Shown one piece after another: positions 1 to 64,000 of a stretch of 64,000 bases of DNA. The stretch's first letter is position 1; the number at the start of each line of letters is the position of its first letter. The position numbers and the translations under genes are program-made. The DNA is from an uncultured delta proteobacterium (GTDB taxonomy: Bacteria; Myxococcota_A; UBA9160; SMWR01): NCBI GenBank assembly GCA_963832165.1, contig CAWHTE010000001.1:96001-160000 (forward strand). The letters run 5' to 3'. Under the pieces are notes generated by a model. That model saw only the letters and a list, made by a program, of their open reading frames with translations, ran no database searches and was not told the DNA's origin.

Positions 1-1365
1 ATCGCGACGCCCTACCGCATGCGCGAAGCCGGCGAGATCGACAATCCCGACCAGCGGATCGCCGACGACGCGCGCATGTTCACGACCACCACGCTCTCGT
101 TCGTGCTCATGGTGTTGAACGGCACGATCACGATCGTCGCGTTCGCGAGCGTGCTCTGGTCGATCACGCCGGTACTGTTCGCGGCCACGGTTGCGTACGC
201 GGCCGCGGGATCGATCCTGACCGTGTGGCTCGGCCGACCGCTGATCGGGCTCAGCTCCACGCAATCCGACCGCGAGGCCAGCTTCCGCGCCGATCTCGTG
301 CATGTGCGCGCCAACGCGGAATCCGTGGCGCTGCTGCGGCGCGAGGGGCGGCTGCGCACGCGCTTGTTGCGCCGTGTCGACGCGCTGACCGCGAATGCGC
401 GGCGCATGATCGCGGTGAACCGCAACGTCTCGTTCTTCACCGCGGGCTACAACTACCTGATCCAGATCATCCCGGCGTTGATCGTGGGCCCGCTGTTCAT
501 GCGCGGTGAGGTCGAGTTCGGAGTGATCACGCAGGCGGCGATGGCGTTCTCGCACCTGATCGGGGCGTTCTCGCTGATCGTCACGCAGTTCCAGTCGATC
601 TCCTCGTACGCCGCGGTGCTCACGCGCCTGCGCAACCTCTCCGAGGGCATGCACCAGGCGGCGTCGGCGTCGCCGATCGTGTTCGTCCAGGAGAAGGACG
701 CGCGCGTCGCGTTCGAGCACCTGACGCTGCGCTCGCCCGGCGATGGGCGCGTGCTGATCGCGGATCTCGACGTCGTGATCCCGTACGGCACGCGCGTGCT
801 GGTGTCGGGGGAGAATCACGCGGCGAAGGTCGCGCTGTTCCGCGCGGCGGCAGGGGTGTGGAGCACCGGCGAGGGTCGCATCCGGCTGCCCGAGCCGGAT
901 CAGATCATGTTCGTGGCCGAGCGGCCGTATCTGCCGCCGGGCACGCTGCGCGAGGCGCTCCTGCGCACGGGACGCGAGATCGATCACTCCGACGAGCGGG
1001 TCCTCGCGGTGCTCGAATCGCTCGGGCTCGAAGCGGTGGTGGAGAGAGTGGGTGGACTCGACGTCGAGCGCGATTGGGACGATCTGCTCGCACTCGGCGA
1101 GCAGCAGCGCGTGGTGATCGCGCGGCTCGTGCTCGCACAGCCGCGCTTCGGCGTGCTGCACCGCATCGACACGACGCTCTCGCCCGATCAGGTGTCGAGC
1201 ACGCTGCGTTTGCTCGCCGAGGCATCGCTCACCGCGATCGTGTTCGGAGGCGGGGACGGGCTCTCGGGCCATTTCGATTCCGTGCTCGAGCTCAAGAGCG
1301 ACGGAAACTGGAGCTACGGACCCGCGGACCGCGGACCCGCGCAGCGCGAGCGGAGCGCGGGCTGA
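1..1365 (+). CDS. ABC transporter fused permease/ATP-binding protein (YddA/ABCD-like), 5' partial, degenerate nucleotide-binding domain
   Basis: Frame open from base 1; IDNPDQRIADD motif, several TM helices, RPYLPPGTLRE and WDDLLALGEQQR; Walker A/B positions altered (GENHAAKV; GVLHRID). Confidence 0.85.
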   Translation: MATPYRMREAGEIDNPDQRIADDARMFTTTTLSFVLMVLNGTITIVAFASVLWSITPVLFAATVAYAAAGSILTVWLGRPLIGLSSTQSDREASFRADLVHVRANAESVALLRREGRLRTRLLRRVDALTANARRMIAVNRNVSFFTAGYNYLIQIIPALIVGPLFMRGEVEFGVITQAAMAFSHLIGAFSLIVTQFQSISSYAAVLTRLRNLSEGMHQAASASPIVFVQEKDARVAFEHLTLRSPGDGRVLIADLDVVIPYGTRVLVSGENHAAKVALFRAAAGVWSTGEGRIRLPEPDQIMFVAERPYLPPGTLREALLRTGREIDHSDERVLAVLESLGLEAVVERVGGLDVERDWDDLLALGEQQRVVIARLVLAQPRFGVLHRIDTTLSPDQVSSTLRLLAEASLTAIVFGGGDGLSGHFDSVLELKSDGNWSYGPADRGPAQRERSAG

Positions 1366-1397
1366 CCGCGGTCGTCTTTCACCGCTGACGCGGTACC

Positions 1398-2177
1398 TTG
1401 CGACCCGTGGAGAAACCCCGCACGAGCTGGCTGCACCAGGTCGCACCGTTCGCGGTGATCGGGCTCGCGCTCGCCGCGTGGTGGGGCGCCGCCGCGCAGA
1501 GCGCGATCTTCCCGACGCCGCTCGAGGTCGTGGCGGGGATCGGCGAGCTCGCGCGCGAGGGCACGCTCGCGCGACACGTGATGGCGTCGCTGTTTCGCGT
1601 GACGGTCGGCTACGGCGCGGCGCTCGCGCTCGCGATTCCGCTCGGCAGCTTGATGGGCTGGTACGGCGGCGTGTTCCGCGCGTTCAACCCGATGATCCAG
1701 CTGCTGCGGCCGATCTCCCCGATCGCGTGGATCCCGCTCGCGATCCTGTGGTTCGGCGTCGGCGACGAGTCGCCGACGTTCCTCATCTTCCTCTCGTCGT
1801 TCTTTCCGGTCGTGGTGGCCACCACCGCGGGCGTCCATCTCGTCGAGCGCCGCTATGTCCAGGCCGCGCAGAACTTCGGCGTGGACGGGCTGCGCATGTT
1901 CCGCACCGTGGTGTTCCCGGCGGCGCTGCCGGAGATCGTCACGGGAATGCGGATCGGTCTCGGCGTCGCGTGGCTCGTGGTGGTGGCAGCCGAGATGGTC
2001 GCGATCAACTCCGGGCTCGGTTACCTGATCATCGACGCGCGCAACGCGGGCACGCGCTACGACCTCGTGGTGGCGGGCATGGTGTTGATCGGCGCGATCG
2101 GCTTCGGGCTCGACCTCTCGATGCGCCGTCTCGAGCTGCTCGACGTCGTGCGCTGGCGTTACGACCGTGCCCGTTAA
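1398..2177 (+). CDS. ABC transporter permease, nitrate/sulfonate/taurine family
   Basis: RPISPIAWIPLAILWFG, EAA-type loop (VQAAQNFG), VVVAAEM, GLGYLI; start codon uncertain. Confidence 0.9.
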   Translation: MRPVEKPRTSWLHQVAPFAVIGLALAAWWGAAAQSAIFPTPLEVVAGIGELAREGTLARHVMASLFRVTVGYGAALALAIPLGSLMGWYGGVFRAFNPMIQLLRPISPIAWIPLAILWFGVGDESPTFLIFLSSFFPVVVATTAGVHLVERRYVQAAQNFGVDGLRMFRTVVFPAALPEIVTGMRIGLGVAWLVVVAAEMVAINSGLGYLIIDARNAGTRYDLVVAGMVLIGAIGFGLDLSMRRLELLDVVRWRYDRAR

Positions 2178-4246
2178 GATCTCGATCCGCGATCTCTGGA
2201 AGTCGTATCCGCTCGAGGACGGCCGCCTGTCCGCGGTCGAGGACGTGAGCTTCGAGCTCGCCGACGGCGAGTTCGTATCGATCGTGGGTCCGTCGGGCTG
2301 CGGAAAATCGACGCTCCTGCACATGCTCGCGGGCTTCGAGCGGCCGGATCGCGGCGAGATCCAGATGGACGGCCGCGCGGTCGAGCGGCCGAGCCCGCGC
2401 GCGGTGCTGATCGCACAGCGCGGCTCGGTGTTCCCGTGGATGACCGTGCGGCGCAATCTGCTGTTCGGCGCGGTGCAGCGCTCTCGCGAAGAGCGCGAGG
2501 AGACGGTGCGCCGCTACATCGAGCTGGTCGGCCTCGTCGGATTCGAAGACAGCTTCCCCGGGCAGCTCTCGGGCGGGATGCTGCAGCGCGTGGAGGTTGC
2601 GCGTGCGCTGATGGCGCGCCCCGACGTGCTCTACATGGACGAGCCGTTCGGCGCGCTCGACGCGCTCACGCGCCTGCGCATGCGCTGCGAGCTGCAGAGC
2701 ATCCTCGCGCGCGACCGCCACACCTGTCTGCTCGTCACGCACGACGTCGACGAGGCGCTGCACCTCTCGGACCGCGTGGTGGTGATGACGCCGCGCCCGG
2801 GGCGGATCCAGTGCGTGGTCGAGGTCGACACGCCGCACCCGCGCGCGCTCTCGAACCCCGCGCTCGTGGCGCTGAAGCAGCGCCTGCTGCGCGAGCTGGG
2901 GGTTCCCGACGGCGAAGTCGAGCGCGACACGGCCGCGCCGCATCCGCGCGCGCCAGCGCGGCCGCGCGCGCTGCGGAGCGCGCCACCCGCATCCGATCCG
3001 TCGCCCGCGCGCGCGGACGTCGTGGTGGTCGGCGGCGGGCCCGCGGGCGCCAGTGCGGCCGCGATCCTCGCCGAGAACGGGCTCCGCGTGCTCGTGCTCG
3101 AGCGCGAGTCGTTCCCGCGCTATCACGTCGGCGAGTCGCTCCTGCCGGCGCTCTGGGAGCACTGGGATCGCCTCGGGGTGACCGAGCAGATCGAGTCCGC
3201 GGGCTTCGTCGTGAAGCAGGGGATCCGGTTCGCGCGCTCCGACGACCCCAAAGACGTGGTGCTGCTCTCGGCGCAGTACCCGGAGTACTTCCCGCGCTCC
3301 TACACCTATCACGTCGATCGAGCGCGCTTCGACGCGCTCCTGCTCGACAACGCGCGCGCCAAGGGCGCCGACGTACGCGAGGGATGGACGGTCTCGGACG
3401 TGGTGATGGACGGACGACTGGGTGAAGGGCGTGCTCGCGGCGCCGAACGGCGAGGCACCGCGGCCGATCGCCGCCGACGTGGTGATCGATGCGACGGGCC
3501 GCGACTGCCTGATCGCGCGCCGCATGGGCTGGCGACGGCCCGATCCCTCGCTGAACAAGGTCGCCCACTTCACGCAGTACGCGGGCGGGCGGCGCAGCAA
3601 AGTGGGAGATCTGCTGCATCCCACCGATCGGATCGCCGGCGCCACCACCACCGACGTGCACACGGTCGACGGCGGATGGCTCTGGTACATCCCGCTGCAC
3701 GGCGACGTCGTGAGCGTGGGCGCGGTGCTCGACGCGCACCGCGCGGGTCGCGTTGCGCGCGAGCCCGAGGCGGTGTTCGAAGCCGCGCTGGCCGCGTGCC
3801 CGAGGGTGCGCGCGCAGCTCGAGGGTGCGCGCCGCACGATGCCCGTGCAGACGATCTCGGGAATCTCGTACATCAACGAGTCGTTCGCGGGCAACGGCTT
3901 CGTGCTCGTGGGCGATGCGTCGATGTTCGTCGACCCGATCTTCTCGGCGGGTGTCACGCTCGCGGTGCGCGGCGGGATCTACGCCGCCGACACGATCCTC
4001 GACGCGTTCCAGCTCCGCGACTTCAGCGCCGCGCGTCTCGCGTCGTACGAGGCGCGCATCCGCCCGCCGATGGACCGGATCTTCGAGCTGATCCGGCTCT
4101 GGTACGACGGCATCGATCGCCCGGACGACATGATCCGCCGCTCGCGCGACCTGCCCTGGCTGCGCGAGCGCCTCGTCGTGCTGCTCTCGGGCGGCTACGA
4201 CAAGATGGACCTCGAGTCGTTTGCGCGCGCGCTGCGCGCATCGTGA
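2167..4246 (+). CDS. ABC ATPase (NitT/TauT type) fused to flavin-dependent halogenase-like oxidoreductase; frameshift near 3420
   Basis: GPSGCGKS, LSGGM, MDEPF, VTHD, then a Pro/Ala linker and in-frame GGGPAG, RYHVGESLLP; after the frame change (ORF 3422..4246) DATGR, GWLWYIP, GDASMFVDPIFSAGV. Confidence 0.8.
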
Positions 4247-4253
4247 GGCGCGC

Positions 4254-5117
4254 ATGATCGTCGGGCGAGTGAAGGAGATCTGGCGCTACCCCGTGAAGTC
4301 GATGGCGGGGGAGCGCCTGGAGCGCAGCGCGATCGATCGGGGCGGGTTGCCCGGCGACCGCTCGTGGGCCACGCGCGACGAGAGGCGCGGAGGGATCCGC
4401 GGCGCGAAGAAGATCCCGGACCTGATGCGCTGCCACGCGCGCTTCGTCGAGCCGCCGACGCGACAGCGGCCCGGCGCTCCCGAGATCACGCTGCCCGACG
4501 GGTCACGCCTGCGCGCGGATGCGCCCGACGCCGCTGCGCGCGTCTCCGCTGCGGTGGGCAACGAGGTCACCCTGTGGCCGCTCCAGCCCGCCGATGCGCT
4601 CGACCACTACCGCCGCGGCGCGCCCGATCACGCCGACGTCGCGACCGAGCTGCGCGCGATGTTCGGCCGCGAGCCGGACGAGCCGCTGCCGAACCTCGGC
4701 GCTTTCCCTCCCGAGCTGATGCAGTACGAGTCGCCGCCGGGAACCTACTTCGACGCGTTCCCACTGCTGCTGCTCACGACCGCCTCGCTCGCGCGGCTGG
4801 CGCAGGCGGCGCCGCAATCGCGCGTCGACGTGCGGCGCTTCCGGCCCAACCTGCTGATCGAGACGCCGCCCGATCTCGAGGGATACGTCGAGAGCGCGTG
4901 GGCGGGCCGCAAGCTGCGCGTGGGTGGGCTGGAGATCGAGTGCACGCTCGCGTGCCCGCGCTGCGTGATGATCACGCACGGCTTCGACGATCTGCCAAAG
5001 GACCCCGCGATCATGCGCGCCGTCGTACGCGACGCGGACCAGTCGATGGGCGTCTACGCGCGCGCGCTCGGTGCCGCGCGCGTCGCGATCGACGATGTGG
5101 TGGAGCTCGTCGAGTAG
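4254..5117 (+). CDS. MOSC domain-containing protein
   Basis: IWRYPVKSMAGE, GDR, RRFRPNL and CPRC motifs; ATG at 4254. Confidence 0.9.
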   Translation: MIVGRVKEIWRYPVKSMAGERLERSAIDRGGLPGDRSWATRDERRGGIRGAKKIPDLMRCHARFVEPPTRQRPGAPEITLPDGSRLRADAPDAAARVSAAVGNEVTLWPLQPADALDHYRRGAPDHADVATELRAMFGREPDEPLPNLGAFPPELMQYESPPGTYFDAFPLLLLTTASLARLAQAAPQSRVDVRRFRPNLLIETPPDLEGYVESAWAGRKLRVGGLEIECTLACPRCVMITHGFDDLPKDPAIMRAVVRDADQSMGVYARALGAARVAIDDVVELVE

Positions 5118-5161
5118 CCTAGGACGGGACGGGCGCTCGGGACGCTCGAAAAACTAACAGT

Positions 5162-6018
5162 ATGGCCGGCAAGCTGCTCCTTATCGCTGGCGCGGTCGCG
5201 CTTCTGGTGAGTGCAGGGGTCGTCTGGGCGCTCGGGTCTGCGCTCTCTGCTGCGGCGCCGCGGGAGATCGGCGCGCCACCGGCCGGTCTCGACGCGCAGC
5301 CGTGCTTCCGAGCGAGTCGGGCAGCTCGATCCATTGCTGGATTGCGCACGGCCGCACGGGCGGTGGAGGCGTCGTGCTCGCCCATTCCGTACGCTCGAAT
5401 CGCCTCGAGCTGGTCGGGCGCGCTCGGTTCCTGCAAGCTGCGGGATATGCGGTGCTGCTCTTCGACGCCCAGGCGCACGGTGAGAGTCCCGGCGAGTACA
5501 TCACGTTCGGCCACCTCGAGTCGCGCGACGCAGCAGCGGCAGTGGCCTTCGTGCGCGATCGGATTCCACACGAGAGGATCGCCTACCTGGGAGTGTCGCA
5601 GGGCGGCGCCGCGGCGCTGCTCGCGTCCCCCCCACTGCCCGTCGATGCGCTGGTTATCGAGGCGGTCTATCCCACGCTGCGCGACGCGGTCCGCGACCGC
5701 ATCGCGATCCGCGCCGGCCCGCTGGCGCATCTGCTCGCGCCGCTGCTGCTAGGCCAGGTCTACCTGCGGCTGGGTGTCGCTGCGGACGCGATCGCTCCGA
5801 TCGAGGGGATCCGTCGCATCCGCGCCCCGCTGCTTCTTGTCGCCGGGGAGGTGGACCGCCATACGCGACTCGAAGAATCGCGGGCGCTCTTCGCCGCAGC
5901 GCCCGAGCCGAAGACGCTCTGGGTGATCCCGGGCGCCGCGCACCAGAGCTTCCACGCGTTCACCCGGGTGGAATACGAGCGGCGCGTGCTCGACTTTCTC
6001 GCGCGCACGCTTCGCTAG
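5162..6018 (+). CDS. Alpha/beta hydrolase with N-terminal signal/anchor; frameshift near 5300
   Basis: Hydrophobic N-terminus in ORF 5162 continues into ORF 5302..6018 with DAQAHGES, GVSQGG nucleophile elbow, GEVD and GAAH. Confidence 0.8.
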
Positions 6019-6287
6019 CGCCACTTCGAGAAGAGCCAGAGCGCGACGGAGAGCACGGCGCTCACGAGCGGTCTGCTCGCAATGCACGACCGAGGGAGCC
6101 CACATGGGTGAGCATATGGCTCCTCGCCAGCGCTTGCGGTCGCTGAAGAGATTTGGTGCGCTGTATTGCTTCGAGGCAGAAGATCTGGGTGGCCTCCGCG
6201 TCGACTAACGTCTAATGGCGACGACTAATGCACAATTTATCGACGGCCTATTGATCCGAGTGGATCATCGCCCTAATCTACACTTCG

Positions 6288-6971
6288 ATGCGTCGTGTAG
6301 CGGAACAGCTCGAGCTAGATCCGGTCCGACATGGGGGTCGAAGACCGAGCGCCGGGCGGAAGGCAGGGCCGAATCCGCGCATTCGACATCGGTCGCGAGG
6401 CGCGTTTGCGCATCGCGTTCCTTGTCACGTGACTTTGAAGGTCCGCGAAGGGATTCCGTCGCTGCGCACCGTCCGACTCGTGCGCGAGCTCGAGCGTAGC
6501 TTTGCCGCCAGCTGCGAGCGGAACGACTTTCGGCTGGTCCACTATTCGATCCAGGGAAACCATGCGCACCTGATCGTCGAAGCGGACAGCGAAGCTGCAC
6601 TCGGCCGCGGGATGAAGGCGATCGGTTCACGGCTCGCTAGATCAGTGAACCGCGTCTTCAGGCTTTCAGGACCGGTCCTGGCCGATCGGTATCACCTGCA
6701 CGTGCTCCGCACGCCGCGCGAGGTGCGAAATGGGCTCGCTTACGTGCTGTTGAACACACGTCGGCACGCCCCGAGGGCCGGCCGCACGCTTTCGCGTGCG
6801 TACGGAATCGATCCCGCGTCGTCGGGGCGCTGGTTCGATGGATGGAGCCGTCCATGCGGCGCCGCCGGACCCTCGAGTCCTGCACCTACCGCCTTGCCAC
6901 GAAGCTGGTTGCTCGCGGTAGGATGGAGACGAGCCGGACTCATCGATCCAGACGCGATTCCGGGACGCTGA
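6288..6971 (+). mobile_element. REP-associated tyrosine transposase (RAYT / IS200-like HUH Y1 transposase)
   Basis: HVTLKV, HYSIQGNHAHLIVEA (HUH), DRYH, LAYVLLN (catalytic Tyr); visibly lower GC than the flanks; no tnpB. Confidence 0.85.
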
Positions 6972-7066
6972 CGCCGTTCTGGTTCGATCCGCGGCCCCGG
7001 CCGGCCGTTCCGCCCGGCCGGCGGTCCCTTTCCTCAAAGCAAAACAGCCGAACGCGCGGCAGGTAG

Positions 7067-8482
7067 CTACCGCTGCACCTTCCCGGTCGTCGTGCGTGCG
7101 AGCGAGTCGACGATCCGGAACTCGCGCGGAACCTTGTAGGCGGGCAGTGCAGCGCGGCACGCGGCGATCAGCGCCGCGCGCGCGGGCGCGCGCTCGGGAT
7201 CCTCGGCGACGATCTCGGCGACCGGAATCTCGCCGAGCCGCTCGTGCTCGCGCGAGAACACGCGGCACTCGCGCACGCCCGGAACGGCCGCGATCACGTC
7301 CTCCACCTCTTCGCAGAAGAACTTCATGCCGGCCATGTTGATCCGGTTGTGGCGCCGGCCCGCGAGGAAGAGCGTGCCGTCGGCGTCGAAGAAGCCCTGA
7401 TCGCCGGTGCGGAAGCCGTCGGGCTCGAGCAGCCGCGCCGACGGCGTCCACGGCGAGAGATAGGCGTCGAACAGGCCCGGCCCGCGGATGCAGATCTCGC
7501 CCGTGCGCTCGGGAGAGCCGGGGCCGAGGATCGGCTTCCCTTCGTCGTCGCGCAGCCACACGTCGTAGGCGGGCAGCGGACGGCCTAGCGCGGTCGGCTT
7601 GCTCTCGGACTCGGAGCTGTTGAGCACGGGCAGCCCGACCTCGATGATGCCGAGCGCCTGGGCCAGTGCGAGGCCGAAGCGCGCGCGGAAGCCCGCGGCG
7701 ATCTCCGCGCGCAGACCCTCGGCCGTGGAGATCGCGAGGCGCACGTCGAGCCCGATCTCCGACGCATCCTTCGCGAGCAGCGAGTAGTGGAACGGCGACG
7801 CGTACGAGAGCGTCGCGCGCTCGCGCTGCGCGAACTCGAGTACGGGCCGCGCGAGCGAGCTCGCGGGCAAGAGGATCGTCGCCCCGAAGCGCAGGTAGAG
7901 CAGGATCGACACCACGAAGTGGTGGGCCATCGGCAGGAGCCACAGGATCCGGTCGTCGGGACCGATCGCGAGCGCCTGGTTCGCGGCGATCAGCCGCTCC
8001 GCGATCCGCGCGTGCGACAGCACCACTCCCTTGCGCTCGCTCGTGGTGCCCGAGGTGAAGCGCAGATACGCCGGGTCGAGTGCGCGGAACTCCCGCTCTT
8101 CGCGCAGCGCGCCGGGCCACGGCCGACACGTGAATCCGTCGTCCTCCGCGACGAGGCGCTGGAGCTGCGCCGCGTCGGCGAATCGATCGCGCGCGGCGCC
8201 GGCCGCGTCGTCGGGGATCGGCACGAGACAGCCACCCGCGGCCAGGATCGCGAGCGCGTGCTCGATGAAGCCCTCGCCCTGCCGCGCGACGAGACCGCAG
8301 CGCTCGCCGCGCGCGAGGCCCGCGGCGCGCAGCCGCGCTGCACCCGCGTCGAAGCGCGCGACCAGCTCGGCGTAGGAGGTCACCTGCGTCGCCCCCCCGT
8401 GATCCGCGCACAGCGCAGGGTGATCCGGGTGCGCGCGTGCGTGGGCGCGGATCGCGTCGATCGGGGCGGCGGGCGGGCTCAC
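7067..8482 (-). CDS. AMP-dependent acyl-CoA/acyl-ACP ligase
   Basis: FTSGTTSERKG, FRTGD, LAGR, terminal TGKVQR; GTG start overlaps the upstream TGA (8479-8482). Confidence 0.9.
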   Translation of the reverse strand: MSPPAAPIDAIRAHARAHPDHPALCADHGGATQVTSYAELVARFDAGAARLRAAGLARGERCGLVARQGEGFIEHALAILAAGGCLVPIPDDAAGAARDRFADAAQLQRLVAEDDGFTCRPWPGALREEREFRALDPAYLRFTSGTTSERKGVVLSHARIAERLIAANQALAIGPDDRILWLLPMAHHFVVSILLYLRFGATILLPASSLARPVLEFAQRERATLSYASPFHYSLLAKDASEIGLDVRLAISTAEGLRAEIAAGFRARFGLALAQALGIIEVGLPVLNSSESESKPTALGRPLPAYDVWLRDDEGKPILGPGSPERTGEICIRGPGLFDAYLSPWTPSARLLEPDGFRTGDQGFFDADGTLFLAGRRHNRINMAGMKFFCEEVEDVIAAVPGVRECRVFSREHERLGEIPVAEIVAEDPERAPARAALIAACRAALPAYKVPREFRIVDSLARTTTGKVQR

Positions 8483-9777
8483 GGAAGCGGATAGCCGTCG
8501 GCCTGGGCCAGGATCCGCTCGCGCACGTGCTCGGGATCCACCGACGCGAGCTGGGTGTTCTCGCGCGCGGCGAGCGCGGCGGCGATGCCGATCGCCTCGC
8601 CCGTGGCGAGCGCCGTGCCGATCACGCGCAGCGCCCCGAGCGCCTCGTGAGTGGCGGACAAACAGCGACCCGCCATCCCCAGCATCGGGGCGCTCTTCGA
8701 GACGAGCGCGCCGAGCGGCACCGAGCACGGACCCTGTGGATACTCGTAACGCGGGCGGCGGTGATCTTCCCAGAGCTCGATCGGCCACGAGGACAGCGCG
8801 ACCTCTTCGCGAAAGCGCCGGCCCTCGAGCACGTCCTCGCGCGACAGCTCGATGCGTCCGATCGCGCGGCGCGTCTCGCGGATCCCGACGCGCGCGGGCC
8901 AGTCGGCGACGCGCGCGGCGGCGAACCCGGGCCGCGACGTGCGCAGGAACCCCACCACCTGCCGCGCCCAGTCGTACGCGCGCACGCGCAGCGCGGCGAG
9001 ATAGTCGGGATCGAGCGGCTCGAACGGCCGGCCTGCGAGCGGCGGAATCGTGAGCGTCGCGTAGAGCGAGCCGGGACGGACGTCGCCGCGCACCACGAGC
9101 GACTCGCATTCGGGCGGGAGCCCGCCGCTACGAGCTGCGTGCGCCACCGACGACGACAGGCGCAGCCGCTCGAAACCTGCGAACGCCTCGCCCACCACGC
9201 CCTCGAGCCGGAAGATGAACGACGGGCGCTGCAGGATCCTGCCCTCGGCCATCGCGGTTTCGGCGCCGCCGAGCGATGCCGCGGCCGCTTCGCCGCTCGT
9301 GTCGATCACCACGCGCGCCTCGAGCGCGTCGGTGCCCGAGGGCCCGCGCAGCGAGAGCTGCGACGCGCGCCGCGAGCTCTGCGCGAGCTCGGCGCCGACC
9401 AGTGCCGTGCGCGTGCGCACGATCAGGCCCGGCGTCTTTGCGCACGTCTGCGCGGCGAGCTCCGCGAACACGGGCGGGCGGATCGGCAGATAGCGCACGC
9501 GTCCCGCGACCTCGGGGTCGCCGGCACCGCCCGCGCGCGCGAGCGCCTCGGCAAAGCGCGAGGGCAGGCCGGGATGGATGAGCTGCGGATAGTCGGTGTC
9601 CTGGAGGTAGAGGCCGCAGATCGTGTGTACGAGCGCGTGGGTAGCGTTGCCGCCCAGCGCGGGATCGCGCTCGACGAGCACCGTCGCCGCGCCCGACGCG
9701 GAAGCCGCGAGCGCCGCGGCGATGCCGGCGGGCCCGCCGCCCACCACGGCCACATCGCAGTGTGCTGCGCCCGTCAA
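8479..9777 (-). CDS. FAD-dependent oxidoreductase (FAD_oxidored type)
   Basis: DVAVVGGGPAG, LGGNAT, IDTSGE, GIRETRR, AGRCLSA; TTG start overlaps the upstream stop. Confidence 0.85.
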   Translation of the reverse strand: MTGAAHCDVAVVGGGPAGIAAALAASASGAATVLVERDPALGGNATHALVHTICGLYLQDTDYPQLIHPGLPSRFAEALARAGGAGDPEVAGRVRYLPIRPPVFAELAAQTCAKTPGLIVRTRTALVGAELAQSSRRASQLSLRGPSGTDALEARVVIDTSGEAAAASLGGAETAMAEGRILQRPSFIFRLEGVVGEAFAGFERLRLSSSVAHAARSGGLPPECESLVVRGDVRPGSLYATLTIPPLAGRPFEPLDPDYLAALRVRAYDWARQVVGFLRTSRPGFAAARVADWPARVGIRETRRAIGRIELSREDVLEGRRFREEVALSSWPIELWEDHRRPRYEYPQGPCSVPLGALVSKSAPMLGMAGRCLSATHEALGALRVIGTALATGEAIGIAAALAARENTQLASVDPEHVRERILAQADGYPLP

Positions 9778-11132
9778 CCGAGCAGATCCGCTGCGAGCTG
9801 ATCGCGAAACACCTCGAGCTCGCCGGGTCGCCACGCATCGCGCTGACGCACATGCGTGTAGCCGACGCGGCCCGCGTGGAACGCGAGCACGAGCGCGCTG
9901 CCGGGCGACGCCGGAACCGAGGGCACGCCGAAGCCGTCTTCGATCGGAGCCCCGAAGAAGCTCTCGAGCCCGGGACAGAACTCGCCCGTGTATGCGAAGA
10001 AGAACGAGCACAGCTCGCCGCCGAGCGGGCGGCGCGCGAGGGTCCCGTACAAGCGGCTCGGCGCGAGACGCGCGAAGTCCATCGCCGCGACCCCGTTCTC
10101 GATCTGGCCGCTTCGGATCGCGCGCCGGCGCTGCTCCTTGAGCTCCCCGAGCAGCGCAGCGAGATCGTCGACGCACGGGGTCGGTACCTGGAACCAGAGC
10201 AGCGACACGCGCGTGCGGAAGATCGCGCCGTCGCTGCCCTTGGGCCGCAGATTCACGGGCAGCGGCACGACGTAGCTCGCCGGCACCGTTCCGCGCCGGC
10301 GCATCACGGCGTGGTGTGCGCGGATCGCCGCGCCCAGATAGAAGATCATCGGCGTGAGGAAGCCCGCGAGCTCACGCGCGCGCTTCAGGATCTGCACGCT
10401 GTCGGCGCGGCTCATGTGATGGCGCGAAACCGTGAGGTCCTGGCGCGCGCCGTGTTCGGGTCCCGCCGGTGAGCACACGGGCAGGCGTCCGAGCCCGTTC
10501 ATCCAGCGCTGCCACTCCATGGCCATGTTGCCGCGCTCGCTCGAGCGTTCGGGCAGCTCGACGTCGGGCGGCGCACCGGGCCGATCGGCCGCGGGCACCG
10601 CATCGGGTGCGCGCGTGCCCGCACCGCACTCGGCCAGGAACTCGACGAAACGCTCGCTGCCCCAGCCGTCGAAGAGCATGTGCAGCCACGTGAGTGCGAG
10701 ATCGGTGTGGCCGTTCGCATAACGCACGGCGTCTGCGCGCAGGAGGCCCGCGCGGCCATCGGGGTGCAGCTCGTTCAGCCGCTCGGAAAAGAGCTCCGGG
10801 AGCACGGCGGGGGCATCCCAATCGCCCGGAGGCGCGCCGCGCGACTCGTGCAGCTCGAACGTGGGTCCGGCCGCGCGCGCGGCGAGATCGAGTCGATACT
10901 CGGCGAGTCCGACGACCGCACGGCGGCGGATCGGCGCTCGCAGGATCGGGTTCGCCTCCACCACCTCGCGCAGAACGCGCTCGAACGTGTCGGGCGCGAA
11001 GCCGGGACCGAGCCGGAGCACGATCTGGGACAGATGATTGGCGCGGTTCCGGCGCCGCGTCTCGGCGTCGAACGCGAGCAGGAAGGCGTCGGCCCCGGTC
11101 AACGGGAGCCGGTCATTCGCCGCGCGAAACAT
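9774..11132 (-). CDS. Stand-alone condensation-domain / CoA-dependent acyltransferase-like protein
   Basis: LTGAD N-terminus, NPILR, WLHMLFDGWG (HxxxDG), PVNLR; 452 aa; directly downstream of an ACP. Confidence 0.7.
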   Translation of the reverse strand: MFRAANDRLPLTGADAFLLAFDAETRRRNRANHLSQIVLRLGPGFAPDTFERVLREVVEANPILRAPIRRRAVVGLAEYRLDLAARAAGPTFELHESRGAPPGDWDAPAVLPELFSERLNELHPDGRAGLLRADAVRYANGHTDLALTWLHMLFDGWGSERFVEFLAECGAGTRAPDAVPAADRPGAPPDVELPERSSERGNMAMEWQRWMNGLGRLPVCSPAGPEHGARQDLTVSRHHMSRADSVQILKRARELAGFLTPMIFYLGAAIRAHHAVMRRRGTVPASYVVPLPVNLRPKGSDGAIFRTRVSLLWFQVPTPCVDDLAALLGELKEQRRRAIRSGQIENGVAAMDFARLAPSRLYGTLARRPLGGELCSFFFAYTGEFCPGLESFFGAPIEDGFGVPSVPASPGSALVLAFHAGRVGYTHVRQRDAWRPGELEVFRDQLAADLLG

Positions 11133-11382
11133 ACTCGTGGATCGAGGCGGCCAGCGTCTCGGCCGTCTCCAGATTCTCCGGGGTGAGCAGGCTCTCGTCG
11201 GCCCAGACGCCGGTGGCCTCTTCGATCGCGAGCATGAGCTGGGTGACGGCGAGCGAGTCGAGCCCCGACTCGATCAGGTTCGATTTCGGCGTGAGATCGG
11301 GCGCCGACGCGAGCAGATCGTCGCGCAGGATCCGATGGATCAGATCCGTGAGCTTCTCGCGTGTCCAGCCGTTCACACTCAT
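11113..11382 (-). CDS. Acyl carrier protein
   Basis: 89-aa acidic protein with GLDSL phosphopantetheine site and IEEATGV / PENLET helices. Confidence 0.9.
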   Translation of the reverse strand: MSVNGWTREKLTDLIHRILRDDLLASAPDLTPKSNLIESGLDSLAVTQLMLAIEEATGVWADESLLTPENLETAETLAASIHEYVSRGE

Positions 11383-11423
11383 CCCGAAAGCAATGTAGGC
11401 GAGCGCTGGATCGGTTGCAGGGT

Positions 11424-11471
11424 GCAAGCGGCCGAAGGCCGCGCGCAGCGAGGCGAAGCCGAGCGAAGACC
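11424..11471 (+). repeat. Dispersed mini-hairpin repeat, copy A
   Basis: gcaagcggccgaaggccgcgcgcagcgaggcgaagccgagcgaagacc; its reverse complement matches the copies at 21155, 34997, 53786 and 54378. Confidence 0.75.
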
Positions 11472-11496
11472 AGAAGGCGTGCACTATGCTGCCGTC

Positions 11497-12753
11497 GTGC
11501 CCCGACACGTGGCGATCCTGGGGGCGGGCCCTGCAGGCGCCTCGCTCGCGGCCTATCTGGCGCGTCACCGCGCGCGCCGCGGCGGAGCTCCCGAGTTCGA
11601 GGTCACGCTCTTCGACGGCGGTACGCGGCCGCCGATCGTCGTCGGCGAATCGCTCGTGCCCGCGGTAGTGCCGTTCCTCCAGCGACTCGGGATCGAGGAG
11701 GAGGTGGCGTCCTACTCCACCTTGAAGCCGGGCGCGACCTTCCGCTTCGGCCTCGAAGACGTGCTCATGTTCCGCTTCAACGAGGTGCGCGGCGCGCGAA
11801 CCACGTACTCCTACAACGTGCCGCGCGATCGCTTCGACGCGTCGATCCGCGGTGCCGCACTCGCAGCGGGGGCGCGCCTGGTAACGCAGAACGCGCGCGT
11901 CGAGCGCGACGGATCGGGCGAGCGCGTGCGGCTCGCGGACGCGAGCCTCGCGGCGGCCGGGCTCACGCGCCAGCCGGATTTCATCGTCGACGCAGGCGGC
12001 CGAAACCGGCAGCTCGCGCGGCTGCTCGATCTCCCGGTCGTGCAGGGCGACCGGCGCGACACCGCGCTGCACGCGCACCTCGAGGGCGTGACGCTGATCA
12101 ATCCGGGCGACGTCCACACCGACCGGCTCGAGCACGGCTGGGCGTGGCGGATCCCGCTGCCGGGCCGCGTGTCCGTGGGTCTCGTGATGGACTCATCCGC
12201 GCTGCGCGAGTTCGGCTCCGACGTCGAGGAGCAGTACGACAACTACCTGCGCTACGACCCGCTGCTCTCCGAGTGGGGCGTCACCGCGAAGCGCATCTCG
12301 CCCGTGATCAAGTACACGAACTACCAGCTGCGCCACACGCGCGGCCTCGGTCCGAACTGGGCGCTCGCCGGCGATGCGTTCGGCTTCATCGATCCGGTGT
12401 TCTCGAGCGGTCTCATGATCGCGCTCGACGGCGCGTTGCACCTCGCGCAGGCGCTGATCGCGAACAGCGAGCGCAAGCTGCGCCAGTTCGAGGTGCGCAA
12501 CCTGCGCCAGCTCGAGAACTGGCAGCGCATCGTTTCCTACTTCTACAACGGGCGGCTCTTCACGCTGTTCAAGATCGGCGAGGAGATGAGCGAGCGCTGG
12601 CTCGGCCGGATGACCGACTTCCACTTCCGCCGCCACTTCCCGCGTGTCGTCACGGGCGAGGCCACCACCCACGCCTACAGCATGGGTCTGCTCGACTTCA
12701 TGGTGAAATACGCGCTCTGGGACCTCGATCCCAGCGAGCGCGCGGTGCGTTAG
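11497..12753 (+). CDS. Flavin-dependent halogenase-like oxidoreductase
   Basis: GAGPAG, VGESLVP, PRDRFD, GWAWRIP (WxWxIP), GDAFGFIDPVFSSG. Confidence 0.85.
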   Translation: MPRHVAILGAGPAGASLAAYLARHRARRGGAPEFEVTLFDGGTRPPIVVGESLVPAVVPFLQRLGIEEEVASYSTLKPGATFRFGLEDVLMFRFNEVRGARTTYSYNVPRDRFDASIRGAALAAGARLVTQNARVERDGSGERVRLADASLAAAGLTRQPDFIVDAGGRNRQLARLLDLPVVQGDRRDTALHAHLEGVTLINPGDVHTDRLEHGWAWRIPLPGRVSVGLVMDSSALREFGSDVEEQYDNYLRYDPLLSEWGVTAKRISPVIKYTNYQLRHTRGLGPNWALAGDAFGFIDPVFSSGLMIALDGALHLAQALIANSERKLRQFEVRNLRQLENWQRIVSYFYNGRLFTLFKIGEEMSERWLGRMTDFHFRRHFPRVVTGEATTHAYSMGLLDFMVKYALWDLDPSERAVR

Positions 12754-12760
12754 GCAAGCG

Positions 12761-14284
12761 ATGAGATTCCACGAGGAGGCCGCGCGCGACCGCTACGACG
12801 TGGTCGTGATCGGCAGCGGGCTCGGCGGCCTCACGAGCGCCGCGCTGCTCGCGCGCGCGGGCAAGAGCGTGCTGATCGTCGAACGCCACGACCGCGCGGG
12901 CGGCTATGCGCACGCGTTCCGGCGCCGCGGCTACCGCTTCGACTCCGCGGTGCACCTCGTCTCGGGCTGCGAGCCGGTGCCGTTCGAGGGCGGCGGCGTG
13001 CTGCACGACCTGCTCAGCACGCTCGGCGTGCGCGACCGCTGCGAGTTCGTGCGCGTCGACCCGTGCTACCGCGTCGAGTGGCCCGGCATGACGCTCGACG
13101 CGCCTTGCGAGCTCGAGCGCTTCGTCGAAGCGCACGCCGAGCGCTTCCCGCGCGAGGAGAAGGGGATCCGCGGCTTCCTCGAGGACTGTCTCACGATCCG
13201 CGGCGAGGCGAGCCGCGCCGAGGAGCAGGCCGGCTCGGGCCCGCTCGCGCGTCCCGAGCGCTATCCACTGCTCCTGCGCTATCGGCGCGCCACGCTCGCG
13301 CAGGCGCTCGAGGCGCGCGTCGAAGATCCCGCCGCGCGCGCGGCGCTCGCCGCGCTGTGGCCCTACCTCGGGCTGCCGCCCTCGCGCGTATCGTTCCTCT
13401 ACTTCGCGACCATGCTCACGAGCTACGTCGCCGACGGCGCCTACTACTGCCGCGGATCGTTCCAGGCGTTTGCCGACGCGCTCGTGGCCGCCGCGGTCGG
13501 CGCGGGCGGCGAGCTCTTGTTGCGCGCACCCGTGCGGCGGATCCTCGTGGAGCAGGGCCGCGCGGTGGGCGTGCTGCTCGAGAACGGACAGCACGTGCGC
13601 GCTCCGTGCGTGATCTCGAACGCCGACGCGCGCCAGACGATCGACGAGCTGTGCGGCGCGGAGCACTTCCCCGCGCGCTACGTCGCGCGCCTGCACTCGG
13701 CGCAGCGCTCGATCTCCGCGTTCGTCGTGTACGCGGCGACCTCGCTCGATCTCGCCGCGGCCGACCTCGCGCACGAGACGTTCGTGTACCGGAGCCCGGA
13801 CCACGAGGCCGCGCACGCGAGCGGCGTCACGGGCGAGCCGAGCTGGTTCTCGCTCACGGTGCCGACGCTGGTCGATCCCTCGCTCGCGCCGCCCGGACAG
13901 CACCTGCTCGTGCTCACGACGCTCGTCGGCGCGCAGCAGGGCGTGCCGTGGCGCGACCTCAAGGCGGCGCGCACCGAGGCGCTGCTGCGCCGCGCCGAGC
14001 GGCGGCTGCCGGGGCTGCGCGCGTCGCTGCGGCTCGCGGAGGCGGCCACGCCGCGCACGATGGAGCGCTACACGCGCAACAGCGACGGCGCGATCTACGG
14101 CTTCGACGTCACGCCCGCACAGGTCGGGCCGGGCCGGCTCGACAACCGCACGCCGCTTCCGGGCCTCTATCTCGCCGGCCACTGGACGCGCCCGGGCGGC
14201 GGCGTCGCGGGCGTCGTGCGCTCGGGACTTCGCACGGCGGGGCTCGTGCTCGGCGGGGAATCGAGCCCGTACGCGGCCCCGTAG
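12761..14284 (+). CDS. Phytoene desaturase (CrtI)-like FAD oxidoreductase
   Basis: DVVVIGSGLGGL, ERHDRAGG, GYRFD, ATPRTMERYT, GAIYG, LYLAGHWTRPGGG. Confidence 0.85.
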   Translation: MRFHEEAARDRYDVVVIGSGLGGLTSAALLARAGKSVLIVERHDRAGGYAHAFRRRGYRFDSAVHLVSGCEPVPFEGGGVLHDLLSTLGVRDRCEFVRVDPCYRVEWPGMTLDAPCELERFVEAHAERFPREEKGIRGFLEDCLTIRGEASRAEEQAGSGPLARPERYPLLLRYRRATLAQALEARVEDPAARAALAALWPYLGLPPSRVSFLYFATMLTSYVADGAYYCRGSFQAFADALVAAAVGAGGELLLRAPVRRILVEQGRAVGVLLENGQHVRAPCVISNADARQTIDELCGAEHFPARYVARLHSAQRSISAFVVYAATSLDLAAADLAHETFVYRSPDHEAAHASGVTGEPSWFSLTVPTLVDPSLAPPGQHLLVLTTLVGAQQGVPWRDLKAARTEALLRRAERRLPGLRASLRLAEAATPRTMERYTRNSDGAIYGFDVTPAQVGPGRLDNRTPLPGLYLAGHWTRPGGGVAGVVRSGLRTAGLVLGGESSPYAAP

Positions 14285-14386
14285 CCGCGGGTTTCCCGCT
14301 ATTGCCGCAATGAGATACGCTGCGCCCCGGTCGGCGCGCCCGCGGCGCCGGAACCAACGAACGATCAACCCTGGGGGAGGGAAGAG

Positions 14387-14836
14387 ATGATGGTGATCCG
14401 ACTTTCGAACACGCTTGCCGCCGGTCTCGCCGCAATGGGACTCGTGCTGGGCTCGGGCGCGCTGCTCTCCGGCTGCAAGTCGAGCGAGGCTGGTGCGCCG
14501 GCACAAGCGACGCCCGCCGCCGAGAAGCCGGCTGCGCCCGCGAAGGCCGAGCCCTCGAAGGCCACGACGGCGCCGGCACCCTCGGGCAGCCCGCTCTCGA
14601 AGGTCGCCACGAACATGTCGCCCGAGCAGGTGCAGGAGGTCATGGGATCGCCGACCGGTCAGGCGAGCTACCCCACGGGCAAGACTTTCAATCCCTACAA
14701 CTTCGGGAACGACAGCGGCAACCGCGTCGAGTACAAATACAAGGGTGAGGGCCGCGTCGTCTTCGCCGTTCCGAAGTGGGGAGGCAACATGAAGGTGGTG
14801 CGCGTCGATTACGACCCGGCTGAAGACGGCAACTGA
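14387..14836 (+). CDS. Lipoprotein with SmpA/BamE-like domain
   Basis: Signal peptide with LLSG-C lipobox, Ala/Pro linker, MSPEQVQEVMGSP motif. Confidence 0.7.
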   Translation: MMVIRLSNTLAAGLAAMGLVLGSGALLSGCKSSEAGAPAQATPAAEKPAAPAKAEPSKATTAPAPSGSPLSKVATNMSPEQVQEVMGSPTGQASYPTGKTFNPYNFGNDSGNRVEYKYKGEGRVVFAVPKWGGNMKVVRVDYDPAEDGN

Positions 14837-14856
14837 GCTTCGGCGCCCCCCCGCCG

Positions 14857-16408
14857 ATGACGGCCCAGCCCACCCCCGGCTTCGGGGAAGATGCGTCCCG
14901 GGAGGTGATCCCGATCGGGTTCGCGTCGCTCTCCGCGGCCGACGTCGTGGCGATCGCGCGCGACGGTGCACGCCTCGAGCTCGAGCGCGATCCGGCCTAT
15001 CGCGCGCGGCTCGAGGCCGGGCGCGTCGCGCTCGAAGCGGCGCTGCGCAAAGGGGTCGCGGTCTACGGCGTGACGACGGGCGTCGGCGCTTCGCAGGGCC
15101 GCGAGGTGCCCGAGTCGGAGCGCAAGCTCGTCACGCAGAACCTGCTGCGCTTCCACGGCTGCGGCACGGGCCGCATCCTCGACCGAGAGGAATCGGCCGC
15201 GGTCGTGGTGGCGCGGCTGGTGTCGCTCGCGCGCGGCTATTCGGGCGTGCGGCCCGTCGTGCTCGAGCGCCTGGTCGAGCTCGTGAATCGCCGCATCCTG
15301 CCGCGGATCCCCGAAGAGGGGTCGGTCGGCGCGAGCGGCGATCTCACGCCGCTCTCCTACGTCGCGGCGCTGCTCGTCGGCGAGCGCGAGGCGCTCGTGG
15401 GCGGGGAAGTCGTGGACGCCGTCGGATGCGCTCGCGCGCGCGGGGCTCGAGCCGCTCGAGCTCGAGCCCAAGGAGAGCCTCGCGCTCATGAACGGCACGA
15501 GCGTGATGACCGCGCTCGCGTGCCTCTCCGTGGAGCGCGCGGCGCGCCTCGCGCGCTGGGCGTGCTCGATCACCGCGATGACGGTGCGCGCGATCGCGGG
15601 CAACCCGCGCCACTTCGAGCGCGCGATCTTCGAGCTCAAGCCGCACCCGGGCACGCGGCGCGCGGCCGAGTGGATCCGCGAGGACCTCGAGCCGATCGCA
15701 GGGCTGCGCCCCGTTCGGCTGCAGGACGTCTACTCGGTGCGCTGCGCGCCGCACGTGATCGGGGTGCTGCTCGATGCGCTCGCGTTCGCGCGGCAGGTGG
15801 TCGAGATCGAGCTCAACAGCGTGAACGACAACCCGATCGTCGATCCCGACACGGGCGCGGTGCTCCACGGCGGAAACTTCTACGGCGGTCACGTCGCGTT
15901 CGCGATGGACGGGCTCAAGAGCGCGGTGGCGAGCGTCGCCGATCTGCTCGATCGCCAGATGCAGCTCTTGTGCGCTCCGTCGACGAGTGGCGGGCTGCCC
16001 GAGAATCTGTCGCCGAACGGCGGCGGCAATCACGGCTTCAAGGCGATGGGCATCTCCACCTCGGCGCTCACGGCCGAGGCGCTCAAGCTCACGATGCCCG
16101 CGGCATCGTTCTCGCGCAGCACCGAATCGAACAACCAGGACAAGGTCAGCATGGGCACGATCGCCGCGCGCGACTGCCGGCGGATCCTCGAGCTCTCCGA
16201 GACGGTGGCCGCGATCGTGTTGCTCGCCGACTGCCAGGGGCTCGAGCTGCGCGGCGACGCGGGCGGCGGGCGCACGCGCGAGCTGCGCGAGCTGGTGCGC
16301 CGCTCCGTGCCCGCGCTCGCGGCCGATCGCCGCCAGGACCACGACATCGAGAGCGTGCTCGCGCGCTACCGCGCGGGAGAGCTGCGCATCGACGCGTCGC
16401 TGGTATAG
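14857..16408 (+). CDS. Aromatic amino acid ammonia-lyase (HAL/PAL/TAL family); frameshift near 15420
   Basis: VYGVTTG, GSVGASGDL (MIO-forming ASG); after removing one base the frame reads LEPKESLALMNGT, QDVYSVRC, NDNP, GGNFYG, NQDKVSMG. Confidence 0.9.
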
Positions 16409-16410
16409 GG

Positions 16411-16863
16411 ATGGCCCCGCGAGCGGCAGTGGCCGCCGCGCGTCGCGACGTCGCCGGGGTGCGACTCCACGAAACGCGCGTGGAGCTCGACGTTCCGTTC
16501 CACCACGTCGACGCGCTCGGGATCGTCTGGCACGGGCACTATCCGAAGTACTTCGAGGCGGCGGGCATGGCGCTCCTGCGCAAGCTCACGCTCGACGGCG
16601 GCGATCTGATCGGCGAGCGCTATCGGCTCGTGGTGATCGAGACGGCGTGCCGCCACGGATTCCCGCTGCGCTACGCCGACCGCGTCGCGGTCACGGCCTG
16701 GGTGTCCGAGTTCACGCGGCGCCTCGTGATCCGCTACGAGGTGCGCAACGAGACCCACGGCCGCCGCGCCGCCCACGGCCACACGGCGCTCGCCACGCTC
16801 GACGCGGGCGGGCGCCTCCTGCTCGAGACGCCGGCCGAAATCGTGGCGCGGATCCGCGCGTGA
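16411..16863 (+). CDS. Acyl-CoA/ACP thioesterase (hotdog, 4HBT/YbgC family)
   Basis: VPFHHVDALGIVWHGHYPKYFE motif; ATG immediately after the lyase stop. Confidence 0.85.
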   Translation: MAPRAAVAAARRDVAGVRLHETRVELDVPFHHVDALGIVWHGHYPKYFEAAGMALLRKLTLDGGDLIGERYRLVVIETACRHGFPLRYADRVAVTAWVSEFTRRLVIRYEVRNETHGRRAAHGHTALATLDAGGRLLLETPAEIVARIRA

Positions 16864-16896
16864 TCCAGTAGCATCGGTTTTCCGACGGAGGTTTGG

Positions 16897-17661
16897 ATGC
16901 AGACGGCCCCGGGCACACGACGAGATCCCCTGGAAGTTCCGCCGCACTCGCCGCTCACCGAGTATTACGAGCGCGATCGCCAGGAATACGTCGTCGATCT
17001 GTTCAACCGCACCGCGCAGCACTACGACACGATCGAGAGCCTGTTCCTGAAGGGCGGGCTCTGGTATCGGCGCTTCGGGATGAAGCGCGCGGGCATGAAG
17101 CCGGGGATGAAGGTCCTCGACATGGCGACCGGCACGGGCGCGGTCGCGCGCGGCGCCGTGCGCATCGTGGGTCCGACCGGGCGCGTGTTCGGCTGCGACC
17201 CCTCGCCGGGCATGCTCGCTCAGGCCAAGAAGGTGTTCAAAGGGCCGCTCACGCATGGCGTCGGCGATGCGCTGCCGTTCAAGAGCGAGTATTTCGATTT
17301 CGTGACGATGGGCATCGCGCTGCGCCACGTATCGAGCCTCGCGCGCACGTTCGAGGAGTACCTGCGCGTGCTCAAGCCCGGCGGGCGCGCCTGGATCCTC
17401 GAGGGCCACGTGCCGAAGTCGAAGCTCGGCCACAGCGTGACGCGCTTCGTGTGGGCGAAGCTGATCCCGGGCATGACGCTCGTCTCGACGGGCAGCCGCG
17501 AGGCGAAGCTGCTCATGGACTACTACTGGGACACGGTCGAGAAGTGCGTGCCGCCCGAGACGATCGTGGCCGCGATGCGCGATGCGGGATTCGCGAACGT
17601 GAAGTTCGAGGTGGTGGTCCCGGGCGCGTTCTGCGAGTACACGGGCACGAGACCGAAGTAG
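16897..17661 (+). CDS. UbiE/MenG-like SAM-dependent methyltransferase
   Basis: FNRTAQHYD, VLDMATGTG, DALPF, RVLKPGG. Confidence 0.85.
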   Translation: MQTAPGTRRDPLEVPPHSPLTEYYERDRQEYVVDLFNRTAQHYDTIESLFLKGGLWYRRFGMKRAGMKPGMKVLDMATGTGAVARGAVRIVGPTGRVFGCDPSPGMLAQAKKVFKGPLTHGVGDALPFKSEYFDFVTMGIALRHVSSLARTFEEYLRVLKPGGRAWILEGHVPKSKLGHSVTRFVWAKLIPGMTLVSTGSREAKLLMDYYWDTVEKCVPPETIVAAMRDAGFANVKFEVVVPGAFCEYTGTRPK

Positions 17662-17673
17662 GCTGGCTGTAAC

Positions 17674-17702
17674 GGCGGGATCCGCCTTCGGCTCCTCCCG
17701 CC
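17674..17702. terminator. Hairpin between convergent genes, possible bidirectional terminator
   Basis: ggcggga (17674-17680) pairs with tcccgcc (17696-17702), enclosing gcc-ttc-ggc; no U-tract. Confidence 0.4.
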
Positions 17703-18728
17703 CTACTTGTAGGCGACCGCTGCGCTGGCTGGGCCGCGCAGCGGGATCACCTCGGTGCGCGAGAAGCCCGCGTCGCGGCACCAGCCCGCGAAGTCGGCGC
17801 CCGTGTAGTCGAACGCTTCTCCGAACTCGATCAGCATGTTGAGCGACATGAGCAGGCCGAATGCGTTGGTGCGGCGCTCGTCGTCGATCAGATTCTCGAT
17901 CGCGATGAACGCGCCGCCGTCGGGCAGCGCGTCGTAGGCCTTCGCGATCAGCATGCGCTTGTGCTCGAGATTCCAGTCGTGGAGGATCATGCCCATCGTG
18001 ATCACGTCCGCGCGCGGCAGCGCGTCCGTGAAGAAGTCGCCCGAGGCGGTCTTCACGCGGCCGCCGAGCCCCTCCGCGGCGATCGCGCGCTTCGCGATCG
18101 GCTCGACGACGGGCAGGTCCCACGACGTGCAGGCGAGATGCGGATGGCGCGCCGCGATCAGGCGCGAGAGCAGCCCGTTCGCGCCGCCGATGTCGCAGAC
18201 CGTCTTGTAGCGCGAGAAGTCGAACTTCTCCGCGAGCGCCTCGAAGTTCGGCCGCGAGATGCCCTGCATCGCGTTCATGAACCCTTCGAGCCGCGACTCG
18301 TCGCTGTACAGCGTCGCGAACATGGGCGCGCCCGTGTGCTTGATCTCGTTCTGCGGCTTGCCCGTGCGCAGCGCTTCGGTGAGATCGCCCCAGTAGCTGT
18401 ACAGACGCGCTTCCAGCATCTCGAGCATCCCGCCCACGTAGGTCGGCTTGGCGCGGTCGAGGAAGTGGTCGGTCAGCGCGGTGTTGCGGTAGACCGCGCT
18501 CGCGCCGTTGCCGTCGCGCTCGAGGAAGCCGAGCGCGACGAGCGCGTCGAACAGGTCCATCGAGCCGCGCGGATGGATCCCGAGCGCGGCGCCGAGCCCG
18601 TCGCGCGTGCGCGGCTTCACCGCGAGCTCCGTGAACACGCCGAGCTCGACGGCGGAGAGCAATACCTTCGAAGACCAGAACCCGAAGCCGAGGTCGAGAA
18701 TCGGTTTGGGATCGAGCGGCGCGGTCAT
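17703..18728 (-). CDS. O-methyltransferase with dimerisation domain
   Basis: AVELGVF N-terminal domain, DIGGANG, GDFF, ILHDW; ATGA overlap with the upstream gene. Confidence 0.9.
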   Translation of the reverse strand: MTAPLDPKPILDLGFGFWSSKVLLSAVELGVFTELAVKPRTRDGLGAALGIHPRGSMDLFDALVALGFLERDGNGASAVYRNTALTDHFLDRAKPTYVGGMLEMLEARLYSYWGDLTEALRTGKPQNEIKHTGAPMFATLYSDESRLEGFMNAMQGISRPNFEALAEKFDFSRYKTVCDIGGANGLLSRLIAARHPHLACTSWDLPVVEPIAKRAIAAEGLGGRVKTASGDFFTDALPRADVITMGMILHDWNLEHKRMLIAKAYDALPDGGAFIAIENLIDDERRTNAFGLLMSLNMLIEFGEAFDYTGADFAGWCRDAGFSRTEVIPLRGPASAAVAYK

Positions 18729-19147
18729 TTCGCCACCGGCTTCTCGATCTTGGCGCCGTCCATCGACCAGTAGCCGCGCAGCGCCTTGATCCTGTGCTCG
18801 TCGTCGATCGTGTACGTGAAGATGCCGTGCACGCTCATCTTCGTCCCATTCGGGAACGTGGTCGTGAGCGTGAGCACGTGCGCGGACTCGTTGCCGGCCG
18901 CGAACGACTCGTGCGCGGTGATCTCGACGCTCTGCGTCGGCGCGAGATTCTTGTCCCAGAACTCCTCGGCCTCGCCCTTGCCGCGAAAGCCCTTGCCCGT
19001 GGGATTGGTCGGGCCGATTCCGATCGGGTCCTCGATCGCCACGTCCTCGGCCATCAGCTCGAGCCACTGCTCGCGCGCGCGCGCCTGCACGCAGCGCCAG
19101 GAGTGGTGCGCAGCCAGTATCGCGGGGTGAATGTCCTTGCTGCTCAT
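18725..19147 (-). CDS. NTF2/SnoaL-like protein (ketosteroid isomerase-like)
   Basis: WLELMAEDVAIEDPIG and IKALRGYW patterns; 140 aa. Confidence 0.75.
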   Translation of the reverse strand: MSSKDIHPAILAAHHSWRCVQARAREQWLELMAEDVAIEDPIGIGPTNPTGKGFRGKGEAEEFWDKNLAPTQSVEITAHESFAAGNESAHVLTLTTTFPNGTKMSVHGIFTYTIDDEHRIKALRGYWSMDGAKIEKPVAK

Positions 19148-19168
19148 GGGATCCTCCACGAGTCCAGA

Positions 19169-21144
19169 TTACAGCGCTGCGGCGACGCGTGTCGCCTCCT
19201 CGGTGGCCTTGCGGATCAGACCCAGGCCCGTGCAGTCGCCGACCGCGTGGGCTTCGGGGACCTCACCCTTCACGGCGTCGAAGAACGAGGTATCGGCCTC
19301 GAGCTCGCCCGCGATCACGATCGTGTCGGCGAGGATCTCGTGGCGCGAGCCGCGCTCGGGCCGGATCGCGATGCCGCGCGGCGTGATCTCCTCGTACGCG
19401 ACGCCCGTGTTCACGGCGACGCCGAGCCGGTCGAGCGCGTCCATGTGCTCGGTGAGGCGCTTGGTGCCGACCTCGGGCGCGAGCCGCTCGCCGCGCTCCA
19501 CGATCGTCACGGTGCGCCCGCGCAGCGCGAGCAGCTCGGCGAGCTCGAGCGCGGCGAGGTCGGCGCCGACCACCACCACGCGCTTGCCGAACGGCATCCA
19601 CAGACGCGAGGCAGCGCGCAGCTGCAGCGGAGAGAGCCAGCGCGCCGCGGGCCGCAGCCACTGGCGCAGCTGCGGGCCGCTCTTCACGTGCCGCTGATCG
19701 TCGCCGGGGATCTTCGGCAGCACGACGCGGCCGCCCGTCGCGACCACGACCGCGTCGGGCGCGAGCGCGCGCACCGCTTCGGGGGAGAGCGCGCGGCCGC
19801 GCCGGATCTCGATCGGCAGACGCGCCACTTCGCTGCGCAGGAACGCGAGGAACGACGCGTTCTCGGGGTGCGCCATCGCGGCCCAGACCAGCGAGCCGCC
19901 GAGGTAATGCTCGCGCTCGACGAGCGTCACGCGGTGGCCGCGCAGCGCCGCGAGTCGCGCGGTCTCGAGCCCGCCCGGCCCCGCGCCCACGATCACGACG
20001 CGCTTGGGCGCGGACGTCGGCGCGAGCGAGAGCTCGCTCTCGCGGCCGGAGAGCCCGTTGACCGCGCAGCTCATGTTCGCGCTCTCCATCGAGTCGATGC
20101 AGTTCTCGCAGGAGATGCATGACCGCGGATCTGCGCGCGGCGCCGCGTGCGCAGCTTCTCGGGCAGGTCCGGGTCGGCGAGCAGCGGGCGCGCCATCACG
20201 ATCAGATCGGCATCGCCGCGCTGCAGAATCGCCTCGGCGAGATCGGGATCGTGGATCCGGCCGACCGTCATCACGGGCACGTCGACGGCGTTCTTCACCG
20301 CGCGCGCCCCGCCGACGTTGTGCGCGGGGCCCCAGTGCGATCCCGTGATGATCATGGAAGTGAGCCGGTCGATCACGCCGCCCGACACGTGGAACGCGTC
20401 GACGCCGGCCTCCACGAGCCGCGGCGCGATGCGCGCCGTGTCGTCGATCGTGCGCCCGCCCGGCGTGCGCTCGTACCCCGAGATGCGCAGCGTGATCGGG
20501 AAGTCGGCGCCGACCTCCCGGCGGATCGCGCCGAGTACCTCGAGGAGGAATCGCAGCCGCGTGTCGCGCTTGCGACCCGCATACTCGTCGCCGCGCTTGT
20601 TGCGCCACGGCGAGAGGAACGAGCCGAGCAGCATGTAGCCGTGCGCCGCGTGCAGCTCGATGCCGTCGTAGCCGGCCTCGCGCACGCGCCGCACCGCCGA
20701 CGCGTACTGGTCGAGGATCGCGGGCAGCTCGTCGGCCGCGAGCTCGCGCGAGGGCGAGCCCGTGAGGTAGGACGTGACCACCGACGGGCCCAGGCTCGGG
20801 ATCTTCTCCATCTGCGGCGAGAGCGCATCCGGGCCCGCGTGCACGATCTGCGGCTGCACCTTGGCGCCGTGGGCGTGGATCGCATCCGTGATCGCGCGGT
20901 GCGCGTCGATCACGTCGTCGCTCGAGAAGTGCATCGACTGGGGCACTTCGCGGTGCCGGCGGTCGACCACGCACGCCTCCAGCGTGATCAGGCCCACGCC
21001 GCCGCGCGCGCGCGCGGCCAGGTAGTCGATCAGGCGGCGCGTGGGCAGCTGGTCGAGACCCGCGTAGCCCGTCGTCATCGGCGACATCACGATCCGGTTC
21101 TTGAGCTGCATGCTCCCGATCGAGATCGGTTCGAGGAGCAACAT
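19169..21144 (-). CDS. NADH:flavin oxidoreductase (Old Yellow Enzyme, 2,4-dienoyl-CoA reductase-like); frameshift near 20120
   Basis: LKNRIVMSPM, ELHAAHGY, ARPLLADP, then in the shifted frame CISCENC...CAVN Fe-S motif and GAGPGG Rossmann fold. Confidence 0.9.
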
Positions 21145-21154
21145 TGTTCGATCT

Positions 21155-21229
21155 CCGCTCGCCTACGGCTCGCTGCGCGCGCCCTTCCGATGGCCTTCGC
21201 TCGCCTGCGACTCGCTGCGCGAAACTTGC
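21155..21229 (-). repeat. Dispersed mini-hairpin repeat, tandem copies B1/B2 in a gene 3' end
   Basis: ccgctcgcctacggctcgctgcgcgc and cttcgctcgcctgcgactcgctgcgcgaaacttgc. Confidence 0.8.
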
Positions 21230-22716
21230 GGGCGCTTGCTGGGGGCTGGTTCCCATGCGGGCATCGCGGCCGCATTGCGGCCCGCGACGCGTCCGAAGAA
21301 GGTCGCCTCGCCGATCGAGAGCCCGCTCGCATAGCCGCGGCCCTCGAGGCACAGGCCCGCGGTATTGCGGCCCGCCGCGAACAGGCCCGGGATCACCGCG
21401 CCCTCGGGCGTGACCACCTCGGCGCTCGCGCGAATCGCGAGGCCGCCCAGCGTGAACACTCCGTAGAACGAGTTCGCGGTGCTGCAATCGAGCGCCGCGA
21501 ACGGCGGCACCGAGAGCGGGCGCAGGTACTTGGGCGCCTTGTGGAAGAGCGGATCCTCGCCGCGCGCGGCCGCGCGGTTGTAGCTCTCGAGCGTGTGCAC
21601 GAGCTCTCCCTCGGGCATGTCCAGCGCGCGCTCGAGCGCCTCGAATGATTCCTCGACCGCGGCGACCTTGTGCAGCGCCTGGGTGCGCCCGTAGATCTCG
21701 TCGTCGACGACGAGGTACGCGCGGCCGCTGCAGCGGTACACCATCGCGTCGCTCGTGCGCCCGAGATACGCGTCCTCGTTGATGAAGCGCTGACCCTGCG
21801 CGTTCACGAGCACGCCCTTGAGGTGGCTCGCAGGCGGGTAGTAGGCGTTCAGCACGAGGCCCTCGTGCATGTTCGCGGTCGCCGCGCCCGCGCCGGCGCC
21901 GATCCGGATCCCGAGGCCGTCGTCGCCGGGCGAGGCGGCCTTCCAGTTGCACTGGAGCAGCTCGGGCGCGTGCTCCGCGACCATCGCCGGGTTCATGATG
22001 AAGCCGCCCGCGCACAGGATCACGCCGCGGCGCGCCGCGATCGCGAGCTCGGCGCCCGCATGCTTCGCGATCACGCCGACGACGCGCCCGTCCTCGCGCT
22101 GCACGAGGCGCAGCGCCATCGTGTCGTTCAACACCGCGGCGCCGGCACCGTCGCTCGCGCGCAGCAGGCACTCCATCAGGTAGCCGCCCGCCTCGCCCGC
22201 GCGCGCGGGCTTGTGGCCGCGCGGCGCGGGGACCGCGGCCTCCGCGAACGGGTGCACCTCCTCGTTGCCGCTGTAGAAAAGGCATTCGTCGCCGAACGTG
22301 TGGGTGGTCTTCTCCGCGACGTAGCTCTCGCGGAACTCGACGCCGTGCGAGCTGATCCACGCGAAGTGCTCGAGGCTCTGCTCGCAGAACGCGCGCACCT
22401 TCTCCTCGTCGGACTGTGTGCCCGCGGCCATCCGCACGTGCTTGAACATCTCCTCGACGGAGTCCTCGAAGCCGCACGCCTTCTGGATCCGCGTGCCGGC
22501 GCCGAAGTACATCACGCCGGTCGAGAGCGCCGTGGTGCCGCCGCCGCGCCCCATCCGCTCGAGCACGAGCGTGTCCGCGCCCGCGCGCGCCGACTCGATC
22601 GCGGCGCACGCGCCCGCGCTGCCGTGTCCCACGATCACGACGTCGTGCACGCGGTCCCAGCCCGAGAGCGACTCGGCGCGCTGCGCGCGGGTCGGGCTCG
22701 GGTCCCGATCGGACAC
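21163..22716 (-). CDS. FAD-binding dehydrogenase, 3-ketosteroid dehydrogenase / fumarate reductase flavoprotein family
   Basis: DVVIVGHGSAG, GGTTALSTG, LCAGGF, GQRFINED, FTLGGL, GLFAAGR. Confidence 0.85.
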   Translation of the reverse strand: MSDRDPSPTRAQRAESLSGWDRVHDVVIVGHGSAGACAAIESARAGADTLVLERMGRGGGTTALSTGVMYFGAGTRIQKACGFEDSVEEMFKHVRMAAGTQSDEEKVRAFCEQSLEHFAWISSHGVEFRESYVAEKTTHTFGDECLFYSGNEEVHPFAEAAVPAPRGHKPARAGEAGGYLMECLLRASDGAGAAVLNDTMALRLVQREDGRVVGVIAKHAGAELAIAARRGVILCAGGFIMNPAMVAEHAPELLQCNWKAASPGDDGLGIRIGAGAGAATANMHEGLVLNAYYPPASHLKGVLVNAQGQRFINEDAYLGRTSDAMVYRCSGRAYLVVDDEIYGRTQALHKVAAVEESFEALERALDMPEGELVHTLESYNRAAARGEDPLFHKAPKYLRPLSVPPFAALDCSTANSFYGVFTLGGLAIRASAEVVTPEGAVIPGLFAAGRNTAGLCLEGRGYASGLSIGEATFFGRVAGRNAAAMPAWEPAPSKRPQVSRSESQASEGHRKGARSEP

Positions 22717-22719
22717 GGC

Positions 22720-23586
22720 CTAGACCCGCCGAGCGAGCTCGGCCAGCTCGTCGACGAAGCGCAGCATGCCGTCGATCGCGGACGGTCCGGCGAAGCCCGC
22801 GGGCGAGAGCGCCACGAGCCGGTGCACGCCGAGCTCCGCATACTGCTTCACGAGGTCGGGCGTGATCGGCGGCGGCGGCGTCACGCTGATCTCGAGCGGC
22901 CCGAGGTTCGCGGGACGCAGACCGGCGCGCTCCGCCTCGCGGATCCAGTCGAGCGAGCGCGCGGTGAGCTCGGGGTTGGTGAAGAAGCCGTACCAGCCGT
23001 TGCCGCGCGCGGCTGCGCGCCGCGCGGCGGGCCGGCTCATCCCGCCGATCACGATCGGCGGGTGCGGCTTCTGCACCGGACGCGGGTGCGCATCGATACC
23101 CGAGAAGCGGAAATAACGGCCCGAGAACGTCGGCTTCTCCTGGGTCCAGAGCGCGCGCAGCGCGTCGATCGCCTCGTCGGTGATCGCGCCGCGCTCCTCG
23201 TAGTTCGCGCCGAGCGCGCGGAACTCGGGCTCCAGGTAGCCCGCGCCGAGGCCGAAGATCAGCCGTCCACCCGACACGGCGTCGACGCTCGCGAGCTCCT
23301 TCGCGAGCTCCACGGGGTTGCGCTGCGGCAGGATGATGATGCCCGTGGCGAGCTTGACTCGCTGCGTGTGCGCCGCGAGGTGTGCGAGCGCGACCGACGG
23401 ATCCAGGAACGGCGTGCGCGGCGCTGCGGGCGACGGCGGCGCCTGCGGGTCGGGCAGCACGACGTGCTCGCCGGTCCAGAGCGATTCGAGCTCGGATTCC
23501 TCCGCGTGGCGCGCGACGTGCACCATCGCGGCTACGTCCGCGCACAGGCCGAAGTTGATCCCGAACAGTCCGATCTTCATGTCCAT
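22720..23586 (-). CDS. LLM-class, probably F420-dependent oxidoreductase
   Basis: LWTGEHVVLP, LATGIIILPQRNP, SGGRLIFGLGAGY, PRPVQKPHPPIVIGG. Confidence 0.85.
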   Translation of the reverse strand: MDMKIGLFGINFGLCADVAAMVHVARHAEESELESLWTGEHVVLPDPQAPPSPAAPRTPFLDPSVALAHLAAHTQRVKLATGIIILPQRNPVELAKELASVDAVSGGRLIFGLGAGYLEPEFRALGANYEERGAITDEAIDALRALWTQEKPTFSGRYFRFSGIDAHPRPVQKPHPPIVIGGMSRPAARRAAARGNGWYGFFTNPELTARSLDWIREAERAGLRPANLGPLEISVTPPPPITPDLVKQYAELGVHRLVALSPAGFAGPSAIDGMLRFVDELAELARRV

Positions 23587-25274
23587 TACGCTCCGCGCAG
23601 TACCTCACCCGGCAGTGCGCCGGTGGGTTTGCCGTGCTCCATCGCGGGCACGCCGTTCACGATCACCATCTCGTAGCCCTGGGCATCGACGAAGTAGCGC
23701 TCGGTGCCGGCCGGGAAGTCGCGCACCACGGTGTGCTCGCTCGCAGAGAGATTCGCGCGATCGAAGAGCACGAGGTCGGCCTTCGCGCCGGTGCGGATCA
23801 CGCCGCGGTCGACGAGCCCGTGCACCGCGGCCGGCATGCCCGCGAGCCGCCACACCGCGTGCTCGAGCGAGATCGGATCGGGCACCCAGTCGGTGAGCAG
23901 AAGCGTCGTGTAGTCGGCTCCCGTGAAGCTCGCGAGGTGGGCGCCGCCGTCGCTCGAGCCCGCCATCACGAGCGGATCGAGCACCGACTCGCGCACGACG
24001 TTGGCGATGAACGCCTGCGCAGCGGGATTCGGCCGCGTGCGCCAGCCCGTCTGGAGATCCTCGGCGATCGACACGTCGAGGAACGCGTCGAGCGGGTCGC
24101 CGCCGCGCTCGGCCGCGAGCTCGACGGCCGAGCGGCCGATCCACGCGCGGTTCTTCTCGTCGCGTACGTATTCGACCTCGAGCACCTCGATCGGGAACGG
24201 CGCCGCGCGCTGGACGCTCTTGAGCTCGTGGCGCATCCGGTCGCGCAGCGCCGGATCGGCGAGCTTGCGGCAGCGCTCCGCGACGCTGCCCCCCTGGAGT
24301 GCGGAGAGCCACGCGGGCATCTCGTCGAACACGAACGTGTCGGCGAGCCGCAGGTGCAGTCCGAGCCGCTGCGAGGTGAACTGCGGGTGGATCCGCACGC
24401 CGCGAGCGCGCGCCTCGTGCATGAACTCGAGCGTGCGCTGCCAGGCCATCGGGGCGTCGGGCGTGGGGCCGAGCGGCCCGATCTCGACCGGCTTGCCCGA
24501 CGCGGCGGCGATCGCGTAGAGCAGCGCGCGGTCGGCGTCGTCGTGTCCGACCGAGTGACTGCGCGGGATGATCTCGATCGCGCCGTACGGGAACTCCGCG
24601 AGCACCGAGCACAGCTCGGTGATCTCCTCGGGCGTCGCGAAGTTCGACGGCACGCCGCGTCCGTCGGCGCCGACGTGGATGTCGAGCTGCGAGGTGGAGA
24701 ATCCGACCGCGCCCTCGCGCATCGCCGCGCGCACGAGCTCCTTCATCGCAAGCGTCTCGGCGGGCGTGGCGGCCCGCTCGGACGCCGCGTCGCCCATCAC
24801 GTAGCGGCGCACCGCGGAGTGTCCGACGTAGCCTCCGACGTTCAGCGCGAGCTTGCCCTCGAGCCGGCGCCAGTAGTCGGCGAACCCGCCGCCCTTCCAG
24901 CGGAAGCCCTCGCGCATCGCGTCGCGCGACATTCCCTCGACGCGCGTGAGCATGCCCGTGAGCCAGTCGACGTCCTCGGGCCTGGCGGGGTAGAGCGTGA
25001 ACCCGCAGTTGCCCGTGAGCACGGTGGTGACGCCGTGCTGCATCGCGGGCGAGGCGACCGGATCCCAGTCGAGCTGGACGTCGTAGTGCGTGTGCACGTC
25101 GATGAAGCCCGGTGCAACCACGAGCCCGTCCGCGTCGACCACGCGCAGCGCGTCGCCCGCGACGCGGCCGATCGCGGCGATCCGCCCGTCCCGTACTGCG
25201 ATGTCGGCGGTGTAGCCCGGGAGCCCAGTGCCATCGACGACGTTGCCGCCGCGGAGCAAGAGGTCGTAGGTCAT
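23586..25274 (-). CDS. N-acyl-D-amino-acid deacylase-like amidohydrolase
   Basis: VVDGTG, APGFIDVHTHYD, GNCGF, SDGGAH, GAKADLVLFD. Confidence 0.9.
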   Translation of the reverse strand: MTYDLLLRGGNVVDGTGLPGYTADIAVRDGRIAAIGRVAGDALRVVDADGLVVAPGFIDVHTHYDVQLDWDPVASPAMQHGVTTVLTGNCGFTLYPARPEDVDWLTGMLTRVEGMSRDAMREGFRWKGGGFADYWRRLEGKLALNVGGYVGHSAVRRYVMGDAASERAATPAETLAMKELVRAAMREGAVGFSTSQLDIHVGADGRGVPSNFATPEEITELCSVLAEFPYGAIEIIPRSHSVGHDDADRALLYAIAAASGKPVEIGPLGPTPDAPMAWQRTLEFMHEARARGVRIHPQFTSQRLGLHLRLADTFVFDEMPAWLSALQGGSVAERCRKLADPALRDRMRHELKSVQRAAPFPIEVLEVEYVRDEKNRAWIGRSAVELAAERGGDPLDAFLDVSIAEDLQTGWRTRPNPAAQAFIANVVRESVLDPLVMAGSSDGGAHLASFTGADYTTLLLTDWVPDPISLEHAVWRLAGMPAAVHGLVDRGVIRTGAKADLVLFDRANLSASEHTVVRDFPAGTERYFVDAQGYEMVIVNGVPAMEHGKPTGALPGEVLRGA

Positions 25275-25312
25275 TGGAGTTCCACCTCTTCGATGGGCGC
25301 TTGCGGACTTAC

Positions 25313-25342
25313 ATAGTACACGAAATGTTTTTGAGCGGTCAA
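25313..25342 (-). promoter_or_regulatory. Candidate sigma70-type promoter of the amidohydrolase operon
   Basis: TTGACC-N18-TACTAT on the minus strand in an AT-rich gap about 40 nt upstream of ATG 25274. Confidence 0.5.
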
Positions 25343-25345
25343 CGA

Positions 25346-25849
25346 CTAGAGCACGATGGGCCGGTCCGGCTGCTCGCCGCGGCCCGGGCCGCGTGCGGGG
25401 AAGTGGCGCGCGAGCAGGTCGCTCGCCGCGCGGATCCCCGCGAGCGCGCCAGCCTCGTAGCGGCCCGCGCGCAGCTCGGTCTCCATCGCGCGGCAGATCG
25501 CCTCCCAGTCGGCAGGGCTCACCACCGCGGCGAGGCCGCGGTCGGCGACGATCTCGACGTCGCGGTCCGCGAGCAGGAGATAGATCAACACGCCCGTGTT
25601 GTGCTCGGTGTCCCAGACGCGCTGCTCGCTGAATACCTCGATCGCGCGCGCGCGCGGCGTGATACCGCGCAGGATCGCGCGCGGATCGAGCGCGCCTTCC
25701 ACGGCGAACCGGATCTCGGGCTCGTGTCGCCGCTCGCCTTCCGCGATCGCGGCTTCGATCGCGCGCATCGCCGCGTCGGGGAAGCGCCGGTGCACGAGCG
25801 ACGAGCTCGTGGCGAGATGACGCAGGAGTCGTGCCAGATCGATCACCAT
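25346..25849 (-). CDS. TPM domain protein
   Basis: EIRFAVE, VWDTEHNTGVLIYLLLADRDVEIVADRG. Confidence 0.85.
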   Translation of the reverse strand: MVIDLARLLRHLATSSSLVHRRFPDAAMRAIEAAIAEGERRHEPEIRFAVEGALDPRAILRGITPRARAIEVFSEQRVWDTEHNTGVLIYLLLADRDVEIVADRGLAAVVSPADWEAICRAMETELRAGRYEAGALAGIRAASDLLARHFPARGPGRGEQPDRPIVL

Positions 25850-26706
25850 CGCCCCGATGCGCCGCCGCCGCCGAAGCCCCCGCCGCCTCCCGAGAATCCG
25901 CCACCACCGCCGAATCCGCCTCCACCGAATCCGCCGCCCGACCACCCTCCACTCGCCCAACCTCCTCCCTGTCCGCGCACTCCGGGGCGGCTGAACAGGA
26001 TGAAGAGGAAGGTGAATACCGCGAGCGCAGTCGCTGCCGTGGCGGTTCCGATGATCCACCACGCGAGCGCACCCGCGAGCCCGCCCGCGGCCGTCGCGCC
26101 GACCAGGCGATTGAGCGCGAGACGCAACAAACCGCCGACGGCGAGCGGCACCAGCAGCAGGAGCCAGATCGCGTTCTGCGACGGAATCCGACCCACTTCT
26201 CGCACGCGAGTCGGCGGTGGCAGCGGCAGCGGCTCACCCTCGATCACGCCGATGATGCGCTCGACTCCTTCGGAGATGCCGCGGTAGAAGTCGCCCGCGC
26301 GGAAGGCGGGCACGATCACGTCGTCGATGATCCGCTTCGATACCGCATCGGGCAGCGTGCCCTCGAGCCCGTAGCCTATCTCTAGCCGTAGCTTGCGGTC
26401 GTCCTTCGCGACGATCAGGATCACGCCGTCGTCGATGCTTCCGCCGCGGCCGATCTTCCACGCGTCGGCGACGCGGATACCGTACTGCTCGATCGTCTCG
26501 GGCTGCGTGGTCGGCACGATCAGCACGACCACCTGGCTGCCCTTCGCGCGCTCGAACGCCTCGAGGCGCGCCTCGAGCGCAGCGTGCTCGCCCGCGTCGA
26601 GCGTGCCGGTGAGGTCGGTGACGCGCGCCGAGAGCGCGGGTACGGGGACTTCGGCGGCTGCGACTCCGGCCCACAGCAACGCGAGAGCCAGCGCGCGTGC
26701 GAGCAC
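25843..26706 (-). CDS. TPM domain membrane protein (YgcG family)
   Basis: Signal peptide, VTDLTGTL, WKIGR, RLEIGYGLEG, Gly-rich GGGGASGRW tail. Confidence 0.9.
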   Translation of the reverse strand: MLARALALALLWAGVAAAEVPVPALSARVTDLTGTLDAGEHAALEARLEAFERAKGSQVVVLIVPTTQPETIEQYGIRVADAWKIGRGGSIDDGVILIVAKDDRKLRLEIGYGLEGTLPDAVSKRIIDDVIVPAFRAGDFYRGISEGVERIIGVIEGEPLPLPPPTRVREVGRIPSQNAIWLLLLVPLAVGGLLRLALNRLVGATAAGGLAGALAWWIIGTATAATALAVFTFLFILFSRPGVRGQGGGWASGGWSGGGFGGGGFGGGGGFSGGGGGFGGGGASGRW

Positions 26707-26712
26707 GAGCGA

Positions 26713-27342
26713 CTACTGCGGCGGCGCGGGCGCGGGGGCAGGCGCAGGTGCTTCGTTGCCGAAATCCACCGTGGGCGGCTTCGCGATCGCCTTCTCGTCT
26801 TCGACCGTGAAGCTCGGCTTGGTCTGGAAGCCGAACATCATCGCCGTGAGATTGCTCGGGAACGAGCGCACCATGACGTTGAACTCGCGCACGGCCTCGA
26901 TGTAGCGGTTGCGCGCCACGGTGATGCGGTTCTCGGTGCCCTCGAGCTGGGCCTGGAGGTCGCGGAAGCCCTGATCGGCCTTCAGCTGCGGGTAGTTCTC
27001 CGCCACCACGAGCAGGCGCGACAGCGCCGAGGTCATCTCGTTCTGCGCGGCCTGGAACTTCGCGAACGCCTCCGGATCGTCGATCATCTGCGGAGTCACC
27101 TGCATGCTTCCCACGCGCGCGCGCGCTTCGGTCACTTGCGTGAGCACGTCCTTCTCGTGTGCGGCATAACCCTTCACGGTGTTCACGAGGTTGGGCACGA
27201 GGTCGTTGCGGCGCTGGTACTGGTTCAGCACCTCGGCCCACGTGGCCTTCACGCCCTCATCGAGCGTCTGCAGGCGGTTGTAGCCGCAGCCGCCGAGCAG
27301 CACCGTGATCGAGATCAGGATCGCGAGCGAGATCCGTTGCAT
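26713..27342 (-). CDS. lemA: LemA family protein
   Basis: GCGYN, QYQRRNDLVPNLV, ENYPQLKA, LEGTENRI; adjacent to two TPM genes. Confidence 0.9.
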   Translation of the reverse strand: MQRISLAILISITVLLGGCGYNRLQTLDEGVKATWAEVLNQYQRRNDLVPNLVNTVKGYAAHEKDVLTQVTEARARVGSMQVTPQMIDDPEAFAKFQAAQNEMTSALSRLLVVAENYPQLKADQGFRDLQAQLEGTENRITVARNRYIEAVREFNVMVRSFPSNLTAMMFGFQTKPSFTVEDEKAIAKPPTVDFGNEAPAPAPAPAPPQ

Positions 27343-27353
27343 CGGGTCCTCCG

Positions 27354-28137
27354 TCACATTCCGTAGATCATGCGGCCACCGTCGACCGTGATCAGGTCGC
27401 CCGTGTGATAGCGCGCGGCGTCGCTGATCAGGTAGACCACGATCCCCGCGATCTCGTCGGGCTCGGCCATCCGGCCGAGCGGGATCCGCGTGATCGCCGC
27501 CTGGCCGAGCGGGTGCGCGTCGTCGAACGGCACCATCTCGGTCTTCGTGAGCCCCGCGCACACCATGTTCGCGCGGATCTGGTGCGGACCGAGCTCGAGC
27601 GCAAAGGTGCGGATCAGACCCGCCACCGCGCTCTTCGCGGCCGCGTAGTGGCCGATCCCGGGCACGCCGGCGAAGTTGGTCAGGCTGCCCGTCGCGACGA
27701 GCGAGCCCGCCGCGATCGCCGGCCTTCACCCGCGCCACCATGTGCCGCGCGCCCTCGCGCAGCGTGATGAACGCGCCGTGCTGCGCCACGCGCAGGAGCG
27801 CGTCGTACTTCTCGAGCGTCATGTCGACGAGGGGCGAGATCGTGGCGGAGCCCGCGTTCGCGATCACGCCGTCGAGCCGCCCCATCGCCTCGAGCGCGCG
27901 CGCGAAGCCGCGCTGCTGCGCGGCCTCGTCGGAGACGTCGACCGCGTCGGTCAGCACGCGCACGCCGTGCTTGCGCAGCCGCTCCGCAGCTTCGGCGTTG
28001 CGGTCCTCGCGCCGGCCCCAGATCACCACGTCGCCGCCCGCGAGTGCAATCGCTTCGGCGAAGCCGAAGCCCAGACCCGAGTTCGCTCCGGTGATCAGCG
28101 TGACCTTGCCGGAGAGGTCGAAGGGGTGGGAGGGCAT
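27354..28137 (-). CDS. SDR oxidoreductase; frameshift near 27707
   Basis: TGANSGLG and NAG in one frame, YAAAK and VDGG in the next. Confidence 0.85.
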
Positions 28138-28189
28138 CGCCGCGCCACCGTAGCTCAAGCCCGGTTCGCCGCGAGTCGATCCATCGGCC

Positions 28190-28774
28190 ATGGAATCGAG
28201 ACGCAAGAACGAGTGTCCGCGCTGTGGTTTCGTCTACACCGCGTTCAACAGGCCCCGGCCCGCGAACAGCACCTTCGGAGAGCGGTTCGCCCGAAGCCTG
28301 CGCGATCAGGGGCGACACGGGCTCGGAGCGTTCGGGAGAGTTCGTTATGTCGCGGCCGAACACACGCGGCCGTTCCAGTGCCGCTGCGGCACGTGGTTGC
28401 AAGCGGCTCCGTGATCGTTCGGATGGGTGGACGTTGCGGGGATCGCCGTGCTTGCGGTGCTGCATGGGTACCTGGCGGAACAGTTCCCGTGGCTGCACAA
28501 CGCCTATGCGTTCGCGGTCCCGATCGGCCTCTGGATCGGCTACCGCCTCACGCGGCAAGTCGCAGTCGCGGAAGTTGCCACTCCGGCGCTCAGTTCACCC
28601 GCAGCCGGCTCGCGGTCCGGCGCGCCGACCAGTGGCTCTCGCGGTTGGCGAAGTAGGGCGGCCGGCTCGCGAGCACCGACGTCTCCAGCCACAGCCTCTT
28701 CAGGTGCCGCACCCGGCCTGACGACCGGTCGTCTTCGTAGGCCGTGCGCCCGTGCATCACGTGGTAGTTGTTGA
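28190..28774 (+). pseudogene. Possible zinc-ribbon membrane protein interrupted by an in-frame TGA (28412-28414)
   Basis: CPRC...CRCG, stop, then in the same frame SFGWVDVAGIAVLAVL... with two hydrophobic segments; 3' end overlaps the convergent dioxygenase gene. Confidence 0.35.
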
Positions 28775-29612
28775 TGAACTGGATGTCGCCGGGGAGCAGG
28801 TCCATCAAGACGTGGTTCACCGGGTCGTCGGCCATGCGGACGACCTCGACGAGCGCCTCTCGTTGGAGCTCGGAGAGCCGGGGAGCGTCCGGATGTCGCT
28901 GCGACGCAACGATGTAGGGCGGGATGCAGCGCACGAACAGGCGCTCGTCCCATTCCGTGAAGACCGGCAGCGAGTAGTAGGGTGAGCCGCCGGGCGGCTG
29001 CTCCCCGCGGTAGTCGTACGGGAACTCCGTGTACAGCGCGGCCGCGAGGTCTGGCCGCGAACGCACGAGCTGGTTGTGGATCGTCACCGAGTTGGCGACC
29101 GCCGAGAGTCCGCCCGCCCGGCCGTTCTCGAGGCACATGAGCCCGACGAGATCCGACCCATCGCAGTGGAACGGCAGCGCCGCCCCGCCGATCTCGTTGC
29201 CCCGCGCGGTCGGATCGTTCAGGGCCTTCTGCTGATCGGTGACGTCGCCGAGCACGTGACCGTGCTTGTTCTGCGCCCAGGGCGAACCGAGGTGCATGCC
29301 GATGCCCCAGTAGATGAGCTCCATCTCGGTTTGTGTGTAGGCCTCGCGATCGACGCCGCGCAGTCGGACGAAGCCGCGCCCGTCGATCAGCTCGCGCTCG
29401 ATGCGCGCCAACCGGGCCGCGAGCTTCGGAAGCGGGAAGTCGTCGCGTCCGAGCACCAACACGTCCTCGGACTTCTCCATCGCGTGACGCAGTGCGCTGT
29501 CGAGCTCCGCCAGCTCGGCGTCGTCGAAGCGTTCGGTCCAGACGTCCTCGTCGGCGACGTCTCCGGCCGTCCACTCGCACCGGGGCTCGAGAATCCGGAG
29601 TTCGCGCATCAT
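28590..29612 (-). CDS. TauD/TfdA family Fe(II)/2-oxoglutarate dioxygenase
   Basis: GRGFVRLRG, FHCD (HxD), NNYHVMHGR, RHLKRLWL; AGGAG RBS. Confidence 0.9.
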   Translation of the reverse strand: MMRELRILEPRCEWTAGDVADEDVWTERFDDAELAELDSALRHAMEKSEDVLVLGRDDFPLPKLAARLARIERELIDGRGFVRLRGVDREAYTQTEMELIYWGIGMHLGSPWAQNKHGHVLGDVTDQQKALNDPTARGNEIGGAALPFHCDGSDLVGLMCLENGRAGGLSAVANSVTIHNQLVRSRPDLAAALYTEFPYDYRGEQPPGGSPYYSLPVFTEWDERLFVRCIPPYIVASQRHPDAPRLSELQREALVEVVRMADDPVNHVLMDLLPGDIQFINNYHVMHGRTAYEDDRSSGRVRHLKRLWLETSVLASRPPYFANRESHWSARRTASRLRVN

Positions 29613-29675
29613 GTGTCTCCTGGGGCGGTCGGCGGCGGTACCACGGGAGTTCACGGTACTGTAGGACCGAGCCGC

Positions 29676-30908
29676 ATGGCGAAGCCTCCCTACCGCGTCC
29701 GTCCCGAGACCGCGATCCTCACGCGGGGCTTCGACCCGTCGCTCTCGGTCGGCGCAGCGCGCCCTCCGGTCTACCGCACGTCGACGTTCGTGTTCTCGAG
29801 CCCCGAGGCCGCCGAGCGCGCGTTCGCGATCGCGCTCGGCAAGCTCTCGCCGACCGAGAACGAGGACGTCGATCTGATCTACGCGCGCCTCTCCCACCCG
29901 AACGCCGAGATCCTCGAAGATCAGCTCGTGCCGCTCGAGCGCGCCGCGAAATGCTCCGCGGTATTCAACTCGGGGATGGCGGCAATCGCCACGTGCTGCT
30001 TCGCGTTCGTGCCGCGCGGGGCTGCGATCCTTCACACACAGCCGCTCTACGGCGGTACGCAGCACCTGATCCACCAGGTGCTCGAGCCGCTCGGCTTCAC
30101 GGTGGTCGGCGTGCCGGCCGGCGATCGCGAGGCGCTCGCTCGCGCGGCCGCGAGGCTGCCCGAGCTCAAGCTCGTCTTCGTCGAGACGCCGGCCAATCCG
30201 ACGCTGTGCATGACCGACATCGCGCACGCGGTCGACGTCGCGCGCGCGCACCCGGCGAAGCCGCTCGTGGCCGTCGACAACACCTTCCTCGGGCCGACGT
30301 TCCAACACCCGCTCGACATCGGCGCCGATCTCGCGATCTACTCGGCGACCAAGTTCCTCGGCGGGCAGAGCGACATTCTCGGCGGCGTCGTGCTCGCGAA
30401 CGACGAGACGCTCGTGCAGGTGCTCCGCGGTGTCCGCGCGCTGTTCGGCAACATCCTCCAGGCGGACGAGGCCTGGATCCTCGATTCGCGTCTCGCGACC
30501 GTCACGCTGCGGATGAACCGCCAGAGCAAGAATGCCCAGCGGATCGCGGAGCGACTCGCCGCGCACCCGCGCGTGCGGCGCGTGTACTATCCCTCGCTGT
30601 TCGACGATCCCGAGCAGCAGCGGATCCGCGACGCGCAGTGCGATTTTCCGGGCTCGGTGTTCTCGATCGAGGTCGAGGGCGGCAAGCGCGGTGCGTTCGA
30701 GTTCCTGCGCCGGCTCAAGATCGCGCGCAACGCCGTGAGCCTGGGCGGCATCGAGTCGCTCGCGTGTCACCCGAAGACGACGACGCACAGCGAGCTCTCC
30801 GACGAGGAGCTCGCGACGTCCGGCATCACGGACGGGCTCGTGCGCATCTCGATCGGCACCGAGCACTGGAAGGATCTGATCGAGGATTTCGAGAGGTCGC
30901 TCTCGTAG
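29676..30908 (+). CDS. Cystathionine gamma-synthase / methionine gamma-lyase family PLP enzyme
   Basis: YARLSHPN, FNSGMAAI, ETPANPT, VDNTF, SATKFLGG, VSLGGIESL. Confidence 0.9.
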   Translation: MAKPPYRVRPETAILTRGFDPSLSVGAARPPVYRTSTFVFSSPEAAERAFAIALGKLSPTENEDVDLIYARLSHPNAEILEDQLVPLERAAKCSAVFNSGMAAIATCCFAFVPRGAAILHTQPLYGGTQHLIHQVLEPLGFTVVGVPAGDREALARAAARLPELKLVFVETPANPTLCMTDIAHAVDVARAHPAKPLVAVDNTFLGPTFQHPLDIGADLAIYSATKFLGGQSDILGGVVLANDETLVQVLRGVRALFGNILQADEAWILDSRLATVTLRMNRQSKNAQRIAERLAAHPRVRRVYYPSLFDDPEQQRIRDAQCDFPGSVFSIEVEGGKRGAFEFLRRLKIARNAVSLGGIESLACHPKTTTHSELSDEELATSGITDGLVRISIGTEHWKDLIEDFERSLS

Positions 30909-30920
30909 CGCGCAGGCGCC

Positions 30921-31298
30921 TCAGCCGCGCTGGATCACGAGCACCTCGAAGCGCCCGCTCGGGCCGATCGTCCACGACACCGCGGCGCTCACGAGGCTCA
31001 CGACCAGCGAGCCCAGGAGCGCCGCGCCGAAGCCCGAGAGCATGAAGCCGTCGAGCAGCGCGGCCACGAGCGCGAGCATCGCCGCGTTGACCACGAGGAT
31101 GAACAGACCGAGCGAAAGGATCGTGAACGGCAGCGTGAGCAGCAGGGCGAGCGGTCGTACCACCGCGTTCACGAGGCCGAGCAGCAGCGCGGCCACCACG
31201 ATCGTCACGGTCCCCGTGATCGCCATGCCCGGCACGATCACGCTCGCGACCCAGAGCGCGAACGCACTGATCGCCATGCGCAACAGAAAACCGGGCAT
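30921..31298 (-). CDS. 4-TM holin-like membrane protein (YvlD type)
   Basis: LGLVNAVVRP, LTLPFTILSLGLF, VVNA. Confidence 0.85.
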   Translation of the reverse strand: MPGFLLRMAISAFALWVASVIVPGMAITGTVTIVVAALLLGLVNAVVRPLALLLTLPFTILSLGLFILVVNAAMLALVAALLDGFMLSGFGAALLGSLVVSLVSAAVSWTIGPSGRFEVLVIQRG

Positions 31299-31315
31299 GA
31301 CGTGAGCCTAGTGGT

Positions 31316-31684
31316 TCAGTGCCGGGCGTGCCGGGCGACCTTTTCGGAATCATCTCCCGGTCCGAAATAGCTCCAGGGGTATTCCGGCTCGAGGATCGGC
31401 TCGAAGTTGGCGGGAGCCGCGATCGGCGCCGTGAGCAGCTCGTAGACGCCGATCGGCGGTCGCAGGATCGCCATGCCGAGGCCCTTGGCGAAGCCCGCGG
31501 TCCAGCCCGCGGGCGCTCCCTCGCGGCGGGTCGTCTCCATGATGTTGCCGGGGATCTCCAGGAACGGCGTCGTCATGGCCGCGAGTCCGCGACCGGCCTT
31601 CTCGAGCGGCGTGTCCGCGCTCGAAGCGATCGGCCAGCACAACATCGCCACGGCCACCAGAAGCAAGTTGTATCGAGTCCTCAT
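31316..31684 (-). CDS. Exported protein resembling the TIGR04073 exosortase-associated family
   Basis: Signal peptide, KAGRG...EIP, GVYELLTAP, LEPEY pattern. Confidence 0.6.
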   Translation of the reverse strand: MRTRYNLLLVAVAMLCWPIASSADTPLEKAGRGLAAMTTPFLEIPGNIMETTRREGAPAGWTAGFAKGLGMAILRPPIGVYELLTAPIAAPANFEPILEPEYPWSYFGPGDDSEKVARHARH

Positions 31685-31845
31685 GACTTCATACCTCCAT
31701 CACCAACGCGGCATAGAAGCAGAACACGTGCCAACTTCTCTCGGTGCATCGCGGGTGTGCGCGTTCGCGTTTGCAAAGAGGAACCCGCGCCTTTCTACAA
31801 TCGCGCAGCCAGCGCAGTAGAATCGCTGTGCGCGCGGAGGTCGCC

Positions 31846-32850
31846 ATGCTGCAGCTTCGCATCCACGGCCCGAACAAGGTCAGCCTCGACGACGTGCCGA
31901 TGCCCGCGCTCGGGCCGCGCGACGCGCTGCTGCGCGTGAAGGCGTGCGGCATCTGCGGCAGCGATCTCGGCTACGTGAAGTACGGCGGGGTCGCGGGACC
32001 GCGGCCCGAGCCGACGCCGATCGGCCACGAGTTCTCCGCGGTGATCGAGCGCGTGGGCGGCGAGGTGAAGCGCTACCGCGCGGGCGCGCGCGTGGTGGTG
32101 AATCCGCTCGCGGGTTCCAACCTGATCGGAAACGGCGGCGAGCTCGGCGCTTTCGGGCCCGAGCTGATCGTGCGCGAGGTCGATGCGGGCGGCGTGCTGT
32201 TCCCGATTCCCGACGACCTGCCGTTCGACCGCGCGGCGCTCGCCGAGCCGCTCGGCGTGGGCATGCACGCGGTCGAGCGCGCGCAGCTCGTGCCGGGTGA
32301 GAAGGTGGCGATCTTCGGCGCGGGTCCGATCGGCCTGATGTCGCTCGCGGCGCTGCGCTGGCGCGGCTTCGAAGACGTCGCGATCGTCGATCTATCGGAG
32401 AAGCGCCTCGGCATCGCGCGCGAGCTGGGCGCGACGCTCGCGCTCAATGCAGGTGCGGGCGACGTGTGGGGCCCGTTGTGCGAGCTGCACGGCGTCGAGA
32501 AGTGGCTCGGCATGGTTCCGTGCGCGGGCACTCACGCCTACATCGAGGCGTCCGGTGCGCCGTCGGTGATCGGCGAGATCATCGCGAAGGCGCGCCCGCG
32601 CGCGCGCATCTCGGTGGTGGCGCTGCACCGCGAATCCCGGCCGGTCGATTTCCTGTCGCTGATGGCGAAGGAGATCACGCTCACGGGCTCGATGGCCTAT
32701 CCCGACGACTACGCCGAGATGGTGCGCATCCTCACCGAGGTGGACCTCTCGCCCGCGATCACGCACCGCTTCCCGCTAGCGCGCTTCGAGGAGGCGTTCG
32801 ATACCGCGCGCGACGCGAGCACCTCGGGCAAGGTGATCATCGAGCCGTAG
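31846..32850 (+). CDS. Zinc-binding alcohol dehydrogenase
   Basis: CGICGSD, GHE, GAGPIG; GGAGG RBS. Confidence 0.9.
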   Translation: MLQLRIHGPNKVSLDDVPMPALGPRDALLRVKACGICGSDLGYVKYGGVAGPRPEPTPIGHEFSAVIERVGGEVKRYRAGARVVVNPLAGSNLIGNGGELGAFGPELIVREVDAGGVLFPIPDDLPFDRAALAEPLGVGMHAVERAQLVPGEKVAIFGAGPIGLMSLAALRWRGFEDVAIVDLSEKRLGIARELGATLALNAGAGDVWGPLCELHGVEKWLGMVPCAGTHAYIEASGAPSVIGEIIAKARPRARISVVALHRESRPVDFLSLMAKEITLTGSMAYPDDYAEMVRILTEVDLSPAITHRFPLARFEEAFDTARDASTSGKVIIEP

Positions 32851-32851
32851 A

Positions 32852-34024
32852 TCAAGCGCCCGTGGATTGCTGCGCGGCGATGGACGCGTAGGCCGCCGAG
32901 ACGAGCCGCTCCGAGCGCGGGTCGCCCGCGATGCCGAGCTGCATCTGGTTCATGACGTAGCCGAACGCGAGGCCCGCGGCGGGATCCGCGAGGCCGAGCG
33001 AGCCGCCCGCGCCCGGGTGACCGAATGCGGTGTCGGGGGCGTCGAGGGACAGCATCGGCGGCAGCGCGAAGCCCGATGCGAAGCGCGTGGGCATCAGGAT
33101 CACGCGGTCGGGGCCTTCGACCTGTGGCGCCACCGCTGCGGCCAGGGTCTCGGGCGAGAGCAGCCGCACGCCGTCGACCTCACCGATCAGCGACGCGTAG
33201 AAGCGAGCGAGCCCGCGCGCGGTGCCGATGCCGTTCGACGACGGCATTTCCGCAGCGTGCAGCGCGCGCGTGTTCCAGATCGGTCCGTAGGGCAGCACGC
33301 CCGACGGGCCCTCGAGCGCGCGACCGAGCAGCGTGTCGGGTCCCATGAACTTGTCGCGCAGCGCGCGCTGCTCGGGATCGCCGGGCTCGGGCGCGGTGTA
33401 GTTCGTGGCGACGCGCGGCTCGATCGCCTCGGGCAATCCGATCCAGAGCTCGAGCCCGAGCGGGCGCGCGGCTTCCTGCGCGAGCAGCTGCCCGACGGTC
33501 TTGCCCGTCACGCGCCGCACCACCTCGCCGAGGATCCAGCCGAACGTGCGCGCGTGGTAGCCGTGTGCGGTGCGGGGCTCCCAGTTGGGCTTCTGCGCCG
33601 CGATCGCGGCGCACACGGGGTGCCACGCGAACACGTCGTCGAGCGTGAGCTGGCCGTCCACCGCAGCGATTCCCGCGCGATGCGTGAGCACGTCGCGCAC
33701 CGTGATCGCGTGCTTGCCGTTCGCGGCGAACTCGGGCCAATAGCGCGCGACGGGTGCGTCGAGCTCGAGTCGACCCCGCTCTGCGAGCCGGTGGACGAGC
33801 GCCGCGGTCACGCCCTTCGTCGACGAGAACACGAGCGCAGCGGTGTCGCGCTGCCACGGCCGGCCCGACTCGCGATCGGCGAAGCCGCCCCACACGTCGA
33901 CGACGCGCTCGCCATTCCAGTAGACGCAGCAGGCTGCGCCCACCTCGCTGTCGGCGAGGTTCTTCGCGAACGCCTCGCGCACCCACTCGAATCCGTCCGT
34001 CCAGGCGCCGTGTACCGTCGTCAT
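32852..34024 (-). CDS. Serine hydrolase (beta-lactamase-fold esterase)
   Basis: FSSTK (SxxK), HGYH, FGHPGAGGS. Confidence 0.9.
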   Translation of the reverse strand: MTTVHGAWTDGFEWVREAFAKNLADSEVGAACCVYWNGERVVDVWGGFADRESGRPWQRDTAALVFSSTKGVTAALVHRLAERGRLELDAPVARYWPEFAANGKHAITVRDVLTHRAGIAAVDGQLTLDDVFAWHPVCAAIAAQKPNWEPRTAHGYHARTFGWILGEVVRRVTGKTVGQLLAQEAARPLGLELWIGLPEAIEPRVATNYTAPEPGDPEQRALRDKFMGPDTLLGRALEGPSGVLPYGPIWNTRALHAAEMPSSNGIGTARGLARFYASLIGEVDGVRLLSPETLAAAVAPQVEGPDRVILMPTRFASGFALPPMLSLDAPDTAFGHPGAGGSLGLADPAAGLAFGYVMNQMQLGIAGDPRSERLVSAAYASIAAQQSTGA

Positions 34025-34044
34025 CGGGGGCCTCTGTAGCAGGT

Positions 34045-34923
34045 TCAGCGCCCGCGCCGCACCTCGAGCGCGACGCCGCACAGGATCGCCGTGGCGCCGA
34101 TGAGCGCGAGCGCACCCGTGCGCTCGCCGAGCCCGAGCGTGCTCGCGGCGAGGCCCACGATCGGCTGCACGAAGATCATCACGCCCATCGTACCCGCGCG
34201 CGTGCGATGCAGCGCCCAGTTCCAGAGCCACGTGACGAGCGCGGTCGAGGTCGCAGCCAGCACGAACACCCAGAGCAGCGCGGGAACCGCACGCGCGGGA
34301 TCGACGGACTCCGTGCTCGCGAGCAGCGCGAGCGGCGGCAGCGTGAGCGCGACCGCCGCGAGCGAGACGCGGCCCTCGTCGTGGCGCTCGAGCAGCGACT
34401 TGGCGCCGAGCGTGTAGATCGCCCACGCGAGATGGCCGGCCGCCATCAGCACATCGCCGAGCGCGTCGCCGAGATCGGGGCGCAGCCCGTCCTGCAGCAC
34501 GACGAGCCCCGCCCCGAGCGTGCCGAGCGCGACTGCGATCGCGCGCGTGCGCGGCAGGCCCTCGGAGAGCAGGAGCGCGCTGCCGAGCACGATGCCGATC
34601 GGTTCGAGCGGCGTGAGCAGCGCGTAGGCGACCGCGGTGGAGCGCTCGGCGCCCGTCGCGAGCAGGACCTGCGGCAGCGCGAAGCCGCCCCACGAGATCA
34701 GCAGCAGGAGTGCGATGTCGCGAGCCGTCCAGGGAGCGCGGCGGCGCGGCGCTGCGCTGCGCCCGACGTGCGCGAGCGCGAACAAGAACACGATGCCGAT
34801 CGCCTGGCGCGAGAACACGAGCGTCCAGGGCGGAAGGCCCGCGAGCGCGAGCTTGGTCCAGATCGGGGTGAGCCCGCCGAGCACCTGGGCGGCGAGTGCG
34901 GCGGCGAGCACGAGCGGCGGCAT
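34045..34923 (-). CDS. DMT/EamA family transporter
   Basis: About ten hydrophobic helices in two repeats; LLSE and LGLGE motifs. Confidence 0.8.
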   Translation of the reverse strand: MPPLVLAAALAAQVLGGLTPIWTKLALAGLPPWTLVFSRQAIGIVFLFALAHVGRSAAPRRRAPWTARDIALLLLISWGGFALPQVLLATGAERSTAVAYALLTPLEPIGIVLGSALLLSEGLPRTRAIAVALGTLGAGLVVLQDGLRPDLGDALGDVLMAAGHLAWAIYTLGAKSLLERHDEGRVSLAAVALTLPPLALLASTESVDPARAVPALLWVFVLAATSTALVTWLWNWALHRTRAGTMGVMIFVQPIVGLAASTLGLGERTGALALIGATAILCGVALEVRRGR

Positions 34924-34957
34924 GGCGCGCGCACGCTAGCGCGCCCTTCTCGCCGGG

Positions 34958-35023
34958 CCTTCGCGCTCGCTAACCGCTCGCGCTCGGGCTCCGAGCCTTC
35001 GCTCGGCTACGCCTCGCTGCGCG
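34958..35023 (-). repeat. Dispersed mini-hairpin repeat, copy C plus adjacent hairpins
   Basis: cttcgctcggctacgcctcgctgcgcg (34997-35023) supplies the stop codon of the DUF3703-like gene. Confidence 0.7.
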
Positions 35024-35384
35024 TCGGCCGACTCCGTCGGCCTCCTTGCTGGAGCAGCGCCTTCAGATCCGGCGGGATCTCCATGCGCTCGAAGAAGCCG
35101 ACGTTCGCGCCGCCCGTGTTGCCGCCGGGCGGAATGCCGAGCGCCGACCCGATCGCCGCGGCGGGCAGCCGCACGATCTGCCCCACGATCTCGCGCACGT
35201 CGCGGCGCAGCCAGCCGATGTGCAGCATCTCGACGTGCGTGCGCACGTGCGGCACGACGTACTGCTGACCCAGGATGTGCGCGCGCTCGAGGTGGCGGAA
35301 CGCGTCGTCGAGCGAGCCCGCGCGGCGCGCGGCTTCGGCCTCGCGCAGCTCGGACTCGAACGCCGAGCGCAGCTTCGGATTCAT
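35007..35384 (-). CDS. DUF3703-like protein
   Basis: HLERAHILGQ...H...H, EIVGQIVRL, GNTGGANV; ATGA overlap with the P450. Confidence 0.75.
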   Translation of the reverse strand: MNPKLRSAFESELREAEAARRAGSLDDAFRHLERAHILGQQYVVPHVRTHVEMLHIGWLRRDVREIVGQIVRLPAAAIGSALGIPPGGNTGGANVGFFERMEIPPDLKALLQQGGRRSRPTRSEA

Positions 35385-36628
35385 CGCGCCGAGGATAGTC
35401 GAACCCGCAGGTGATCGGGACCGCGGAAGGCGACGCCCCGGATGCACGGGGCCCGGAAGCGCGGATCGACATGGAGCTCGGCGAAGCGATCGAGCAGCGC
35501 GCCGATCGCGACGGTCGCTTCGAGGATCGCGAGGCGCGAGCCCGCGCAGTAGTGGCGGCCGAGCCCGAACGCGAGGTGCGCCTCGCCCTGCCGATCGACG
35601 TCGAAGCGGTCCGGGTCGGGGAAGCGGGTCTCGTCGCGATTCGCGGAGCCGATCCCGAGCACGAGGTCGCGGCCGCGCGCGATGCGCGTCCCCGCGATCT
35701 CGACGTCCTCCGTCGCCGTGCGCGAAAGGATCTGGATCGGCGACTCCCAGCGCAGCGTCTCCTCGAGCAGACGGCCGATCCGGCTGCGGTCCGCGCGCAC
35801 CGACGCGAAGAGCGCCGGGTCGCGCAGCATCGCGAAGAGCGCACTCCCGAGCAGGTGATAGGTCGTCTCGGCTCCCGCGAGCACGAGCAGGTAGAGAAAG
35901 CTGATCACCTCCTCGTCGGTCAGCGCACCTCCAAGGGCGGTGGCCGAGGCGAGCTCGCTGATCAGATCGTTGCCGGGCCGGGATCGCTTCTGGGAGACGA
36001 GCGGCGCGAGCGCGGCCGCCATGTTCTTCACCGCGGCGAAGCCGCGCCCGGGATCGGTCGCGACCATCGAGAGATCGGCCGACCAGCCGTGAAACGTCCT
36101 CACGTGCTCGGGCGCAAGACCGAGGATCTCCGTGAACACGCGCAGCGGATACACGTACGTGAACTCCGCCACGAGATCGGCGGCATCCCGCTGCTCGAAC
36201 GAGTCGATCACGGCCTCGGCGATCGACGCGACGATGCGCGGAAACTCACCCGCGAGCGAGCGCGGAGCGAGCGACGGCGTGATCAGGCTGCGGTGCTTCA
36301 AGTGCTCCCGGCCGTCCATTCCGATCAGCGTCCGCCCGATCACGATGCCGATGCCGCGGTCCGTGTTCGACCGGCTCGAGAAGCGCTCGTGGTCGCGCAG
36401 GACGGCGAGTACGTCGTCGTAGCGGGACACGAAGTACGAAGTCCCGGAGAGCAGCTCGACCACGGGCGCTTCGCGGCGCGCTCGGGCATAGAGCGGGTAG
36501 GGGTTCGCGATCGGCGCGGTCGGCCCGGCCAGGAACATGTCGGGGACCGTGAGCGGCAGGATCTCGTCGGTGGACCCGATCGTTTGCAGCGAACTGATAT
36601 CGACAGCGGCGGCGGCTACATCGTGCAT
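35381..36628 (-). CDS. Cytochrome P450
   Basis: AGAETT, EETLR, FGLGRHYCAG; start uncertain. Confidence 0.92.
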   Translation of the reverse strand: MHDVAAAAVDISSLQTIGSTDEILPLTVPDMFLAGPTAPIANPYPLYARARREAPVVELLSGTSYFVSRYDDVLAVLRDHERFSSRSNTDRGIGIVIGRTLIGMDGREHLKHRSLITPSLAPRSLAGEFPRIVASIAEAVIDSFEQRDAADLVAEFTYVYPLRVFTEILGLAPEHVRTFHGWSADLSMVATDPGRGFAAVKNMAAALAPLVSQKRSRPGNDLISELASATALGGALTDEEVISFLYLLVLAGAETTYHLLGSALFAMLRDPALFASVRADRSRIGRLLEETLRWESPIQILSRTATEDVEIAGTRIARGRDLVLGIGSANRDETRFPDPDRFDVDRQGEAHLAFGLGRHYCAGSRLAILEATVAIGALLDRFAELHVDPRFRAPCIRGVAFRGPDHLRVRLSSAR

Positions 36629-36743
36629 GGATCAGTCAATCGAGACGCGCCACCCCTGTCAACGAAAATCCGAGCGGCGAGACGAGCCGTTAGGCGCAAG
36701 TCGCGCGCAGGCGATGTGCAACTGCGACGCGAACAGCGCTCCG

Positions 36744-38483
36744 CTACGCGAGTCCGAGCTCCGCGAGCACGGCCATCTGCGCCAGGTCGCCGTCGATCAC
36801 GAGGCGCCGCGTGTTGAAGGCCTCCGCGCCCGAGAGATCTCCGTTCGCGATCTGCAGATAGCTCGCCGCATCGGCACGGATCGTCACCGTGGCATCGGCG
36901 CGCTCGGCGGGCGCGGTGTCGATCGTGAGCGCGCCGTCGCGCACCGCGAGGATCCACGTGCCGCCGTGCTCTCCCGTGAGCGCGTACTGCACCACGAGCT
37001 CGACGCCCGCGGCCTTCGCGGGATCGAAGCGGCTCGCCATCGCGGCGAACAGCTGCTCGACGGAGTCGACGCGGCGGGCCGCGAGCCGCGCGGCGCGCGC
37101 CCGCTCGCGCGCGAGCACGTCGGCTTCCATCGCCGCGATCGACTCGGCGAGGATCGCCGCGATCTGGTCCGCGCACGCGCGATCGATCGTGAGCGGAGGC
37201 GCGAGTCCCACCACCTCCGTCCCCATCGCGCGCACGTAGAGCCCGCGCTGCCAGGCTTCCGCTTCCACGCGTGCACAGGCCGAGTGCGGCTTCGAGAAGC
37301 CGCGCCGCGTCGCCTTGTCGGCGACGAGCTCGATGCCGATCATGAGCCCCACGCCGCGGATATCGCCCACGGAATCGAAGCCGCCGAGCATCTCGCGCAA
37401 GCGCTCGATCAGATAGGCGCCCACGTCGGCTGCGTTCTCGGCCAGGCGTTCGCGTTCGAGGATCTCGATGTTGGCGAGGGCCGCGGCGCAGCACGTGGGA
37501 TGGCCCATGTACGTGAAGCCGTGGCTGATCGGCATCTGGTTCGGCAGCTTCGCGCTGATCGTCTGGTAGATCTCCTCGGAGACCACCGACGCGCCGAGCG
37601 GCAGATAGCCGCTCGTGATCCCCTTCGCGAGCGTCACGACGTCGGGCCGCACGCGATAGCGCTCGAAGCCGAACATCGTTCCCGTGCGCCCGAAGCCCGT
37701 CACGACCTCGTCGAGGATCAACAGGATCCCGTGGCGGTCGCAGATCTCGCGGATGCGCTCGAAGTAGTCGTCGGGCGGGGGGATGATGCCGCCTGCGCCG
37801 TACACGGGCTCGGCGATGAACGCCGCGATCGTCTCGGCGCCGTCGCGCTCGATCAGGCGCTCGAGCTCGTCGGCGCACGCGAGCCGGCAGCTCGGATAGG
37901 TCTTGCCGAGCTCGCACTTGAAGCAGTAGGGTGCCGCGACGTGCGCGAAGCCGGGCGCCTCGGGTCCGAAGTTCCAGCGCAGCGGCATGATGCCCGTGGC
38001 GGTCATCGTCGCGATCGTGAGTCCGTGATAGGCATGGTGGCGAGCCACGATCGTCGTGCGCCGCTCCTCGCCGCGCAGCGCCCAGTAGAGGCGCACGAGC
38101 TTGATCGACGTCTCGTTGGCCTCCGACCCGCCCGACGAGAACATCACGTGCGAGAGGCCGTACTCGCGCGGGAACATCGAGCACAGCTTCTCGGCGAGCT
38201 CGATCGCGCGCGGGTGGGACTGGCCGTGGAAGGTCGTGAAGTACTCGAGCGTCTCCATCTGCTCGCGCACGGCCGCGATGATCTCGGGGCGCCCGTGCCC
38301 GACCGCCACGCACCAGAGCCCGGAGAACCCGTCGATCAGGCGGTGTCCGCGATCGTCGGTGATCCACCAGCCGTCGCCTTCGACGATCACGCGCGCGCCG
38401 TCGCTCTCCATCTCGCGTGGCGGCGTGAGCGGGTGGATCAGATGGGCGGCGTCGCGCTCGGCGAGCGGGGTCCGCCCGGGCAT
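36744..38483 (-). CDS. Class III aminotransferase with C-terminal SCP2 lipid-binding domain
   Basis: DGFSGLWC, GGSEANE, AFIAEP, DEVVTGFGRTG, LAKGITSGY; C-terminus FDPAKAAG...GGTW...ADATVT...DGD. Confidence 0.88.
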   Translation of the reverse strand: MPGRTPLAERDAAHLIHPLTPPREMESDGARVIVEGDGWWITDDRGHRLIDGFSGLWCVAVGHGRPEIIAAVREQMETLEYFTTFHGQSHPRAIELAEKLCSMFPREYGLSHVMFSSGGSEANETSIKLVRLYWALRGEERRTTIVARHHAYHGLTIATMTATGIMPLRWNFGPEAPGFAHVAAPYCFKCELGKTYPSCRLACADELERLIERDGAETIAAFIAEPVYGAGGIIPPPDDYFERIREICDRHGILLILDEVVTGFGRTGTMFGFERYRVRPDVVTLAKGITSGYLPLGASVVSEEIYQTISAKLPNQMPISHGFTYMGHPTCCAAALANIEILERERLAENAADVGAYLIERLREMLGGFDSVGDIRGVGLMIGIELVADKATRRGFSKPHSACARVEAEAWQRGLYVRAMGTEVVGLAPPLTIDRACADQIAAILAESIAAMEADVLARERARAARLAARRVDSVEQLFAAMASRFDPAKAAGVELVVQYALTGEHGGTWILAVRDGALTIDTAPAERADATVTIRADAASYLQIANGDLSGAEAFNTRRLVIDGDLAQMAVLAELGLA

Positions 38484-38486
38484 CGG

Positions 38487-39302
38487 CTAGCGCGCACCGC
38501 GCTTCGCGCGCGCGTCGATCGTGTTGCGCTTCACCGCGCGCCGCATGAACTCGGGTGCGACCGCCTGGATCACGTAGGCGGGCGAGATCCCGCCCGGGTA
38601 GGTGATCTCGTGCTTGCCCTTCGCAAGCGCATCCATCGTCGCGTCGACGAGCGCTTCCACCTCCACCATGCCGCGCTTCGCGGCCGGCGGCATGCGCGAC
38701 AGCGCCTCCTCGTCGAAGAACGGCGTGCGGATCACGCCCGGGCACACCGTGAGCACGTGCACGCCCGCGTCCTCGACCTCGAGCGAGAGCGAGGCGGCCA
38801 GTCCGACCATCGCGAACTTCGAGGCCGCGTAGGCCGACTCCTCGGGAGGTGCGATCTTGCCCGCGACCGACGCGACGAACACGAGCCAGCCGCGCCGCTG
38901 CTCCACCATCGCAGGCAAGAGCGCCTTCGTGAAGTAGAGCGTTCCGAAGTAGTTCACGCGCATCACGCGTTCCATGTCCTCGACCGACCACTCGAGGAAG
39001 GTGCGGTGATGTCCGTAGCCCGCATTGTTCACGAGCATGTCGATGCCGCCCCAGACCTCGCGCGCGCGCGCCGCCGTGGCCGCGACCTCCGCCGCGCTGG
39101 ACACGTCGCACGGCAGCACCACGGCCTCGCTTCCGCCGGAGCGGATCTCGGCCGCGAGCTTCTCGAGCTCCTCCGCGCGGCGCGCCACGAGCGCCACGCG
39201 CGCGCCCTCGCGCGCGAGCCGCAGCGCGAGCGTGCGGCCGATGCCGCTCGAGGCGCCCGTCACGAGCGCGCGCAGCCCCTGGTAGGAGCGCAGCCGCGTC
39301 AT
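38487..39302 (-). CDS. SDR oxidoreductase
   Basis: TGASSGIG, NNAG, YAASK. Confidence 0.9.
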   Translation of the reverse strand: MTRLRSYQGLRALVTGASSGIGRTLALRLAREGARVALVARRAEELEKLAAEIRSGGSEAVVLPCDVSSAAEVAATAARAREVWGGIDMLVNNAGYGHHRTFLEWSVEDMERVMRVNYFGTLYFTKALLPAMVEQRRGWLVFVASVAGKIAPPEESAYAASKFAMVGLAASLSLEVEDAGVHVLTVCPGVIRTPFFDEEALSRMPPAAKRGMVEVEALVDATMDALAKGKHEITYPGGISPAYVIQAVAPEFMRRAVKRNTIDARAKRGAR

Positions 39303-39940
39303 CGCGCGTTCTCGACGAGCGCGAGGATCACCGACTGCAGGTGCTGCTTGGTGCGCTCGCGGATGCGCGGGTCGGAGAGGTCCTTTCCGAACAGCTTCTT
39401 GTAGTGCGCAGTCGACAGGATGTGGTGGTGCAAGATTCCCTCCACGGTGATCAGCAGCAGGCCCAGATCGTGTTTGGGGGCGCCGAGCCTCTGGCCCGAG
39501 AGCGACTCGTCGATGAACTGCACCCAGCTCTGCTCCTTCAGCGAGACGCCCTTCGCGAGGCCTTCGCCGAGTGTTGCGCGTACCGAGAGCGCCACCCAGC
39601 CGCGCTTCTCGAGAAAGAAATCGAACAGCTCCTCGACGACCTTCTCGACCGTCGTCGCGAGATCGCCCTGGCCCGCGACCACCGCGCCGACGCGCTTGAG
39701 GATCTCGTCGTCCCAGCGCGAGAGCACCGCCTGGTACAGGCCCGGCTTCGAGCCGAAGTGGTGCTGGATCGTGAACGGGCGCACGCCGCATGCGCGCGAG
39801 AGCTCGCGCACCGACACGCCGCGGTAGCCGCGGTTCGCGAACAGGCGCTCGGCGCGGTCGAGGATCCGGGTGCGCGTGCGCTCGGCCTCCTCCTGCGAGC
39901 GCCGGCCGGCCGGGCGCGACTGGACTTTCTTATTGGCCAT
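39299..39940 (-). CDS. TetR family transcriptional regulator
   Basis: TRTRILDRAERLFANRGYRGVSVRELSRACGV...HHFGSK HTH. Confidence 0.9.
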   Translation of the reverse strand: MANKKVQSRPAGRRSQEEAERTRTRILDRAERLFANRGYRGVSVRELSRACGVRPFTIQHHFGSKPGLYQAVLSRWDDEILKRVGAVVAGQGDLATTVEKVVEELFDFFLEKRGWVALSVRATLGEGLAKGVSLKEQSWVQFIDESLSGQRLGAPKHDLGLLLITVEGILHHHILSTAHYKKLFGKDLSDPRIRERTKQHLQSVILALVENAR

Positions 39941-39982
39941 GTGTACAGTAAAACACCGCGCGCGCTCCGAGTCAACGCGCGC
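39941..39982. promoter_or_regulatory. Divergent promoter / candidate TetR operator region
   Basis: Imperfect palindrome gtgtacagtaaaacac abuts the tetR ATG; minus-strand TTGACT at 39970-39975; no RBS before tetR. Confidence 0.35.
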
Positions 39983-40023
39983 GTTCCCCGAAACCCCCCG
40001 GAATCCAGGCATCTGGAGGTCGC

Positions 40024-41271
40024 ATGCGCGCGCTCGTGATCGGCAGCGAGATGGCGCGGCTCATCGTCACCCGGTTGCTCGCCGCGCTCTCGCCGCGCGC
40101 GTTCGTGGGCCCGACCTCGACGCTGCGGCTGTGCGAAATCCCCGAGCCCACGCTGCCGGCACCCGATTGGGCGGTCGCGCGCACGCGCCTGTGCGGTCTG
40201 TGCGGCAGCGACTACAAGCAGGTGTTCATGAACGGGGCGTTCGACAGCCCGATGACCGCGATGATCTCGTGGCCGCAGGTGCTCGGGCACGAAGTGGTCG
40301 GCGTGATCGACGAGGTCGGACCCGCAGCGACGCGCCGCCGGATCGGCGAGCGCGTGGTGTTGAACCCGTGGCTGTCGTGCGAGACGCGCGGCCTGCCGCT
40401 GTGCGACTGGTGCGAGGAGGGCGACCTCGCGCAGTGCCTGAACTTCGCGCGCGGCAGCGCGGCACCCGGCATCCACACCGGCAACAGCTCGACCGCGACG
40501 GGCGGATTCGCGCAGCGCGTGCCCGCGCACGAATCGCAGTGGATCCCGATTCCCGACGAGATCAGCGACGACGCGGCCGTGCTCGCCGACCCGTTCTCGG
40601 TCTCGCTGCACGCGATCCTGCGCACGCCGCCGCCGCCGGGCGGCACCGCGCTCGTGTACGGTGCCGGCACGCTGGGTCTGTTCGCGATCGCGATCCTGCG
40701 CCTGCTCCACCCGCACGTACGCGTGCTCGCGGTGGCGCGCTTCGATCACCAGGCGCAGCTCGCGGAGAAGTTCGGTGCGGATCGCGTGTTTTCTTACCGG
40801 CCGGCGCTCGGGATCATCGAGGCCGTCGCGGAGGCGTGCGGCGCCGAGATCGCGCGCCCCTGGAGAGGGCTCCCGATGCTTCTCGGCGGTGCCGACGTGG
40901 TGTACGACACCGTGTCGTCGCCCGAGACTCTCGAGGTCGGACTCCGGATCGCGAACATCCGCGGGAGCATCGTGGCGCTCGGCGTCGAGCCGCCGCGCCG
41001 CTTCGAGTGGACGCCGCTCTACTTCAAGGAGATCTCGATCGTCGGATCGAACGGCTTCGGGATCGAGGAGTACGACGGGCGCCGGCAACACGCGATCGAG
41101 TGGTACTTCGAGTTCCTGCGCACGAAGCAGATCGATCTGACTCCGATCATCACGCACCGCTTCCCGCTCGCGGGCTACCGCGATGCCTTCATGACCTGTT
41201 ATTCGCAAGGCGACAACGGCGCCGTGAAGGTGCTGTTCGACCGCTTCACCGACGAGGAGACTTTGCGATGA
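40024..41271 (+). CDS. Zinc-dependent (polyol-type) dehydrogenase
   Basis: GLCGSD, LGHE, structural Cys cluster, GAGTLG, ITHRF; GGAGG RBS. Confidence 0.9.
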   Translation: MRALVIGSEMARLIVTRLLAALSPRAFVGPTSTLRLCEIPEPTLPAPDWAVARTRLCGLCGSDYKQVFMNGAFDSPMTAMISWPQVLGHEVVGVIDEVGPAATRRRIGERVVLNPWLSCETRGLPLCDWCEEGDLAQCLNFARGSAAPGIHTGNSSTATGGFAQRVPAHESQWIPIPDEISDDAAVLADPFSVSLHAILRTPPPPGGTALVYGAGTLGLFAIAILRLLHPHVRVLAVARFDHQAQLAEKFGADRVFSYRPALGIIEAVAEACGAEIARPWRGLPMLLGGADVVYDTVSSPETLEVGLRIANIRGSIVALGVEPPRRFEWTPLYFKEISIVGSNGFGIEEYDGRRQHAIEWYFEFLRTKQIDLTPIITHRFPLAGYRDAFMTCYSQGDNGAVKVLFDRFTDEETLR

Positions 41272-44200
41272 GCCGCGTGCTCTTGGGAATCGATCTCGGA
41301 GGCGGCAGCGTCCACTGCACGCTGCTGGACGCCGACACGGGCGCGCGCTTCGAGGCCGCGCTCGCGATCACGAGCCAGTCGGCGGAAGGCACGAGCGGCC
41401 TCGGCTACGAGATCGCCACCGATGAGCTCTGGGCGCGCGTGGGCGAGACCACGCGCGCGGTGCTCGCTTGCGCGGGCGCCACGGGCGATGCCGTCGCGGG
41501 CGTGTCGGTGACAGCGATGCGCTTCACGTCGGTGGTGCTCGACGCGGCCGGCGAGGTGCTGTTCGCGGTGCCCAACCGCGATGCGCGCTCGGTCGGCGAG
41601 AGCATGCGGATCGCGGCCGAGCGCGGCCAGGCGGTGCTCGCGACCAGCGGCATGTGGCCGCTGCCGATCCACGCTGCGCCGCGCCTGTCGTGGCTGCGCA
41701 GCGCGCGGCCTGACGTGTTCGGGCGCGCGGTTACGCTGCTCTCGCTCTCGGACTGGCTGAACTTCCGGCTCTGCGGACGGCGGATCACCGACGAGACACA
41801 GGCGGGCTGCACGGGCCTGTTCGATCTGCGCAAACGCGAGTGGAACGCGGAGCTGATCGACGCGTTCGGGCTGCCGCGCGCGATCTTCCCCGAGGTGCGA
41901 CCGTCGGGCGAGCGGATCGGCGAGCTCGACGCGCGCGCCGCGCGCGAGCTCGGGCTCGCACCCGGCACGCCCGTGGCGCTCGGCGGCGGCGACACGCGCT
42001 GCGGACTGCTCGGCGCGGGCGCGATCGCCGACGGCGACGTGGGCCTGATTGCGGGAACCACCGCTCCGCTCGAGCTCGTGACCGACGAGCCCGTGATCGA
42101 CGGCGAGGGACGGCTGCGCAGCGGGCTTCACGCGGTGCCGGGGCGTTATGTGCTCGAGGCGAACGTGGGACCGGTCGGCGAGGGCCTGGCCTGGCTCGCG
42201 CGCCTGCTCCACCCGGACGACGCGCGGCCCGACGACCGCTTTGCGGCCGAGGCTTCGACCGCGGCGATCGGCTCGGCCGCGATGCTCGCGAACGTGGGCG
42301 CACTCGTGGCGAACGATCGCCAGCCCGCTTTCCCCGTCGGCATGTACTCGCTCTCCCACATGACGGGCACGCAGGGGCGCAGTGCGCGCGCGAGCCTCGC
42401 GCGCTCCGCGCTCGAGGGAGTGGCGTGTGCGGTGCGCGCGAACCTCGAGCAGCTCACGCGCGTCACGGGGCGCGATCTGCGCCGCATTCATCTCGCGGGC
42501 GGGCTCTCGCGCAGCGCGCTGTTCGCGCGGATCCTCGCGGGCATCACGCGCGCCGAGGTGGTGCGCGCGGCGGCGCCCGAGGCGACCGGCCTCGGCGCTG
42601 CGCTGTGCGCGGGCATCGGCGCGGGCGTGTTCGCGGACGCGCTCGACGCGGTGAGCCACGGCGTGCGCGCAGCGGAGACCTCCGCGCCGCAGGCGGCCGA
42701 GGCCGACGCGTACGAGCGGCTCTACGAGAGCTGGAGCGAGCTGCGCGACGCGGCCGAGCAGACCACGGCGCCGATCGCGATGCGCCACACGGTTCCGGCC
42801 GCGCTCGCCGCCTCGCAGCGCAACGGGCGGCGCGCCAAGGCCGCGCATCGGCCCAAGGCGCTCGTCACCGCGGCGTTCGACGACGCGTCGATCGAGCGGC
42901 TGCGCGGCTTCGCCGACGTCGAATACGCGAGCTTCCGCGACCGCATGCAGCTGCTCACGGGCGCGAGCCTGGTCTCGGCGCTCGCCGACTGCGACGTGCT
43001 GGTCACCGAGGTCGACGTCGTCGACGCGAAGGCGCTCGAAAAGCTTCCGAACCTGCGCGTGGTGGCGGCCTGCCGCGGCGACGCCGTGAACGTGGACGTG
43101 GCCGCGTGCAGCGCGTTCGGGATCCCGGTGCTGTTCGCGCCGGGCCGCAACGCCGACGCGGTGGCCGACCTCACCGTCGCGTTCCTGCTCAACCTCGCGC
43201 GGCGGCTGCCCGCGGCCACGAAGTTCCTCGCCGACCCGGCGGTGACGGCCGGCAATCTCGCGGCGATGGGCAAGGCGTTCCGGGGCCTGCAGGGCTACGA
43301 GCTCTGGTCGAAGACGGTGGGTCTGGTCGGACTCGGCGCGGTCGGGCGCGGCGTGGCGCGCCGGCTCTCGGGCTTCGGCGTGCGCCTGCTGGTCGCCGAT
43401 CCGTACGTCTCCGCGGAGGAGGCCGCGCTCGCGGGCGCCGAGAAGGTCGAGCAGGGCGAGCTCCTGCGCACGAGCGACTTCGTGAGCCTGCACGCGGCCG
43501 TCACCGACGCGACGCGCGGGCTGCTCGGCCCCGCGCAGTTCGCCGCGATGAAGCCCGGCGCGTATCTGATCAACACCGCACGCGCGGCGCTGGTCGACGA
43601 GGCCGCGCTGCTCGCGGCGCTCGACAGCGGGCACCTCGCGGGCGCTGCGCTCGACACGTTCGCGGTCGAGCCGCCCGGCGCCGATCACCCGCTCGTGCGC
43701 CACGGCAGCGTGATCCACACGCCGCACATCGGCGGCAACACGAACGAGGTCGCTGCGCACCAGGGCCGGAGTATCTCCGATGCGCTCGAGCAGCTCGTGC
43801 GCGGTGAGGCGCCGCGCTGTCTGCTCAATCCCGAGGCGCTCGCGGGCTTCAGCTGGACGGGTTCGCGCCGCGTGCCGACGGCCGACGAGCTCACCGCGCT
43901 CGCCAATCGCGCGGGCCCGGCCGTCACCGACCTGCAGCGCGACGCGCAGGCCGAGGCCCAGGAGGAGAAGCTCGAGCCGAGCGCCGCGCCCGCGGAGACG
44001 GTCGCGGCGATGAAGCGGATCCTCGAGACGTTCACGGCCGCGATGGCGCAGGACGAGCGCGTGCACGCGTTCAGCGCCGACAAGGACGTCGCGCTCTACT
44101 TCGTGCTGCCCGACATCGGCCTCGACCTCCACATCGCGCTGCGCGAGGGACGGGTCTCGGGCGGGCTCGGCAAGCCCGAGGGTGGCTCCGTGGTCCAGCT

Positions 44201-45083
44201 GCGCATGCGCGCGGCGATCCTGGACGGGATGTTCACGGGCAAGGTGAACGCGATGGAAGCCGCGATGCAGGGCGAGGTCGCGTTCACGGGCGACGCCGGC
44301 AAGGCGATGGCGATCCAGCAGCTCCAGGGCGACATGCGGCGGCTCTACAGCGCCGCGCGCGAAGAGGTGGGCGATCCGGGCGACCTCGCCGCGATTCCGC
44401 AGCCGGGCGCGGCGCCGGGCGCCGCCGCTGCGGCGAAGCCCGTCGGCTCCGACGACGTCCGCGTCGAGATCGTCTCGATCACCCAGGAGCTCTACGAGAA
44501 CCAGGTGATCACCGCGACGGGCGGCAACGTGTGCGCGCGGATCCCGGGCAAGCCGGACGAGGTCTGGATCACGCCGAGCCAGCTGTTCAAGGGCGATCTG
44601 CGGCCCGAGGTACTCGTGCGGATCGACCTCGATGGCAAGTCGCTCGACGAGGGCTCGCGCTCGGCGTCGTCCGAGTGGAGCATGCACACGCAGATCCTCA
44701 AGAAGAAGCCCGAGGCGAAGGCCGTGATCCACGCCCACGCGCCGTTCGCGACCACGCTCGCGAACACGGGGCTGCCGTTCCTGCCGATCAGCACCGAGGC
44801 CGCCTTCTTCGGCGACATCCCGCGCGTGCCGTTCATCATGCCCGGCACCGACGCGCTCGCGGAGGCGGTCTCCGAAGCGATGAAGGACAGCTGGGCCGTG
44901 TTCATGGTGAACCACGGGCTGGTCGTGTGCGGGCGCAGCCTGCGCCGCGCGGCCGACATGGTGGAGATCGTCGAGCGCTCGGCACAGCTGATCCTGGGCT
45001 GCTATGCGGTGGGCAAGGAGCCGCCGGTGCTGCCCGAGAAGACGGTCGCGATGCTGCGCAAGATGGGCGATCTGGTCGCGTAG
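41268..45083 (+). CDS. Four-domain fusion: FGGY carbohydrate kinase + D-2-hydroxyacid dehydrogenase + SCP2 + class II aldolase (1271 aa)
   Basis: GIDLGGGS, GGGD, AGTT, EATGLGAA; GLGAVG, INTAR, TPHIGG; FTGKVNAMEAAMQGEVAFTGD; GGNV, SSE, HAH, NHG; one uninterrupted frame with ATGA overlap upstream. Confidence 0.88.
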   Translation: MSRVLLGIDLGGGSVHCTLLDADTGARFEAALAITSQSAEGTSGLGYEIATDELWARVGETTRAVLACAGATGDAVAGVSVTAMRFTSVVLDAAGEVLFAVPNRDARSVGESMRIAAERGQAVLATSGMWPLPIHAAPRLSWLRSARPDVFGRAVTLLSLSDWLNFRLCGRRITDETQAGCTGLFDLRKREWNAELIDAFGLPRAIFPEVRPSGERIGELDARAARELGLAPGTPVALGGGDTRCGLLGAGAIADGDVGLIAGTTAPLELVTDEPVIDGEGRLRSGLHAVPGRYVLEANVGPVGEGLAWLARLLHPDDARPDDRFAAEASTAAIGSAAMLANVGALVANDRQPAFPVGMYSLSHMTGTQGRSARASLARSALEGVACAVRANLEQLTRVTGRDLRRIHLAGGLSRSALFARILAGITRAEVVRAAAPEATGLGAALCAGIGAGVFADALDAVSHGVRAAETSAPQAAEADAYERLYESWSELRDAAEQTTAPIAMRHTVPAALAASQRNGRRAKAAHRPKALVTAAFDDASIERLRGFADVEYASFRDRMQLLTGASLVSALADCDVLVTEVDVVDAKALEKLPNLRVVAACRGDAVNVDVAACSAFGIPVLFAPGRNADAVADLTVAFLLNLARRLPAATKFLADPAVTAGNLAAMGKAFRGLQGYELWSKTVGLVGLGAVGRGVARRLSGFGVRLLVADPYVSAEEAALAGAEKVEQGELLRTSDFVSLHAAVTDATRGLLGPAQFAAMKPGAYLINTARAALVDEAALLAALDSGHLAGAALDTFAVEPPGADHPLVRHGSVIHTPHIGGNTNEVAAHQGRSISDALEQLVRGEAPRCLLNPEALAGFSWTGSRRVPTADELTALANRAGPAVTDLQRDAQAEAQEEKLEPSAAPAETVAAMKRILETFTAAMAQDERVHAFSADKDVALYFVLPDIGLDLHIALREGRVSGGLGKPEGGSVVQLRMRAAILDGMFTGKVNAMEAAMQGEVAFTGDAGKAMAIQQLQGDMRRLYSAAREEVGDPGDLAAIPQPGAAPGAAAAAKPVGSDDVRVEIVSITQELYENQVITATGGNVCARIPGKPDEVWITPSQLFKGDLRPEVLVRIDLDGKSLDEGSRSASSEWSMHTQILKKKPEAKAVIHAHAPFATTLANTGLPFLPISTEAAFFGDIPRVPFIMPGTDALAEAVSEAMKDSWAVFMVNHGLVVCGRSLRRAADMVEIVERSAQLILGCYAVGKEPPVLPEKTVAMLRKMGDLVA

Positions 45084-45084
45084 T

Positions 45085-45705
45085 CTACGCCGAGTCGACT
45101 CTCGCCCGGAGCGCCGTCCGTTCCGCCGCGGTGACCACGCGCGGCGCGCACACCAGCGCGCCGGTCGCGTCGAAGAACGGCCCGCGGCGGTGATCGCCGC
45201 GCAGCCGCGCGGCGAGAGCGATCCAGAAGAGCCGGAGGATCACCGACGCAGGAAAGCGGTCGTGCGCATCCAGCTGCTCGCGATGCTTCGCGAAGCGGGC
45301 GTGACCGCGGGTGCGGATCGGTCCGAGCACCTGCTCGCGCGCGCTCTCGGGCGCATCGATGCAGCTGTGGATCAGGCCCACGAACGGCACCTGCCGCGAG
45401 GCGAGCGTATTGCCGATCGGGGTGCGGCAGCACGCCGCGTACCAGCGCACGAGGCCGCCGGGTGCGAGGCGCATGCAGGCCAGGCGATCGGCGCCCGCGC
45501 TGATCTCGAGATGGGCGGGAGACATCTGGAAGATCTCGGTGCCGCCGTGTTCGTCGAGCGTCTCCTTCGCGGCGTCGAGGAAGTGCGCGAACGCCTGGCA
45601 GTCGTCGCAGTAGCAGTAGACGCGGTTCCCGAGCTCGCCCGAGACGCCGCGCGCGCTCCCGCGCAGCGCTCCGCAGCTGCATCGGATCGGGAGATCGGCG
45701 GGCAT
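45085..45705 (-). CDS. DUF6151 / GFA-like zinc-binding protein
   Basis: CSCG, CYCDDCQ, RWYAACCRTPIGN. Confidence 0.75.
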   Translation of the reverse strand: MPADLPIRCSCGALRGSARGVSGELGNRVYCYCDDCQAFAHFLDAAKETLDEHGGTEIFQMSPAHLEISAGADRLACMRLAPGGLVRWYAACCRTPIGNTLASRQVPFVGLIHSCIDAPESAREQVLGPIRTRGHARFAKHREQLDAHDRFPASVILRLFWIALAARLRGDHRRGPFFDATGALVCAPRVVTAAERTALRARVDSA

Positions 45706-45723
45706 CGGACGTGCGCCGTACGC

Positions 45724-46956
45724 CTAGCGCGCCGGCGCGAGCTCCCAGCGCAGGGGCACGCGCTTGATGCCGCCCACGAACGACGACCGCACGCGGTCGA
45801 CCGGCCCCGCGAGCTCGGCGCGCACGAGTCGCGTGCGCAGCTCCTCGAACACGGCGCGGATCTCGAGCCGCGCGAGATGGGCACCCAGGCACACGTGCTC
45901 GCCGCGCCCGAAGCCGACATGGTCGTTGGGCTGGCGGTCGATCCGGAACACGTCGCCGTCGGGGAAGATCTGCTCGTCGCGGTTCGCCGACGGGTAGAAC
46001 AGGCACAGCGACTGTCCGGCGCGGATCGCCTGGCCGCGCAGCGAGAAATCCTCGGTCGCGGTGCGGCAGAACTGGATCACAGGCGTCGTCCAGCGCACGA
46101 TCTCCTCGATCGCGGGTGTCACGAGCGCCTCGTTCTCCTGGAGCCGCTTCCACTCGCCCGGATTCTCGAGGAACGCGAGCATGCCACCCGTCATCGCGTT
46201 GCGCGTCGTCTCGTTGCCGGCCACCACGAGCAGGAAGAGGTAGGACAGCAGCTCGACGGGGGGCAGCGCGCGCCCGTCCACAGAGGCGTTGGCCACCTCG
46301 CTCACGATGTCGTCGTTCGGCTGGCTCCGCCGGCGCTCGGCGAGCTCGTGGAAGTAGGCGAACACCTCGTGGCGCGCGCCGTCGATCGTCTTCTGCGCGT
46401 CGCCATCGCGCTGAAACTCCGGGTCTTCGGGCGCGATGACCTCGTTGGTCCAGCGGAACAAGAGCGGCCAGTCCTCGTCGGGCAGGCCCAGCATCAGCGC
46501 GATCACCGCGATCGTGATCGGCGCGGACACGTCCTTCACGAAGTCGATCTGCTCGCGCTGCGCAGCGGCGTCGAGCACGTCGCGCGTGATCCGGCGCACC
46601 TTCGACTCCCAGCCCTGCGCCGCGCGCGGCGTGAAGCGCTTGCTCGCGACCTGGCGGTACTTCGCGTGGTCGGGCGGGTCCATGTTGAGCAGATGGCGCG
46701 TCTCGCCCTCGGGCGGCGGCGGGACCTTGTTGTCGAACACCGCGAGGCGCGGCGCATTCTGGAGCGTCTTGGGGTGCTTGCCCAGCCAGACGACATCGGC
46801 GTGCTTGGTGACGACCCAGAACGGATCGAAGTTCGGCCGCTCGTACCACAACACCGGCGCGTGCTGGCGCAGGTATGCCCACTCGCGATGCGGATAGCCG
46901 TGCTGCTCGTAGTGCTCGGGGTTCATCACGTCGATCGTCGCGAGATCGAAGCTCAT
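45724..46956 (-). CDS. Cytochrome P450 (CYP125/124/142-like)
   Basis: FWVVTKHAD, MDPPDH, AGNETTRN, EEIVRW, FGRGEHVCLG. Confidence 0.9.
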   Translation of the reverse strand: MSFDLATIDVMNPEHYEQHGYPHREWAYLRQHAPVLWYERPNFDPFWVVTKHADVVWLGKHPKTLQNAPRLAVFDNKVPPPPEGETRHLLNMDPPDHAKYRQVASKRFTPRAAQGWESKVRRITRDVLDAAAQREQIDFVKDVSAPITIAVIALMLGLPDEDWPLLFRWTNEVIAPEDPEFQRDGDAQKTIDGARHEVFAYFHELAERRRSQPNDDIVSEVANASVDGRALPPVELLSYLFLLVVAGNETTRNAMTGGMLAFLENPGEWKRLQENEALVTPAIEEIVRWTTPVIQFCRTATEDFSLRGQAIRAGQSLCLFYPSANRDEQIFPDGDVFRIDRQPNDHVGFGRGEHVCLGAHLARLEIRAVFEELRTRLVRAELAGPVDRVRSSFVGGIKRVPLRWELAPAR

Positions 46957-48251
46957 CGCGAGCCTCCGTTCGCCTTCGTCGCCACCTTCGGGAACGCGCG
47001 CGCGATCGCGAGCAGCCACTCCACGATGCGCACCACGTGCAGCGAGAGCACGGGCTTGCCGCTCGTGCACAGCGCAACCGACAGCGCGCGATCGGGGTCG
47101 GCCCACGAGAAGATGTTCGAGAATCCCAGGTGTCCGAACGCGCTCTCGCTGTCGGGCCCGAACAGCGAGAAGTTGGGGCTGCCGAGCATGAAGCCGAGCC
47201 CGTAGCGGAGCGGGAAGCCGAGCGTGAAGTCGACCTCCCACCACGCGGACTCGCCTGTGGCGTGGCGGATCGTCGCGGGGTCGAGCACGCGCACGCCGTT
47301 CTGCTCGCCGCCGTCGAGCAGGCACTGGTAGAACGCACACAGCTCGCTCGCGGTGGTGACCACGTTCGCGGACGGGATGATCCCGGTGAGGTAGCGCGGA
47401 TCGTTCGCGAGCTCGATCACGTGCTCGATGTCGGCCCCGAGCGCGTTGCGCAGGATCGCCGAGCCGGGCCACGGCACGGGCGGACCCGTCACCGCGTCGC
47501 GCGCAACGAGCGGCAGATCCTCCTTGCCCACGCCGTAGCGCATCCAGCGGTAGCCGAGCGGCTCGATCAGCTCGCGCTCGAGCACGGTGCGGATGTCGGA
47601 CCCCGTGACCCGCCGCACCACCTCGGCGAGCACGAAGCCGCCCGAGACGGCGTGATAGGCGAGCACGCGCCCGGGCCGCGACCGCAGCTCCGCGTCGCAC
47701 ATGATCTCGACCACCTTCTCGGGCTGACCGAGCAGATCGAGGTCCATCGACTCGGGCGGCAGATTCGGGATGCCGGCCTTGTGCGCGAGCAGGTGGCGCA
47801 ACGTGATGCGCTGCTTGCCGTGCTTGGCGAACTCGGGGATGAAATCGCACACGCGGTCTTCGAGGTGCAGCACGCGCTTCTCGTCGAGCTTGTGGATCAC
47901 CATCGCCGTGATCGCCTTGCTCGCCGAGAAGATGTCGAACGGGGTCTCGGTGCTGACCGAGAGCTTCGGCGCGTCGGGCGGGTCCTGCGGCGCGTTACCG
48001 CGCGCGTGGCCGATCGCGCGGTTGAGCACCACGACGCCCTGGCGCCGCACGCACAGCGACAGCGCGGGGTGTACGCCCGTGGCGTAGATCGCCTGCGTCG
48101 CGTCCCACACGCGCTCGACTTCGGCGGCCGCCACGTCCGAGCCGCCGGGATCCTCGGGGCCCACGTCGAGGTTTTCTTCGAGGTCGCGCGGGAGGCGACA
48201 CCGCTTCGTGCCGGGCAGGTTCAGCTGACCGATCCAGTGGAGGGGGTCCAT
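46953..48251 (-). CDS. Serine hydrolase (beta-lactamase-fold lipase/esterase)
   Basis: FSASK, LLAHKAG, AYH, FGHLG. Confidence 0.88.
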   Translation of the reverse strand: MDPLHWIGQLNLPGTKRCRLPRDLEENLDVGPEDPGGSDVAAAEVERVWDATQAIYATGVHPALSLCVRRQGVVVLNRAIGHARGNAPQDPPDAPKLSVSTETPFDIFSASKAITAMVIHKLDEKRVLHLEDRVCDFIPEFAKHGKQRITLRHLLAHKAGIPNLPPESMDLDLLGQPEKVVEIMCDAELRSRPGRVLAYHAVSGGFVLAEVVRRVTGSDIRTVLERELIEPLGYRWMRYGVGKEDLPLVARDAVTGPPVPWPGSAILRNALGADIEHVIELANDPRYLTGIIPSANVVTTASELCAFYQCLLDGGEQNGVRVLDPATIRHATGESAWWEVDFTLGFPLRYGLGFMLGSPNFSLFGPDSESAFGHLGFSNIFSWADPDRALSVALCTSGKPVLSLHVVRIVEWLLAIARAFPKVATKANGGSR

Positions 48252-48276
48252 GGGGGGATCTCTTTCTGTGGGTTGA

Positions 48277-49602
48277 CTACGACTTTTCATCATCCTCGTT
48301 CACGGCGCCCGCGCCCAGGTAGACGTCGAGACCCGTGATCGAAGCGTTGCGGTAGGTGCGCGCCATCGCGGCTTCACAGTTCGATTGGCCGCGCCAGAAC
48401 GGGAAGCCGCCGAGCCGCGCCACGATCGCGCCGGGCTTGCGCGGGATGCGCACCTCGATCGCCTCGTCGCGGCTGCGCACGGCGCCGCCCCAGAACACCT
48501 CGGGATCCTCCGGGAGCGGCTCGTCGGGAATCACGCGCTCGGGCGGCGGCTCGATCACGGCGATGTTCGGCGCCACGAACGGCTCGCCCTCGTCCCCTTC
48601 GAGCAGCTCGCCGTCGGCTCCGTACGTGGGCTCGGAAGACGATGGCGGCATCGGCGCCCGCGGGATCGCCGCGGGTCCGAGCGCCGCGAGCAGCTCGCTG
48701 CGCTCCATGCCGCGAAGCTGGAAGATCAGGAACGGATCGCGGTCGAACTCCTCGCCGAGCAGGTAGTAGACGGCCGCCACGTGCTTGCATGGGTTCGCGT
48801 TGTCGGGGCACGAGCACGCGGCCTTGAGATCGCCGCTCGCGTTGGGGAAGAGCGACAGGCGCTGCTCTTCGAACACGCTCTCGATGCTTTCGGGGATGGT
48901 CCCCATGCCGAGTTCGACGGCGATGTCGGGGCGCTGCGCGAGCGCGCGCGTGAGCTTCTTCCAATCGGTGCTCGACAGCATCGAGAAGTGCATGCGCACG
49001 AGATACGGTGCGTCGCGCGAGCCCTGAACGTGCGCGGTGACGAAGCCCTTGCCGATCTCGATGTCGACGATGTGGCCCTGGCGCGCGTAGTTGCGGCCGC
49101 GTCCGAGCCGACGCCCGACCGCGAACCGCTCGAGCACTTCCACCCAGCGCCGCGCCCACCAGTTCTCACCGGTGCGCCCGCGCCGCGGGCGTCCGCGTTG
49201 ATTGTTGTTGCGCTGCGGTCGCCCTTGTCCGCGCCCGCGCCGGTTCCGGCCGCCGCTCTTGCCGCGCTGCTGGCCCTGCCAGCCGCCGCCGCCATTCCCG
49301 CCGCGCTGCGCACCATCGCCGTCGTCGCCGTCGTCGTGGAACACCTCGAGGTCGCGGAACAGCTCGGGCGGCCTCGCCGCGACGTCTGCGCCGCTCGCGC
49401 CCTCCACGCCCGGCGCGGCCGTCGGCGCGGCGTTCCAGGATCCGTTTCCGCCCGCGCCGCCGTTCTGCGCGTTCGGATCGACCGGGCCGCTCGGACCGCC
49501 GGGACCGCGCCCGCCGCGCCGGCGCCGCGGCCGTCGCCGCCGGCGGCGGGGTTCTCCGCCGCCTCCGCCGACTTGTCCGCCGCCCGGGCCTTCTTCGCTC
49601 AT
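48277..49602 (-). CDS. SWIM zinc-finger protein with long Gly/Arg-rich N-terminal extension
   Basis: WWARRW, RLGRGRNYARQG, VQGS, CSCPD...PCKH, DPFLIFQLRG. Confidence 0.88.
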   Translation of the reverse strand: MSEEGPGGGQVGGGGGEPRRRRRRPRRRRGGRGPGGPSGPVDPNAQNGGAGGNGSWNAAPTAAPGVEGASGADVAARPPELFRDLEVFHDDGDDGDGAQRGGNGGGGWQGQQRGKSGGRNRRGRGQGRPQRNNNQRGRPRRGRTGENWWARRWVEVLERFAVGRRLGRGRNYARQGHIVDIEIGKGFVTAHVQGSRDAPYLVRMHFSMLSSTDWKKLTRALAQRPDIAVELGMGTIPESIESVFEEQRLSLFPNASGDLKAACSCPDNANPCKHVAAVYYLLGEEFDRDPFLIFQLRGMERSELLAALGPAAIPRAPMPPSSSEPTYGADGELLEGDEGEPFVAPNIAVIEPPPERVIPDEPLPEDPEVFWGGAVRSRDEAIEVRIPRKPGAIVARLGGFPFWRGQSNCEAAMARTYRNASITGLDVYLGAGAVNEDDEKS

Positions 49603-49604
49603 CG

Positions 49605-52600
49605 CTAGTCCCGCACCGCGTCCTTGCGCAGCGAGAACACCTCGTGCAGCTCCGCGTTGGAGAGCTCGGTGATCCACTGCTCGCCGGTGCCCACGATGTC
49701 CTCGGCGATCGATCTGCTTGCGCTCGATCATCTCGTCGATGCGCTCTTCGAGCGTTCCGACGCACACGAACTTGTGTACCTGCACGTTGCGCGTCTGGCC
49801 GATGCGGAACGCGCGGTCGGTGGCCTGGTTCTCGACGGCGGGGTTCCACCAGCGATCGAAGTGGAACACGTGGTTGGCGCCGGTCAGGTTGAGACCGAGG
49901 CCGCCCGCCTTGAGCGAGAGCACGAACACGGGCGGCGCATCCGAGCCGCCGGCCTGGAAGCGCTCGACCATCTGATCGCGTCGCTTCTTGGGCGTGCCGC
50001 CGTGCAGGAAGTACACCTCGCGACCGAGCTCGTCCTGCAGATGCTCCTGGAGCAGCTTGCCCATCTCGGCGAACTGCGTGAACACGAGCGTGCGATCGCC
50101 CGCGAGCGTGACCTCCTCGAGCATCTCGGAGAGGCGCGTGAGCTTGCCCGATCGCTTGGGCAGCTCGGAGCCGTCGCCGAGGAAGTGCGCCGGGTGGTTG
50201 CACACCTGCTTGAGCTTCACGAGCGTCGCGAGGATCACGCCGCGCCGCTCGATGCCCTCGGCGTCCTCGAGCTTGCGCTCCGCCTCCTTCACGACCTGCT
50301 CGTAGAGCGTGCCCTGCTCGCCCGTGAGCGTGCAGAACACCTTCATCTCGAGCTTGTCGGGCAGGTCGGAGATGATCGCGCGGTCGGTCTTCAGGCGGCG
50401 CATGATGAACGGCTTGGTGATGTGCGCGAGCTTCTCGACCGCGTCGGGATCGCGGTGGGCCTGGATCGGCACCAGGAAGTCGCGGCGGAACTGCTCCTGG
50501 CTGCCGAGGAAGTCGGGGTTCAGGAAGTCCATGATCGACCACAGGTCGCCCACGTGGTTCTCGACCGGCGTGCCCGTGAGCGCCGCGCGGTAGTCGGCCA
50601 TCACGGCGCGCACTGCCATCGACTGCTTCGTGTCCGGGTTCTTGATGTTCTGCGCCTCGTCGAGGATCACGCCCGCCCAGCGCATCGAGCGCAGGTCTTC
50701 GAGATCGCGCTGGACGAGCGCATAGCTCGTGAGCACGAGCGCGTGGTCCTGCGCATCGGAGACGAATTCGTAGCCCTTCTTCCGCTGCGGGCCGTGGTGG
50801 ATCATCGTGCGCAGGTCCGGCGTGAAGCGCGCGGCCTCGCGCTCCCAGTTCGCGAGCACCGAGGTGGGGCACACGAGCAGCACGGGGCGGTCCTCGCCGT
50901 TGTTCCGCTCGCGCTCGATCAGCGCGAGCGTCTGGATCGTCTTGCCGAGACCCATGTCGTCGGCGAGACAGGCGCCGAGCTCCCAGCGGCGCAGGAACTC
51001 GAGCCAGGCGAAGCCCTTCTCCTGATAGGGCCGCAGCGCGCCGATGAAACCGGGCGGTGTCGCGAGCGGCTCGATCGCGTTCTTGTCCGAGAGCCGCTCG
51101 AGCAGCGCGCCGAGCCAGCCCGTGGCCCGCACGCCCTCGAAGTGGATGCCCGCCGACGAGTCGGCGGCGCCGAGCGCCATGCGCACGATCTCGCGCGCGG
51201 TCACCTCGCCGCCGCGGCGGTTCTTGTAGAACTCGAGCGCTGCGTGGATCTCCTCGACGCTCGTCTGCACCCAGTGGCCGCGCACGCGCTGGAGCGGCTC
51301 CTTGAGGCGCGCGAGGTCCTCGAGGTCGCGGCCCGAGAGCGGGTTGCCCGCGAGACACACCTCCCAGTCGAACGCGACCGTTTCGTCGAGACGCGGCTCG
51401 TAGTCGAGCTCGGTCTGCTCGGGCGTGCGTACGCGCGCGCGCACCGAGAGCCGATGGCGCGTGCTGCCGCCGGTCCACCACTCGGGCAGGATCGTGCCGA
51501 AGCCCGCCTGCTCGAGCGCGGGCGCGGTCTGGGTCAGGAACTCGTGCGCGCCGCGCGCGTCGAGCGAATAACCCGACGGTTTGCGCGAGCGCAGGCTCAT
51601 CTCGATCTTCGGGCACACCCCGGCCGCCTGCGCGAGCGAGAGCAGGAGCGTCTGGTGCACGTCGCTGCCGGAGCGCTGCAGCGCGGCCGCCTTCCGGCCG
51701 CGCAGGATCCACGCGTCGGCGGTCGGCACGAGCAGCGACGGGTCGTCGGTGCCCTGGAGCAGGTAGCGCACGTACCAGCGGCGCTGACCCGGGCCGCATC
51801 GCCTCGCGCGTGCGCGCCTTGTTGTTGCGCTTGCCGTACGGTCGCTTGCCCCGCTGCGGCTCCTCGCGCGGCGGTGCGGGCTCCTCGAGCCGGAAGCAGA
51901 GCCGGAACGGCGCGCCGATCGTGACGTCGAGCGGCTTGCGCCACTCGCGGATCTGCTCGCTTGAGGTCTTCGAGCTCGGTGTCCTTGCCGCGCAGCACGG
52001 GCTGCTCGGCGCAGAGCGCCGCGAGCCAGCGGTCGTGCACCGTGGCGTCGGGCGCGTCCTCGCCCGCGAACAGGCTCGCGGAGACCGAGACGATGCCGTC
52101 TTCGGCCTCGGGCTCGCGGTGCGTGCGAACGATGTGGTCGACGAGCTGATCCACGAAGCGCTGCACGACCTTGACGCCGGGCCGTCTGCGGCGCGGCGGC
52201 GCCGTTCGTCACGAGCGCGCGCGCGGCTGCGGGCATCGCGCTCGCGAGGTCGTCGAGATAGCGCAGGTCGTCGGTGATCCAGACCGGCTTCCAGCACGCG
52301 AGCGAGCTTGCCTTCGGCGTCGACCTCGGTACCGGGCAGATAGCGCTGGCGCGCCACGAGCGACCCGGCGAGCCGCACCGCGCGGATCCAGAACCGCAGG
52401 TCGGGCCCGCCCACCACGCCGTGGAGCATCCCCCCGCGCTGCCCGTAGCCCGAGAGCAGATCGAGCGCCTCCGCGGTGGTGAGCGAGATGCCCTCCACGC
52501 GCCAGGGCGCGGCCGCGATCGGGTCGGTGGAGTCGGGCGCCTCGCCGATCAGCGCGCTCGAGGGCAGCGGGTGATCGCCGCGCGTGGGCAGCCAGGCCGT

Positions 52601-52804
52601 GGCCTCGGTCTTGCGGCGCGCAGTGGGCCGGAACGCGATCGGCAGATCGCGCGCGGCGCGCGTGACGGCCTCGGCCCCGGCGTCGTAGGGGTAGGGCGCC
52701 GGGCGCTCGCCGCGGCGGCCCTTGCTCGATGCGGCGCCCTCGGCCGGCGACTCTCCCCAGAGGAAGAGCGCGTCGTCTAGGAGCGCGCCGTGCAGGATGA
52801 TCAT
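49605..52804 (-). CDS. SNF2-family helicase/ATPase; several frameshifts
   Basis: LRPYQ, LADDMGLGKT, DEAQ, LTGTPVEN, GLNLTGAN, QATDRAFRIGQ; frame breaks near 52290-52170, 51960, 51785 and 49713; corrected C-terminus ends LRKDAVRD with TAG at 49605. Confidence 0.88.
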
Positions 52805-52809
52805 TGCGC

Positions 52810-53130
52810 TTTGTGTTCTCGCGTCTTACGCGGGGCGCGGTGTTGGCGCCCGGACTAGCGGCGTGTCGTTCGTTCCCGCCGCGGCGGCTCAATCCGCCCA
52901 GCGGGACCGCGCGGTGGCTGTACGCCCATCAGCTCGTTCCGCTCTACCAGCGTCATCAGCTTTGGCATCACTTTCGCACGGGTTGCCCGCGCGGTGATGC
53001 ATGCTCACCTAATAGTGACCTACTGCGAGGACCTGGGGCCTCGAGCGCCGACTGTCAAGTAACAGCCATCTGCCAGCGCCTGCGGAGGGTGCAGACCGCG
53101 CTCGTCGTATCCTCGCCCTACTGGGGGGAG
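52810..53130 (-). ncRNA. Candidate structured non-coding RNA or 5' leader upstream of the SNF2 gene (family not recognised)
   Basis: Multiple nested helices; three G-U wobble pairs form only on the minus strand; no convincing ORF. Confidence 0.55.
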
Positions 53131-53141
53131 TGAACACGATC

Positions 53142-53170
53142 GGGGTGCGATTCCGCAAGCCCCTTTTTTT
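53142..53170 (+). terminator. GC hairpin plus T7 tract; alternatively the A-tract/-35 region of a minus-strand promoter
   Basis: ggggtgcg-attc-cgca(ag)cccc-ttttttt; the minus strand reads AAAAAAAGGGGC-TTGCGG. Confidence 0.4.
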
Positions 53171-53220
53171 CAGTCTTTCGGCCGCGTGCCGCGGCTTCTG
53201 TACCGGCAAAACGGTGAATT

Positions 53221-53772
53221 TCAGGCCGGGTCGTCCTCCAGCAGGCGCTCCAGCCGCGCGCGCGCGCGATCGAACGGATCGCGCGCCGGCTCGCCCGGTT
53301 GCTGCGCGGCCCCGCCGATCAGGAAATAGCCGCTCTGCACCAGGAAGTAGCCCCAGACCGCGAGACACAGCGCGAAGAGACCCCCGCGCGCAGCGAAATC
53401 CGCAGCGGCGAGCCCGGCCACGCCCAGCATCGCCTCGATCGCGAACGCCCGCAGCGTGCGCGTCTCGGGAAGCAGGACACCTCGCGCGAACGCGACGATG
53501 CCCGCCGCACCCACTGCGGTGGTTTGCAGGTCGAACGGCAGCAGTGCGAGCAGCGTTCCCGCGAGCGCAGCGAATGCGAGCGCGGCGACGCGGCGGCTGC
53601 GATCTCCGCACAGGCCGATCGCATAGAGGCCGGCCGCCGCGATCACGTACAGCCGCGCCGCGCCCTCGCCGCCGAATAGCGCGCCCGCGAACGTCACGGC
53701 CACGGGCAGGCCCGCCGCTGCGAGCGCGGCGAACGCGAGCGATCGCGCGAAGCTGTCCCAGCGCAACATCAC
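53221..53772 (-). CDS. Hypothetical multi-pass membrane protein
   Basis: About six hydrophobic segments and a charged C-terminal helix (DPFDRARARLERLL); GTGA overlap with the pspA-like gene. Confidence 0.75.
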   Translation of the reverse strand: MMLRWDSFARSLAFAALAAAGLPVAVTFAGALFGGEGAARLYVIAAAGLYAIGLCGDRSRRVAALAFAALAGTLLALLPFDLQTTAVGAAGIVAFARGVLLPETRTLRAFAIEAMLGVAGLAAADFAARGGLFALCLAVWGYFLVQSGYFLIGGAAQQPGEPARDPFDRARARLERLLEDDPA

Positions 53773-54350
53773 CGGCCCTCCTTATGGTCTTCGCTCGCCT
53801 GCGGCTCGCTGCGCGAAACTTGCTCTTGCGCGTGCGCGACCTGGCGGCGCATGAGCTCGAGCTCGACCTCCTCGTCCGCGGCCGGAGCCGGGCGCGCGAA
53901 CGCGTCACCACCCGCATAGCGAGCGGCGGCGATGCGCGTGCGCACCTGGGCGCCGAGCTCCTCGAACTGGCGCTCCTGCACCGCGAGCGTCTCGGCGAGC
54001 CGAGCGCGTTCCTGCTCGAGCTCGGCGGTGCGCCGGCGCGCGGCTTCGGCCGCGCGTCGCATCGGCAGGAGCTTGCGCACCGAGAAGCGCGCGAGGTCCT
54101 CCTTGCCGCCCGCGATCGCGAGCTCGACGTCGGAATCGAGCGATGTGATCTCGCGCTCGAGCTGGTTCGCCTCTTCTCCGATCCGGCGCGACTCCTCGGC
54201 GCACGCGTGGATCTGTGCGCGCTTGCGATCGAGCTCGAGCTCGGCCTCGCGCAGGTGCTGCTTCGCGAGCAGCGTGCGCTCTTCGAGCTGTTCGAGCACG
54301 CCATGGGCGTCGGCTTTGAGCAGCAGGGTCAGTCGGTCGATGAACTTCAC
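53769..54350 (-). CDS. pspA: PspA/IM30 family coiled-coil protein
   Basis: MKFIDRLTLLLKAD amphipathic start, LAIAGGKEDLAR, EVELEL; GGAG RBS. Confidence 0.8.
   Translation of the reverse strand: MKFIDRLTLLLKADAHGVLEQLEERTLLAKQHLREAELELDRKRAQIHACAEESRRIGEEANQLEREITSLDSDVELAIAGGKEDLARFSVRKLLPMRRAAEAARRRTAELEQERARLAETLAVQERQFEELGAQVRTRIAAARYAGGDAFARPAPAADEEVELELMRRQVAHAQEQVSRSEPQASEDHKEGR
53786..53823 (-). repeat. Dispersed mini-hairpin repeat, copy D, in frame within the pspA-like 3' end
   Basis: ggtcttcgctcgcctgcggctcgctgcgcgaaacttgc; identical core at 54409-54443, one mismatch to 21195-21229. Confidence 0.85.
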
Positions 54351-54377
54351 GGTCTACTCCTTGGATGTAAATCCACC

Positions 54378-54476
54378 TGTTCGATCTTCGCTCGGCCCAC
54401 CTCATGGGCTTCGCTCGCCTGCGGCTCGCTGCGCGAAACTTGCAGCTCGCTGCGCGCCGGCCTGCGGCCGGCTTGC
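54378..54476 (-). repeat. Composite/nested mini-hairpin repeat, copy E (intergenic)
   Basis: Outer arms resemble copy A, inner segment equals copy D; starts with tgttcgatct as does the copy-B region. Confidence 0.75.
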
Positions 54477-55898
54477 CTACTTCTTGGCGCCGGCGCGCTG
54501 GTCGTCTCGCCCGCGCTCGAGCAGCTCCTTGCCGAGCCGGCTCGCGCCTTCGGGTGCGGCCGCGGCGGGAGCGCTCACCTGCGCACTCAGGTCGTCGAGC
54601 GCGCGCGACACGCCGCCGTCGATGTAGCCGAGCGAGCGCAGCTGCTCGAGCTCTTTGTCCGCGCGGAACGCCCGCACCTCGTTCACGGCGTCCGCCTGCT
54701 GCCCGGCCGCGACCTTGCGCGCGACGCGCTGCTTCAGCTCGCCGAGTGAATCGGTGCGATTGGCGCGGTTGTAGTGCTCGGCGTCGAACGACGCGGTGTA
54801 GGCGGCGTCGTCCGCCACGCAGCGGAGCGCGGGCAGCGCTGCGAGCTCGACGCGCTCGCGCTCGCCGCCGAGCGACCCGAATTCGACCGCCGCGCTGCCG
54901 AGCGCCACCGCGCCGGCCGCGCCCGTGGGCGCGTGCAGCGTGATCCACACGCGGCGCTCCTGGCCCGCGAACAGGTCGCCGGGGTGGAACATCACGGAGC
55001 CGTCCGACGTGGTTTCGAGCGGATAGCCGCCCGCGGACGCCACGCGCACACCGGCACCCGGCGCGATCCGCACCGCGAGACCGCGCGCGACCGTCTCGCG
55101 CGCGGCTGCGAACTCGCCCGCGAACACGCCCGCGAGCCGCGTCGCGTCGGGCAGGTAGTGGAAGTTGCCGCCGCCCGCGTCTGCGAGCGTGCTCATCACG
55201 TTCTCGTCGAAGCCATCGCCGATTCCGACCGCCGACAGCACGTACTCGCGTTCGCGGGCGCGGCCTGCGCGCGCCCGCAGGCCGTCGAGGCTCCAGTCGC
55301 CCTCGTTCGCGTGCCCGTCCGAGAGCACGACGAGCCGCCCGGCCGAGCCCGCGCGGACTGCGTCCGCGAGCACATCGTGGCCGAGGTCGATCCCCGCCGA
55401 CATCGCCGTGCCGCCGTCCGCCAGGGTCGCGCCGATCACCCGGCTCCAGCGCTCGCGCGCCGCGCCGGTCGCGGTCTCGAGCGGGACATCGACGCGCGCG
55501 TCCGATGCATAGCTCACGAGCGCGAAGCGATCGCCGTCCGCGAGACCGCCCACGAGCTCGCGCAACGCCGCGGCCGCGGTGCCGATCGGCTCGCCTCTCA
55601 TCGAGCCCGATCGGTCGAGCACCACCACGAGATCGGTCGGGACGCGCACTGCGCTGGTGCCCTGGCCGCCGCGCAGCACCAGCTCCATGCGCACGAGCCC
55701 GTCTCCGCCGCGCAGCACCGCACTGCGGTCGAGCCCGGCCGTGAGAGAGAGGGCGGTCTTGCCGAGTGCGACGTGCGGCAGTGTCGGCTCCGGCGCGCCG
55801 ATGCGGCGCGCGGCCGCGCCGAATGCGACGGTTCCGGCGAGCAGCAGGCCGAAGATCAGCGCGCGATGGAGCGAGGGGCGGGGAGTCGAGCCGGTCAT
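54477..55898 (-). CDS. Exported/anchored VWA domain protein (YfbK-like)
   Basis: N-terminal hydrophobic helix, VVLDRSGSM MIDAS, GGT, LSDGHAN. Confidence 0.88.
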   Translation of the reverse strand: MTGSTPRPSLHRALIFGLLLAGTVAFGAAARRIGAPEPTLPHVALGKTALSLTAGLDRSAVLRGGDGLVRMELVLRGGQGTSAVRVPTDLVVVLDRSGSMRGEPIGTAAAALRELVGGLADGDRFALVSYASDARVDVPLETATGAARERWSRVIGATLADGGTAMSAGIDLGHDVLADAVRAGSAGRLVVLSDGHANEGDWSLDGLRARAGRAREREYVLSAVGIGDGFDENVMSTLADAGGGNFHYLPDATRLAGVFAGEFAAARETVARGLAVRIAPGAGVRVASAGGYPLETTSDGSVMFHPGDLFAGQERRVWITLHAPTGAAGAVALGSAAVEFGSLGGERERVELAALPALRCVADDAAYTASFDAEHYNRANRTDSLGELKQRVARKVAAGQQADAVNEVRAFRADKELEQLRSLGYIDGGVSRALDDLSAQVSAPAAAAPEGASRLGKELLERGRDDQRAGAKK

Positions 55899-55953
55899 GG
55901 GATTCTCCTTGCGACTTCGCGAGCGAGTGTCTCCCGCGGCCGGGTCCGGCGCC

Positions 55954-56000
55954 GTCAAAGCGCGGTAAAGTCGCGCGCGCGCGCTTTACATTGGCTTTAC
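55954..56000. promoter_or_regulatory. Tandem direct repeats, candidate OmpR-family binding sites
   Basis: gtcaaag-cgc-ggtaaag on +, and GTAAAG-N5-GTAAAG on - (ctttac at 55984 and 55995), between the divergent operons. Confidence 0.55.
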
Positions 56001-56036
56001 GGCGCGCGTCCGCGTGCCGATCTAGGCTCGAGTGCG

Positions 56037-56738
56037 ATGTCGGTGAACGCCAAAACCGCAGTGCTGGTCGTGGAGGACGAGGAGTCGATCCGCCGCGGCC
56101 TGTGCGACGTGCTCGCCTATCGCGGCTATGCGCCCGAGGGCGTCGAGCGCGGAGACGACGGCCTGCGCCGCGGGCTCTCGCGCGAGCACGCGCTGGTGCT
56201 GCTCGACGTGATGTTGCCGGGCAAGAACGGGTTCGACGTCTGCCGCGAGCTGCGCGGTGCGCTGCCGCAGCTGCCGATCCTCATGCTCACCGCACGCGGC
56301 GCCGAGCAGGACGTGCTCGACGGGTTTCGCGCAGGCGCCGACGACTACGTCACCAAGCCGTTCTCGGTCGCGGAGCTGATCGCGCGGATCGAGGCGCTTT
56401 TGCGGCGTTCGGGCGCCGCAGCGCCCGAGCAGGACGCGCCGCCGTTCGCGTTCGGCCCGTGGCAGATCGACCGCCAGATGCGCGTCGCGCGGCGCGACGC
56501 GGAGAGCATCGAGCTCACCGCGCTCGAGGCCGGGCTCGCGGCACTGTTCGCGCGCGAGCCCGGGCGGATCCTCTCGCGGCGGCGCCTGCTCCGCGAAGTC
56601 TGGGACGTGGCGAATCCCGAGCGGATCGAGACGCGCACGGTCGACATGCACGTGGCGAAGCTGCGCAAGAAGCTCGGCGCGTCCGGAGACGCGCTGATCC
56701 AGACCGTGCGCGGCGAGGGATACCGGTTCTCGTCATGA
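56037..56738 (+). CDS. OmpR-family response regulator
   Basis: VVEDE, LLDVMLP, GADDYVTKPF, RTVDMHVAKLRKKL, TVRGEGY. Confidence 0.95.
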   Translation: MSVNAKTAVLVVEDEESIRRGLCDVLAYRGYAPEGVERGDDGLRRGLSREHALVLLDVMLPGKNGFDVCRELRGALPQLPILMLTARGAEQDVLDGFRAGADDYVTKPFSVAELIARIEALLRRSGAAAPEQDAPPFAFGPWQIDRQMRVARRDAESIELTALEAGLAALFAREPGRILSRRRLLREVWDVANPERIETRTVDMHVAKLRKKLGASGDALIQTVRGEGYRFSS

Positions 56739-58675
56739 GGCGGATCCGGATCGCGCTGCTGTTCTCGTCGCTGGCCGCGCTGGGTCTCGTGGCGCTGCTC
56801 GCGTGGCGCGCGAATCAGGGCCTCGCGGCCGAGCGCGCCGTGCGCCATCAGGCGGTGGCAGAGCGCGCGTTCGAGGAGATGGAGCGCGCGCTCTCGGAGT
56901 TCCTCGCGCGCGAAGAGGCGCGCCCCTTCGACCACTACGCCTACACCTCGCCCGTCTCCGGAGAGCGCTCTCCGCTGGCATCGGGACTCGAGCCGTTCGT
57001 GATCGGCGCGTTCCAGGTCGATCCCGAGAGCGCCTTCACGACGCCGCTCGAGCCCGGGGACGTCGCGGTCGCACGCGTGCGCTCGGTGGTCGACGGCTTG
57101 TGGGCGCGCAGCGACAAGGACGATCTCTCGCGCGCACACAACGAGCTCGGCAAGCTCCGGTCGCTCGGCTACGTCGATGGCGGCGTCCGCGCCGACGAGA
57201 GCGCGGATCAAGCGCGCCAGGCGCCCGGCACGACGCGTGCGCTCTCGGGGCCCGACGCGAAACCAGCACCCGCGATCGCTCCGCAGCAGGAGCTCCGCGA
57301 CGCCACGCGCGAGCGCGAGGAGATCGGCGCGTTCGACGCGCTGCAGAGCTTGAATCGCGCCGCCGACGACCGCGCCGAGCGCAAGCAGAAGGTGGCGCGC
57401 GTGTCGCCGAAGGAGGTCTACGGCGCGAGCGCAGCGGAGTCGGACGCGCTGAGCGCCGCGAAGCCCGCGGCTCCGCCCGCACCGCTCGGCGAGTCGTTCG
57501 CCGCGGAGCCGGTTCCCGAAGCGAGCGCGGTGGCGCGGCTTTCGGCCGCGAAGGCGTACGAGAGTCCGCGCGCTGCGCAGCTCCGGATCGCGTTCGACCC
57601 GATGGTCGGTGTGGCCGCGGGCGATGCGCTCGTGGTCTACCGCACCGTGATCGTCGATCAGCGCGGCTATCGCCAGGGCCTCGTGCTCGACCGCGCGGCG
57701 CTCGGCGCATGGCTCGAGGACCGCGTGATCCGCTCGAGCGGGCTCACGCGTGTGGCGCAGCTCGCGTTCGGCGGCAGCCCGGACGCTCCTGCGCCCGACG
57801 GCCGTTATGTCTTCGCGCACCGCTTCGCCGAGCCGTTCGACGACCTGCACGCGACGCTCGCGCTCGCGGCGCTGCCGGGCCGCGAGTCGCCGGGCGCGCT
57901 CTACGCACTCGCGGGGGTGCTGCTCGCGCTCGGCGCGGCGGGTCTCTACGCCGTGCACCGGACCGCAGCCGTGGTGATGCATTACGCCGAGCGCCGCAGC
58001 AACTTCGCCGCAGCCGTCACCCACGAGCTCAAGACACCGCTCACGGCGATCCGCATGTACGCGGAGATGCTGCGCGACGGCCTCGTGGCCAGCGAGGCGA
58101 AGCGCCAGGAGTACTACGCGACGATCACGGGCGAGTCGGAGCGCTTGTCGCGGCTCGTCGACAACGTGCTCGAGTTCTCGAAGCTCGAGGGCGGGCGCCG
58201 CGACCTCGCGATCGCGGTCGGGATGGTGGGCCCCGTGCTCACGGACGCGGCCGAGAAGCTCGCGCCGCACGCGGCTCGCGAAGGCTTCTCGCTCGCGGTG
58301 CGCGTCGAGGACGATCTGCCCGCAGTGCGATTCGACCGCGACGCCCTGCTCCAGGTGCTGTTCAACCTCGTCGACAACGCGATGAAGTACGCGAAGGGCT
58401 CGGATCGGCGCACGGTCGAGCTCGAGGCGCGCCGCGATGGCGAGGCCGTCACGGTGGCGGTGCGCGACTTCGGCCCCGGTGTCGCGCGCGGGCAGCTCGA
58501 GCGCGTATTCGAGCCGTTCTACCGCGTCGAGTCGGAGCTCACGCGCACGACCAAGGGCACCGGCATCGGTCTCGCACTCGTGAAGGAGCTCGCCGAGCGG
58601 ATGGGCGCGGCCGTTTCGGGCGCCAACGCCGACGGCGGCGGCTTCCGCGTGCGCCTCGCGTTCCCGGTGGCCTGA
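56735..58675 (+). CDS. Sensor histidine kinase
   Basis: Two TM helices flanking a large extracytoplasmic region; THELKTPL, NLVDNAMKY, DFGPG, GTGIGL. Confidence 0.93.
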   Translation: MRRIRIALLFSSLAALGLVALLAWRANQGLAAERAVRHQAVAERAFEEMERALSEFLAREEARPFDHYAYTSPVSGERSPLASGLEPFVIGAFQVDPESAFTTPLEPGDVAVARVRSVVDGLWARSDKDDLSRAHNELGKLRSLGYVDGGVRADESADQARQAPGTTRALSGPDAKPAPAIAPQQELRDATREREEIGAFDALQSLNRAADDRAERKQKVARVSPKEVYGASAAESDALSAAKPAAPPAPLGESFAAEPVPEASAVARLSAAKAYESPRAAQLRIAFDPMVGVAAGDALVVYRTVIVDQRGYRQGLVLDRAALGAWLEDRVIRSSGLTRVAQLAFGGSPDAPAPDGRYVFAHRFAEPFDDLHATLALAALPGRESPGALYALAGVLLALGAAGLYAVHRTAAVVMHYAERRSNFAAAVTHELKTPLTAIRMYAEMLRDGLVASEAKRQEYYATITGESERLSRLVDNVLEFSKLEGGRRDLAIAVGMVGPVLTDAAEKLAPHAAREGFSLAVRVEDDLPAVRFDRDALLQVLFNLVDNAMKYAKGSDRRTVELEARRDGEAVTVAVRDFGPGVARGQLERVFEPFYRVESELTRTTKGTGIGLALVKELAERMGAAVSGANADGGGFRVRLAFPVA

Positions 58676-58678
58676 CGC

Positions 58679-60034
58679 CTAACCCGCCTCGACCAGCGCC
58701 GAGAGCTCCTCGCGCATCATGCGCCGCAGCACGCGCAGCTCCGCGGCGCGGTGCGGGACCGCGCGCAGCGTGAGGTAGGCGAGCGCCTCGTTCCAGAAGC
58801 TCTCGTAGTGCTCGAAGAAGCGCAGCGAGATCCAGCCCGTCACAGGCGCGAGTACGGCCACCGCGAGCGCGCCCGGCGTGCCCCACAGACCTCCTGCAGC
58901 CAGCGCCTCGAGCGTCCACGTGATCGGAAACAGGAAGAAGCCCGCGAGCACCTTGTAGGTCGCGGGCTGATCGCCCTCGTCCTCGAAGAACGACGCGATC
59001 CGCGCGACGACGTGATAGGGCAGTGCGTTGAGCGCGTAGCCGACCACCGCGATCGGAAGCCGTGCCAGGAGCGCCGGAATGCGGCCGCTCACATAGCTCA
59101 CGACGTGGGCCCACGGGTAGTTCGCCGTCACGTGGTCGTCGCGCAGCCGGAACGCCTCGAGCAGGAGCTCGTAGCGGCGCGCCATCGCCTCGAGCGACTC
59201 GACGCGCACGGGCTGCGCGGCGCGCGCCGCCTCGTAGCCCGCACCGAAGGCATGGCGCAGCGAGAAGCGCTCGGCGAGCGCAGCGACGCCCGGCATCTCG
59301 CGCGCGGGGTCTCCGCCGTAGATCTCGGCCGCGCGCTCGAGGAGCTGCGCGGTGTGCCACGAGTCGGTGTTCAGCGTCACCGCGCGCAGGCCTTCGTCGA
59401 TCGCGTCGGTGAGCGCGCGCGCGGCCTCCGTGTCGTCCGACGCGGAGGCCTCCACGGGGATCGGCTCGCCCACGCACAGGAGCAGGCGCGAGCGGAACAG
59501 CCGCTTGTTCTCGAACGTGAGACCCACGGGCGCGATCACGACCTTCCCGGGCGCCGAGGCGGCCGCTCCGAGCGCGATCCGCGCGGCGCCCGTGCGCAGC
59601 GGCTGCAGCGCGGGGCGGTCGTGACTGATGCCCTCTGGAAACAGCGCCACCGCGCCGCCTCCCGCGAGCTCCTCGAAGCAGCGCGTGAACGTCTCCTGGT
59701 TGCGCGACGTGTCGCCCTCGCTCGCGCGGTAGACGGGAACGGCTCCCGCGAGCTGGAGCAGCGGCCAGACCGCCGGGTTGCTCCACAGCGTGTGCTTGGC
59801 GAGGAAGCGCGGCAGCCGCGGCAGCAGCGCCACGAGCACCATCGGATCGATCAGCGCGTTGCCGTGATTGGCGACGAAGAGCACGGCTCCCGTGCGCGGG
59901 ACGCGCTCGAGTCCCTGCACTTCGGTGCTGCGGAAGAACACCGCGACGAGCAGGCGCGCGAGCCCGCGCGCCCCGCGGTCGAGCAGCCCGCGCACGGTGG
60001 TCGGGCGAGCCGGCTCGTGCTCGTTCGAACTCAC
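58679..60034 (-). CDS. Glycerol-phosphate/lysophospholipid acyltransferase
   Basis: ANHGNALID (HxxxxD), FLAK, FPEG, C-terminal TM helices. Confidence 0.88.
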   Translation of the reverse strand: MSSNEHEPARPTTVRGLLDRGARGLARLLVAVFFRSTEVQGLERVPRTGAVLFVANHGNALIDPMVLVALLPRLPRFLAKHTLWSNPAVWPLLQLAGAVPVYRASEGDTSRNQETFTRCFEELAGGGAVALFPEGISHDRPALQPLRTGAARIALGAAASAPGKVVIAPVGLTFENKRLFRSRLLLCVGEPIPVEASASDDTEAARALTDAIDEGLRAVTLNTDSWHTAQLLERAAEIYGGDPAREMPGVAALAERFSLRHAFGAGYEAARAAQPVRVESLEAMARRYELLLEAFRLRDDHVTANYPWAHVVSYVSGRIPALLARLPIAVVGYALNALPYHVVARIASFFEDEGDQPATYKVLAGFFLFPITWTLEALAAGGLWGTPGALAVAVLAPVTGWISLRFFEHYESFWNEALAYLTLRAVPHRAAELRVLRRMMREELSALVEAG

Positions 60035-60090
60035 GCCGGGATCGTAACGCGCCGCGCCTGGCGTAACGCAGCCGACCGCGAGCGCGACGA

Positions 60091-60276
60091 CTACGGGCAG
60101 GCCGTGCTGTCCGAGACGCAGTCCGCGATGTTGGTGAGCGCGGTGTCGATGTCTTCCTTGAGCGTGCTCCAGAGCAGCGCGCCGGCGATCGCGAACACCA
60201 CGCCCACGATCGACCACTCGACCATCTCCATGCCCGCGTCCTCGCGGACCAGACGCGCGATCACCTGCCCGAACAT
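60091..60276 (-). CDS. flp: Flp family type IVb pilin
   Basis: 61 aa; leader ends REDAG, then MEMVEW (Glu at +5) and a hydrophobic helix; GGAG RBS. Confidence 0.75.
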   Translation of the reverse strand: MFGQVIARLVREDAGMEMVEWSIVGVVFAIAGALLWSTLKEDIDTALTNIADCVSDSTACP

Positions 60277-60421
60277 TGCGTTCTCCGATTTCCGCGGCGC
60301 GACGATGGCCGCCTTCTGCCCGGTTCAGTCGCCGTTCGGGCGCTCGCGGTTACACCGATGCGGATTGCGGCATGAGGCGAAACGCCCCGTGTGATGCCGA
60401 CCTGCGCCAGTTACTTGCGCG

Positions 60422-61543
60422 TCAGCTGCGCCCGCCCAGGCCGAGCGCCTGTTTGGCCACTACCCCGCGCATCACTTCCGACGTGCCGCCGCCGATCGTC
60501 TCCCAGAGACTCTGGCGCCACAAGAGCTCGACGCGCTCCCCCGAGACCAGCGCGGCGGGTCCTCCGAAGTCGAGCGCGGCGCGCGCGATCTCCTGACACA
60601 CGACGGTGTGAAGCACCTTGTTTGCGGCCGCCTCGGCCGCGGCGCCGGTACCGCGCAGCATCGCGTCGAGCACGCGCAGCCCCGAGGCCTCCGCCTCCGC
60701 CACGCGCACCGCGAGGTCGGCGAGCACCGCGCGCACTCGCGCATCGGCCACGAGCCCGCGCGCGCGCGCCCACTCGATCACCTCTTCCAGATCGCGGCGC
60801 ACGCGCCCGGGCGGGAACTGGATGTGCCGCTCGTCCGCGAGCGCCTCGGCCATGATTCCCCACGCGCCGTTCTCGGGGCCGATCCGCTGCGCGGCGGGCA
60901 CGCGCACGCCGTCGAAGAACACCTCGTTGAGCTGGTCGCCGTCGAGCGTGGGCAGCGGATTCACGACAACGCCCGGGCTGTGCTTCTCGATGATCAGCAG
61001 CGTGAGTCCGCGCCCGCGACTCTCCTGGCTGCCCGTGCGCACGAGCGTCCAGAAGTAGTCCATGTCCTGCGCGTAGGACTGCCAGCACTTCTGCCCCGAG
61101 ACGACGTACTCGTCGCCGCGCAGCTCGGCACGGCAGCGCGCCGACGCGAGGTCGGAGCCGGCCTCCGGCTCGGAATAGGCGAGCGAGAAGTGGATCTCGC
61201 CGCGCTGGATCGGGGGCAGCCAGCGCTCGCGCTGCTGCGTATCGCCGTGGCGCGCGATCGTCTTCGCGACGATGCCCGACGCGAGCGGCGGCCGCGCCGC
61301 GCGCGCATAGCCGATCTCGTCCCAGAGGATGTACTCGTACGTGAGCGGCTTTCCGCTGCCGCCCGCGGCGATCGGCCAGCCCAGCGAGAGCCAGCCCCGC
61401 TCCGCCATCGCGGCGAAGAACGCCTTCACGCGCGGCCAGTGGTGACCCTGCAGGAAGAATGCGTCGAGGTCGCGGTAGTCGGCGAGGAACCCCACCACCT
61501 CGGCGCGGAACGCCTCCTCCTCGGGCGCAAACGCGGGATTCAA
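60422..61543 (-). CDS. Acyl-CoA dehydrogenase (FadE29-like)
   Basis: YSEPEAGSDLAS, GQKCW, NEVFFD, TIGGGTSEVMR. Confidence 0.9.
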   Translation of the reverse strand: MNPAFAPEEEAFRAEVVGFLADYRDLDAFFLQGHHWPRVKAFFAAMAERGWLSLGWPIAAGGSGKPLTYEYILWDEIGYARAARPPLASGIVAKTIARHGDTQQRERWLPPIQRGEIHFSLAYSEPEAGSDLASARCRAELRGDEYVVSGQKCWQSYAQDMDYFWTLVRTGSQESRGRGLTLLIIEKHSPGVVVNPLPTLDGDQLNEVFFDGVRVPAAQRIGPENGAWGIMAEALADERHIQFPPGRVRRDLEEVIEWARARGLVADARVRAVLADLAVRVAEAEASGLRVLDAMLRGTGAAAEAAANKVLHTVVCQEIARAALDFGGPAALVSGERVELLWRQSLWETIGGGTSEVMRGVVAKQALGLGGRS

Positions 61544-62382
61544 CTCTTGCTCCTCGCGTTCGGATTCGGGTCCCAGCGCGCGGGTCGCTTCTCCGCGAAC
61601 GCGCGCGGTCCCTCGACGAAGTCCGGGTGGGCCCAGTGCGCGCGCAGGAGGCCCCACGCCTGCTCGAGCGCCGCCGAATAACCCTGCTCGAGACTGCCCC
61701 AGACCGCCTGCTTCGAGAGCGCCATCGCCTGCGGTGAGTTCTGCAGCATCTGCTCCGCCATCGCGAGCGCGGCAGGCAGCGCGTCGCCCGGCCCAGCGAC
61801 GAGCTCGTCGACGAGGCCGAGCTCGTAGGCGCGGCGCGCGGGCATCCGGTAGTGGCGTCCGAGCAGCGTCATGCGCAGCGCGGAGCCGAGCGGCAGACGC
61901 CTGGCGAGGCCGATGTTCTCGAGCGCGCCCACGAAGCCGACGTTCACGTGGGTGTCCATGAACGCGGCGTTCTCGCTCGCGATCACGATGTCCGCGTCGA
62001 CCACGAAGTGCAATCCCCCGCCCGCGCACAGACCCTGCACCGCGCACAGCACGGGCTTCCAGACGCGGTTCTGGTGCGGCGACCAGTGCACGGCTTCCGC
62101 GAGCGGGCGGTTGTTGAACACCGTGTCGGCGTCGTCGCTCTCGGCCTCGCCGACGTCGAAGCCCGTGCAGAAGTGGCGCTCCCCCGCGGCCGTCACGATC
62201 GCGACGCGCACTGCGTCGTCGTCCCGCACCTCGCTCCAGATCGCGCGCATCACGGGCTGCATGTTCGGCGCGAGTGCGTTGCCGCGCGCGGGGCGGTCCA
62301 GCGTGATCACGGCGATGCCATCGGGCCGGCGCTCGTAGCGGATGCCGGGCAGCGCGCCGCGCAGGTCGATCGATTTCGTCAT
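61540..62382 (-). CDS. Enoyl-CoA hydratase/isomerase family protein
   Basis: TLDRP..GNAL, FCTGFD, KPVLCAVQG, AYELGLV, EGPRAFAEKR. Confidence 0.88.
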   Translation of the reverse strand: MTKSIDLRGALPGIRYERRPDGIAVITLDRPARGNALAPNMQPVMRAIWSEVRDDDAVRVAIVTAAGERHFCTGFDVGEAESDDADTVFNNRPLAEAVHWSPHQNRVWKPVLCAVQGLCAGGGLHFVVDADIVIASENAAFMDTHVNVGFVGALENIGLARRLPLGSALRMTLLGRHYRMPARRAYELGLVDELVAGPGDALPAALAMAEQMLQNSPQAMALSKQAVWGSLEQGYSAALEQAWGLLRAHWAHPDFVEGPRAFAEKRPARWDPNPNARSKS

Positions 62383-63332
62383 GAGGCCTCCAGGGCTTTC
62401 AGGCCGTACTGCGCGAGCAGCGCGTCGCGCGCGGCATCGGCCGGCGGGGGCTGCGAGGCGAGCTGGCGGATCCGGCGAGACACGTGGAACACCGGGCCTT
62501 CGAGCGTGATGCCCTGCGCGCCGAACAGCTGGTGGGCGGTGTGCGCGGCGTCGAGCGCAGCGCGCGCGGCCGACAGGCGCGCGGCTGCGGCGCGCGCGCG
62601 CAGGTCGGCGGCGTCCGTGTCCCACGCGTGCGCGGCGATCCGCGCGAGTGTCGCCGCGGCTGCGAGTCGCACGTGCGCATCGGCGAGCGGGTGGGCCACG
62701 GCCTGAAAATCGCCGATCGCGCGCCCGAACTGCTGGCGCGCGCGCGCATGCGCGGCCGTGGCGGAGACGAGCGCGCTGCCTGCGGCGGCCGTGTAGGCCG
62801 CGAACGCGAGGTCGTGCAGCGCCCACGCGCGCGCGTCTGCGTTCAGCGCGGCGCCGAGCTCGAGCTCGACGCGTCCCCAGGGCTCGCCGCCGAGCGTCTC
62901 GACCTCGGTGACGGCGCCGCGCGGCTGCGCGCGTCGCAGTGCCCCGCCCTCGAGCGCGAGGAAGCAATCGGCCACGGGCGCGAACGGAAAGAGCGGCGGC
63001 GTTCCGAGCGCCACGATCCACTCGCCCTGCGCGACCTTCGTGGACTCCTTCTCGTCGAGCACCTGCGTGGCGAGAAAGGTCGCCGCGAGCGGGCCCGGAA
63101 ACGCGGCCGCGCCGAGCGACTCGAGCGCGGCGACGAGCTCGCGCGCACCGCCGTCTCCTTCCGGTGTCGCGAGCGCGAGCACGCCGAGCTCGGCCAGCTC
63201 GCGCCACAGAGCGCGCGGCAGGGTGCCCGCGGTCTGCCGCACGACCGCCTCGGGGCAGCGCTCGGCGCAGAACTTCGCGACGGCGTCGGCGATCGCCTGC
63301 TCGGAATCGTCGAGCGCGAGGTCGAGGCTCAA
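62379..63332 (-). CDS. Short acyl-CoA dehydrogenase (FadE28-like partner subunit)
   Basis: LWRELAELG, RQQFGRAIGDFQAVAH, QLFGAQGIT; lacks the SEP motif. Confidence 0.85.
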   Translation of the reverse strand: MSLDLALDDSEQAIADAVAKFCAERCPEAVVRQTAGTLPRALWRELAELGVLALATPEGDGGARELVAALESLGAAAFPGPLAATFLATQVLDEKESTKVAQGEWIVALGTPPLFPFAPVADCFLALEGGALRRAQPRGAVTEVETLGGEPWGRVELELGAALNADARAWALHDLAFAAYTAAAGSALVSATAAHARARQQFGRAIGDFQAVAHPLADAHVRLAAAATLARIAAHAWDTDAADLRARAAAARLSAARAALDAAHTAHQLFGAQGITLEGPVFHVSRRIRQLASQPPPADAARDALLAQYGLKALEAS

Positions 63333-64000
63333 GTGCGCTGGATCCAGCGCTGCGCCGTGATCGCGCGCCGGTGGGCCGACGCGCCGCCGAGCTCGAGGCG
63401 CAGCGCCTGGAGCCGCATGCTGAACACGTGCAGGTCGTGCTCGCGCGTGAAGCCCATCGCACCCGTGAGCTGGTGGGTCTCGCGAAACAGCTGATTCGCG
63501 GCTTCGGCCGCGTGAGCGGCCGCGGTGGCGGACGCCTCGCCGGCCCCTCCGCGCGCCGCGGCTTCGAGCGTGAGCCAGCGCGTGCCCTCGACGAGCACCG
63601 TGCACATCGCGAGCCGGTGTTGGAGCGCCTGGAACGAGCCGATCGCGCGGCCGAACTGGCGGCGCCGCTTCACGTACGCGACGGTGATGTCGAGCGCGGC
63701 CTGCATCGTGCCGTAGAGCTCGGCCGCGAGCGCGACGCGCCACCAGTTGCGCAGCTTCTCACCCGAGCCCGCGCCGAGCGATTCGCCCGAACGCGCGTCG
63801 AGCGCGAGCGCGCCGACGGGCAGCATGAAGTTCGAGCGCACGGGTGTTCCGTCGCCGGGCGCGAGCGAGACGAGCCGCGCCTCGTCGCCGCAATCGACGA
63901 GCGCGGTGCGCGCCTGCGCGCCGAAGCGCACCGGGCCGGGATGCGCGAGCGACACGAGCGCGACGGGGGCGGGCAGCACGCGCCCGACGAGCGCGGGCGC
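63329..64000 (-). CDS. Acyl-CoA dehydrogenase, 5' end outside the window
   Basis: RRQFGRAIGSFQALQH, QLTGAMGFTREHDLH. Confidence 0.85.
   Translation of the reverse strand, partial: APALVGRVLPAPVALVSLAHPGPVRFGAQARTALVDCGDEARLVSLAPGDGTPVRSNFMLPVGALALDARSGESLGAGSGEKLRNWWRVALAAELYGTMQAALDITVAYVKRRRQFGRAIGSFQALQHRLAMCTVLVEGTRWLTLEAAARGGAGEASATAAAHAAEAANQLFRETHQLTGAMGFTREHDLHVFSMRLQALRLELGGASAHRRAITAQRWIQRT

Follow-up and report, generated by a model that had tools for sequence, protein, structure and literature searches.

The window analysed here, a stretch of 64,000 nucleotides from an uncultured delta proteobacterium, encodes a 1271-aa protein in which an FGGY kinase, a D-2-hydroxyacid-dehydrogenase-like domain, an SCP2 domain and a class II aldolase are fused. 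Judged from its sequence, this fusion probably removes the sugar-like tail of a bulky lipid, most likely of bacterial hopanoids. The substrate that we propose is bacteriohopanetetrol (BHT; 5-hopanyl-5-deoxy-D-ribitol), a lipid ending in a 1,2,3,4-tetrol. On balance, we consider it somewhat probable that BHT, after phosphorylation and oxidation, is split into DHAP and a C32 aldehyde, which would then be oxidised and beta-oxidised. The genes, domains, residues and neighbourhoods described below were observed, and from them we infer every reaction and the substrate.

The locus consists of two operons that point apart across an 83-nt gap (39941..40023), a candidate divergent promoter region, and the third-position GC is 0.92–0.94 across all five genes. 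The leftward operon (minus strand) begins with a TetR-family regulator (39299..39940; 213 aa; TetR_N, E 4e-14), followed by a short-chain dehydrogenase/reductase (SDR; 38487..39302; 271 aa; adh_short, E 3e-58) and an omega-type class III aminotransferase (36744..38483; 579 aa; Aminotran_3, E 4e-103) that carries its own SCP2 domain (~36762-37028; aa 486-574; Pfam SCP2, E 9e-12). The rightward operon (plus strand) comprises a Zn-dependent polyol-dehydrogenase-like enzyme (40024..41271; 415 aa), by sequence a candidate aldehyde reductase or alcohol dehydrogenase, and, translationally coupled to it, the core gene encoding the fusion (41268..45083). Within the fusion, Pfam places the kinase (FGGY_N/FGGY_C, aa 5-451; 41280..42620), the NAD-dependent 2-hydroxyacid-dehydrogenase-fold domain (2-Hacid_dh, aa 536-850; 42849..43847), the SCP2 domain (aa 945-1019, E 1.9e-7; 43983..44387) and the FucA/DrdA-type class II aldolase (Aldolase_II, aa 1067-1242; 44445..45080). 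The TetR and SDR genes overlap by 4 nt, as do those of the Zn dehydrogenase and the fusion, and 3 nt separate the SDR from the aminotransferase, in agreement with the overlapping or nearly adjacent start and stop codons of the original prediction; its five genes and two SCP2 domains were also confirmed by Pfam matches and coordinates. The TetR gene, previously described as a gap between the operons, instead heads the leftward operon, and copies with 84–87% identity occupy the same place in loci L013 and L014. A cytochrome P450 gene (35381..36628, minus strand) lies downstream of the aminotransferase, its operon membership being uncertain; it keeps this position in L013 and is missing together with the aminotransferase in L014. 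In the gap, a block directly before the TetR start (TTGAC..TTTACT, minus strand) is conserved in two same-genus loci and is possibly the promoter of the TetR operon, which may be leaderless. A repeat search of the gap gave GC-rich short matches only.

Both SCP2 domains scored above the Pfam cut-off of 21.3 bits (31.8 for the fusion and 45.7 for the aminotransferase). The C-terminal domain of alkyl sulfatases is SCP2-like. In a profile search with the SCP2 of the fusion, the seven PDB matches at E<=0.01 were all SCP2 proteins or alkyl sulfatases, and the same was true of all 30 Foldseek matches listed at E<=0.001 for its AlphaFold model (pLDDT 92). The fold test, which covered the SCP2 of the fusion only, thus returned the SCP2 fold, and the SCP2 call on the fusion withstood all three analyses. 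A single-sequence fold of SCP2 and aldolase together reached a pLDDT of only 36.9. We propose that the SCP2 domain of the fusion acts as a lipid carrier that would hold the lipid part of the substrate.

The search for the same domain architecture in other genomes, suggested by the original prediction, found the fusion to be widespread. A search of 8000 candidates gave 741 matches at E<=1e-20. Of the 120 that were listed, 119 exceed 1200 aa, and the fusion is a conserved unit that occurs in several phyla, including in the cultured marine bacterium Halioglobus japonicus (L031). Among these 119 full-length copies, Asp9, Arg85 and Asp242 of the kinase, Arg772/Glu801/His820, Asp711, Arg557 and Arg603 of the dehydrogenase, and Glu1136, His1155, His1157, His1216, Asn1087, Ser1134 and Ser1135 of the aldolase are invariant (119/119). 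None of the 118 full-length homologues among the matches listed has lost the SCP2 region, which is doubled in L063, where a sugar-binding regulator precedes the fusion. With a mean identity of 67% among the fusion copies, the dehydrogenase ranks with the best-conserved domains; the kinase has 47%. A kinase::dehydrogenase form lacking SCP2 was found in 13 loci of the same dehydrogenase clade in a quick tree with many open forks; in 5 of 5 such genomes tested the SCP2 part had no match, and the aldolases there were only distant (28–38%). A search for shorter relatives of the dehydrogenase gave mostly contig fragments and no characterised enzyme.

None of the catalytic domains reached the cut-off of a named family with which it was compared. 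The closest named family of the kinase is LsrK (235.7 bits, cut-off 528), which also provides the best structural match (5ya0, E 9e-51); the FucK model scored 127.9 against 470.9. The dehydrogenase scored 213.6 against 454 on the D-3-phosphoglycerate dehydrogenase (PGDH) model. It keeps the Arg/Glu/His triad, and its substrate loop has Thr580-Glu581 and Cys602-Arg603-Gly604 where PHGDH has Arg-Ser and Ala-Gly-Thr. The best PDB match of the aldolase is 6btd (E 5e-26), and alignment to 6btd and FucA indicated that the three metal histidines, the catalytic glutamate and the phosphate pocket are all present. Its scores on the L-fuculose-phosphate aldolase models were 110.9 (cut-off 264) and 88.6 (cut-off 400.25), and on the OtnC model 98.4 (cut-off 250). 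AI-2 processing was rejected on the missed LsrK cut-off and the lack of lsr context; no lsr transporter, LsrF or LsrG was present among the recurrent neighbours. A tetronate route (OtnK/OtnC) was rejected on the OtnC cut-off and on context, and, in the excerpt of PMC12994016, it requires a sugar-acid substrate with a free terminal alcohol.

The genes around the module in other genomes point to lipid catabolism. Seven split operons of Anaerolineae (L099-L102, L143, L148 and L149; three confirmed by Pfam, with stand-alone SCP2 scores of 40–49 bits) encode SCP2 as a gene of its own beside dehydrogenase, kinase and aldolase. An aldehyde:ferredoxin oxidoreductase, frequent in split operons, is present in 9 of 116 loci and in L143, and aldehyde dehydrogenases occur in L096 and, as a weak match, in L034. 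A CasG-like ligase flanks 24 of 56 loci, mainly from two lineages, together with a KshA-like Rieske protein, P450, a ChsH2-type OB-fold protein, a thiolase-like protein and paired acyl-CoA dehydrogenase genes. The best match of these putative C5-side-chain CoA ligases is the steroid-24-oyl-CoA synthetase CasG, with 625.7 and 653.7 bits against a cut-off of 750 on NF052580, the next family scoring ~357. The window's genome has one CasG-like orthologue among 36 ligase matches, and its steroid-type genes lie outside the window's locus, elsewhere in the genome. For CasG, the C5 chain matters more than the ring system (excerpt of PMC8399759).

In L050, L068, L092, L095 and L127 (5 of 116 loci) the module is accompanied by genes for an HpnO-like aminotransferase, an M28 amidase and HpnA. 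The same holds for L143, where a single run comprises GntR, SCP2, dehydrogenase, kinase, aldolase, oxidoreductase, aminotransferase, M28 and HpnA. These six loci, from Anaerolineae and Thermoleophilia, share one closely related cassette (67–89% identity) on two branches and therefore represent about two events, not six. A metagenome scan gave mostly near-identical Chloroflexota loci and one extra cassette locus. The aminotransferases of L050 and L068 are 52% and 51% identical over their full length to a Streptomyces hpn-cluster gene, whose name HpnO rests on position and PMC9228677. The three best of their five plasmid-collection matches are from Streptomyces, and the two checked sit in shc clusters; the NCBIfam matches included no HpnO model, the best being PigE (428 bits, below cut-off). 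The HpnA proteins of L050 and L068 pass TIGR03466, a model defined by association (430.7 and 425.5 versus 367.65). In 251 genomes from one sample (class of G061), the module was present in 23 and the HpnO-like gene in 8, with both in 6 compared with 0.7 expected; HpnA exceeded its cut-off in 19, of which 7 were module-bearing and 12 module-negative. Neither hopene cyclase nor HpnH was found in the four cassette genomes tested (G061, G063, G238 and G261), so the use of the cassette looks catabolic. Among 61 relatives of the window's genome, 16 have the HpnO-like gene and 9 of those 16 have hopene cyclase. Given these distributions and the PigE score of the HpnO-like gene, neither label proves a hopanoid substrate. 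Hopene cyclase is present in 10 of 37 module-bearing versus 9 of 24 other relatives, on which a biosynthetic partnership of the module with the cyclase was rejected.

The aminotransferase, SDR and Zn dehydrogenase genes of the window's locus are rarely linked to the fusion. Among 56 loci, the aminotransferase::SCP2 gene adjoins it in one and the Zn dehydrogenase and SDR in four each; the SDR is fused to an M28 amidase in two of its four, and the Zn dehydrogenase to HpnA in L068. Across 61 genomes of the order, a full-length aminotransferase::SCP2 was found in two, and 117 of its 120 homologues among the matches listed have Pfam SCP2. In G581, a genome in which no module match was found, its companions are an SDR and an aldehyde dehydrogenase. 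A conserved five-gene cluster was rejected on this rare linkage, on L014 (which lacks the aminotransferase and P450) and on G581; a conserved pathway made up of the five genes is not supported. An orthologue of the Zn dehydrogenase (E<1e-180) is present in 20 of the 37 relatives that carry the module and in 4 of the other 24. The analogy with HpnO drawn earlier for the window aminotransferase does not amount to orthology: this omega-transaminase is 28% identical to the Streptomyces hpn-cluster aminotransferase, a resemblance limited to the class III fold. A gene on contig C11 of the window's own genome is 51–52% identical to the same protein. Of the amino-polyol head originally proposed, the polyol part is supported; the amino step looks accessory, with the core apparently acting on a neutral tetrol.

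In the proposed route, SCP2 would hold the hopane part of BHT while the FGGY kinase phosphorylates C35. The dehydrogenase would oxidise C34 (C2 of the polyol 1-phosphate), before or after the kinase step, and the Zn/Mn aldolase would split the C33–C32 bond, with DHAP and the C32 aldehyde as products. Bishomohopanoic acid may then be formed from this aldehyde by an aldehyde oxidoreductase or dehydrogenase. The side chain of this acid, -CH(CH3)CH2CH2COOH, is the C5 chain of bile acids, and the CasG-like ligase would shorten it together with beta-oxidation enzymes of the steroid type. Upstream, an optional cassette of amidase, aminotransferase and reductase may feed N-acyl- and amino-hopanoids into BHT, and the window omega-transaminase::SCP2 with the Zn dehydrogenase or SDR may be a non-orthologous version of it. 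Ribonylhopane (the 35-acid) was rejected by reasoning as a substrate because no primary alcohol is left for the kinase, as was the ribityl chain of riboflavin because of the opposite aldol stereochemistry and a CoA ligase without use.

We count in favour of hopanoids the invariant catalytic residues and retained SCP2, the stand-alone SCP2 of the split operons, the adjacent aldehyde-oxidising enzymes, the HpnO-like/M28/HpnA cassette with its co-occurrence, and the CasG-like ligase with its steroid-type neighbours. The kinship of the aldolase to 6btd/DrdA also counts: the DrdA paper, which cites 6btd, describes cleavage of 5-deoxyribulose 1-phosphate (inferred 3R,4R), a small analogue of the proposed substrate, into DHAP and acetaldehyde (excerpt of PMC6079011). 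So do the ubiquity of BHT (excerpt of PMC8600536) and the prominence of the C32 acid, which one study of carbonate found to be the chief hopanoic acid (excerpt of PMC11884234). Counted against are the kinase::dehydrogenase-only loci and SCP2-less mycobacterial trios, the non-exclusiveness of HpnA and HpnO-like genes, the descent of the six cassette loci from about two events, the below-cut-off score and narrow distribution of the CasG-like ligase, the rare linkage of the window's aminotransferase, SDR and Zn dehydrogenase, and a D-ribo stereochemistry that suits phytosphingosine just as well. Taken together, evidence from other genomes (stand-alone SCP2, aldehyde oxidoreductases, the HpnO-like/M28/HpnA cassette and the CasG-like ligase) supports the lipid substrate with a polyol head, the kinase-redox-aldolase route to DHAP and an aldehyde, and hopanoids as the best candidate, all put forward in the original prediction.

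Sphingoid-base catabolism is an unlikely alternative, in which M28 would de-acylate (phyto)ceramide and phytosphingosine would lose its amino group at C2, receive a phosphate at C1 and then be split into DHAP and pentadecanal. SCP2 binds acyl chains, phytosphingosine has the D-ribo configuration, which fits it as well as BHT, an amidase and aminotransferases recur near the module, and the window aminotransferase is omega-type with its own SCP2. However, the fused dehydrogenase would be superfluous after C2 transamination, yet it is better conserved than the kinase; moreover, most loci lack an aminotransferase, the linked ones match the hpn-cluster gene, and the commonest ligase is CasG-like rather than a generic fatty-acid ligase. 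No such route was found in the titles and abstract openings of the papers retrieved on sphingoid catabolism. Ranked just below is action on a small soluble polyol or 5-substituted ribitol such as SAM by-products, with SCP2 accessory or membrane-docking and the nearby lipid genes reflecting lipid-rich genomes. This is suggested by the loci lacking SCP2, including mycobacterial trios beside methyltransferase genes, by the regulator in L063 and by LsrK and DrdA, the closest named relatives, which act on small SAM-derived sugars. The unbroken retention of SCP2, its doubling and its separate genes argue otherwise, as do the specificity of the neighbour set, with its one CasG-like orthologue, and the lack of a recurring sugar transporter among the neighbour clusters.

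The same chemistry may instead act on a different polyol, polycyclic or long-chain (a bile alcohol, an unknown triterpenoid or a steroid side chain with several hydroxyls), giving a steroid-24-al type aldehyde; we regard this as improbable, a shade below the soluble polyol. Hallmarks of steroid catabolism are present among the neighbours (CasG-like ligase, KshA-like Rieske, P450 and Ltp2/ChsH2-type proteins), but sterol side chains are branched at C25 and lack the unbranched terminal tetrol required for DHAP release, and the HpnO-like/HpnA cassette would be left unexplained. Breakdown of ether lipids, in which alkylglycerol would become alkyl-DHAP and the aldolase fold would eliminate fatty alcohol and methylglyoxal, seems very improbable. 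A kinase and a dehydrogenase suit a glycerol backbone and a glyoxalase-fold gene is present in 16 of 116 loci; this fold, however, also covers methylmalonyl-CoA epimerase, no residue of the FucA/DrdA set is missing from the aldolase, whose MtnB score (86 bits) falls short of that on FucA-type models (111), and the amino and HpnA genes would have no role.

Few molecular fossils are used as much as hopanoids, whose C35 polyol tails become shorter in sediments (excerpt of PMC8600536); no gene or enzyme for this breakdown was found in the literature searched, which covers few of the subscription journals that hold much hopanoid geochemistry. We tentatively suggest, with doubt slightly outweighing confidence, that the module is the first enzymatic route of bacteriohopanepolyol breakdown, shared by aerobes and anaerobes: conversion of BHT to DHAP and C32 hopanal, explaining the dominance of C32 hopanoic acid in young sediments, would be followed by beta-oxidation of the bile-acid type, ending at trisnorhopan-21-one. 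In consequence HpnA, which these catabolic operons pair with an HpnO-like gene, would be the missing ribosylhopane-to-BHT reductase of hopanoid biosynthesis; it is a candidate for this step, which is listed without an assigned enzyme in the excerpt of PMC12583986. If true, hopanoid turnover in soils, in the sea and in anoxic sediments could be followed with the module as a marker gene, and the interpretation of C32 products preserved in rocks would be affected. The label "AI-2 kinase", assigned automatically to many fusion homologues, would be corrected as well. The single polypeptide in H. japonicus makes the substrate question directly testable. Even with another lipid substrate, a DHAP shunt adapted to lipids would have no precedent in the literature searched, where none of the papers listed combined SCP2 with an FGGY kinase and an aldolase.

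Among known systems, L-fucose/L-rhamnose catabolism (FucK-FucA, RhaB-RhaD) likewise uses an FGGY kinase and a class II aldolase to form DHAP and an aldehyde that a further enzyme then processes; the family scores here are far below cut-off, isomerase and transporter are lacking, and a dehydrogenase and SCP2 are added. The autoinducer-2 kinase LsrK is the best named kinase match and the source of the label mentioned above, whereas its cut-off is missed and lsr operon genes are absent among the recurrent neighbours. The aldolase-dehydrogenase-kinase trio near secY, common in mycobacteria, which we take to be of the fucA-serA2-xylB type, has the same three catalytic folds (dehydrogenase ~45% identical), but as separate genes without SCP2 on a branch outside the SCP2-bearing group in the quick tree; no paper was found naming two of its three locus tags. 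Close relatives of the hopanoid-tailoring HpnO and HpnA (excerpt of PMC12583986) adjoin the module in six loci from other phyla; no hopene cyclase was detected in the four of these genomes tested, implying reverse use. Bile-acid C5 catabolism (CasG, paired acyl-CoA dehydrogenases, Shy/Sal, ChsH2/Ltp2) is the closest match for the recurrent downstream neighbours, and the bile-acid side chain recurs in the predicted C32 acid; the ligase reaches 626–654 of 750, the genes lie outside the window locus, and the route as given in excerpts of PMC8399759 and PMC12329534 has no polyol-clipping step. 5-Deoxyribose disposal by the DHAP shunt (DrdK-DrdI-DrdA; excerpt of PMC6079011) also uses a class II aldolase, which cleaves 1-phospho-5-deoxy-ribulose into DHAP and an aldehyde. 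The MTR kinase or phosphorylase and MtnA-type isomerase that cluster with the aldolase in that shunt do not accompany it here, no such isomerase being present among the window genes or recurrent neighbours. In place of MTR kinase and isomerase, the fusion has an FGGY kinase and an NAD dehydrogenase, on a single chain with SCP2, and its proposed substrate would carry a C30 lipid at C5.

The five genes of the window cluster are those the original prediction described, as gene coordinates and domain matches confirm. A TetR regulator (39299–39940), an SDR (38487–39302) and a class III aminotransferase that carries SCP2 at its C-terminus (36744–38483) lie on the minus strand. A Zn dehydrogenase (40024–41271) and a 1271-aa fusion of an FGGY kinase, a 2-hydroxyacid dehydrogenase, SCP2 and a class II aldolase (41268–45083) lie on the plus strand. 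Within each operon, neighbouring genes overlap by 4 nt or lie 3 nt apart, and 83 nt separate the diverging operons. The SCP2 domain of the fusion is its weakest Pfam call (E = 1.9e-7) and was upheld by a PDB profile search, a model with a pLDDT of 92 (68 sequences) and Foldseek. A block at 39941–39975, kept in homologue loci L013 and L014, resembles a −35/−10 pair ending at the TetR start codon, which suggests a leaderless transcript. Two P450 genes and a DUF6151 gene flank the cluster (35381–36628, 45085–45705 and 45724–46956), and both P450 genes occupy the same places in L013. Elsewhere in the window, positions 7070–17658 are possibly a small biosynthetic cluster, with genes whose sequence starts look like those of an acyl carrier protein, ligase, halogenase-like oxidoreductase, ammonia lyase, thioesterase and methyltransferase. 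Positions 48277–52804 contain SWIM zinc-finger and SNF2-type helicase genes, the helicase being apparently split over two reading frames.

The SCP2-bearing fusions had been expected to be conserved in relatives, and both belong to families. The kinase::dehydrogenase::SCP2::aldolase fusion is not a one-off, with 741 matches at E ≤ 1e-20 among 8000 scored candidates. Among the 120 homologues listed, 119 are longer than 1200 aa and 112 have a precomputed SCP2 match; in the alignment, the SCP2 region is present in all 118 full-length homologues. Named carriers include Halieaceae, Myxococcota, Binatia, Anaerolineae, Thermoleophilia and a few mycobacteria (6 of 201 genomes). Of 61 genomes from the same order, 37 match the fusion in full, in part or over kinase::dehydrogenase alone, and 21 of them do so at full length. 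Across 119 of 119 sequences there is no variation in the aspartates of the kinase, in the triad and NAD motif of the dehydrogenase or in the metal and phosphate residues of the aldolase, so all three catalytic domains look active. When compared with family models, no catalytic domain attains the cut-off of any named family. Longer forms of 1430–1476 aa also occur, and a 1453-aa version with two SCP2 domains is encoded behind a sugar-binding regulator (L063:9986–14344). The aminotransferase::SCP2 protein is likewise a real family, SCP2 being found in 117 of the 120 homologues listed; it is present at full length in only 2 of the 61 relatives.

The five-gene unit, proposed as a conserved linkage, turned out to be local. 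Across 56 loci of the genome collection, the fusion is adjoined by the aminotransferase::SCP2 gene in one, by the Zn dehydrogenase in four and by the SDR in four. Nor does the suggested analogy with HpnO hold for the window aminotransferase, because it is an omega-transaminase and only 28% identical to the aminotransferase of a Streptomyces hopanoid cluster.

Evidence for a hopanoid substrate comes instead from neighbourhoods elsewhere. In six loci (L050, L068, L092, L095, L127 and L143), the module, i.e., the four parts of the fusion in fused or split form, is adjoined by a cassette of an aminotransferase, an M28 amidase and HpnA. The cassette aminotransferases of L050 and L068 are 51–52% identical to the gene after dxs in the Streptomyces shc–hpnH cluster, which is taken as HpnO from its position and from the part of PMC9228677 consulted. 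Two HpnA proteins were tested and both scored above the TIGR03466 cut-off. The window's accessory genes are tied to the same cassette by an HpnA fused in L068 to a Zn dehydrogenase 49% identical to that of the window, and by links of window-type SDR and Zn dehydrogenase genes to M28 genes in L019, L020 and L071. A single sample of 251 genomes included 23 with the module, 8 with an HpnO-like gene and 6 with both, compared with 0.7 expected, with kin not being independent; the six cassette loci correspond to roughly two events. Counting against a hopanoid reading, HpnA passes the cut-off in 12 module-negative genomes of the 251, and an HpnO-like gene occurs in 7 relatives in which no cyclase was detected. 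Hopene cyclase and HpnH were not found in the four cassette-bearing genomes tested, which are incomplete. The window's genome encodes both, and its organism may therefore also make hopanoids. There, the squalene-hopene cyclase is in two overlapping pieces (G000:C4:294102–295936, L163), followed by hpnG-like and hpnH genes. The split may be a sequencing artefact; several other genes of the assembly also look frameshifted. Away from this cluster, a ferritin-like gene, an HpnO-like aminotransferase (51% identical to that of Streptomyces) and an HpnA-like epimerase form one run (G000:C11:913985–917261, L162), and the latter two also occur together in L167.

Extended hopanoids are formed from a 5'-deoxyadenosyl radical and diploptene via ribosylhopane, which leads to aminotriol (by HpnO) or to bacteriohopanetetrol (BHT; enzyme not established) (PMC12583986, in part). 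Because the tail derives from this radical, BHT is a 5-deoxy-D-ribitol substituted at C5. If C35 were phosphorylated and C34 oxidised, the product would be a 5-substituted ribulose 1-phosphate. DrdA acts on this class of substrate, converting 5-deoxyribulose 1-phosphate to DHAP and acetaldehyde (PMC6079011, in part). The best PDB match of the fusion aldolase domain is 6btd, a code that occurs once in the DrdA paper (PMC6079011). Aldolase cleavage would yield DHAP and a C32 hopanal, whose oxidation would give bishomohopanoic acid; further degradation is predicted to yield acetyl-CoA, propionyl-CoA and a ring ketone. The cassette would convert N-acyl-aminotriol, via aminotriol and a C35 aldehyde, to BHT. 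In the substrate loop of the dehydrogenase, an invariant arginine (R603) replaces the glycine of PHGDH, a substitution that would favour a phosphate ester. In the aldehyde pocket of DrdA and FucA, two aromatic residues align with Thr/Ser and Pro in the fusion aldolase, a change that may be common in the family. BHT was ranked above phytosphingosine mainly because the tetrol needs the fused dehydrogenase whereas a transaminated 2-amino sphingoid does not.

The neighbours of the module point to the fate of its products. Aldehyde:ferredoxin oxidoreductase is encoded in 9 of 116 loci (near-identical metagenome contigs and fragments are counted among them) and aldehyde dehydrogenases at others, so the product looks like an aldehyde. 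The commonest neighbour (24 of 56 loci) has its best match in the steroid-24-oyl-CoA synthetase CasG, at 626–654 bits against a cut-off of 750 and about 357 for the next family. Alongside it are KshA-like Rieske, P450, ChsH2-type OB-fold, thiolase-like and paired acyl-CoA dehydrogenase genes, so the downstream acid looks steroid-like. Away from the cluster, the window's genome has orthologue-level matches of these neighbour genes. CasG activates the C5 chains of bile acids, and the length of the chain matters more for its selectivity than the ring system does (PMC8399759, in part). By structural reasoning, the side chain of bishomohopanoic acid would equal this C5 chain and suit the CasG-like ligase. 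That such neighbours are found mostly in Halieaceae and Myxococcota counts against a hopanoid substrate. Six loci of the window's family (L084, L085 and L087–L090) have, close to the module, a gene that is, from its sequence start, presumably pyruvate-kinase-like; its position may reflect either synteny or a connection with DHAP use. Genes for hydantoinase/oxoprolinase A and B lie next to window-type Zn dehydrogenase orthologues, together with thiolase-like and OB-fold genes, in L073:5070–8917 and L074:2088–5894. In one mycobacterium, an ERG2/sigma-1-like gene (sterol isomerase fold) immediately precedes the fusion, and in others, wax-ester synthase and aldehyde dehydrogenase-like genes follow it (L104:7074–7778 and L103:12488–13195).

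A lipid role for SCP2 has evidence on both sides. Seven loci in Anaerolineae encode the parts of the module as separate genes, one of them an SCP2 gene of 129–153 aa, hence SCP2 belongs to the pathway. Against this, thirteen loci within the same dehydrogenase clade encode kinase::dehydrogenase without SCP2, and in five such genomes tested, SCP2 was not matched and the aldolases were all distant. At L087, kinase::dehydrogenase is accompanied by a close aldolase but not by SCP2, and L098 is an SCP2-less operon inside the split group. Many mycobacteria have a trio of the same folds that lacks SCP2 and is placed outside the SCP2-bearing group in a quick tree. The chemistry can thus exist without a lipid carrier. 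The aldolase/dehydrogenase/kinase trio (L105:6764–9801, L106:7623–9184 and L155:6947–10103) adjoins methyltransferase genes and secY-adk-map, and a 45%-identical dehydrogenase is found in about 80 of 201 genomes of the genus. In some Actinomycetota, stable proteins of about 890 aa consist of kinase::dehydrogenase and lack both SCP2 and aldolase (L107–L110 and L151–L154), with two copies in genome G658.

On balance, removal of the hopanoid side chain by the module is the best reading, to which we give slightly better than even odds. The interpretation in the original prediction is partly supported, without the five-gene unit and the HpnO analogy. Our literature search, with most subscription journals outside its scope, found no description of the fusion or of enzymatic hopanoid side-chain cleavage. 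PMC8600536, in the part consulted, describes BHT as ubiquitous and derives the extended hopanoids of sediments from side-chain cleavage; in one study, 35–100% of hopanoic acids were the C32 acid (PMC11884234, in part). The fusion protein of a cultured bacterium, Halioglobus japonicus, would bear on this long-open question in lipid biogeochemistry. Among known systems, the module is not a member of the Lsr system or, as far as the consulted part of PMC12994016 describes it, of the tetronate system. It works similarly to the fucose route and the 5-deoxyribose shunt, while being a member of neither.
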